A DNA stretch of 64,000 nt, filler included, from Stramenopiles sp. TOSAG23-6 (taxonomy: Eukaryota), in the NCBI GenBank assembly GCA_900128565.1. It is 15 parts of 15 records of this genome, joined end to end, with 100 filler letters (N's around TTAATTAATTAA, not from the genome) between each part and the next. Parts side by side here need not be neighbours in the genome. Positions count along the whole stretch, not along the records: positions 51,429 to 55,595 come from LT637245.1; positions 55,696 to 59,858 come from LT637246.1; positions 59,959 to 64,000 come from LT637284.1; 12 more parts are not named here. One strand, given 5' to 3'. Below, one piece after another: positions 1-64,000 of the stretch. Below the pieces are notes generated by a model. The model did no database searches and had not been told where the DNA came from. It worked only from the letters and a program-made list of their open reading frames with translations. Positions within the stretch are counted from its first letter, which is position 1. Every line of letters begins with the position of its first letter. A program made the translations under genes and the position numbers.

Positions 1-25845: not shown

Positions 25846-27374
25846 TATATGAGACGCAAAGTCAAGATGGTAAAAACAACCAAAGATTGAAAATGATGAA
25901 ACCCGACTATTTACGTTATCCAAGTGATGTTTTTAAGCTTCAAACATTTTCTGATCTCATTCAGATGTGTCTGTCACATTGTGGTGAAAAAGGAAAATTC
26001 ATTTTTATAAAGTATTTGAATGACTTTATGACGTTGTTGTGGAGTTGTGATTCAAATCAATTTGAATGTGATGAAAACAAAGTAGGGTTGATGAAAACTT
26101 TGTTGCTTGTTGTCAAAAATGCACCAGAGATAATTATTGAAACAATTCTGTCCCATACCTCTGTATGTTTTATTTTATTTTTGTATGAATTTTTTTTTCG
26201 TACGAAATTTTGTACCTAACAAATTTATGTTTTTTTTTTTGAAATATTTTTTCACAATACCTGATTCGAATCAAACATTTGCTGCTCGACTTTTAGATTA
26301 TCATATTTGTTTACGAACTTCAGATTTTTTTAAGAAATGGAATAATAATTTTTTACCAGTAGTGTATGAAATCATGTATGTTTTTTCATCATGAATTTCA
26401 AAATATATTATTTCTGTATGAAATTTCGTACCTAAACAAATGTTTTGACCAATTTTCAAATATTTTTTCACAATGTAGGTATCTATTTTGTCAGCACAAA
26501 CCCGATGAAGAAGGTTCCTTTTTCTCTGCACTGTCCAACCATAAAAATTGGCATTGGGCATGTACTAATATATGTATACTCTATTCCATTCATGTACGTT
26601 TTCATAATTGATTTTTGTACTAATTTCGAATTTATTTTTTTTTAATACAAAATGTTGTACCTAACGATTTTTTAAAACCAAAAAAAATAATATTTTCCCT
26701 CGATACATCATCCTTTACCGTGTGAAATGATGTCAAATATTTGGAATATTTGTGCGACACGAAGAGTTGGATTTCGTATGAATTATATAACAAAAATGGG
26801 AAAGTATTTGAATGATAACCCAAAACAAAGTTATTTTTCTCCTTTATTGCCATGTTTAAAAACTATTGCAAGAGATAGTGATGATTTTATGCGTATGTAT
26901 GAGCATGGCATACTCCCTTTTGTATTTGACTTTATTTCTAAAACTTTAAAAAGAATTGGAGACAATTTTTTTTCTCCAGATGATTTGAATGAAAATTTTG
27001 CATCTGAGCTGAAAAAGACAAATATAGCTATATCAATTATTGGAACTCTTCAACGTAATATTTGTGACGTTTTAAGTATTGATAAAGTATCTTCATCTAA
27101 TGATAATAATAATAATAATGATAATAATGATGCTGTGACTGCGAATATAGAATACATCAATGATTTAAAGGAAACCATTCTGAGAAACAAAACAATTCAG
27201 AACTTTCATCTGCATACGAAAATATTACACGATATGATGTCAAAATTAAATGATGAACAGCGAAGCATTCCTTTTATTTCTTCATGGATATCTCAAATAG
27301 ATCAAATTGATCTTCAACGTCAGTGTTGGATTCGAATATGTAAATATTTATCAATGTGTAACCCTAAACCCTAA
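25846..27374 (+). CDS. Unknown helical protein, 3' part; exons 25846-26162, 26263-26375, 26479-26593, 26709-27374
   Basis: Single continuous frame after removing three family introns ending CT, AG and AT. Confidence 0.65.
26163..26262 (+). mobile_element. Introner-like intron GT..CT
   Basis: CT direct repeat at both junctions; in-frame join. Confidence 0.75.
26376..26478 (+). mobile_element. Family intron GT..AG
   Basis: Ends CACAATGTAG; in-frame join. Confidence 0.75.
26594..26708 (+). mobile_element. Family intron GT..AT
   Basis: Joins YSIH-HPLPCE. Confidence 0.75.
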
Positions 27375-27430
27375 TAAGAGTAGTATACTGAATCTATAAA
27401 ATTTTGATTTGTTGTATTTGTTTTATTTAT

Positions 27431-28261
27431 TTACTTTCTTTTATAAATACAAAGACCATCAAAAGATTTTATGCCATCAATAACATCACTCTGTTTTTTT
27501 ACTTCAAAGTGACCATCGAAAGATTTTATGTCATCAACAACATCACTCAGTTTTTTTACTTCAAATTCGCTTTGAAGTTTTACATTTTTTAACGTACAGG
27601 CGTCAAATGAAATGTTAACAAACAACCCCCCTGGTTTAAGAATATTTGATACTAAATTCAGAATATTTTCTTCTTCGGGCATTGGGCATGCGACACCTGC
27701 AATACCATCGAAACATGGAAGAGTTTGCCCTCGGCACAGACTATTTGCAGTTTTGGCTACAGCTTCCGTGTCTTTCGCTGGTGGAATGATGTCACCATGG
27801 TTCCATGTATATAAATTATTCTTAGAAACGTAATCATCCCAATTTACTCTATTTTCAAAAGGCTGAAGAAATCCTCTTCTCTCTGGATATATTTTCACAA
27901 AAGAATAATAGTCATGCACATAATGTGTTGTACTCAATCCCAGGAAACTGGGATCCATAAATGAAAAGTCTACTCGCGAGGAAGGTTTTAAGTAACTATT
28001 CAGAATCATTAACAAATTATTTGCTCTATAGGGAAGAGAAGCTGTATTGTGGCAAAGAAATAATAGGTTTGTATCTGCAGGTGAACGCTCCATAGCTCTA
28101 AACAATAACAAATTAGGACCTGCAATTTTAGGTCTTTGGTCTTGTTCAATCATCTCTTTAGACTCCTCATGTACTTTAGACTCAGGTTGCGCTGCGGCCT
28201 CAATGCCTAAAAGTATGCATGTAAAAAAAAACACAATGCCAACGAAAAATTTCCACCACAT
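27431..28261 (-). CDS. Secreted protein with a class I SAM methyltransferase-like C-terminal motif
   Basis: Hydrophobic signal peptide; CFDGI..ILKPGGLFV; 19-aa tandem repeat at the C terminus. Confidence 0.5.
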   Translation of the reverse strand: MWWKFFVGIVFFFTCILLGIEAAAQPESKVHEESKEMIEQDQRPKIAGPNLLLFRAMERSPADTNLLFLCHNTASLPYRANNLLMILNSYLKPSSRVDFSFMDPSFLGLSTTHYVHDYYSFVKIYPERRGFLQPFENRVNWDDYVSKNNLYTWNHGDIIPPAKDTEAVAKTANSLCRGQTLPCFDGIAGVACPMPEEENILNLVSNILKPGGLFVNISFDACTLKNVKLQSEFEVKKLSDVVDDIKSFDGHFEVKKQSDVIDGIKSFDGLCIYKRK

Positions 28262-28521
28262 TGATAATCTTATTATTATGCAATATATTAGTGATACTAG
28301 CTAGTATACCTGTAAATAACCTGTGTTGTTCTGTGTGCTACAGTATGACACAGCGAAAATGTCATTTGATCTCTGCTGAAAAAAAGAAGAAGGATTTTCG
28401 CTTTCGGATTTCGTGTTTTCCGGGAGGTTTCATAAAACGGTTACTGTTTCTGTTCACACACTTTTTTGAGTTTCAATACAAAGTACTGTACCTCAATTAA
28501 AACCTTTGTATTTTGATAACC

Positions 28522-29649
28522 ATGAGTGACTCAGAGACTAACTCAGAGTTCGATTCATCTGATTCAGAAGAAGGAGATTCCAAGACAGGATTGACACAAA
28601 ATCAAAACCGTCTACTCTATTTGATTTCACAGTATTCTCACAAAGCTCAGAATGAAAACGAACAAGAGGGTTGGATTCGTAAACCAGCACTAATGGTTTT
28701 AATTTATGAAGGTGTTGTGACAAAAGTTTTAGATTATGACTACGCCCCAGCATCATCCATAGTAGAATCTCGTCGAAAATACTTCAACGTGTCTCAAGAA
28801 GGTCGCTCTGATGTCGATTACTTGCGAGAGGAAGAACTTATTAATGGTTTAAAATTATCTTCTAAAGACTTTCAACCTGTAACTTGTTACCAAGTATCAG
28901 AAAAAGGCCAAGAAGTAATTGATAAGATCAACAAATTAGATAAAGAAGCAGTTCATGAAACTATATATGCACCGCAAACTAGAGATTTATTACAAGTCAT
29001 TTGGGATGGCAATGAATATTATTTAGAGTCGTCCAATGGATACAAAGTTCGTTCATCTGTGACCGAATGCGAAGATGTCTCTTATGTTTCAAGTGCATAT
29101 GTGCCACAGTGCTTACGAACAGGAGGTCGGCCTACAATGTCTAATGCACATAGAGCTCACGAGTGTAAAACGAATAGCAATATTCGAGATGATCTGGACG
29201 AAGTGGTGACTCTTAATTCTGTTTCGTTAATTGTGGCAGAATTTATCCCGTTTGGTGCGAATCAAATTGTACAATTAAATCAAAATTTAGGCTCCACCGA
29301 ACGCGTACAAGGTGGATTCTTTACAGCTGTAATTGATGATGATGCTGCAGGCACTCAATTTTCAATTAGTCCAGGTCTTACATCGATTAATATTTTAGAC
29401 TACACACCGACCAATCATACAAATTTTGAGGCTGATATCCATGTACGTTTTCATCATTAATTTTTAATTTTTTTTTGGTAGAAAATTTTGTACCTAACAA
29501 AACAAAATTCTAAAAAATATTTTTTCACAATACATTATCCGGAAGATGAAGGTGTAGTACAAGTTGAAACATTTGGTGTTTCAGTTAATTCGCATGGGAC
29601 AATGTATTATGGAATGCAAGTTGAGGCAGTTTTGGATCGTATCAAAGAT
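28522..29649 (+). CDS. Uncharacterised globular protein; exons 28522-29442, 29536-29649, continuation unclear
   Basis: Long complex ORF; frame continues FEADIH|YPEDEGVVQVETFG after a GT..AT intron. Confidence 0.75.
29443..29535 (+). mobile_element. Introner-like intron GT..AT
   Basis: Joins EADIH-YPEDEG. Confidence 0.85.
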
Positions 29650-30657
29650 GTACGTTTTTAAAATTTTAATTTTTTTTATTTTGGTAGAAAATTTTGTACC
29701 TAACAATTTTTTTTTTGTACTACAATTTTTTTTTTTTTTCACAATTTAGGTTGCGGCTAGTCAAAATTATTAGTTATAGTTACTTCTACTCTTTCCGTCA
29801 TTAGATGGAGATTTTCTCCAAGTGGAATGAATCCTCAAATGGAGGTTTCGGAAATAAAAATTCCTCGTCAAAATCAAAATTTCCGTAACCCTACTCAAAA
29901 TAATGGAAATGGAAATAAGCAAGAAAATTTTTCTTTTAGAAACCCTAACCCNNNNNNNNNNNNNNNNNNNNNNNNNNNNNNNNNNNNNNNNNNNNTTAAT
30001 TAATTAANNNNNNNNNNNNNNNNNNNNNNNNNNNNNNNNNNNNNNNNNNNNATATATTGTGAATGCTCATGAAGTTTGAATTGCAATCTTGCAGAATTTG
30101 TTTGCACTTGAACTTTCATTTACTTACGTATCCGCTATAAGCTAGATAGTTGCTACTACAGGTATCAGAAACAGTTACTATGGTACCAAAAACTTTCGAA
30201 TGTCCCTTCGGGTATTTATTCGGGTGGCAAATCTCGATCTCGGTCACTCACGCTCAAGTGCGAGTGCAGAGTTTTGTCNNNNNNNNNNNNNNNNNNNNNN
30301 NNNNNNNNNNNNNNNNNNNNNNNNNNNNNNNNNNNNNNNNNNNNNNNNNNNNNNNNNNNNNNNNNNNNNNNNNNNNNNNNNNNNNNNNNNNNNNNNNNNN
30401 NNNNNNNNNNNNNNNNNNNNNNNNNNNNNATATATTGTGAATGCTCATGAAGTTTGAATTGCAATCTTGCAGAATTTGTTTGCACTTGAACTTTCATTTA
30501 CTTACGTATCCGCTATAAGCTAGATAGTTGCTACTACAGGTATCAGAAACAGTTACTATGGTACCAAAAACTTTCGAATGTCCCTTCGGGTATTTATTCG
30601 GGTGGCAAATCTCGATCTCGGTCACTCACGCTCAAGTGCGAGTGCAGAGTTTTGTCN

Positions 30658-32483
30658 CATCAGGAGGTCTCTCAACAACTCAAGCTTGGTAAGTTTGCCA
30701 TTGTTGTTTTAGTTTCCTGGTTTCAATGTTTTCCCCGGCAGCTAATTTTAATATGCAGCTAATAATGATACACTATTATATTTTCACACACAATAGTTAT
30801 ACGGTAGTTAATGTGTTTGTTGGGCTTGGCCTTTTGTCTAAACCATATGCACTTATGAAAGGTGGTTGGTTCAGTCTGCCATTCTTAGGTATCCTATGNN
30901 NNNNNNNNNNNNNNNNNNNNNNNNNNNNNNTACTCTGTCGATACACAGGCGGAAAACTTATTGCGTGTTTTATACGCTTCGAAGATGCGGCTACATATCC
31001 TTCACTGGGGCGTCAAGCTTTTGGTAATTTTGGATATTTTCTCGTTTGCTTCTTCATAGTCATTGAATTTTTTGGTGGGTCTTTAGTTGCACTGATATTC
31101 CTTTGGAACAATGTTGAATTTCTTCTCTCGTCAGCAGGTATTATAGTAGCAAAGTGGAAGCTGGCAGCAATTCTTACTGCTCTTGTCACACCAACAGTCT
31201 GGATGACAGATTTTTCTCGATTAAAAGCACTCTCTCTTCTAGGTGCTGTAACAGCTGCACTTATTATATTCTTCGCCTTGTACATTTGGCTATATTCTGT
31301 ATATACGCAGCATCAAAACAAATGTTTTCTAGAAGACAGATCTCCATGTTTTGATAGTAACCGTGGTTGGTGGTCATGCATGCTTACCTGAAGTGTATGC
31401 TCAAATGAAAAATCCTGAAAAATTTGGTACAATGTTGAATTGCTCTTTTAGTTTAATATATGTAGTATATATTCTTATGGCTATTACCGGGTACTTTACC
31501 TTTGGGGAAAGTGTAGATAATTTACTTACACAAACTATTCGTATATGGCCAAATGGGGTAATTTTTTACCTACTAACTTCTTTCGTAGCAATAAAATGCT
31601 TCTGTGGTGTGAGTCCTATGATCAATATACTATGTGAAATTCCGGAAGAACTTTTAGGTTTAACAATTTATGAAGAAAACGTAGAGCCAACTTGTATGTT
31701 TTCATCAAATTATAATAGTCCTACAGAATTTGATGGAAATTATAATAGTCCTATAGAATATGAAAGAAATTATGAAAGCTGTCCACCACCATCTCGTTTT
31801 CGTGTACAACAAAAACGGGTCCAGTGGAAGGAAAAAGTAGATGAAGAAAAATGTGGAATATTTTNNNNNNNNNNNNNCTCGTCGTTATAGTGGGGGAGTT
31901 GGCAGTCATTCGTTAGGTAGGGAAGTTGATGTGAATTTAACTTCAAAATTTCCAAGTGACACTCCTCTCCTTTCTCCACTCCTAGATACGAAAGCAAATA
32001 ATGAAAGCTCAAGTGATAGCCAAAATCTTATCATTAACCTGAATCAACACTCAGGTGAGAGACGAAAATATTACAATTGTTGGTGTTATAAGATTCCTAA
32101 GCCAGTGATACTACGAACTATTGTTCTGTGGGCTGCTGCAAGTGTAGCTTTGTACGTTTTCATCATTAAGTTTAATTATATTTTTTGGTCAAATTTTGTA
32201 CTAAACGAATCCGATAACAAATCTGATTCTGATGATNNNNNNNNNNNNNNNNNNNNNNNCAGTCAAAGATCTTGCAGAAGTTGAGGCAATCACCGGTGCG
32301 ATGTGTACAATTGCGACTAGCTTTATTTTACCATGTTTGCTTCACTTAGCTCTATTTTGGAGTTCTAGAAAAATTTCGGTGTGTGAAAGATTTCTTGATT
32401 TTTCAATTGTGGTGATTGGTTCTATATTAGGTATAGCTCTTACGTTTTTTGATGTTCAATCAATAATTCAGAAGGATGGATAA
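30658..32483 (+). CDS. Vacuolar-type amino-acid transporter (gaps, frameshift near 31350)
   Basis: NVFVGLGLLSKPYA, GGHACLPEVYAQMKNP, GYFTFG, SFILPC. Confidence 0.85.
30689..30796 (+). other. Canonical GT-AG intron
   Basis: GTAAGT...CAATAG; joins STTQAC-YTVVNVFVG in frame. Confidence 0.75.
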
Positions 32484-33458
32484 TAGATAGAATTTTTATT
32501 GTAATAAATTAACCTTCTTATATTTTCTACTCGATTATGCTTTTTGAATTAGTTGGGGAACTTTAACACCATTGGTATATTCTTTATAGAAACACACTGT
32601 TTTCCACTTTTTCTTTTCTTCGTAATACTTTTCTTCTGTTTTTTTTGTTTTGTTTGTTTTCTTGGCATTTTTACCTTTGTAACTGTAACAACAGGGATTT
32701 TACTAGTGTCTATGTACGGAGACAAATTTGAAATTGAATCTGTAACAACTTTTGTACCAAACGAATTGCGTTTTTTTCGAATTCGATCCTGCATGTCTAT
32801 ATATTTTTTCTGTGATTTTCTTGTAATGTTTGACTGTATGAGTTTCTCTTCGTCAAATTAGAATCTTCGGTAGTAACCCCAAAAGCACGTGCCGTCCAGA
32901 AGACAACCCGTGTTTCACAACGTGATAATAAGCTATTACACCGACTATGAAGCACATTCCACATTATTCACACCAGTGGTTAATGTGATTACCGACAACA
33001 GTCTGAGAACACTCAAGATTAGAATTTCTCGCTCTGGTTTTGTGAAGTGAAATTGGCACACACTCTCTTTGTCGAGTGACATGTGTTCGAGTCAGTGCGA
33101 CATCAATAAATAACGGAAACCCTAACCCTAGTAATCAAAACGAAATCTAATTGTGTCAGTGTCACTCACTTTGACTGTCAATCATGATTCGATTTGCATG
33201 TATACGCAATGCTAATAGTCTTTACGAATGAATGAATACCCCTAGCTGAAATTCTTTAGCTCGTGTATTCCACCGGTTCACATCGTAATTGAGACATTAC
33301 GCAATATTATTTCAAAACACACAATTGCATAAGACAGTGTCTCTTCTTGGTGTATAACGTAAAACTGTAGGAAGACATCATTAAAGTATTTCATTTTCTC
33401 GCACGGTGTGTGTTTTACTTGTCACATTGATTGCGCTTTGAGAAACTAGTCTTTTCTT

Positions 33459-34172
33459 ATGGGAGTCAGACCGGATCCAGTGAAACCTCAAGGTGATATT
33501 TCCGCGGCTGAAACTTATCGTAAACAAAGATATACACCGCCAAAAGAAGTAATTTGTGCTTGTAGTCCTGCAACCCGTCAACTTTACACGAAAGATTGTT
33601 TTTTTTTTTCTGCATTGGCGTCCTCATTCTTGTGTGCGTCCTTCCGTTCGTTAGTATTGTTGTTGGTTTCGCTGTTCTTTGGGATTTTATCGATCGTCTT
33701 GGCCAAGGTCGACCTCTTGATGGATATATATTGTCTTTTACTCGATGGTTTAACAAATGGACAGCAAATTTTAATTCAAGGTTTGTAAAAAAAAAGGAAG
33801 ACTCTTATATGCTTAATGTTGTCATCCTTCAGGGTATACTCTTACCGCTAATGTTTCTTGCAGCTGCTCGTTATGCTATTCAAAACGATGGAATTTCCTA
33901 TCCACTCATTCTTATATATCATATCCTTCGTATTGGTCCATATTTTATGAACTTTGCATATTGTTATACTCTTTGTCACAAAGAAGGTCATTCACGTCGA
34001 GGTCTATTTGCAGAGCCGTTTGTTTTCATCATGAATTTCAATTTTTTTTTGGTAGAAAATTCCGTACCTAACGAATTTTAGATTTGACATATTTTTCCCA
34101 ATATATGTATAATTCTTTACCATGTTTTCGGTATGTGTTTAATTGGTGGATTGGTTTATTTTACGGCGTAAT
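33459..34172 (+). CDS. Membrane fatty-acid-desaturase-like protein, 3' truncated (poly-T frameshift near 33600)
   Basis: TM helices, His box LCHKEGH, FNWWIGLFYG. Confidence 0.6.
34018..34106 (+). mobile_element. Introner-like intron GT..AT
   Basis: Joins FAEP-YNSLP..FNWW. Confidence 0.8.
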
Positions 34173-34330
34173 GTGTGTTTTAGTTTTTTTTCAATTTCGA
34201 ATTTATTTTTCGTACGAAATTTTGTACCTANNNNNNNNNNNNNNNNNNNNNNNNNNNNNNNNNNNNNNNNNNNNTTAATTAATTAANNNNNNNNNNNNNN
34301 NNNNNNNNNNNNNNNNNNNNNNNNNNNNNN

Positions 34331-34410
34331 TTTATTTTTCCCAATTTTTCTATTGTTTTTTTATTTTTCCCAATTTTTCTATTGTTTTTTTATTTTTCCC
34401 AATTTTTATA
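34331..34410. repeat. ~29-30 bp tandem repeat (TTATTTTTCCCAATTTTTCTATTGTTTTT) x3
   Basis: Seen directly; degenerate reverse-complement copies at the 3' end of the paralogous LRR gene (37170-37240). Confidence 0.8.
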
Positions 34411-34419
34411 TTCAATCTA

Positions 34420-35514
34420 TTATATTCTCACACGTACTTTTTTAGAAATTCCATTTGGAATTGAACCAGATAGGTTGTTGTTTTGCAAGTACAAAAATCG
34501 AAGGTTTGTTAGTTGACCAATTTCTTTTGGAATTGGACCAGATAGGTTGTTGTCTTGCAAGAACAATCTTGTGAGCTTTGTTAATTGACCAATTTCATTT
34601 GGTATTGAACCAGATAGTTGGTTGTCTTGCAATTTCAAATGCGTGAGATTTGTTAGTTGACCAAATTCCGTTGGAATTGGACCAGAGAGTTTGTTCTCTG
34701 CCAAGTGCAAATTTTCGAGCTTTGTTAGTAGACCAATTTCACTTGGTATTGGACCAGTTAGGTTGTTCTTATACAAGTACAATTTTTCGAGATTTGATAG
34801 TTGATCAATTTCAGAAGGTATTTCACCAAATAAGTTGTTCTTTGACAAGTTCAACCATATGAGCTTTGTTAGATGACCAATTTCATTTGGAATTGGACCA
34901 ATTAGATTGTTCTCACGCAAGTCCAACCATTTGAGATTTGTTAATCGACCAATTTCTGTTGGAATTGAACCAGATAGTTTGTCGAACCTCAAATCCAATT
35001 CAATAACACTTCCTTCTTCATTACACTTTACTCCACGCCAACGACAAATATTTATATGTGTTTTCCAATTTTGACTACTCCCCCAACGCCAATTTATTCC
35101 ATCTGTATTATCATACAATGCAATTAACGCTTGTCTTTCCAATAACTTGCGATAAATACCTTCTACACGTCGTAGCTGTTGGCTTTTGATCTGTTCATTT
35201 TCAGCGGAAACAATATCTTCATGTAAACCTAGTGATTTCATCTCGTCTTTCATCGTTTCAAATATTGCTCTTAGACCACGTACGCGCTTGGTAAATTCAG
35301 CTTCACTTTTCCTGTGCAAGTCTCTTGAAACAAGACCTAAACGACCTACTCCTTTGCTGTCAAAAAGGCGTAAAGAGTGGCCTAAGCCAAATTCTGCGTT
35401 TTGTGCTTGTCGTGCTTGGAGTATTTGTTGTATTTCGTCAGTAAACGATGCTCCTTTACTTTCTTGTATACACATTGTCACCAATAATAGCAGTATAATA
35501 TATGGATGATTCAT
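34420..35514 (-). CDS. Secreted plant-type LRR protein
   Basis: Signal peptide, LRR N-cap (C.WRGVKC), 24-aa LxxLxLxxNxLSGxIPxEIG repeats. Confidence 0.92.
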   Translation of the reverse strand: MNHPYIILLLLVTMCIQESKGASFTDEIQQILQARQAQNAEFGLGHSLRLFDSKGVGRLGLVSRDLHRKSEAEFTKRVRGLRAIFETMKDEMKSLGLHEDIVSAENEQIKSQQLRRVEGIYRKLLERQALIALYDNTDGINWRWGSSQNWKTHINICRWRGVKCNEEGSVIELDLRFDKLSGSIPTEIGRLTNLKWLDLRENNLIGPIPNEIGHLTKLIWLNLSKNNLFGEIPSEIDQLSNLEKLYLYKNNLTGPIPSEIGLLTKLENLHLAENKLSGPIPTEFGQLTNLTHLKLQDNQLSGSIPNEIGQLTKLTRLFLQDNNLSGPIPKEIGQLTNLRFLYLQNNNLSGSIPNGISKKVRVRI

Positions 35515-35767
35515 TTTGGTGAATTAGTTTGCAAATAGTTTTGTTTTTCGTTTTGTTTTTGTGTACCTACATTACTCATGTACGAGAAAAAACACTGTGG
35601 AAAGCGACGGTTATAAAAAAAAACAAAAATTGTCGTTTCGGTGATTTTCATTAAATATAACCGTCACTTTTCAGACAGAGCTCGACAGAGCTGTCTTCTT
35701 TTAAACTATAATATTCTATAGTGTATTTTCATCAGACATCTTCTTATTTTTCCTCCTCGTGCTAAAA

Positions 35768-37216
35768 ATGATGAAATTTGCTCTTGCATCATATGTACTT
35801 ATCTTTCAGTGTACGTCTATTCATGGTGCTCATGGCATTCCTGGAGTTGGAGGGATTGCTGGATATATTCCATCATTCTTGAATCATGTTTTTTCTTCTT
35901 CTTCTTCAAAAATTAGGGAAGAAAAAACTCATTTTGTTTCTTCTTCTTCTTCTTATGTTATGGAAGAAAACAAAATGAGACACACCACCACCACCAAGAC
36001 AAAACATCCAACAATCATCAACAAGAGTAGCCATCATCGTTCGTATACAGGAGTAAATACACCAGATCAAGAAAATAAAAAACTTACTCAACGATTTGTA
36101 AAACTACAAGCACAAAACGAAGAATTAGGCTTAGGCCACTCTTTACGCCTTTTTGACAGCAAAGGAGTAGGTCGTTTAGGTCTTGTTTCAAGAGACTTGC
36201 ACAGGAAAAGTGAAGCTGAATTTACCAAGCGCGTACGTGGTCTAAGAGCAATATTTGAAACGATGAAAGACGAGATGAAATCACTAGGTTTACATGAAGA
36301 TATTGTTTCCGCCAAAAAAGAAGAGAGCAATAGTCAACAGCTACAACGTGTAGAAGGTATTTATCGAAAGATTTTGGACAAACAAGCGTTAATTGCATTG
36401 TATAATAATACAGATGGAATCAATTGGTTAGATCATACAAATTGGAATACAAATGCAGATATTTGTAAATGGTATGGAGTCAAGTGTACGGAAGGAAGTG
36501 TTACTACATTGAAGTTGGGCTTCAACAACCTATCTGGTTCAATTCCAAAGGAAATTGGGCGATTAACGGAGCTCACATTGTTGGATTTGAGGTTCAACAA
36601 CCTATATGGTTCAATTCCAACGGAAATTGGTCAACTAACAAAGCTTTGGTTGTGCAACTTGTCAAACAATGGACTATCTGGTTCAATTGCAAGTGAAATT
36701 GGTCAACTAAAAAAGCTTAAAAAAATGTTTTTGTCCGAAAACGAACTATCTGGTACGATTCCAAGTGAAATTGGTCAACTAACAAAGCTCGAAGAATTGT
36801 TCTTGGGAGACAACAAACTATCTGGCCCAATTCCAAAAGAAATTGGTCAGCTAACAAAAATCCAATGTTTGTGGTTGAACAACAACCAACTATCTGGTCC
36901 AATACCAAGTGAAATTGGTCAACTAACAAATCTCGAAGATTTGGACTTGTCAGACAACAATGTATCTGGTCCAATTCCTAAGGAAATTGGTCAACTAACA
37001 AATGTCATAGTTTTGTACTTACAAAATAACAACCTATCTGGTTCAATTCCAGATAAAATTGGTCAACTAACAAATCTTAAAAAAATAAACTTGAAGAACA
37101 ACAATTTATCTAATTCAATGCCAATCGATTCATTGACAAGTCTTAGATATTTGATAAGAATGAAAACAAATAGAAAAAAAACAGTGCAAAAATTGGGAAA
37201 GATAAAAGATATATAA
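35768..37216 (+). CDS. Secreted plant-type LRR protein (divergent paralog)
   Basis: Signal peptide, C.WYGVKC cap, ~9 LRRs. Confidence 0.92.
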   Translation: MMKFALASYVLIFQCTSIHGAHGIPGVGGIAGYIPSFLNHVFSSSSSKIREEKTHFVSSSSSYVMEENKMRHTTTTKTKHPTIINKSSHHRSYTGVNTPDQENKKLTQRFVKLQAQNEELGLGHSLRLFDSKGVGRLGLVSRDLHRKSEAEFTKRVRGLRAIFETMKDEMKSLGLHEDIVSAKKEESNSQQLQRVEGIYRKILDKQALIALYNNTDGINWLDHTNWNTNADICKWYGVKCTEGSVTTLKLGFNNLSGSIPKEIGRLTELTLLDLRFNNLYGSIPTEIGQLTKLWLCNLSNNGLSGSIASEIGQLKKLKKMFLSENELSGTIPSEIGQLTKLEELFLGDNKLSGPIPKEIGQLTKIQCLWLNNNQLSGPIPSEIGQLTNLEDLDLSDNNVSGPIPKEIGQLTNVIVLYLQNNNLSGSIPDKIGQLTNLKKINLKNNNLSNSMPIDSLTSLRYLIRMKTNRKKTVQKLGKIKDI

Positions 37217-37400
37217 TAGAAAAATTGGGCAAAATAATAAAACCACAAATCAAAACTTATATATATTTTTAATATCTTTACAATTACATTTCAGTTTTGT
37301 TTTGGCAATTTCAAAATGAAAATTAGGTACAAAACAAACATACAAATAAATATATGAATAATTCTAAGTATAACTTTCGTCACTTGTCTCAATTTGTTGT

Positions 37401-38390
37401 TCAATGACTTTCGTCACTTGTCTCAATTTGTTGTTCAATGTATTTCAGTAATCGTTTTAAACCTCTTAATTCTTCAGAAAGTTGGACTCTTTTTAACTCT
37501 AATTGTGTTGCATAAATTTTTTGTACACTAATGTTTTCTTCTTCCATTTGTGACTTTCTTTCAATCACTGAAAATATATAGGAAAGAATCATACCTATTT
37601 TGTAAGAGAATATTTTCAAATGTTACAATTTTGAATGTTTGTTACCAAAAATAGAATAAAAAATAAAATAAAAAAAATAAAAAAAAAAATAAAAAAATAA
37701 AAATAAAAAAAACGTACTTCGAATGTTCCACCAACAAAAATATCTACGAGAAAACCAAATCATTATACATACTGAAATAAAAACAGTTAAATATGATATT
37801 ATTGCATGAACTGTATCCGTTGTTGTTGAATCTATTGGAACATTTTGTGCTAATGATTCTGTAAGTAAACTGCATTGTACAACAATATTTAAAATGTTTT
37901 GATTTTTTTTGTTAGTTAAAAAAAGTTTAAAAAAAAAAAAAAAAATCAAAAATTTTGTTAGGTACAAAATTATCTATGAAAAAAAAAACATACATGGATA
38001 AAAAAAGCAAAAGAGGATTTGCTGTACATGCAAGTAATACAATATTTTTATCATATGCCATGGGTAATTCTGTTACTTGTTTTGTATTATTTGTATTATT
38101 TGTATTATTTGTATTATTTGTGTATGAAGAAGACGACAAAGAAGAAGAAATACTGACAATACTATTTGATGATGATGAAATATTCCCGGAATCATCAAAT
38201 TTCGTTTCCACACCATTAGGGTTAGGGTTAGGGTTAGGTTCAGACTCGATATCGAGAAGTTTTAATGGAATTATTTTATTATTTTTCTTTTTTGGTTTTG
38301 TTTGTTGTCCAATATTGCCATTATTTTTTGTATGATTTGTAACTTGATACATTTCTGGGAACAAAATTTCAATGGCAAAGGATGATATAA
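37401..38390 (-). CDS. 3' part of a membrane protein; introns 37870-37993 and 37595-37717
   Basis: TM segments and C-terminal coiled coil; frames join on removing two AG-ended family introns. Confidence 0.6.
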
Positions 38391-38707
38391 ATATATTTTG
38401 GAAAAATATTTCAAAAAAATTCTAAAAATATTTGTTAGGTACAAAATTTCGTACGAAAACCAAAAAAAACAATTTTTTTTTTTTTTTTTTTGTGTAAAAA
38501 AAAAAANNNNNNNNNNNNNNNNNNNNNNNNNNNNNNNNNNNNNNNNNNNNTTAATTAATTAANNNNNNNNNNNNNNNNNNNNNNNNNNNNNNNNNNNNNN
38601 NNNNNNATTATGAAAAAATATTTCAAAAAAAAAAAACTAAAATTTGTTAGGTACAAAATTTTTTTACCAAAAAAAAAATAAATTCAAATTTTGAAATGAA
38701 AACGTAC

Positions 38708-39676
38708 ATGAGCACGCACTAGTTGATGTGCACAATAAAACAATTCACTTTTAAGACCCAGATCCACCATTGTTGATATTGTAACAGGGAGATTACGGTA
38801 TAAAAATGGATCGCGTTTGCGAACTTCAATAGTAAGAGCGTGAGCTTTGGTTGTATCATGTCGATAATATAGTTGTTCAGCTTCAGCAGATAAAATATCA
38901 GCATTATCCGCTAAACCCCACTCCGAACGCAGTTTTTGGAAATGGACTTCCACATCATCAGTAGGATTGTATTTAAGGATTCTACTGCGATAGATTAGTT
39001 TTGTTAACTTGGCTACTGGTGCTAATTCTTCACTATTTGTTTCTGTACCGAATGGTAAAGAAGTTAATAATTCGTGTTCTTTACTCTCTTTCAGCATTTG
39101 TTTATCCACAAGTTGTTCAAAAGCATCATAACAATGCGCATCACAACGCATAGCGTGTACAAACCAAGCTGCAGCTCGACTACGATTTTCTGCTGCCTCC
39201 AGAGCTTTAGCCTTTAGAGTGCATAGTTGTGCAATTACATTAATTTCTTCACCCACTACTGCAGGATGTGTTCGAACGAGTGATTGCAACGCAGATCCAG
39301 GTCCTGAACCTTCAGGTGTGTCTGGTATGATACGATCTAGTAACGATAATGCTTCTTCATTCATACCCTGTGCGAGCATACACTGCGTAGCTAACCGGCA
39401 AAAGTGTGGATATCCAGGCTGGAGGAGATATTCATATTTACCTAACAAATATAAGGCTTGTTCATACTTGTTACTCCGGAAATAGGCATCTGCAAGTAAA
39501 AATACATCTGACGGCTCACCAGAAGACATTGTGACGACTTTATCTGCATAGAAAATTGCACCAGCGAGCGAATGTTGTGACAAGCAACTTTTCGCAAGAG
39601 CACGATATTTGACACAAGCACTTACAATATTAGGAGCCACTTTGGGGTTTGACCATTGAGACGTACTCTCGGACAT
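38708..39676 (-). CDS. CDC16: Anaphase-promoting complex subunit 6, first exon
   Basis: AIFYADKV..DVFLLADAY, CYDAFEQLV..ML, LFYCAHQLV; TPR repeats. Confidence 0.9.
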
Positions 39677-40044
39677 ATCACTTTAAATTTTCAAAAAAAA
39701 GAATAAAGCTGCACTACTTACCTAATGATGACTGAAAGGAAATTCACGTTAAATCCAATGACAAATATAAACCGACAATTGAACTGTACAAAGAAAATTG
39801 CTGCTCTTTCTCTCTCCACAGAAAAAATGACGGAGCACTCCACACTGGCAGGCTCGTGCAATTTCAGGCTCAAAGACGAGGAGCATTGATTGATGTCGGA
39901 TGTCATATTTTGACTGCTGTACCTACAAATTCGAAATTCACATGAATCATGTCCTACATTTCAATAAATGTTTAAAATTTATTTATCAAGAATGTACTTT
40001 TTTTATTTTAAAATGGCGCCAGTACTTTAATGTATTCTTTCATG

Positions 40045-42780
40045 TTACAATTTTCCTTTATTTTTCATGGTAACTACTGTATTCCATTCATCTGTACCTG
40101 GACATAATCTATGGTAACCTATTGAGGCTGTTGACGTACTTACATCAGAGTGACACATACCTGCTTTTGGCATTTCCCCAAAAGGGCGAGGTATTTCTCC
40201 ATGTAATACATCAACAATATCTCGTGCCAAATTCATTCCAATTGCTGCTTCACTCGCTCTTCGAGACTTGCGTTGTCCCTTACGGCGAATCGCCCATTTG
40301 TATAATAAATTTCGGTTGAATGGCATAGGTGCAAGTAATCCTATAGTATCCTTTATCAAGGCTGACTTAATTCGCTTATCCAAATCATTTTCAATACCAA
40401 ATGATGGTGAGGCATTCACTTCAAGTAACCATGGTCGAAGTGAAGAATCAATAATTATATCATAACCATACACTTCGAAACAATTTGGTTGGTGTTTGAT
40501 TAAATCATCAGCACAAACTAGTGACTTTAAAATCAATATATGTATATTTTTCTGTAACTTTTGTGTATCAATATTTAATTTTTCTAGGCGTTGTAAGAGG
40601 AAACTATATGAAAGTTTACTTCCTCCTACTTCTGAGGATGGTGCAGTCATAAGAGGTGTACATGATATTGTGCTACGGTTTTGATAAAAGCTTTCAGTAT
40701 TTTTCGATTCTTTTGTCCTTATCTCCGGTTTTTGTTGTACCGATGAATTTGTAAGATGCATTCGAAGATCTTTGAGGTAATCCCTATTTATTGGTTCCTC
40801 AGAGTCGTCTGGATCTTCGTTACCAATTTTATACTTGACCGTTGACATTCTCGCAAAGCCTTCTGTGTAGATAAAAGCCTCTAGGGGTTGGAATGATGTA
40901 ACAAGTACATATAATCTCAGATCGAATTTGTATCCATCAATCAGTAATGGTTCATCAATATATTGCTGTACCACATGTATTTTGGAAAAATATTTCAAAA
41001 TATTTTTTGTTAGGTACAAACTTTCGTACGAAAAAAAAATCATACAAAAAAAAACATACAGCTGCCTCGGAATAGCGTAGTGTTGGACTATCTGTAATTC
41101 TAATTCCTCTTCCACGACTCATCAGTGCGGGCTTGACAATCCAAAGATTTTGTCTTGTAACATTTACACTGCTAGCGTTTGAACGTTTATCGTCCATCAC
41201 ATGTTGTGAATGGATTAATTGATCCTTTCGCTCAAAAAATGCTTTTGTAAATGCGTTATATTCTGTGGGTAAAATAAATGTGGGTGGCTGTATCGAAAAA
41301 GTAGATAATACACCCCCCATTTTCCAATATCTCGCAAGTGTTTTACACAATAAATCTTTTCTTGTCAGGCAACGAGCACCAACAAAGCGATGAACACGTT
41401 GCCAAGGCAAAAGTTGATCAAATGCAAGACGTGGTTCCTGGAAACACCACAAGATATTCCAAGCCATCCGAGAACTATACGGTGTGCTCAAAGAAGTCAT
41501 TGATTTAGCAGACATACTTTTGTAAGTATTGTATGTCTTAGTGTCATCTTTAGGGTCGGTCTTGAATTTAAACTCACGAGTAGACTCATCTGGAAGCTCC
41601 CGCATTCCTAGTGCATTAAACTGCTCATGTACTAGACTATATACTTCAGATTTTCGTTTCGATACAACAAACCATAGTTGTTGATTACCCAACTTTTTCG
41701 ATAAATTCATCATTTTATTATTGTAATGGTATCTATTATGCTTACTTTCGTCGTTTGTCGTTTTATTTAGATTATGCAAAAACTTTACACTACTCAGAGA
41801 TTCTTCGCCATTATCTTTGGAGTAAAATTCATTATATCCACCGCTAACTCGAATACTACAAAATTTATTGTAACTTTTCAAAGAGGATTCGCTTGCCCAT
41901 GGCTTATACGTATTCTCTATACTATTCCATATCTTTAATAATTCCCTTTCAGCACTTTCGCTATGCCGTCGACTAGTCTGTTTATTCTGGCCTTGTTTTA
42001 AATTTTTCATCAATAATGAGGGGCGGAGCAACTCGATTTCATTAGGCCAAAGTTTTGAAAGTGGAATAATGTAATTGTCACTATCATAATCTATTTTATC
42101 TTTCTGTGTATCATTCTTGACGTTTTTAGTGAATAAAATATCTTTGCTGATTATCATGCGTTTTGGTGGTAACTTATCAAAATTTGTCACACGTTTTATC
42201 GCATTTTCGTCATTAGAACCTACTACATTCCCTATTGTCACTTGATTACTTATACCATCATTTTCATCTAGAATGAAAGATCCAGAAGGTGCGAAATTTG
42301 CGCCTCGCTTATCATCAGTATTCAATGTACTTACAGCATGCAATTTATCCTTACTATCGCTTTGGTTCACCTCAATTGAATGAGGTTCATGTAGAAATTG
42401 TTCTTCATTCTTATTTATTTCACAACATTCATCATCTTCAAGGTTACCCTCTTCATTCTTATTTATTTCACCACATTCATCATCTTCAAGGTTACCCTCC
42501 GGAGTCCAACCATCGTACCAATCATCAACTTCAGATTCTTCTTTGTCGCAGAATTCAATATTTGTTTGATCTAATTCTATGATAGGATCTTTTTGTACAC
42601 TTGAGCTATCATTTATATGTTTATCGAGTTCAACTACTGTATTATTATTCGTACTATTTGATTCATCCAATTCTATCATAGGATTATTTTGTGCATTTAT
42701 ATTTTCATGATGCTCAATTACTGTATTATTATTCGAGCTATTTGATTCATCTGATTCAATGATGGGATTATTTTGTGCAT
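40045..42780 (-). CDS. Tubulin-tyrosine-ligase-like (polyglutamylase-type); intron 40975-41059
   Basis: WIVKP..SRGRGI, VVQQYIDEPLLIDGYKFDLRLYV, HLTNSS, FEVYGYD, WLLEVNASPS. Confidence 0.93.
40975..41059 (-). mobile_element. Introner-like intron GT..AT in TTLL (duplicate at 45249-45333)
   Basis: Joins YSEAA-VVQQYIDEP. Confidence 0.9.
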
Positions 42781-42981
42781 NNNNNNNNNNNNNNNNNNNN
42801 NNNNNNNNNNNNNNNNNNNNNNNNTTAATTAATTAANNNNNNNNNNNNNNNNNNNNNNNNNNNNNNNNNNNNNNNNNNNNATTATGAAAAAATATTTCAA
42901 AAAAAAAAAACTAAAATTTGTTAGGTACAAAATTTTTTTACCAAAAAAAAAATAAATTCAAATTTTGAAATGAAAACGTAC

Positions 42982-43950
42982 ATGAGCACGCACTAGTTGA
43001 TGTGCACAATAAAACAATTCACTTTTAAGACCCAGATCCACCATTGTTGATATTGTAACAGGGAGATTACGGTATAAAAATGGATCGCGTTTGCGAACTT
43101 CAATAGTAAGAGCGTGAGCTTTGGTTGTATCATGTCGATAATATAGTTGTTCAGCTTCAGCAGATAAAATATCAGCATTATCCGCTAAACCCCACTCCGA
43201 ACGCAGTTTTTGGAAATGGACTTCCACATCATCAGTAGGATTGTATTTAAGGATTCTACTGCGATAGATTAGTTTTGTTAACTTGGCTACTGGTGCTAAT
43301 TCTTCACTATTTGTTTCTGTACCGAATGGTAAAGAAGTTAATAATTCGTGTTCTTTACTCTCTTTCAGCATTTGTTTATCCACAAGTTGTTCAAAAGCAT
43401 CATAACAATGCGCATCACAACGCATAGCGTGTACAAACCAAGCTGCAGCTCGACTACGATTTTCTGCTGCCTCCAGAGCTTTAGCCTTTAGAGTGCATAG
43501 TTGTGCAATTACATTAATTTCTTCACCCACTACTGCAGGATGTGTTCGAACGAGTGATTGCAACGCAGATCCAGGTCCTGAACCTTCAGGTGTGTCTGGT
43601 ATGATACGATCTAGTAACGATAATGCTTCTTCATTCATACCCTGTGCGAGCATACACTGCGTAGCTAACCGGCAAAAGTGTGGATATCCAGGCTGGAGGA
43701 GATATTCATATTTACCTAACAAATATAAGGCTTGTTCATACTTGTTACTCCGGAAATAGGCATCTGCAAGTAAAAATACATCTGACGGCTCACCAGAAGA
43801 CATTGTGACGACTTTATCTGCATAGAAAATTGCACCAGCGAGCGAATGTTGTGACAAGCAACTTTTCGCAAGAGCACGATATTTGACACAAGCACTTACA
43901 ATATTAGGAGCCACTTTGGGGTTTGACCATTGAGACGTACTCTCGGACAT
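42982..43950 (-). CDS. CDC16: CDC16 first exon (duplicate contig)
   Basis: Translation identical to 38708-39676. Confidence 0.85.
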
Positions 43951-44318
43951 ATCACTTTAAATTTTCAAAAAAAAGAATAAAGCTGCACTACTTACCTAAT
44001 GATGACTGAAAGGAAATTCACGTTAAATCCAATGACAAATATAAACCGACAATTGAACTGTACAAAGAAAATTGCTGCTCTTTCTCTCTCCACAGAAAAA
44101 ATGACGGAGCACTCCACACTGGCAGGCTCGTGCAATTTCAGGCTCAAAGACGAGGAGCATTGATTGATGTCGGATGTCATATTTTGACTGCTGTACCTAC
44201 AAATTCGAAATTCACATGAATCATGTCCTACATTTCAATAAATGTTTAAAATTTATTTATCAAGAATGTACTTTTTTTATTTTAAAATGGCGCCAGTACT
44301 TTAATGTATTCTTTCATG

Positions 44319-47054
44319 TTACAATTTTCCTTTATTTTTCATGGTAACTACTGTATTCCATTCATCTGTACCTGGACATAATCTATGGTAACCTATTGAG
44401 GCTGTTGACGTACTTACATCAGAGTGACACATACCTGCTTTTGGCATTTCCCCAAAAGGGCGAGGTATTTCTCCATGTAATACATCAACAATATCTCGTG
44501 CCAAATTCATTCCAATTGCTGCTTCACTCGCTCTTCGAGACTTGCGTTGTCCCTTACGGCGAATCGCCCATTTGTATAATAAATTTCGGTTGAATGGCAT
44601 AGGTGCAAGTAATCCTATAGTATCCTTTATCAAGGCTGACTTAATTCGCTTATCCAAATCATTTTCAATACCAAATGATGGTGAGGCATTCACTTCAAGT
44701 AACCATGGTCGAAGTGAAGAATCAATAATTATATCATAACCATACACTTCGAAACAATTTGGTTGGTGTTTGATTAAATCATCAGCACAAACTAGTGACT
44801 TTAAAATCAATATATGTATATTTTTCTGTAACTTTTGTGTATCAATATTTAATTTTTCTAGGCGTTGTAAGAGGAAACTATATGAAAGTTTACTTCCTCC
44901 TACTTCTGAGGATGGTGCAGTCATAAGAGGTGTACATGATATTGTGCTACGGTTTTGATAAAAGCTTTCAGTATTTTTCGATTCTTTTGTCCTTATCTCC
45001 GGTTTTTGTTGTACCGATGAATTTGTAAGATGCATTCGAAGATCTTTGAGGTAATCCCTATTTATTGGTTCCTCAGAGTCGTCTGGATCTTCGTTACCAA
45101 TTTTATACTTGACCGTTGACATTCTCGCAAAGCCTTCTGTGTAGATAAAAGCCTCTAGGGGTTGGAATGATGTAACAAGTACATATAATCTCAGATCGAA
45201 TTTGTATCCATCAATCAGTAATGGTTCATCAATATATTGCTGTACCACATGTATTTTGGAAAAATATTTCAAAATATTTTTTGTTAGGTACAAACTTTCG
45301 TACGAAAAAAAAATCATACAAAAAAAAACATACAGCTGCCTCGGAATAGCGTAGTGTTGGACTATCTGTAATTCTAATTCCTCTTCCACGACTCATCAGT
45401 GCGGGCTTGACAATCCAAAGATTTTGTCTTGTAACATTTACACTGCTAGCGTTTGAACGTTTATCGTCCATCACATGTTGTGAATGGATTAATTGATCCT
45501 TTCGCTCAAAAAATGCTTTTGTAAATGCGTTATATTCTGTGGGTAAAATAAATGTGGGTGGCTGTATCGAAAAAGTAGATAATACACCCCCCATTTTCCA
45601 ATATCTCGCAAGTGTTTTACACAATAAATCTTTTCTTGTCAGGCAACGAGCACCAACAAAGCGATGAACACGTTGCCAAGGCAAAAGTTGATCAAATGCA
45701 AGACGTGGTTCCTGGAAACACCACAAGATATTCCAAGCCATCCGAGAACTATACGGTGTGCTCAAAGAAGTCATTGATTTAGCAGACATACTTTTGTAAG
45801 TATTGTATGTCTTAGTGTCATCTTTAGGGTCGGTCTTGAATTTAAACTCACGAGTAGACTCATCTGGAAGCTCCCGCATTCCTAGTGCATTAAACTGCTC
45901 ATGTACTAGACTATATACTTCAGATTTTCGTTTCGATACAACAAACCATAGTTGTTGATTACCCAACTTTTTCGATAAATTCATCATTTTATTATTGTAA
46001 TGGTATCTATTATGCTTACTTTCGTCGTTTGTCGTTTTATTTAGATTATGCAAAAACTTTACACTACTCAGAGATTCTTCGCCATTATCTTTGGAGTAAA
46101 ATTCATTATATCCACCGCTAACTCGAATACTACAAAATTTATTGTAACTTTTCAAAGAGGATTCGCTTGCCCATGGCTTATACGTATTCTCTATACTATT
46201 CCATATCTTTAATAATTCCCTTTCAGCACTTTCGCTATGCCGTCGACTAGTCTGTTTATTCTGGCCTTGTTTTAAATTTTTCATCAATAATGAGGGGCGG
46301 AGCAACTCGATTTCATTAGGCCAAAGTTTTGAAAGTGGAATAATGTAATTGTCACTATCATAATCTATTTTATCTTTCTGTGTATCATTCTTGACGTTTT
46401 TAGTGAATAAAATATCTTTGCTGATTATCATGCGTTTTGGTGGTAACTTATCAAAATTTGTCACACGTTTTATCGCATTTTCGTCATTAGAACCTACTAC
46501 ATTCCCTATTGTCACTTGATTACTTATACCATCATTTTCATCTAGAATGAAAGATCCAGAAGGTGCGAAATTTGCGCCTCGCTTATCATCAGTATTCAAT
46601 GTACTTACAGCATGCAATTTATCCTTACTATCGCTTTGGTTCACCTCAATTGAATGAGGTTCATGTAGAAATTGTTCTTCATTCTTATTTATTTCACAAC
46701 ATTCATCATCTTCAAGGTTACCCTCTTCATTCTTATTTATTTCACCACATTCATCATCTTCAAGGTTACCCTCCGGAGTCCAACCATCGTACCAATCATC
46801 AACTTCAGATTCTTCTTTGTCGCAGAATTCAATATTTGTTTGATCTAATTCTATGATAGGATCTTTTTGTACACTTGAGCTATCATTTATATGTTTATCG
46901 AGTTCAACTACTGTATTATTATTCGTACTATTTGATTCATCCAATTCTATCATAGGATTATTTTGTGCATTTATATTTTCATGATGCTCAATTACTGTAT
47001 TATTATTCGAGCTATTTGATTCATCTGATTCAATGATGGGATTATTTTGTGCAT
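44319..47054 (-). CDS. TTLL gene (duplicate contig)
   Basis: Translation identical to 40045-42780. Confidence 0.85.
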
Positions 47055-47694
47055 NNNNNNNNNNNNNNNNNNNNNNNNNNNNNNNNNNNNNNNNNNNNTT
47101 AATTAATTAANNNNNNNNNNNNNNNNNNNNNNNNNNNNNNNNNNNNNNNNNNNNAATCCTGCAAGTGAATATGATTATTATGGCAGTGAAGGAGACGACG
47201 AGTCTAATTATGATGATGGTGAGGAACAATATGGTGATGATGAATTTGAAAATGACGCCGTACAAGAAACAAATTATTCTAGGGAGGATCAAGAGAGAAG
47301 GATGCAGGATCAACTTCATCATCGATAACACAAATTACGAAAATACGGTCGAAGTTGTACAGTTACAAGATGAATCTGATTAATAAAAAATATACTCTAC
47401 ACCATTTTTTGAAATAAAATCCATGACTATTATGACCAATTTTAATTATTATCAATATTATTATTGTTTTATCTTTAGCGAGACGAAAACGATTTCGAGA
47501 TTTTCGAGATTGAAAGTTGACAATTTCGAGATTTCGTGTTTTTTTGCATTTTAATTTTTTTTGAATTTTTGAAAACGTATCTTGCTCGTATCCATTTCTG
47601 TACTTCGATAGATATTCGATGAATAAGCATTCTTATCTTTTTGGATAATAGATCATAATTAATTCATACGAAATAGACTACACCAAGAAAAAGT

Positions 47695-50600
47695 ATGACC
47701 CTTCAAATGCTTCCACTTTTCGTGATGCTTTTAATACGAGTAAGCCAGAGTTCTGATAGTCACTACGCACACCATGCAACGATACGTAAGCCATCTCCTA
47801 GACTCGCTCATGGGGGTACTTTCTCGAACCAAGAACGAATACACCATAAAGGCGATCATATGGAAAACAATGAAAATGATATACCTCGTTTTTTACGTAC
47901 TAAGCATAGACGCTTTTACAAGCATGGAACGAAGTCAGCTCTACATCCGAGGTTCAAGGAAGCCCCTGATGTGCTCACGAGACTAAAGAAAGCGGAAAAT
48001 AGACATCTACAAACTCAAGAAAGTCGTCGCAGATTAAAAAACATGAGTGAAAAGAATCTGAAGAATACACATAAAGATGTGATGCATTCTTTGTACGGAG
48101 AAAATGTGTACAGCAAGGCCCGATTTCATGAAAAAAAACGAGTTGTACTATCGAAGAAGCAACCAAAAGTTGTTCATCCCCACCGCGAAGAAACGAAAAA
48201 TGGTTGAGGAACACACATATACCAATTCGACAGCAGCGTAATGGAGTTGGTGGTAAAGAAGACTACCGATTTACTTCAAAGCGTGAAAAAACTTTTTATG
48301 AAGATGAAAAAGCAGCACAAAAGGAGTTTGAACTAGAGCAAAGATACGCTGGTAAAAGCGCCGAAGAAATTGAAGAAGACCTTGAGACTCTTGATGAAGA
48401 ATTAGAGAATAAGCATAAAGAAAAAGATAAAGATATGCAAGAAGAGGCTGTTAAGGTAGGGTTAATGGAGGACGGTGATAATGATGAAGAAGCACGTGAA
48501 AAAAAATTTCAAATGTATAAACATTTCCAAAAAATCGAAGAAAGGGAAAGGCGTCGCGGGATGCACAATGGTGGGAGTGATGATTTTGAAGACTTTGACC
48601 CAGAAGACGAGTACTCCGGAGATTCTGAAGATGATGATTACGACGGATATAAAGGTGATGAATACTACAAAGCATCGAGGAATGAGAGAAGGTATAACCC
48701 TGAGCGAGATCTCTATGATGGGGACTCTGACGATTCTGAAACTCCACAAAATCTGTCCGAGGTAGAAAACGATGAACTACCGTTACAAGAACAACCTAAT
48801 GGACAAGGAGAGTCGGTGCAACTACAAGAAGGAGGTAGTGAAGATGTAGGCGAAATTTCACAACAACAACCTAATCCAAACGCACCAGCTGATCAAGATG
48901 GTATTCCACCAGCAGACTACGAAGATGTAGGCAACGATGAACCACCGTTACAAGAACAACTTAATGACCAAGCGGGGTCGGTGCAACTACAAGAAGGAGG
49001 CAGTGAAGATGTAGGTGACATTTCACAACAACAACCTAATCTAAACGCACAAGCTGTTCCTTACGATATGCCACCAGAAAACTCTGAAGATGTAGAAAAC
49101 GATGAACCATCGTTACAAGAACAACAGGAAGGAGGTAGTGGAGATGTAGCTGAGCCTCTACAAGACAACTATCAAGGTGATGCCGCCACAGGAAATGATG
49201 ATAATGATCAGGGTGAAGCTCCATCAGAATCCGATGATGACAACGACGAAGACACACCGCAAACCGATAACATGGACAACGAAGAAGTCGAATCAACTAA
49301 AACAACTAAAGATGTACAAACAAAACGTCCCAAAATACCCAATTTAGGAGGAACTTGGGAGCTAGCATACAAAAACGCCTATAAACGTTTACGAGAGAGA
49401 CTTCGTCTTTTCGAAGATTCGGTTGGTCAGTCGGCTACAAATGATCCTGCCATCGTTATGAAACAGGAACAAATGGCTAACGAAATCAAAGCATTACATT
49501 CAACAAATAATGAGTTGAAGAATGAACTCAACACAAACCAACAAAATATGAAGCAAGATTTTGAAAAACAACAACAAAGAATTTATGAACTGTCTCAAAG
49601 TATTGAAATTCAAAAGAACAACAATCAATATCAAGCGGATCAAAATCAAAAACTTCATTACCAACAACAAGAATCAACCGCAACTCAAGCATTAAAGGAC
49701 CAAGTACGAGAGTTAGACCAGAAACATAGCTCATTACAAAGCACGTTATCGGATTTACAAAGCAGCGTCAATAGAAATCCTCCTGCACAATTGGCTATGG
49801 AAATAGGAAAACTAAGCCAGCAACCTGATGAAGTAAATGAAGTAAGACAGGAGCTTCAGCGACAACAACAACGCTTGAATGATGAATCCCAGCAAGTGCA
49901 AAATCGTATGAATGGTCTGGAGGAAGTAAAGCAAGAGATGGTGGCGTTGCGAACGCAACTATCTAATGCTAAAATGTATGTTTTTCTCTCAAAATTTCAA
50001 TCTTTTTTTACTTTTACTACCTTGATTTTTTTTTTTTTTTAAAGAAAAACGTAAAGCATTTTTCATACCCAACATTTTGTTTTATCCATAAAACTTTAAA
50101 ACGTAAAAACTTTAAAACTGACAAAAACAATGATATATTGTCACAAATTACAGGACACAAAATCAAGAAGCCACTAATATGAAACAAGAGCTGTATAACA
50201 AAATGGAGCAACATAATCATGATATGTACGTCTTTTTCATACATTTCTTTTTTTTTTTTTTTTTTCGTTTCCGTAAAAAAATTTCTTACCTAATGATTTT
50301 TTTTTTTAAATATATTTTTCATAAAACATGACACATCGAATTGAAAAGTTAATAAATGAAACAAAAAGAGAAGAGAAACAAACACAACAATCACAAAGTG
50401 GAAAATTGGACCATGACGTTGTACAAAATGGAAAATTGCTCAAAGATGTTGCAAAAAAATTGAATGGAGATAAAAATGGTCAACATTTAAAAAAGAAACA
50501 GCTTAAAACGAAGAAGAAGAAACGTTCAACTGCTACTGAAATTCGTGATGCGCTACGAGACATAAAAGGAGCAATCTCAAAATTACATGGTCACTCTCAG

Positions 50601-51328
50601 ACTACACTTGCAGTTGAACCTCCACCTCCTGCTGTTGCAGTTCAACCACCACCTCATGTTGTTGCAGTTCAACCTCCACCTCATGTTGTTGTAGAAAAGA
50701 GTCAAGACAGCACGGAGGATTCAACTGGGAGTGGATTGTCAAAACAGTTACTTAAAGCATACAAAGCACGAACAAAAATGTTGTCAAATATCGCTCAAAG
50801 TCGAAGCAACGAAAAGACCGAAAAGAGCAATTACAAGCAAAAAACGCAAAAAACAAGGAGGAGGAAAAAGAGAAAGAAGAAGAGAAAGAAGAAGAACAAA
50901 AACAATCAAGACGAGAATGCACAGCCGTTATACCCTGAACAAGAAAACGATACTGCTGGAAAACAAGACGAGGATACAGAAGCATCCCAGCAAACACAGG
51001 AGAATACTACTGATGCAACTGAACAAGATATCGATAATGGCAACTCACAACCACCAAGAAGAAGAAGCACCAGAAGAAGAAGAAGAAGCAGCAGAAGAAG
51101 AAGAACAAGCACCAGAAGAAGAAGAACAAGCACCACAAGAAAAAGAAGAAACACCACAAGAAGAAGCGCCACAAGAAGAAGAAGAAGAAGCACAAGTGAA
51201 GAAAAATAAAAAACGAGACAAGAAAAATAAAAAACGAGACAAGAAAAATAAAAGACGAGAACGGAAAAATAAAAGACGAGAACGGAAAAAATTAAAACGA
51301 GACAAGAAAAAACAAGACAAGGTAAAAA
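47695..51328 (+). CDS. Large secreted acidic/coiled-coil protein with internal repeats; introns 49976-50153 and 50226-50329; apparent frameshifts
   Basis: Signal peptide, repeats NDE.PLQEQ..VQLQEGGSEDVG, Q-rich coiled coil. Confidence 0.6.
50226..50329 (+). mobile_element. Family intron GT..AT
   Basis: Joins NHDM-THRIE. Confidence 0.75.
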
Positions 51329-51428
51329 NNNNNNNNNNNNNNNNNNNNNNNNNNNNNNNNNNNNNNNNNNNNTTAATTAATTAANNNNNNNNNNNNNNNN
51401 NNNNNNNNNNNNNNNNNNNNNNNNNNNN

Positions 51429-51528
51429 ATGTATTTTGGAAAAATATTTGAAAAAAAAAACTAAAATTTGTTAGGTACAAAATTTCGTACGAAAAAAAAA
51501 TTCGCATTTGAAAAAAAATAAAACATAC
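51429..51528 (-). mobile_element. Introner-like intron GT..AT at a contig end
   Basis: Near-consensus copy. Confidence 0.75.
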
Positions 51529-52234
51529 ATATATTATAAGGATGATTTGATAGAACTCGACGGTATTCAATAATTGCATTAGGAAAATGATTCATAGCAA
51601 TCCAAGAGCGACCCATTTCTAATGGTACATAGAGCGTAGAATTCTCACAAGCTCCACAATCCGAGACGTCCACTTGACATAAGAAATATAGAGCTTCGCC
51701 AAATCTACCTTGGTTTCGAAGTATTAAACCTAGATGATAAGCTGCATCAGAAACTCGAGGACGAGTAGATTCTTTCAAAGCAGCTTTTAGACATAATTCT
51801 GCGTCATCTTCATCTCATACAGAAAATGCAATTAAACCTTCAGAAAGTAGTTCATAAAATTTAGCTCCAATAGAATTTCTTTTTTGTTGGGAAGATTCTA
51901 CTATATTTTGTCTCAAATGAACCATCTTTTCGGCATAACTTTGAGGTGAACTATTTTTTGAAGCAACTCTCACAGAATTCATCATTTTTGCCCAGCGACC
52001 GCCAATTTTTTTATCGGTTTTGTTCGCACGTGCTTCTTCAAATGGATCACACACTTCAAACTCTTGCGTCTCTTTCTCGGAAACAACAAGATATTCAAAC
52101 AGTCGGAGGGCATCGAGAGAAGTAGGCGCAAATCCCTTTACCTTATTTTTCCCGTAGAAGAAAATGTTTTTCATTTTTTCTGATGAAAAGAGTATACTAT
52201 TGTTTTGAGCTTCCTGTGTGTTGTTTTTTTCCAT
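51529..52234 (-). CDS. TPR-containing protein, 3' truncated, in-frame TGA at 51815-51817
   Basis: AAYHLGLILRNQGRFGEALYFL and LEMGRSW..AIIEYRRVLSNHP TPR units. Confidence 0.65.
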
Positions 52235-52731
52235 CTTTCGAAAGGCTTGGCTAGACTATGAACTCCACAGTTTCGGAAATGATGCCACCTTTAATTATTT
52301 AGTGTAGTGACTGATTTACCCCGCTGAAAATGACATGAATACCCTCTTTTTTGATGTATGAAAACTCCATTTTTCGCGTTAGAATATAAACACACACCAA
52401 GTGCAGTAAGTGCGGTACGCTATGGTGCCCCGTATGAGAAGAAAACTGTCTTTTATTAGTAGCCAGATATACAAATAGTTGTATATCAAGTACGTACAAT
52501 TATTGCAAAGTCTTTTTTTTTACAGTTTCAGTATAATTGTTTCGCTGTCAAATCGGAAATAAAAAAATCCATCAAAATGTTCAAAAACATCAACATCAAC
52601 ATCGACATCTCCTTCAGGAAGAACGAAGACTTCCCTTCAGAGTTAGACGTAGAGAGTCTTCTGTCGAGTCTTCTATTGTATCGCGAGCCAAAGAAATCTT
52701 TGTGCATAAAGGAAAACTTCATTTTTGACAA

Positions 52732-53109
52732 ATGCTTGGTTTCATTTATAGTCTTAATGATAAAGTTCGGTATGGCATAGTTGCGCTTCTGATGCTTATT
52801 CAATTTCTTCCTCCACTGAAACCAGTATATCGACTATTACCTAACTGGGTGTATACTGTGACTGTCTTATCTCTTTTATACATGAAAGACCATAATGATC
52901 ATAATGAAGCAAATAATGATAATGATAATGTAACTGGTCCATCTGATCTAGAAAGGCTTTCCAATTCTGAAATAAGTAAGATGTCTTCAAAACAGTTAAT
53001 AAGAGAACTTAAAAAAAGGAAAGTTCCTTGTAACCACTGTGTTGAAAAAAAGGATTTACAGACATTGTTAACAACAGTTGCAGGAAGTCAAAAGTCTAAA
53101 AACGATTGA
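52732..53109 (+). CDS. Small membrane protein with an ARMET_C/SAP-like domain
   Basis: TM segments then MSSKQLIRELKKRKVPCNHCVEKKDL. Confidence 0.6.
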   Translation: MLGFIYSLNDKVRYGIVALLMLIQFLPPLKPVYRLLPNWVYTVTVLSLLYMKDHNDHNEANNDNDNVTGPSDLERLSNSEISKMSSKQLIRELKKRKVPCNHCVEKKDLQTLLTTVAGSQKSKND

Positions 53110-53279
53110 AAAGGAAACTTGATCCAATTATCCTACTAGTATTAGATGCATGAATAATTTTGCGGGTCCACATTTTGTTATAGTGAATGAATTATCCTTT
53201 TAGAATGAATAATAAAACGAGTCATTATTTATTAGAAATACGTTAAAAAAAAAATAATTCGAGGATATTAAATTTAATT

Positions 53280-54016
53280 TTATTTTGCTCGTCGGGTTTT
53301 CCCTTCATACACGGAAACATCTCTCATTTTACTTTCATTTTTATTTCGACGCCTTGACGGACTTTGAGCTATTTTACTTTCTTTACCTTCAGCTTCTCTT
53401 TTAACTCGACAATTTTTCACTCGACTTGAGGCTTCACTCTTCATCACATATTGTAGAAAAATATTTGAAAAAAACGTTAAAGTTTGTTAGGTACAAATTT
53501 TCGTACGAAAAAAAGTTTAGGTAAAAAAATGAAATGAAAACGTACATTTCCACAAAGGTTTCATAATCTTGTCTTGCTGCGATAATGTTAAACATAGTCT
53601 TATTATCCTCTGTATCGTGAGTTTTTGTCATTTCTTTAACCCATTCTGCTTCTGTGTAATTATTCTCCTTCAAGAATGACGCAATAAATTCCTCAAGTAA
53701 TGTCTCAAAGTCTTTGTGAATAAATGACCATTCCAATCTATGCTCCTCTTCTTTCTCTTCTGTAGCATTGTAAAAGTCGTCACAGTACTTTTCATAAAAG
53801 TCTCCCAATATGCCTCCTATGTGTTTATTATAGTATGGATATAAATTTTGAATCTGTGGGTAATGAATATAAACAGAAAAATGAAATATGAGTACAACGA
53901 AGTTTGATGAGAGAATGTCTTGTATTAATGAGTGATACAGTTGAGAACGAAAAATGATAAAGATCACTCACAATTCCCTTCTTTGGTTTAAATAAGGCTT
54001 CTAGCTCTTTCGACAT
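53280..54016 (-). CDS. BART-domain protein (ARL2BP/CFAP36-like); exons 54016-53972, 53853-53546, 53445-53280
   Basis: EEHRLEWSFIHKDFETLLE..QDYETFVEMM after splicing. Confidence 0.8.
53446..53545 (-). mobile_element. Introner-like intron GT..GT
   Basis: Joins FVEM-MKSEA (BART motif). Confidence 0.8.
53854..53971 (-). other. Canonical GT-AG intron unrelated to the repeat family
   Basis: GTGAGT...CCCACAG; joins KKGI-IQNLYPYY in frame. Confidence 0.8.
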
Positions 54017-54289
54017 GCCTGTGAATGACTTATATGTTTCGATTTGGTGATAAAAATGTAGAAAGTATCTTTCGTGTAATACAACTCTCGATTTAGATTG
54101 AGATGATGCTAAATTGCGTTTGGTTCTCTGTTATATAACGAAATTTAGGTAGGGAGTTTCTTGAAAAATGAAACCGTTTGACACACATAAAAACCTCCGG
54201 TAGACACTTTTGCCTGTATGTGTTCTACCATTTGACCAGTAAGAATATTTGTAAATCAAATTGCCAGAGTTTCACGATATTATTAAATA

Positions 54290-55595
54290 ATGAGCGGTGA
54301 TGAGGAACAAGGCGAAGAGCAAAATTCCCTGGAAGCTCGAATTGAACTGTTGGAATTCCAACATGATACTGGGCAAATTACAGACGAGCAGCTTGAACGA
54401 CGGGTGGATGCTTTGGAGAGAGAGATTACAAATCAAGCTGTCTCCAATGGTATCCTTCCATCTGATTTACAGGAAGTAGTTTGTGATGATGACGAAACTA
54501 TTGATGATGTCATTCCTACTGCGGAAGTGATCGTCCCTGTTAAAGGTGGCATTAAGAAAAAACAATCAACATTTAGGCGAAACCTCACGTATATGGATAC
54601 AAACAACGACGGAAGAGTGTCGATGTCTGAGTGGGGATCTGGAATTTCTCGAATTATTTCTCATCACGATAACCGCTTGCACCAAAATTCTAGACTTAAA
54701 CCGAATCAGAAAGTTATCACTGACTTGCCGTTGTTGGAACAAAAAATATTTCATTTACGAGGTTGGTTATGCTTTTCTTTCCAAATATTTTTTGTCTTTT
54801 TAGGTTGTTTTATGATGCAATATTTGAAAGAAGAAGAGAAAATTGAAGCAACAGATAAACTCAAAGTGATTGGTTTATTAGGAACACTGGGCATTCCTTT
54901 TTTTATGGGTTTGTTAACTATTTGTCGGAATACATACTGTCTTTTAATACCTCTATTTCTAATTTACACCGTGTACGAAACCTTCATGTACGTTTTCATC
55001 ATGAATTTCAAATTTAATATTTTTTCCGTACCAAATTTTGTACCTAAACAAAAAAGATTTTTTTTTTTTTTTTACAATACATGCTTGGTGTGATGAACTG
55101 GAGCACACACTCTGGGTTCATTCAACAAATCTTATTTTATCAGTTTATTGGGGTCTTCTGTACAGCATTTATTTCTACTCGAATTGAAGTTGACGATACT
55201 ACTGGTAGGGAAGTACGTTTTCATTATGAATTTCAAATTTATTTTTTTTTCGTACGAAATGCTGTACCTAACAAATTTCGAATTTAATTTTTTTTACAAT
55301 ACATGAGGTGTTGAACTCTTATTTTGCGGTAGCATGTGGCTGGGTTTGTACTTGGCCTGTAGCTTTAATACTTAATGGCATTAAACCTGACTTTTTTGCT
55401 GGAGATAGTACATCAGAAGGTTTGGGTGGAAATAGTTACAAAGTTGTTATTCTCGCTATAGTAGTAGCTGGCGTGATTATGTACGTTTTCAAAATTAATT
55501 GTTTTTACTGACATGTTTGTTTCATACGAAATTCCATACCTAACGATTTTTTTTTTCGGTAAAAAAAAAAAAATATTTTTTCACAAAATATGAAC
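54290..55595 (+). CDS. Bax inhibitor-1/TMBIM-like membrane protein with an N-terminal EF-hand-like loop, 3' truncated
   Basis: DTNNDGRVSMSEW; multiple TMs including PLFLIYTVYETFMLGV; three family introns. Confidence 0.55.
54988..55082 (+). mobile_element. Introner-like intron GT..AT
   Basis: Joins ETFM-LGVM. Confidence 0.8.
55213..55304 (+). mobile_element. Introner-like intron GT..AT
   Basis: Joins TGRE-EVLNS. Confidence 0.8.
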
Positions 55596-56466
55596 NNNNN
55601 NNNNNNNNNNNNNNNNNNNNNNNNNNNNNNNNNNNNNNNTTAATTAATTAANNNNNNNNNNNNNNNNNNNNNNNNNNNNNNNNNNNNNNNNNNNNTTTTC
55701 ATTGTGAATTTCAAATTTATTTATTTTTTTTTTTTTTTTTTTTAGTTTGAAATTTTGTAATTAACAATTTTCGATTTTAATTTTTTTTTTAGTTCGAAAT
55801 TTTTTTCCTTAAAAAAAAAAAATTTTTTTTTTTTTTTTTTGGAAAAAAAAATTTCATAACAAACGAATTTCAAATTGTAAGAATATTTTTCATAAGACAT
55901 GCTTCACTTTGGGAAAATGATCCAAATTCATTTGTTAGTAAAGCAGAATATTCTGGGGTTGGAGAATATGTTTGTTTTTTTCATTTCAATTTCAAATTTA
56001 TTTTTTTTTGTACTACTAAAAATTTTTACTCAAACTTTTTTTTTTTTTTCGGTAAAAAAAAAAAAAAAAATATTTTTAACAATATGTACACTCAGATCGG
56101 TAGGTCCAGATTTTATTCGTTCTGTTCTTAATACAAAATCTCATTTAGGGTGTAGACGAAGAGCATCATCCTGGGGATCTGCTGCTGCTGTACTTGCTAT
56201 GAAATCTAATATGAAAAAGGTAAGCAGTATTGAAAGTGAAAATGCTAAAATTGAAAGTAGAAAGATTTTTTTATTGGTTTTAGACACGATTGTATGTTTT
56301 ATTTTTTTTTTTTAACAAAGAAATCGAATTTTTTTTTATAGTAAATTTTGTACCTAACAAATTTTTTTTAGATTTTTTTCAAATATTTTTCCAAAATACT
56401 TTTTCGTACGAAATTTTGTACCTAACAAATTTAAGTTTTTTTTTTCAAATATTTTTCACAATACAT

Positions 56467-59400
56467 GTACTTTATATCGTGTTCTTTACTATAGAAAATC
56501 TCTATGGGCTTATGTAGAAAAAAATGCTATACATAAAATGAGTATAATAGATAAACAACTCAGACCTCTTTCTACTGCATTGGCGCATGTACGTTTTATT
56601 TTTTTTTTTGAATTTCTAATTGTTTTTCATACGAAATTTTGTACCTAACGAATTAAAAAAATATATTTTTTCACAATATATGGAACTTTATCAAGAGTCG
56701 GTAGACCTTTTGGTTGTGCTATGTTGCGATTACTTCCAAAAAAGAATTGGAAAGGTTTGCGCCCAATAATGAACCTTTCATCGTGGAACAATACTGCTTG
56801 GCCGAAAGCAATGCGACCCATTTCAAAAAAAAATAAGAAATTACCTTTCTTTTCTTATCGACCACTACCCATCAATAAAGTTTTATTAAAAGTTTTTGAT
56901 GTTTTAAAATATGAAAAGAGTAAAAAACCAAAATTGCTCGGTGCTACTGTATTTAGTATTGCTGATATGTACAACCGGTTAAAATCATTTGTAGAACTAT
57001 GGCGAGGATTTCGTGTAGCAGATGAAAAACCTTTTGGTGATGGACAAAATGGAAAGAATAAACCTTTATACTTTGTTGTTGGTGATGTAGCGAAATGTTA
57101 TGATACAATTGTACGTATTTGTCATTTCAATTTCGAACATTTTTTTTTACTATGAAAATTTCGTACCTAACATTTTTTTTTTAAAATATTTTTTTACAAT
57201 ACTAAATCAAAAGATTTTATGGAAACTTTTAACAAAAAAGGTTTTGAAAAGTGAAGAATATGTCATTCATAAATATTCAGTCTTGTTCGTTTTCAAAATT
57301 GAATGTTTTACCTAAATTGTTTTTTTCATACGAAATATTGTACCTAACGATTTTTTTTATTTTTTTTTACCGAAAAAAAAAAAATATTTTTTCACAATAT
57401 TTGCGATCTTCAGAATCTAAGAATAAAAATAAAATTGCAAAGTGTAGCAATAAAGATGAAATCGTGACTGATTTCAGACGTTTAGCTCTACCTAGATTAT
57501 CAAGTACACTTCAATTAGCTACTGAAGTCTTTCAAAATCATCCTCTTAAAAGACACAAAATTAACCCTAACCCTATCCCAACTGGAAAAAGACACAAAAT
57601 TAACCCTAACCCTAGGGTTAACCCTACTCGAAAAGATCATACAATATCAACTTTATTAGCAAAATCTACTGAAAAACAAAATGAAAAAATACACAAAACT
57701 GAAAAATGTTTTGATATAAAGCAAAGTAAACAAAAAGGGAAAATATTTGTCGATGGTATTGTATGTTTTCATCATGAATTCCAAATTTATTTTTTTGTAC
57801 CAAACTTTGTACCTAACAAATTTCGAATGTAAAATATTTTTCACAATACTTGTACTTTGCATTTGAATTTCATTTTTTCTTTTTTTTTTTTTCACCAAAA
57901 CATATTTCATACTTACAAAAAAACAATGTTTTACATATTTTTGCACAATATTTGTTCATGGATATGTGAAACGAAAAAATATCTTAAAATTAATTCGTGA
58001 ACATTTGAGAAGAAATATGTATNTTTTTTTTTTTTTCAATTTTGATTTTTTTTCGTACGAAATTCCGTACCTAACAAATTTTACCAAAAAAAATATTTTT
58101 ACAAAAACATAGTACGATTAGGTACAAAATTCTATCAGCAAATGGTCGGTATTCCTCAAGGTTCTGTACTATCCGCTTTATTATGTGGATTATATTATGG
58201 GCAAGTGGATGATGCGTTAGTCAATGCTGCAATGCAAAACATGAAAAAATACACGAAATCAAAACATAAATTTGATGAGGACGAAATTATTTCAATTGTA
58301 AAAGAAACAATGATGAATAGATTAGGTAAAGAAAATGACAGTGACGATGAACTAATGGGTGGAATTTCTTTATCCAATGACAATAAAAATAATGAAAATA
58401 ATGAAAATAATGAAAATAATGAAAATAATAGTTTTAATCATAAAAAAAAGAAATTTGGTACGGATTGTAATACAAAAAATAATAATAAAAAAAAAAGAAA
58501 GAGTGAATGTCTTGAACAACATTACACATACAATACTAATACTAATAATACGAATAATACGAATAATACTAATAATACGAATAATACGAATAATGTTTGT
58601 GTGACATCTACAACATCATCTTTTCAAAATTCGTTTAGCAAGAAATTTAGTACGAAATTTGGTACAGGTTCAACTTCAAATTTGCTACATATTGATGATG
58701 ATGATTTATTTGGTGGAATTCCTCAAATGAATTGGATAAAAGATGAAAAGAATAACAATAACGACACGAATTCTGTACTTTTACGTTTAATTGATGATTT
58801 CTTATTTGTAACGCCTTCATTACAACTTGCAGTAGCTTTTGTTCATAAATTACATGCTGGAGATAGAAAATTAGGATTTCATGTACGTTTTCAGAATTCA
58901 TTTCAATTTTTTTTTTTTTTTTTTTTTTNGTACAAAATTGTATACTTAACAAAACAAATGAAAATTTGTCATATTATCCTAAAAGTAAAGGTCAATTCGA
59001 GTAAAACATGCGTAAATTTTGATGTATGTGTAAAAATCACTGACCCTAAAGATAAAACAAAAACAATAAAAAAAAAGATAAAAAATATAGAAAATAACAC
59101 ACTTAGTTGGTGTGGTTTAGAAATTAACACAAAAACATTTGAAATAATTACTGATTTTTCAAGGTATCGCATGTTTTCATTGTGAATTTCAAATTTATTT
59201 ATTTTTTTTTTTTTTTTTTTAGTATGAAATTTTGTACCTAACAAATTTCGAATTTAATTTTTTTTTTACAATACATGCGATCAATCGCTTCGTTCTGCGA
59301 TTCAATATAATTCAGGACTCGGACACAAACCTGGCCAGACGATTATTGATCATCTAAAAAATTTCATTAAACATAAATGTATGTTTTATCTTTTTTCAAT

Positions 59401-59858
59401 TTCGATTTTTTTTTTTGGAAAGTTTTGTACCTAACAAAGTTTAATTTTCTTTTTTTTGAAATATTTTTCCAAAATACATGTCAAAAATTATTTTTTGATA
59501 GGTGTATCAATAAAATATCAACAATGTTACAACATATATGCAATGTGTTGATTATTGCAGCAATGAGATTTCATCTATTGTATCGAATTTTACAACGAAA
59601 AAAAATCAAAAGAACAAAACGAAAAAAACGGAAAAAAAAAGGAAATATGAAAAAGGATACTTTTACTAAAAATGAAAAGAAGAATGAAAATTCAAATTTC
59701 CTTTTTAGCATATTATTGGAAATTAGCAAATACACGCAAATTTTAATCCGAAAACGATTTTCCCCAGCATCATCTTTACAATACCAAAAATCAAATCGAA
59801 ATGAAAATAATGAAACAAATCGAAATGAAAACAATAAAACAAATTCGTTTCCATCGCA
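56467..59858 (+). CDS. TERT: Telomerase reverse transcriptase, partial; exons 56467-56588, 56682-57110, 57205-57284, 57403-57760, 57954-58018, 58111-58882, 58991-59168, 59277-59378, 59480-59858
   Basis: T motif RVLYYRKSLW, LRLLPK/GLRPIMNL, motif A DVAKCYDTI, B' GIPQGSVLS, C LRLIDDFL, E SWCGL, CTE AMRFH. Confidence 0.95.
56589..56681 (+). mobile_element. Introner-like intron GT..AT in TERT
   Basis: Joins the T-motif exon to motif 1. Confidence 0.85.
57111..57204 (+). mobile_element. Introner-like intron GT..TA in TERT
   Basis: Joins CYDTI-NQKIL (motif A). Confidence 0.8.
57285..57402 (+). mobile_element. Introner-like intron GT..TT in TERT
   Basis: Joins KYSVL-RSSE; TT direct repeat. Confidence 0.75.
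57761..57953 (+). mobile_element. Two tandem family introns (57761-57851 and 57852-57953), both GT..TT
   Basis: Joins IFVDGI-VHGYVKR. Confidence 0.75.
58019..58110 (+). mobile_element. Introner-like intron GT..AT in TERT
   Basis: Joins HLRRNI-VRLGTKFYQQMVGIPQGS. Confidence 0.9.
58883..58990 (+). mobile_element. Degenerate family intron GT..AG in TERT
   Basis: Joins LGFH-VNSSKT (motif D). Confidence 0.8.
59169..59276 (+). mobile_element. Introner-like intron GC..AT in TERT
   Basis: Joins DFSRYR-DQSLR. Confidence 0.8.
59379..59479 (+). mobile_element. Introner-like intron GT..AT in TERT
   Basis: Joins KHKC-QKLFFD. Confidence 0.85.
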
Positions 59859-59958
59859 NNNNNNNNNNNNNNNNNNNNNNNNNNNNNNNNNNNNNNNNNN
59901 NNTTAATTAATTAANNNNNNNNNNNNNNNNNNNNNNNNNNNNNNNNNNNNNNNNNNNN

Positions 59959-61467
59959 CATGTATTTTGGAAAAATATTTGAAAAAAAAATTGTTAGGTA
60001 CAAAATTTCGTACGAAACGAAAAAATAAATTCGATTTTTTTGTAAAAAAAAAAATAAAACATACATGTACATGTCCTGTACCCCCCCATCGTTCTTTGCA
60101 GGCCATAGGATAACGAGTATTTAATTGTTCTGACGTCAGAGACGCAACAATGTCTAAATGAGCCTTTGCACACTCATTAAGATCCGAGAATCTTAAACCA
60201 GTCAGTCCAATCTCATCCGAATTGGATAGTCTACTACGTATTTTTGCATTTTCAGCTAGATTGGGTGCAATCAACGAGCCAGGATTGGCAACAACAGCCC
60301 CATCATAATGACGAAGAACGCGTGCACGACAGGGTAGTTGATGTGGATTTGATGCAATGAGATTTTTTTCTTTTACTGAAATACATTTAGATTTTCCATT
60401 TTTTTGATAATTTTGTAAAGCTACAGAATATCTTCCAGAAGTATTATTAAAAGCCTCAACTAATCCTATTTTGCCATTGTATTGAGCTGCGCCTACAAGT
60501 GAATGCACTTTCACTTCTAAACCATTCGCTAAAGCACCACTGAGCGCATCAGAATCAGGAATATGACGACCGAAACCACTACCAGACATCATACCAAATA
60601 AAGAATTAAAACCCAATGGTCCTGACCCGCCTCCAACCCTTCCTCTTTCAGATGTACTTGAAAAACCAAGATAATTTTTAGGATCACCAGATCCACTGAC
60701 TTTATCTTCTCTTCGACATGCAGCTGCAAGTACAATTCTACGGATTTCTGCATTCGGATGCTTAATTGCAGCACCAACATGAGTTCTCAAATCATTACGA
60801 CCACCAGTGCAATGTATATTGAATGTCTGCGTCATGTCTACAGAATTAGCACAATTATCACGATCTTCATCGACGAAAACTGACAAGAGGAAATATCATG
60901 TATTGTAAAAAATATTTTAAATTCATTTTTTTTTGTTAGGTACAAAATTTCGTACAAAAAAAAATAGATTTGAAATTGGAAATGAAAACGAACACTGTGA
61001 CTTTGACCCACTGAATTTGCAGATGATAGATCGAGTGCAGATACTTTGACAGGTAATTTTGGAATAGGTCCTGGTTGCAATGTTGGTGTATTTGGTTTCT
61101 TATCCGGTGTAAGGGATAAGGTTTCCAGCTCGGCCAGTGTTGGAACATCAAAAGTGAAAAGAGAGTTGTCCACTGCATCCTCAAAATCTTCATAGTCATC
61201 ACTTGATTGAGGCTGTGAAGTAGAGAATTTTTTTGGCTTTTTTTCACAATCTAGAATGTTTGATACCTCAATACCCCGACTCTGCAAATCTTTTACAGTG
61301 CGTTCCGAGCGTTTCAGGCACTGTTTATGTGTTTTTCCATCCACTACCGATGCTATATTCTGCCAACGCTCACGACACTCAGAAGCACTCGCACCAGGTA
61401 CAGGCGGATAAATTTTATACGCTGCTTCAAGTTGTGATTGCTGGAGTGGGTTCCATTTGGAACCCAT
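59959..61467 (-). CDS. SANT/Myb-domain protein with an SH3-like domain, 3' truncated
   Basis: W.PLQQSQLEAA..YP..ERWQNIASVVDGKT.KQC; VHSLVGAAQYNGKIG..GRYSV..SVKEKNL. Confidence 0.65.
59960..60064 (-). mobile_element. Introner-like intron GT..AT
   Basis: Near-consensus copy at a contig end. Confidence 0.75.
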
Positions 61468-61797
61468 GAGTAGGCAAATGTAGAGCAAAAAAAACTACTG
61501 CTCTTTGTCTCTATGATGAGCCTATATGTATTGCCTACCTAGAGTAGTCAGTCTAATATTATTACCTTGATACGCAAAAAAGCTTGAGCTTGCTGCTTTG
61601 CTTGAGTTTCGTTTTTTTTGATGTGATGTTTTTGACCAAACGGCAAAACAGAAACAGTCAGTCGATCATGACACGTGTTACGACGTGTTAATACAACAGC
61701 ATTTTAGTACCCAATGCACACACTAGAGAGAGCTCCCATTATTCTCATAGAGCGTAGTAGTTATTGTGCAAATCCCTTGTATTTTTGTATAGAGCGT

Positions 61798-63459
61798 ATG
61801 TATAATATTACAATTGTTTTTTGTCTTCACTTGATCACTCCGTTACTGACGTGGGGCTCATATATTCCCTTGCCGGTACTAACGGTAGCACCACCTCTAA
61901 ATGAACCAGAAGAGTTCAGTGATCAATTAATAGGACGTACAGCCTTCAGAGGTCCTAATATACATGGGTTTACACCTGTAAGAAAATGGAAACAAAACGA
62001 TTATTTTGGTCTCGATCAAAGTGCCGTTCAAGCCAAAATAAAGCTTAAAATACAAATTATGAGGAGTATTTGGTATGAAAGAAATCTTGACGATTTCTTT
62101 GAGTTAAAAATGGAAACAACAGGCAAAGAGAAAAAACCTTTTCTAAACAATCCTAATGAAACAAGTATTCCTATTCTTAGTGATGAAGGTGGAGAGCAGA
62201 AAACTGTGGTGAATTTTGTTGTTGGGGCTGCTTTTGTGAACAACCCTCTCGAAACAAATATGTACGTTTTTATCATGCATGTTAAATTTATTTATTTTTC
62301 GTACGAAAATTTGTACCTAACGATTTTATTTTTTAAATATTTTTTTACAGTACATTCCTATCATTTCTCGTTCACATCGAAGTTACGTGGAATTTCGTAG
62401 GACAGAAGCTTTCGAAAAGTTCAAAGGTTCTATGAGTAAAGTACCCGATTATAACATTGGACAACTGAAACCGAAATACCAATATTTTCTAGATGATATT
62501 GACTTTATTGAAATAGCTCTTTTTAAAAAACATTCCGTGTTTCATGCATGTTTTCCATTATGAATTTCAAATTTATTTTTTTTCGTACGAAATTTTGTAC
62601 CTAACGATTTTTTTTGAAATATTTTTTCANNNNNNNNNNNNNNNNNNNNNNNNNNNNNNNNNNNNNNNNNNNNNNNNNNNNNNNNNNNNNNNNNNNNNNN
62701 NNNNNNNNNNNNNNNNNNNNNNNNNNNNNNNNNNNNNNNNNNNNNNNNNNNNNNNNNNNNNNNNNNNNNNNNNNNNNNNNNNNNNNNNNNNNNNNNNNNN
62801 NNNNNNNNNNNNNNNNNNNNTTCACAAAAATGGACTGATAATATGAATGTATGTTTTATTTTTTTTTTTTTAGCTGACAAAAAAATAATTTTTAAAATGA
62901 AATATTTTTTCACAATATATTCGCATCAGAACGTCTTAAAAATCATAAAACAATCGTAGAATTAGCAGTTGTACCATTTCCAGAAGCATTTCAGTTTGCT
63001 TCAAAAGAACTTAGAAATGATGTACGCTTTCACAATTTATTTCAAATTTATTTTTTTTTCATACGAAATTTCGTACCTAACGATTTTTTTTACAAAAAAA
63101 TATTTTCACAATACATGCTCCGTTTGTATTAAAGATAATGAAACAAATGACATTTTATGAACATGGTTTAAGTGAAAAAAACAAATTTCCTAATTTGCAC
63201 CTCTATATTTGGAATTTAGCTTCAGAAAGTGTGAAAAATTATGTCCCAATTGTTACGCTTACAATCATAAAACATCCAGAAATATTTTCATTACTTCATA
63301 AAGAAACTAAACAAAACAAAGATGTAACGGATGTATGTTTTACTTTTTTTCAAATTTGAAATTTTTTTCGTACGCAATTTTGTACCTAACGATATTTTTT
63401 TCAAATATTTTTCCAAAAAATATGCTTTACATGTAATTAATCCATGTAATGTAATGTAA
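61798..63459 (+). CDS. Unknown protein with DUF4116-like repeat, several family introns and a gap
   Basis: FASERLKNHKTIVELAV..AFQFASKELRND; most exon joins in frame. Confidence 0.5.
62262..62355 (+). mobile_element. Introner-like intron GT..AT
   Basis: AT end keeps frame; the CAG 5 nt upstream leads to a stop. Confidence 0.75.
63022..63116 (+). mobile_element. Introner-like intron GT..AT
   Basis: Joins ELRND-APFVLK. Confidence 0.8.
63333..63423 (+). mobile_element. Introner-like intron GT..AT
   Basis: Family motifs; short terminal exon follows. Confidence 0.65.
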
Positions 63460-63772
63460 GATACTATAATCCCATTAATATAATAATGTTATTTGTACCG
63501 GAATTTGTGTGACCGTAGAGTACACATTTTAATTTTTAAAACACAAAATAACTGTAAATATTTCAATTGTATCATTTAATTATAAATGTAAAAATATTGC
63601 TATTGAAATGTAATTTATTTTGACTTATTCATTTTATAATTTACACAAAATGTATATTCTTGTTTCATTATTTTAAAATATATAGCCTACATTTCAAATT
63701 ACTGTGATTTTATTATTCTTCTTCAGAAGATGAATTTGATGAAAATTCAGGAAACGAAACTGAATCATTCTC

Positions 63773-64000
63773 TCAAGACCCTGGAGCTCCCATCTTTCTC
63801 AACCATTGTAATACTTTTAAGTGACCATTTTGAGCTGCTTCACGCCATGTATTTTCATCCCATGGACAAGGTGGATTTTGACCTCTTACCCATTTCAATA
63901 CTTTTAACTCACTGTTTCCAGCTGCATTTTGACACGTCTCTTCACCCCAAGGACAAGGTGGATTTTGACTTCTTACCCATTTTAATACTTCTAAGTGACC
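63773..64000 (-). CDS. 3' end of an ankyrin-like repeat protein (not in the ORF track)
   Basis: GHLEVLKWVRSQNPPCPWGEETCQNAA..LKVLKWVRGQNPPCPWDENTWREAAQNGHLKVLQWLR. Confidence 0.85.
   Translation of the reverse strand, partial: GHLEVLKWVRSQNPPCPWGEETCQNAAGNSELKVLKWVRGQNPPCPWDENTWREAAQNGHLKVLQWLRKMGAPGS

What the first reader, a model, noticed from the sequence alone, without database searches (positions are those of the whole stretch)
53446..62355. Acceptor dinucleotide is nearly free; the 3' end seems set by an AATAY box
Seen: frame-restoring ends include AATATGT (53446, BART FVEM|M), AATACTA (57204, TERT motif A), AATATTT (57402, 57953, 17665), AATACCT (26262) and AATAAAA (18765). In these copies the cut is 2 nt after the AATAY box, while the distance from TACCTAAC varies from about 32 to 54 nt. 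At 62348-62350 a textbook TTTTTACAG lies 5 nt upstream of the AT end, yet using it leads to a stop. Inference: the 3' site is positioned by the (C/A)AATAY motif or by its pairing with the 5' GTAY end, not by AG scanning.
Basis: partly seen in the sequence, partly recalled or inferred. Interest (0 to 1): 0.8.

Follow-up and report, generated by a model that had tools for sequence, protein, structure and literature searches.

The report
Repeated introns ending AT, not AG
A repeated intron of about 100 bases, found in many genes of an uncultured marine protist, is removed as GT...AT rather than the near-universal GT...AG, always at one fixed spot in its conserved tail, so it is a natural case for asking how a cell chooses where an intron ends.

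Summary
The window is a chain of unrelated ~4.2 kb contigs from an AT-rich marine eukaryote. One intron family recurs in it: GTAYGTTTT ... TACCTAAC ... AAATATTTTTYCAMAATAY+2 nt. TACCTAAC occurs 53 times against 1.1 expected.

With the 5' end at GT, 29 of 36 testable copies need a 3' end 2 nt (mod 3) past the AATAY box. Four more fit after inspection and 3 stay unresolved.

Seawater metatranscriptome contigs show spliced forms for gene 54287-55595. Intron 55213-55304 reads GT..AT in two runs.

Homologue alignments support the same position for odd ends: AA at 18765, TA at 57204 and TT at 57953. Ends GT, CT and TT at 57402 rest on reading frame only.

AGs are passed over at 62350, at 58111-58112 and inside 10 copies.

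"Nearly free" is overstated, because 27 of 36 ends are AT. Pairing with the 5' end shows no covariation.

Best reading: an introner-like, U2-type intron family whose 3' site is set by position in a conserved 3' block, not by AG. I rate it a new variant of known kinds (introners, Fritillaria and Amoebophrya non-canonical introns).

The parts
54988..55082 (+). Family intron, GT..AT. A CATG repeat at both borders allows 5 equivalent placements.
   Evidence: RNA contigs X1 record 6 and X2 record 13 join 54988|55084. Frame gives k=2. An AG 26 nt before the end is unused.
55213..55304 (+). Family intron, GT..AT (or TA..TG). An AT-AC placement is excluded.
   Evidence: Joint 55212->55305, skips 92, ends GT..AT, both=1, in runs X1 (side 129) and X3 (side 46).
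55481..55591 (+). Family intron with AT end. The downstream exon is lost in the N gap.
   Evidence: X1 record 6 runs on after 55481 with ACCGTG..., against GAAC then N in the window. This is compatible with the rule apart from one differing letter.
53446..53545 (-). Family intron in the BART (ARL2BP-like) gene, with end GT.
   Evidence: Frame test: k=2 gives FVEM^MKSE with 55 open codons; k=-1 and k=5 are also open. Pfam BART hit. No RNA joint and no homologue.
55970..56087 (+). Family intron in TERT, with end GT.
   Evidence: Frame gives k=2. The homologue test is inconclusive: k=2 best in 5 of 11.
56292..56466 (+). Tandem (double) unit in TERT. The borders are unresolved, with net offset k=1.
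   Evidence: My own reading is that a 4-nt micro-exon (TTTC) between two rule-obeying introns would fit the frame; this is not tested.
56589..56681 (+). Family intron in TERT, with end AT.
   Evidence: Frame gives k=2. Homologues are inconclusive: 13 of 29.
57111..57204 (+). Family intron after TERT motif A (..CYDTI^NQKIL..), with end TA.
   Evidence: Frame gives k=2. k=2 scores best in 99 of 123 TERT homologues that span the junction, against 16 for k=-1, 4 for k=5 and 4 ties.
57285..57402 (+). Family intron in TERT with 5' GTTCG and end TT.
   Evidence: Frame gives k=2. Homologues are inconclusive: 8, 7 and 7 of 25, with 3 ties.
57761..57953 (+). Double unit in TERT removed as one intron, with end TT.
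   Evidence: k=2 is best and gap-free in 68 of 73 homologues.
58019..58110 (+). Family intron before TERT motif B', with end AT. The AG at 58111-58112 is unused.
   Evidence: k=2 gives ..RRN^IVRLGTKFYQQMVGIPQGS. The AG end gives a stop after 33 codons. k=2 is best in 85 of 104 homologues.
59169..59276 (+). Family intron with a GC 5' end (GCATGTTTT) and AT 3' end.
   Evidence: ORF translations on both sides, read directly; listed.
59379..59479 (+). Family intron in TERT, with end AT.
   Evidence: Frame gives k=2.
60898..60995 (-). Family intron, GT..AT, using a GT 2 nt upstream of the degenerate GTTCG.
   Evidence: Only this 5' site combined with k=2 opens the downstream 80+ codons.
62262..62355 (+). 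Family intron with end AT. TTTTTACAG ending at 62350 is unused.
   Evidence: The CAG end gives a stop after 28 codons; the AT end leaves 69 open codons. Frame evidence only.
63022..63116 (+). Family intron, with end AT.
   Evidence: Frame gives k=2.
63333..63423 (+). Family intron with end AT and box AAAAT.
   Evidence: Frame gives k=2.
18765..18905 (-). Family intron in an Aa_trans transporter gene, with end AA and no TACCTAAC.
   Evidence: k=2 gives GSHA^MMPEE. It is gap-free and scores best against 5 of 5 homologues; k=-1 and k=5 each need a gap.
17665..17851 (-). Family-type intron in the same contig, with end TT.
   Evidence: k=2 is gap-free in 4 of 4 covering homologues, but k=-1 ties in score.
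26163..26262 (+). Family intron with end CT. The 2 nt before the GT are also CT.
   Evidence: Frame gives k=2 only.
26376..26478 (+). Family intron whose end at the same register is AG.
   Evidence: k=2 joins the exons consistently with the next intron.

Best explanation
These are spliceosomal introns of one introner-like repeat family. Each copy carries its own splicing signals:
- a yeast-like 5' site, GTAYGTTTT;
- a branch-like TACCTAAC (core CTAAC), followed by a T-rich stretch of variable length;
- an ungapped 3' block, AAATATTTTTYCAMAATAY, followed by two more nucleotides.

Splicing joins the exon before the GT to the base after those two nucleotides. In the family consensus they are AT. 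TT, GT, TA, CT, AA and AG also occur at the same register.

Shown here: the family exists, it lies in sense orientation, GT..AT junctions occur in RNA, the register is fixed, and AGs are ignored.

Inferred: the major (U2-type) spliceosome removes these introns, and the 3' site is read from its position in the conserved block. That could happen through a lineage-specific 3'-site reader, as the divergent U2AF does in Fritillaria, or through a ruler. It is not read from the identity of the last two bases.
For: Family: TACCTAAC occurs 53 times against 1.14 expected. The logos of 34 copies give 5' G33 T33 A29 Y33 G30 T32 T32 T34 T33, and a 3' block conserved without gaps from -21.

Orientation: 36 sense, 2 antisense and 5 ambiguous of 43 core-motif hits.

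Register: 29 of 36 testable copies fit directly and 4 more after inspection.

RNA: contigs from 3 runs of one study splice out 54988-55082 and 55213-55304. The second reads GT..AT, with any AT-AC placement excluded.

Residue-level tests of the register: AA end 5 of 5 homologues, and two AT ends 5 of 5 each; TA end 99 of 123, TT end 68 of 73, AT end beside an AG 85 of 104.

Unused AGs: inside 10 of 39 copies, 5 nt before the end at 62350, and 2 nt after the end at 58110.

One copy ends in AG at the same register.
Against: - RNA proof covers only AT-ending introns of one gene, and all three runs come from one study.
- The ends GT (53446, 56087), CT (26262) and TT (57402) rest on frame only, which also allows k=-1 or k=5.
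- Protein-level tests fix the net length removed, not the exact borders. GT..TT equals TT..AT at 57402 and 57953, and GT..AA equals TA..AG at 18765.
- Three copies do not fit or cannot be judged: 56292-56466, 62849 and 29650.
- The copies are young repeats, so conservation of the block may reflect shared descent rather than function.
- No snRNA or splicing-factor gene of this organism could be examined, because no genome is held. The spliceosome type and the branch point are therefore unproven.
- The one clear non-family GT-AG intron (BART, about 53842-53965, - strand) is covered unspliced by two low-depth RNA contigs. DNA or pre-mRNA is therefore present in these libraries.
Confidence: 0.6

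Rival explanations
1. Branch-proximal ruler, working like a U12-type intron. The real branch adenosine lies in the conserved CAMAAT part (A at -9, -7 or -6). The 3' cut falls at a fixed short distance from it whatever the bases are. TACCTAAC serves another purpose, or serves only some copies.
For: - The end lies at a fixed register to the block, while its distance to TACCTAAC varies from 33 to 55 nt.
- A at -9, -7, -6 and -4 is present in 31-33 of 34 copies.
- Copies without TACCTAAC (18765-18905, 17665-17851) are still removed at the same register by the homologue test.
- U12-type introns tolerate varied 3' dinucleotides. In Physarum, GT-AT makes up 17% of the 1,014 non-canonical U12-type introns, with a branch motif 9-12 nt from the end (passages of 10.1101/2020.10.12.336362).
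Against: - The 5' site is GTAYGTTTT, not RTATCCTT; 0 of 36 copies carry ATCC.
- TACCTAAC is the best-kept 8-mer of the family and contains CTAAC.
- Copies lacking it hold other CTRAY-like strings (TACTAA, CTGAC, GTAAC). This is my reading of the sequences.
- A branch 6-9 nt from the end would be unusually close for a major spliceosome (from general knowledge, recalled).
Confidence: 0.2
2. The last two bases are a target-site duplication. The element proper is GTAY...AATAY and duplicates a 2-bp target, usually AT. The variety of acceptor dinucleotides then simply mirrors the target sites.
For: Non-AT ends equal the 2 nt before the GT in 3 cases (CT/CT at 26163; TT/TT at 57285 and 57761). Shuffling predicts 0.53 such matches, P=0.008. 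In known introners one splice site is often recruited from the TSD (passages of 10.1101/2020.10.14.339549).
Against: - Of 14 copies whose upstream dinucleotide is not AT, 10 still end in AT.
- Overall matches are 20 against 17.0 expected, P=0.07.
- Six of 9 non-AT ends do not match their upstream dinucleotide.
- The sense-only orientation and the lack of a general TSD fit an insertion route without duplication equally well.
Confidence: 0.1
3. Structure-driven non-conventional splicing, as in euglenids, diplonemids or Amoebophrya introner elements. The inverted ends (AT|GTAT with ATACAT) pair and present both junctions, and sequence at the cut is secondary.
For: The 6-bp terminal pairing forms in 83.3% of cells, against 12-56% when the partner is slid. 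Such intron-end pairing is described for hemistasiid diplonemids (abstract of PMC12621601) and for Amoebophrya (passages of PMC7789003).
Against: - There is no covariation: shuffles give 82.2 +/- 1.0, and 105 of 500 reach the observed value.
- RNAalifold finds no end-to-end helix.
- Half the copies have GTAC, which breaks the sixth pair.
- The 5' GT and CTAAC are strongly kept, unlike in non-conventional introns.
Confidence: 0.05
4. The odd-ended copies are assembly errors or defective introns in decaying genes, so only AT is a true acceptor.
For: The assembly is fragmentary, with many N gaps and a duplicated contig. No DNA reads were laid. The RNA proof covers AT ends only.
Against: The odd ends sit in conserved, open genes, and homologue alignments fit exactly at the predicted register: transporter AA end 5 of 5; TERT TA end 99 of 123 and TT end 68 of 73.
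Confidence: 0.03
5. The elements are cut out of the DNA, like ciliate internal eliminated sequences, rather than spliced from RNA.
For: RNA contigs without the element would look the same under this model.
Against: - Orientation is sense in 36 of 43 hits, with 2 antisense, which DNA excision does not require.
- The 5' and branch signals are spliceosomal.
- Family sequence is very abundant in poly-A RNA contigs: summed depth up to 31371 over 51429-51567 in run X2.
Confidence: 0.02

Closest known systems
Introners / introner-like elements (Micromonas, Aureococcus, dinoflagellates, fungi)
   Same: Many near-identical short introns sit in unrelated genes and carry their own splice signals. They are typical of marine protists. 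(Listings and abstracts; passages of 10.1101/2020.10.14.339549 and PMC12130899.)
   Different: In the passages I read, 3' sites are AG, either carried by the element or recruited from a TSD. The 2025 survey states that it treats AG and AC as the 3' sites and discarded families with unfamiliar sites unless RNA supported them. Here the family's 3' end is AT and no general TSD is seen.
Non-canonical introns of the larvacean Fritillaria borealis
   Same: Non-GT/AG introns are removed on a massive scale by a U2-type spliceosome. Non-AG 3' ends are recognised by divergent U2AF paralogues. (Abstract and Introduction of PMC13326754.)
   Different: There, fewer than 10% of introns keep GT/AG and the 5' ends are also non-canonical. 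Here the 5' GT (35 of 36) and the branch motif are conventional and only the 3' end departs. Their origin from MITEs is something I recall from Henriet et al. 2019, a paper I did not see.
Amoebophrya introner elements
   Same: Repeated non-canonical introns in a marine protist, with short direct repeats across the borders and inverted repeats at the ends (passages of PMC7789003).
   Different: Those show no clear terminal signature, have 8-20 nt inverted repeats, and U1 snRNA was not detected. Here there is one clear signature (GT..AT), only about 6 nt of inverted ends, and about 30% G+C against over 50% there.
U12-type (minor) introns with non-canonical ends, e.g. Physarum
   Same: The 3' dinucleotide is tolerant (GT-AT is among the commonest variants) and the end is set by distance from a conserved motif (passages of 10.1101/2020.10.12.336362).
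   Different: Their defining 5' motif RTATCCTT and a branch motif 9-12 nt from the end are absent here.
Non-conventional introns of euglenids and diplonemids
   Same: The ends are non-AG and the intron ends can pair (abstract of PMC12621601; search-listing abstracts of PMC6221363 and PMC12501133).
   Different: Those lack a conserved GT and U1 complementarity. Here GTAYGT and CTAAC are strongly conserved, and the end pairing shows no covariation.

Membership tests
Introner / introner-like element | Many near-identical intron copies in unrelated genes of one genome | tested here: met
   TACCTAAC occurs 53 times against 1.14 expected. I curated 36 introns in genes including TERT, BART, Aa_trans, topoisomerase II, DEAD helicase, CFAP58 and TTL.
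Introner / introner-like element | Copies are removed from mRNA | tested here: met
   Two introns are shown joined in RNA contigs, and a third is compatible. The others rest on frame or homologue evidence.
Introner / introner-like element | Signs of transposition: TSD, TIR, presence/absence polymorphism or an autonomous parent | tested here: inconclusive
   There are about 6 nt of inverted ends. The TSD signal appears only in 3 non-AT cases, with overall P=0.07. Empty sites and a parent element cannot be tested without the genome. The 21-nt core has 0 hits in JGI metagenome contigs.
U2-type (major) spliceosomal intron | 5' GT(GC) with a GTRNGT-like extension | tested here: met
   GT in 35 and GC in 1 of 36 copies. 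Positions +3 A 29, +5 G 30 and +6 T 32 of 34.
U2-type (major) spliceosomal intron | CTRAY branch motif followed by a pyrimidine tract upstream of the 3' end | tested here: met
   CTAAC lies 33-55 nt from the end in most single units, and T runs at -16 to -12. Use as the branch point is not shown.
U2-type (major) spliceosomal intron | 3' terminal AG | tested here: not met
   AG occurs in 1 of 36 copies and AT in 27 of 36. GT..AT is seen in RNA.
U12-type (minor) intron | 5' motif RTATCCTT | tested here: not met
   The consensus is GTAYGTTTT. G stands at +5 in 30 of 34 and T at +6 in 32 of 34.
U12-type (minor) intron | Branch motif TTCCTTRAC about 10-20 nt from the 3' end | tested here: not met
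   TACCTAAC lies 33-55 nt from the end.
U12-type (minor) intron | U11, U12, U4atac and U6atac snRNAs present | not testable with these tools
   No genome is held. Rfam on the window finds only an 18S fragment.
Euglenid/diplonemid non-conventional intron | No conserved borders, with ends held together by extensive base pairing | tested here: not met
   The GT and the 3' block are conserved. The only pairing is a 6-bp inverted end without covariation.

The most novel reading that the evidence does not exclude
In this uncultured marine protist, the second step of splicing by an otherwise ordinary-looking major spliceosome (GTAYGT, CTAAC, U tract) no longer reads AG. The 3' site is set by a conserved block of about 20 nt carried by a mobile intron family, so the element brings its own acceptor code and tolerates any dinucleotide at the cut.

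The sense-only orientation and the lack of a general target duplication would also fit spread through RNA (reverse splicing) rather than through DNA transposition.
Probability: 0.3. Interest if true: 0.85.

Novelty: new variant of a known kind. Interest (0 to 1): 0.7.

Why it matters
The AG at intron ends is among the most constant signals in eukaryotic genes. The known large-scale exceptions (Fritillaria, Amoebophrya, euglenozoans) change both intron ends at once.

Here the 5' site and the branch motif stay conventional and only the acceptor differs. That isolates one question: how is the 3' site chosen? Dozens of natural variants per 64 kb are available for study, including AT, TT, GT, TA, CT, AA and AG ends, changed boxes, and AGs nearby.

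There is also a practical point. Gene finders that require AG will mis-annotate almost every gene of this organism. The window's own protein P0001 in the database (320 aa) matches exon 1 of the transporter gene at 100% over 99% of its 304 aa and is about as long as the 324-aa open frame that runs from that exon into intron 18765-18905, so I take it to be a gene call that reads into the intron; I did not fetch its sequence.

Tried and rejected
- **Laying reads.** Only one contig could then be laid (cap 1). As a result the TERT contig, the 62350 CAG, and the contigs at 17-21 kb and 25-30 kb have no RNA test.
- **BART in RNA.** The laid runs gave no joint at the BART family intron, and they cover the BART GT-AG intron only unspliced. 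I treat this as no evidence either way.
- **Cross-copy joints.** Rows in table 5 that link 514xx with 534xx or 555xx, with sides of 20-35 nt, look like repeat chimeras. I ignored them.
- **Metagenome scan.** The 21-nt family core had 0 hits in JGI metagenome contigs.
- **BART protein search.** No hit.
- **Atlas search with CFAP58.** It gave no usable taxonomy. The lineage stays undetermined. My impression that the 18S fragment looks stramenopile-like is recall only.
- **Homologue tests without a decision.** GT end at 56087 (5 of 11), AT end at 56681 (13 of 29), TT end at 57402 (8 of 25). For the TT end at 17665, k=2 ties in score with k=-1.
- **Rows left out of the final 36.** The second copy of the duplicated contig; copies with an N inside or beside them (4301, 12905, 17033/16945, 32152, 38435, 38653, 51528, 58883, 60064, 62549); 29650; 37717 (a plausible AG end, frame only); 37993; 56292-56466; 62849; and the odd pieces at 17216 and 17449.
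- **Gene 61858-63430.** I could not chain its exons between 62549 and 62920. That stretch holds a 191-N gap, and every exon I tried there has an in-frame stop.
- **Literature.** Searches for a GT-AT introner or for the motifs found none. The motif strings matched only primers and unrelated text.

Full report
**Setting**

The window is not one locus. It is a chain of contigs of about 4.2 kb, sorted by length and joined by N44-TTAATTAATTAA-N44 linkers. The finding's span, 53446-62355, therefore crosses three unrelated contigs: 51429-55595, 55696-59858 (TERT) and 59959-64000.

The DNA has about 30% G+C and includes a eukaryotic 18S fragment. It also carries flagellar and other eukaryotic genes such as CFAP58, TTL, LRR proteins and a DEAD helicase. 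Only seawater metatranscriptomes share words with the region.

**The family**

TACCTAAC occurs 53 times against 1.14 expected. Nearly all hits lie in one repeat of about 85-140 nt; double units reach 193 nt.

The repeat reads GTAYGTTTT ... (TCGTACGAAATTTT)GTACCTAAC ... T-rich ... AAATATTTTTYCAMAATAY, followed by two more bases.

Of 43 core-motif hits, 36 are in sense to the flanking open frames, 2 are antisense and 5 are ambiguous. One copy of the duplicated contig was dropped before this count.

**Register of the 3' end**

I took the 5' border at the GT and asked how many bases (k) after the 5-nt box must be removed to keep the flanking frames open.

- I curated 39 copies. Three have N directly after the end.
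- Of the other 36, 29 require k = 2 (mod 3).
- Four of the 7 misses were resolved. For 26376, k=2 with an AG end; the longer downstream frame had read through the next intron. For 50226 and 58019 my anchors were wrong, and the AT end is in frame. For 60993, a GT 2 nt upstream restores k=2.
- Three remain open. 29650 sits near a gene end. 56292-56466 is a tandem unit with net k=1. 62849 has a tiny upstream exon beside a 191-N gap.

Frame alone cannot separate k=2 from k=-1 or k=5.

**RNA**

In gene 54287-55595, a 704-nt contig of run X1 joins 54667-54988 | 55084-55212 | 55305-55481, and X2 record 13 repeats the first joint.

The joint 55212->55305 (skips 92, ends GT..AT, both=1) appears in runs X1 and X3. 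Because the two bases before that GT are AA, an AT-AC placement is excluded there. The intron is either GT..AT or, shifted by one base, TA..TG.

The first intron has CATG at both borders, so 5 placements fit. Its AG 26 nt before the end is passed over.

After 55481 the X1 contig continues with ACCGTG, against GAAC then N in the window. That is compatible with the rule apart from one differing letter.

All of this RNA support comes from three runs of one study, and it covers AT ends only.

**Odd ends**

In the transporter (Aa_trans) gene, five environmental homologues of about 50% identity were aligned with variants built for k=-1, 2 and 5.

- AA-ended intron 18765-18905: k=2 is gap-free and scores best in 5 of 5 homologues (GSHA^MMPEE, identical to two of them).
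- Two AT-ended introns: 5 of 5 each.
- TT-ended intron 17665-17851: k=2 is gap-free in 4 of 4 covering homologues, but ties in score with k=-1.

For TERT, 138 homologues were available. Among those that span each junction, k=2 scores best as follows:

- TA end at 57204: 99 of 123.
- TT end at 57953: 68 of 73.
- AT end at 58110: 85 of 104.

The tests were indecisive for the GT end at 56087 (5 of 11), the AT end at 56681 (13 of 29) and the TT end at 57402 (8 of 25). The BART GT end (53446) and the CT end (26262) rest on frame only. BART has no homologue in the database and no RNA joint.

These protein tests fix the net length removed, not the exact borders. Equal-mRNA placements exist: GT..TT equals TT..AT where the upstream bases are TT, and GT..AA equals TA..AG. 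The only single rule that fits all copies is GT plus box+2.

**How free is the acceptor?**

In the final set of 36, the ends are AT 27, TT 3, GT 2, CT 1, AG 1, TA 1 and AA 1. The 5' ends are GT 35 and GC 1.

In the logo of 34 copies, -1 is T in 31 and -2 is A in 27. Box positions -7 to -4 hold their consensus base in 30-33 copies. The last two bases are thus somewhat less constant than the box, but they are not free.

Reading the sequences, seven copies have altered boxes (GAGAC, ACTAC, GATAC, AAAAC twice, AAAAT twice) and still end in AT. No copy has an indel inside the last 21 nt. The box, the terminal AT and the rest of the block therefore cannot be separated as the determinant.

**AG is not scanned for**

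- Ten of 39 copies hold an internal AG downstream of CTAAC.
- The CAG at 62350 gives a stop after 28 codons.
- The AG 2 nt past 58110 breaks the TERT motif frame.

**Tests of mechanisms**

- End pairing: the ends AT|GTAY and ATACAT pair in 83.3% of cells. Shuffles give 82.2 +/- 1.0, and 105 of 500 reach the observed value.
- RNAalifold finds only a weak GUAYG-UGUAC helix next to CUAAC, at -0.26 kcal/mol.
- Target-site duplication: upstream and terminal dinucleotides match in 20 of 36 against 17.0 expected (P=0.07). Three non-AT matches exceed chance (0.53 expected, P=0.008). Yet 10 of 14 copies with a non-AT upstream dinucleotide still end in AT.
- The branch point is unknown. TACCTAAC lies 33-55 nt from the end. 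Two correctly removed introns lack it. That keeps a branch-proximal ruler alive as a rival.

**Comparison with what is known**

- Introners are known, but in the passages I read their 3' sites are AG.
- Fritillaria shows that a U2-type spliceosome can process non-AG ends through divergent U2AF (abstract and Introduction of PMC13326754).
- Amoebophrya has repeated non-canonical introns with direct and inverted repeats (passages).
- U12-type introns in Physarum tolerate GT-AT (passages).
- None of these combines a conventional 5' site and branch motif with an AT-type, position-defined acceptor carried by an introner.
- Six literature searches found no such report. Supplements, which may list introner families, were closed.

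**Verdict**

I rate it a new variant of known kinds, with interest 0.7.

Noticed in passing
whole window; linkers e.g. 55596-55695 and 59859-59958: The window is a chain of about 15 separate contigs of roughly 4.2 kb, sorted by length and joined by N44-TTAATTAATTAA-N44. Genes on either side of a linker are not neighbours in the genome.
   Followed up: yes
38607-42780 and 42881-47054: Two contigs of equal length (4174) carry the same motif hits at a constant offset of 4274, so they look like one contig entered twice.
   Followed up: partly
8545-9155 (-): The 5' 600 nt of a eukaryotic 18S rRNA (Rfam RF01960, 477 bits). It could name the organism if compared with an rRNA database, which is not on hand here.
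   Followed up: partly
468, 642, 672, 979, 2166, 8251, 18125, 18166, 33118, 38217, 57563, 57602: The telomere-like 13-mer AACCCTAACCCTA occurs 13 times against 0 expected, mostly inside open reading frames. At 18125-18178 an inverted pair flanks 28 nt inside an insertion of about 60 aa relative to transporter homologues. One RNA loose end also carries the repeat. It may be a second small mobile element or an unrecognised intron type.
   Followed up: partly
about 53842-53965 (-): The BART gene holds a non-family intron with GTGAGT...CACAG borders, which is needed to join the start codon to the domain (my reading). Two low-depth RNA contigs (X2 record 11, X3 record 18) cover it unspliced, while family introns of the neighbouring gene are spliced in the same runs.
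   Followed up: partly
56292-56466; also 3385-3563 and 57761-57953: Tandem or double units occur. Two are removed whole at the usual register. The one at 56292 needs a net offset of 1 nt. A 4-nt micro-exon (TTTC) between two rule-obeying introns would fit, but this is untested.
   Followed up: partly
59169 and about 62549: Two copies have GCATGTTTT instead of GTATGTTTT at the 5' end, so these would be GC..AT introns. The first is in frame under the rule. The second lies beside a 191-N gap and could not be chained.
   Followed up: partly
17185-17240 and 21320-21375: Both ends of contig 17185-21375 carry the same ~55 nt (TCCAAACGAATTCAT + the start of a family intron + an A run). This suggests a collapsed repeat or a circular assembly artefact, and it explains one 'antisense' hit.
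   Followed up: no
51429-51567 and 55460-55595: Family sequence draws summed RNA-contig depths of up to 31371 (run X2), and hundreds of contigs at 90-99% likeness. The family is therefore very abundant in these poly-A libraries, as unspliced RNA, excised introns or DNA.
   Followed up: no

Follow-up and report, generated by a model that had tools for sequence, protein, structure and literature searches.

How can two introns follow each other in a gene with no exon between them, and why does the same dinucleotide stand before, between, and behind them? This question is raised by positions 57761-57953 of the DNA analyzed here (hereafter the window), a stretch of 64 kb consisting of 15 contigs of Stramenopiles sp. 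TOSAG23-6 (GCA_900128565.1) joined via N linkers, in which positions 55,696 to 59,858 come from contig LT637246.1, carrying the telomerase gene (TERT) of this marine protist. An earlier note on this DNA had described back-to-back elements with a zero-length exon and TT direct repeats at 57759..57953, and the order TT, first unit (A), TT, second unit (B), TT is indeed present in the sequence. The 193 nt in TERT are a composite intervening sequence made up of two abutting members of a repeated, non-standard intron family.

Anatomy and reading frame of the TERT pair

That the host gene is TERT was confirmed by the flanking exons, which match the human TERT structure 7qxa_A at residues 657-719 (E 0.0024) and at residues 818-854 and 861-890 (E 4e-7). 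A search for close TERT relatives returned one fungal TERT fragment (E 8e-4) and nothing else, and no match was obtained for a peptide made up of the final 60 residues encoded by the exon 5' of the pair. The layout reads exon ...GGTATT, unit A with GTATG...CACAATAC followed by TT, unit B with GTACT...GCACAATAT followed by TT, and the next exon with GTTCATGG..., starting at 57954. The features are as follows:

57403..57760, plus strand: TERT exon 5' of the pair, phase-0 end ..GGT ATT, with the first of the three TT at 57759-57760
57761..57851, plus strand: unit A, 91 nt, nhmmer E 8e-15, typical family signals, ending in the second TT at 57850-57851
57852..57953, plus strand: unit B, 102 nt, decayed family copy, ending in the third TT at 57952-57953
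57954..58018, plus strand: TERT exon 3' of the pair, 65 nt, begins GTTCAT, phase 0, aligned with the homologues without gaps as far as GIPQGS

The two units differ markedly in their signals, in line with the earlier description of a near-consensus copy beside a diverged one. Unit A has the donor GTATGT (57761-57766), whose 14.2 bits equal the family median, the branch box TACCTAAC at 57810-57817, and the 3' motif ATATTTTTCACAATAC at 57834-57849, which with 18.2 bits is the top score in the family. Its 3' motif plus TT directly abuts the donor of unit B, GTACTT, which has no G at +5 and reaches -0.9 bits, so that the exon between them has zero length. The branch region of B (TACTTAC, 57910-57916) matches the box in 5/8 positions, compared with at least 7/8 in 26/26 other copies, while its 3' motif ATATTTTTGCACAATAT (57935-57951, 11.0 bits) lies inside the family range. 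The family profile detects just the 3' half of B (57905-57957, E 0.057); its best global score is 37.5 versus 16.4 ± 3.3 (maximum 26.5) for 200 mononucleotide shuffles. Unit B is a genuine though decayed family member.

The frame of TERT is kept when exactly the 193 nt of A and B are removed. Retention of A leads to a stop after 23 codons and retention of B to a stop after 4, while no stop is met when neither is retained, which bears out the earlier expectation that the pair needs recursive splicing or removal as one unit. Overall, 56649-58879 yields 1734 nt with 0 stops once the family rule described below removes four intervening stretches between structure-matched exons, and moving one acceptor by ±1 or ±2 results in 15-75 stops. 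In the TERT alignment, the segment that begins with the conserved ..FVD.. block, crosses the join, and extends to ..EH.. and GIPQGS is free of gaps at the join in 21/21 homologues and the window row, and therefore no exon is missing between A and B; a missing exon is what the earlier note had named as speaking against its reading. Exact, frame-restoring removal of family introns, carried out in silico only, left three junctions gapless versus homologues.

The intron family and its 3' end

The family, of about 95 nt, revealed 54 profile matches with E < 1e-3, spread over the 15 contigs of the window, and the 27 curated full copies show a median pairwise identity of 70% (maximum 91%). Its signals are a GTAYGT donor, the branch box, and a conserved 3' motif ATATTTTTYCAMAATAC (...ACAATAC). 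The introns open with GT, and their 3' end lies 2 nt past this motif, mostly as AT, so that their last two bases need not be AG; the position of the acceptor is based on the frame test and on two homologue-confirmed junctions. Reading frames in the window are closed by standard stop codons, and for 26/27 curated copies the ORFs on either side are longer when read in sense, the exception being B, whose 5' neighbor is A. Further members needed for the argument are the following:

56292-56401, plus strand: second TERT composite (56292..56466), full copy, ends ..AAAATAC plus TT, flank TT
56406-56466, plus strand: second TERT composite, 5'-truncated copy, GTACGAAA..ACAT, after a TTTC spacer
57111..57204, plus strand: TERT family intron, flank TT, end TA
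57285..57402, plus strand: TERT family intron, flank TT, end TT
58019-58110, plus strand: TERT family intron after the downstream exon of the pair, flank AT, end AT
26163..26262, plus strand: family intron, flank CT, end CT; beyond the TERT contig, no other core-set copy lacks an AT end
18556..18657, minus strand: family intron inside a gene for an amino-acid transporter, flank GG, end AT, split codon a conserved glycine
18765..18905, minus strand: degenerate family relative, GTATAT...CACAATAA plus AA, flank AT, end AA, profile E 0.041

For the second TERT composite, the frame was reasoned by hand, and the exon upstream of it (55998-56291) had no PDB match. The junction of the copy at 18556..18657 is gapless in 6 homologues, with Gly in 5/6. 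As to the intron at 18765-18905, it has neither the TACCTAAC box nor a G at +5, yet homology demands its exact removal, the junction being ungapped in 6/7 homologues while the seventh terminates there. The idea that B would be unspliceable alone for want of the +5 G and the branch box was dropped, since this intron appears to be removed without either.

Two known classes of sequences with unusual borders were considered. U12-type (AT-AC) introns have an ATATCC-type donor and a branch site near the 3' end; they were ruled out by the GTAYGT donor and by a branch box located 40-62 nt from the 3' end. A U12-type reading shifted two bases leftward places an in-frame TGA in the copy at 18556..18657 according to a hand reading. 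Ciliate-type internal eliminated sequences are TA-bounded, orientation-free, and cut from DNA, and this class does not fit either, as the borders here are AT, TT, or CT instead of TA, and 26/27 copies lie in sense together with splice signals.

More generally, the pair might be an artefact, in which a short exon dropped out of the assembly or two loci were fused, or might be removed at the DNA level, as in the ciliate case. We consider this highly improbable. The window does consist of contigs of about 4.2 kb from an amplified assembly of single-cell type, duplicated contigs are present, and no contig bridging the pair was found among those listed in four runs. No splice or empty-site joint at 57760, 57852, or 57954 was seen among the 15 joints listed of 581 in these runs, and no RNA contig covering 57760-57954 among the records listed, short RNA contigs aligning to TERT exons at 56707-56978 and 58713-58886. 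The 21 homologues, however, allow no extra residues at the join, and the boundary between A and B lies at the element ends and not within shared sequence, where assemblers mis-join. The elements found here share with ciliate eliminated sequences a small size, AT-richness, and 2-nt direct repeats at their flanks, but excision from DNA needs no donor, branch box, or strict sense orientation, and contigs from RNA libraries contain element sequence.

Flanking dinucleotides and the origin of the pair

The earlier note had proposed that the last two exon bases often equal the last two intron bases owing to a 2-nt target-site duplication, and all its examples and counter-examples proved correct (exon/intron ends CT/CT at 26163, TT/TT at 57285, AA/AT at 55213, GG/AT at 18657, and CC/AT at 34018). 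It had also suggested a genome-wide test of this association. Within the window, the two dinucleotides are identical in 21/30 copies (permutation mean 13.7, p 5e-5), and non-AT intron ends equal their flank in 5/6 copies (permutation p 9e-5). When the set was widened to 35 copies by admitting uncertain cases, the values were p 0.0027 for all ends and 6e-4 for non-AT ends, and after leaving out B and the composite unit they were p 0.033 and 0.009, respectively. The source of this signal is almost entirely the TERT contig, where four of the five such matches with a non-AT end lie, two of them sharing the middle TT; outside of it (n=22, one non-AT end) the association has a p of 0.18. Thus, the association stood for the window as a whole and did not reach significance beyond TERT, and the idea of a 2-nt duplication is partly supported. 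Its length is to be read with the same care, a 3-nt duplication (NNG) being indistinguishable from a 2-nt one in these data.

The exceptions are numerous. Eight copies combine an AT end with a CT, TT, GG, CC, AA, or GT flank, so that the flank need not determine AT, and since the final exon G of the GG/AT copy is part of the conserved Gly codon, its AT was no plain copy of the flank. Conversely, AT-flanked copies occur with the ends AA (homology-confirmed), AG (twice), and GT (once), the latter two frame-read only. Flank-mismatched and matched copies do not differ in age, with a mean identity to the majority sequence of about 0.72 in both (hand average). AT ends beside other flanks and other ends beside AT would be expected if there were no target-site duplication and the element brought its own ...ACAT end, spreading, e.g., via reverse splicing and recombination, or seizing older intron positions. 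AT would then be a preferred exon context, with TT and CT ends having arisen from AT by point mutation and agreeing with their flanks by chance, or being tolerated only where they agree. The missing significance outside TERT and inverted repeats that are not usable point the same way, and the sense orientation of 26/27 copies would be a direct consequence of an RNA-level mechanism. Nevertheless, we regard this explanation as unlikely. TT ends have TT flanks in 4/4 cases of the core set (Fisher 5e-4) and in 4/5 of the extended set (p 0.0014), and the TT-ended copies, whose bodies are unrelated, are scattered across the family tree, so that TT tracks the insertion site and not the copy lineage. 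The exact triple TT-A-TT-B-TT is hard to obtain via independent mutations, and we know of no splicing step that compares the last two exon bases with the last two intron bases.

On balance, an older copy B followed by a younger copy A, each inserting with duplication of TT, is probably the source of the composite. Copy B would have inserted at ..ATT^GTT.., duplicating TT, and copy A would later have inserted at the 5' junction of B, ..ATT^GTA.., duplicating TT once more, with three TT copies and a zero-length exon between A and B as the outcome. TT-A-TT-B-TT is the pattern predicted for re-insertion at an old 2-nt duplication, and with its three copies of the rare TT the pair would be the clearest footprint of one site having been hit more than once.

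The relationships of the two units bear on a further explanation, in which one intron and its TT were long ago duplicated locally in tandem by unequal exchange or slippage, making the inner signals redundant, and B then decayed. The family does undergo local duplication, as seen from a composite of two very similar family copies at 16906-17085 (minus strand) and an internal duplication in the family copy at 3385-3565. Moreover, A and B as sisters are not rejected by the AU test (p 0.209), and the decayed donor and branch box of B are signals that would be redundant in such a pair. The nearest copy to A, though, is found on another contig (55213-55304, 83-86% identity, fork support 84/92), while A and B share 67%, which would favor two separate insertions. 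The terminal branches, 0.6 for B and 0.089 for A (family median 0.11), are very unequal for copies of the same age and would fit an old B and a younger A. In addition, the 3' motif of A tops the family, although after a tandem duplication it would be as redundant as the donor of B. Altogether, tandem duplication appears decidedly improbable to us.

In regard to mobility, the short inverted ends GTAT..ATAC of the earlier note are present in 11/27 curated copies and absent from the others; no clear terminal inverted repeats were found, only GTA(T)..(A)TAC of 3-4 nt. RNAalifold predicted 0 pairs for 26 copies and hence neither a consensus structure nor pairing of the intron ends. A transposase behind the family, as had been suspected, did not emerge from the window, none of whose 42 ORFs of at least 140 aa carried a transposase domain. 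A scan of metagenome contigs with a 17-nt core resulted in 64 loci with no full element, and that of viral contigs in 6 matches at chance level; the two-motif pattern gave 0 hits each in genome and viral contigs, the search for look-alike stretches in other genomes found none, and an Rfam scan of the window revealed an SSU rRNA fragment only and no snRNA. The TT that closes the exon and recurs behind each unit fits an intron-making jumping element, with the proof coming mostly from a single gene, TERT.

Removal of the pair and comparison with known introns

The pre-mRNA has to lose the whole 193 nt, either in two reactions or in one from the donor of A to the acceptor of B. Two reactions would be possible in either order, since each removal restores the intact junction of the other unit. 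Zero-nucleotide-exon recursive splicing is known from the ratchet points of Drosophila, in which the acceptor likewise directly abuts the donor, though there the junction is AG|GT and subdivides very long introns. A tentative idea, which we hold to be possible and still rather doubtful, is that the spliceosome works with a ruler and cuts 2 nt past the conserved 16-nt motif of the element instead of at an AG, the duplicated bases serving as acceptor. If the cut is set by the motif, any two duplicated bases could act as acceptor, and every sense insertion would be spliceable at once; as the junction of an old copy would recreate the preferred target, copies would stack head to tail and be removed recursively over zero-length exons.

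In the part of the literature covered by our search, no description of a comparable GT...AT intron family was found. According to the model in the excerpted account of PMC11282704, the introners of Micromonas pusilla (IE1) and Aureococcus anophagefferens supply the donor (GT or GC) while the target-site duplication supplies the acceptor dinucleotide, and splicing takes out the element together with one of the two duplicates. Like the family found here, they are many similar short introns at unrelated sites, but the same account gives them a 3-nt duplication, clear terminal inverted repeats, and a normal AG acceptor (PMC11282704), in contrast to the 2-nt (or NNG) repeat, the inverted ends of 3-4 nt, and the AT, TT, CT, or AA end positioned by a 16-nt motif in our case. 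The tunicate Fritillaria borealis, as far as outlined there, has species-specific introns that go back to short transposons and close with AC or AT in place of AG, bases that derive from the duplicated target, but its 5' end is non-canonical too (AG-AC, AG-AT) and inverted repeats are present (PMC11282704), while the present family has a strong GTAYGT donor and a conserved branch box and 3' motif. In Amoebophrya, the extracts of PMC7789003 describe repeated introns with direct repeats of 3-5 nt over the exon/intron borders, varied non-canonical ends, and introner elements without a transposase explaining them, all reminiscent of the family here; they differ by inverted repeats of 8-20 nt that pair the intron ends and by many border motifs (PMC7789003), whereas no pairing was predicted and a single donor type was found in our copies. 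Concerning the abutting arrangement, the fungal complex intervening sequences known as stwintrons are similar in that an acceptor abuts a donor and consecutive reactions are possible, and in Lipomyces starkeyi one intervening sequence is lost in one reaction or two, as reported in the portion of PMC7138796 consulted. By that description, stwintrons are nested (PMC7138796), while the TERT pair consists of two whole units of a repeat family, each of about 100 nt, that abut.

If these introns do end in two bases copied from the target, the family would be a clean natural case of an intron-creating mobile element that sets its 3' end itself and not by AG, with a bearing on burst-like intron gain and on the flexibility of 3' splice-site recognition. 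For practical purposes, standard gene finders can be expected to mis-annotate nearly all genes of this organism. Apart from that, an independent seawater DNA run and the run of another cell likewise contained the family element as a massive repeat.

Layout of the adjoining introns in TERT

On the contig at 55696–59858, an exon ending in ...GGTATT is followed directly by two adjoining introns of a repeated family of about 95 nt, and the next exon (GTTCATGG...) starts at 57954. Direct sequence reading gave the following units:

57761–57851: unit A, GTATG...CACAATAC+TT
57852–57953: unit B, GTACT...GCACAATAT+TT

On similarity, the host gene of the pair is identified as TERT: the exon at 56649–57110 matched residues 657–719 of human TERT (E 0.0024), the exon from 58112 matched residues 818–854 and 861–890 (E 4e-7), and fungal TERT was the sole other near-length match. 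Applying the family rule (intron from the GT donor to 2 nt after the 3' motif) to the intervening stretches from 56649 to 58879 yielded an in-silico product of 1734 nt with 0 stops, while moving any one acceptor by ±1 or ±2 introduced 15–75 stops. Retention of unit A led to a stop after 23 codons and of unit B after 4; removal of both led to none.

A phmmer search of the full library, queried with the stretch of the following TERT exon that encodes motif B', revealed 137 TERT-type matches, 21 of which, picked for enough sequence upstream of the match, were aligned with the in-silico product. From the ..FVD.. block to ..EH.. and GIPQGS, the join was gap-free in all 21 homologue rows and in the window row. 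Since no row has a gap at this join, no exon is missing and nothing is retained, and the exon between the units does have zero length. The layout and the alignment thus bear out the earlier note, which had described back-to-back elements with a zero-length exon and TT repeats; a missing exon between the copies, named beforehand as a refutation, was searched for in the 21 TERT homologues and none was found. The pair itself is a real observation.

The intron family, and the origin and removal of the pair

Clean copies (n=19) were used to build a profile, which gave 54 matches in the window with E < 1e-3. The curated full copies (n=27; 85–133 nt; pairwise identity median 70%, maximum 91%) have in common a GTAYGT donor, a TACCTAAC branch box and the 3' motif ATATTTTTYCAMAATAC, and their flanking ORFs were longer in the sense orientation in 26 of 27 cases. 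The box lies 40–62 nt from the intron end; unit B aside, all 26 copies match it at 7 or 8 of the 8 positions. By frame test, the acceptor lies 2 nt past the 3' motif, as was confirmed against homologues (47–55% identity) at two junctions of an amino-acid transporter gene, one of an intron with a GG flank (last two exon bases) and an AT end (last two intron bases), the other of a degenerate relative with an AT flank and an AA end. Shifting the register two bases leftward in the GG/AT copy resulted in a stop (hand reading), which supports the GT...AT register.

In the family consensus, a near-palindrome, CGTACGAAATTTTGTAC, closely precedes and overlaps the branch box (e.g., 56403–56421) and holds a donor-like GTACG; no structure was predicted for it. 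Family-like introns ending in AG were found at 37993 (−), 26376 (+), 58883–59000 (+) and 29650–29760 (+). In two of these four, the AG takes the family's usual place, 2 nt past the motif; the other two have lost the 3' motif and apparently rely on a regular AG farther on. Given such AG-ending members, the family grades into canonical introns.

Unit A is a typical member (profile E 8e-15; donor of 14.2 bits, the family median). Unit B, a decayed member, matched the profile in its 3' half only (E 0.057), but its global alignment score to members was 37.5 versus 16.4 ± 3.3 (max 26.5) for 200 shuffles. Of its signals, the 3' motif (11.0 bits) is inside the family range; the donor scored −0.9 bits (next lowest family donor 9.4), and the branch box matched 5 of 8 positions.

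Terminal branches were 0.6 for unit B and 0.089 for unit A (family median 0.11), and the copy nearest to unit A lies on another contig at 55213–55304 (83% or 86% identity; fork support 84/92). Branch lengths and this closer copy are consistent with an old unit B, at whose 5' junction (..ATT^GTA.., similar to the original ..ATT^GTT..) unit A would have been inserted later. The two units could instead be sisters, a topology that the AU test did not reject (p 0.209), and local duplication clearly occurs at other family loci; against this, unit A is nearer to the copy on the other contig than to unit B (67% identity). The loci with local duplication are:

16906–17085 (−): composite intron, two near-identical copies fused between ..ACAAT and GTTTTA.., the junction lacking about 8 nt
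3385–3565 (+): composite intron, internal duplication of the branch region, with TACCTAAC at 3441 and 3510

Every removal route for the pair leads to the same mRNA. One-step removal, from the donor of unit A to the acceptor of unit B, is suggested by the weak donor and branch box of the latter; yet the intron at 18765–18905, likewise without G at +5 and branch box, is removed exactly as judged by homology, and the 3' motif of unit A is the best in the family. A further composite in TERT bears on this:

56292–56466 (+): full copy (flank and end both TT), followed by TTTC and a copy truncated at its 5' end

Here, by hand reading, two removals (110 + 61 nt) leaving the 4-nt TTTC represent the only in-frame solution with every site obeying the family rule; the frame is also kept if one GT...AT stretch that stops 4 nt short is taken out. 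Taking these points together, we would give two-step and one-step removal of the pair roughly equal odds.

Intron ends and a proposed target-site duplication

The earlier note had proposed a small element with terminal inverted repeats and a 2-nt target-site duplication, whose second copy serves as acceptor, and had asked for an association of flank and end beyond base composition. Within the window, flank equalled end in 21 of the 30 core copies (permutation mean 13.7, p 5e-5), as did 5 of 6 non-AT ends (p 9e-5). TT ends were associated with TT flanks (Fisher 5e-4), and copies ending in TT were dispersed across the family tree. The association held by permutation over these copies but not without the TERT contig (n=22, p = 0.18), TERT holding four of the five matching non-AT ends (56292, 57285, 57761 and 57852, two of which share the middle TT). 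Exclusion of unit B and the composite at 56292–56466 gave p 0.033 and 0.009; addition of five copies to the core set, four less certain (ends AA, AG, TT and GT by AT flanks) and one AT/AT, gave p 0.0027 and 6e-4. For the added copy at 29650, a downstream AG is the likelier acceptor, and the AT/AG copy at 37993 was a later find outside this test.

Also against the duplication, eight copies combine an AT end with a non-AT flank (CT three times, TT, GG, CC, AA and GT), and the exon G of the GG/AT copy is the first base of the codon for a Gly that 5 of 6 homologues share. Mismatched copies were not more diverged than matched ones. As most copies have a G after the intron (20/26), a duplication could equally well span 3 nt (NNG) or 2 nt. 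The inverted ends did not hold up, the family having almost no inverted repeats. Altogether, the transposon-footprint reading is partly supported and the best available.

TT flanks occurred in 5 of 8 TERT copies and in 1 of 22 elsewhere (p 0.002); as a guess, TERT is rarely expressed and selection on it weak enough for poor acceptors to persist. CT flanks were confined to the GTATGTTTTATTTT subfamily (4/11 versus 0/16, p 0.019).

Related systems and features of the contigs

In outline, the published model for Micromonas introners has the element supplying the donor and the duplicated target the acceptor, and Fritillaria shows non-AG ends from duplicated targets (PMC11282704). Direct repeats across non-canonical borders have been described in Amoebophrya (PMC7789003), and a Lipomyces stwintron has been shown to be a single intervening sequence that is removed by either one or two reactions (PMC7138796). 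The familiar ends in a broad survey are limited to GT/GC/GA/AT donors and AG/AC acceptors (PMC12130899). In contrast to the four named cases, the present family displays a strong canonical donor, a non-AG end set by position, a near absence of inverted repeats, and head-to-tail composites. A literature search at the level of titles found no published description of such a family. It would be a variant within a known category, introners with target-derived ends, rather than a new one.

The 15 contigs of the window, each about 4.2 kb, are ordered by length with linkers N44-TTAATTAATTAA-N44, AT-rich (24–40% GC), and carry ordinary eukaryotic genes. The TERT contig was found in three runs of one study, two of them of a single organism, as well as in one metagenome and two metatranscriptomes from seawater. 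Contigs 38607–42780 and 42881–47054 are identical (0 differences over 4174 nt) and contig 17185–21375 has a terminal direct repeat of 55 nt, both probably assembly features. A eukaryotic small-subunit rRNA fragment lies at 8545–9155 (−) (Rfam RF01960, 477 bits, model positions 4–605).

Telomere-like (AACCCT)2 12-mers numbered 13 exact matches in the window versus 0 in 100 shuffles:

468, 642, 672, 980, 2167, 8251, 18126, 18166, 33118, 38218–38235, 57563, 57602: exact (AACCCT)2 12-mers

Most lie in open frames, where they read as Asn-Pro-Asn-Pro, and two are inside a duplicated 39-nt block of a TERT exon. In the sequencing runs, some element copies adjoin ..AACCCT.. ends.
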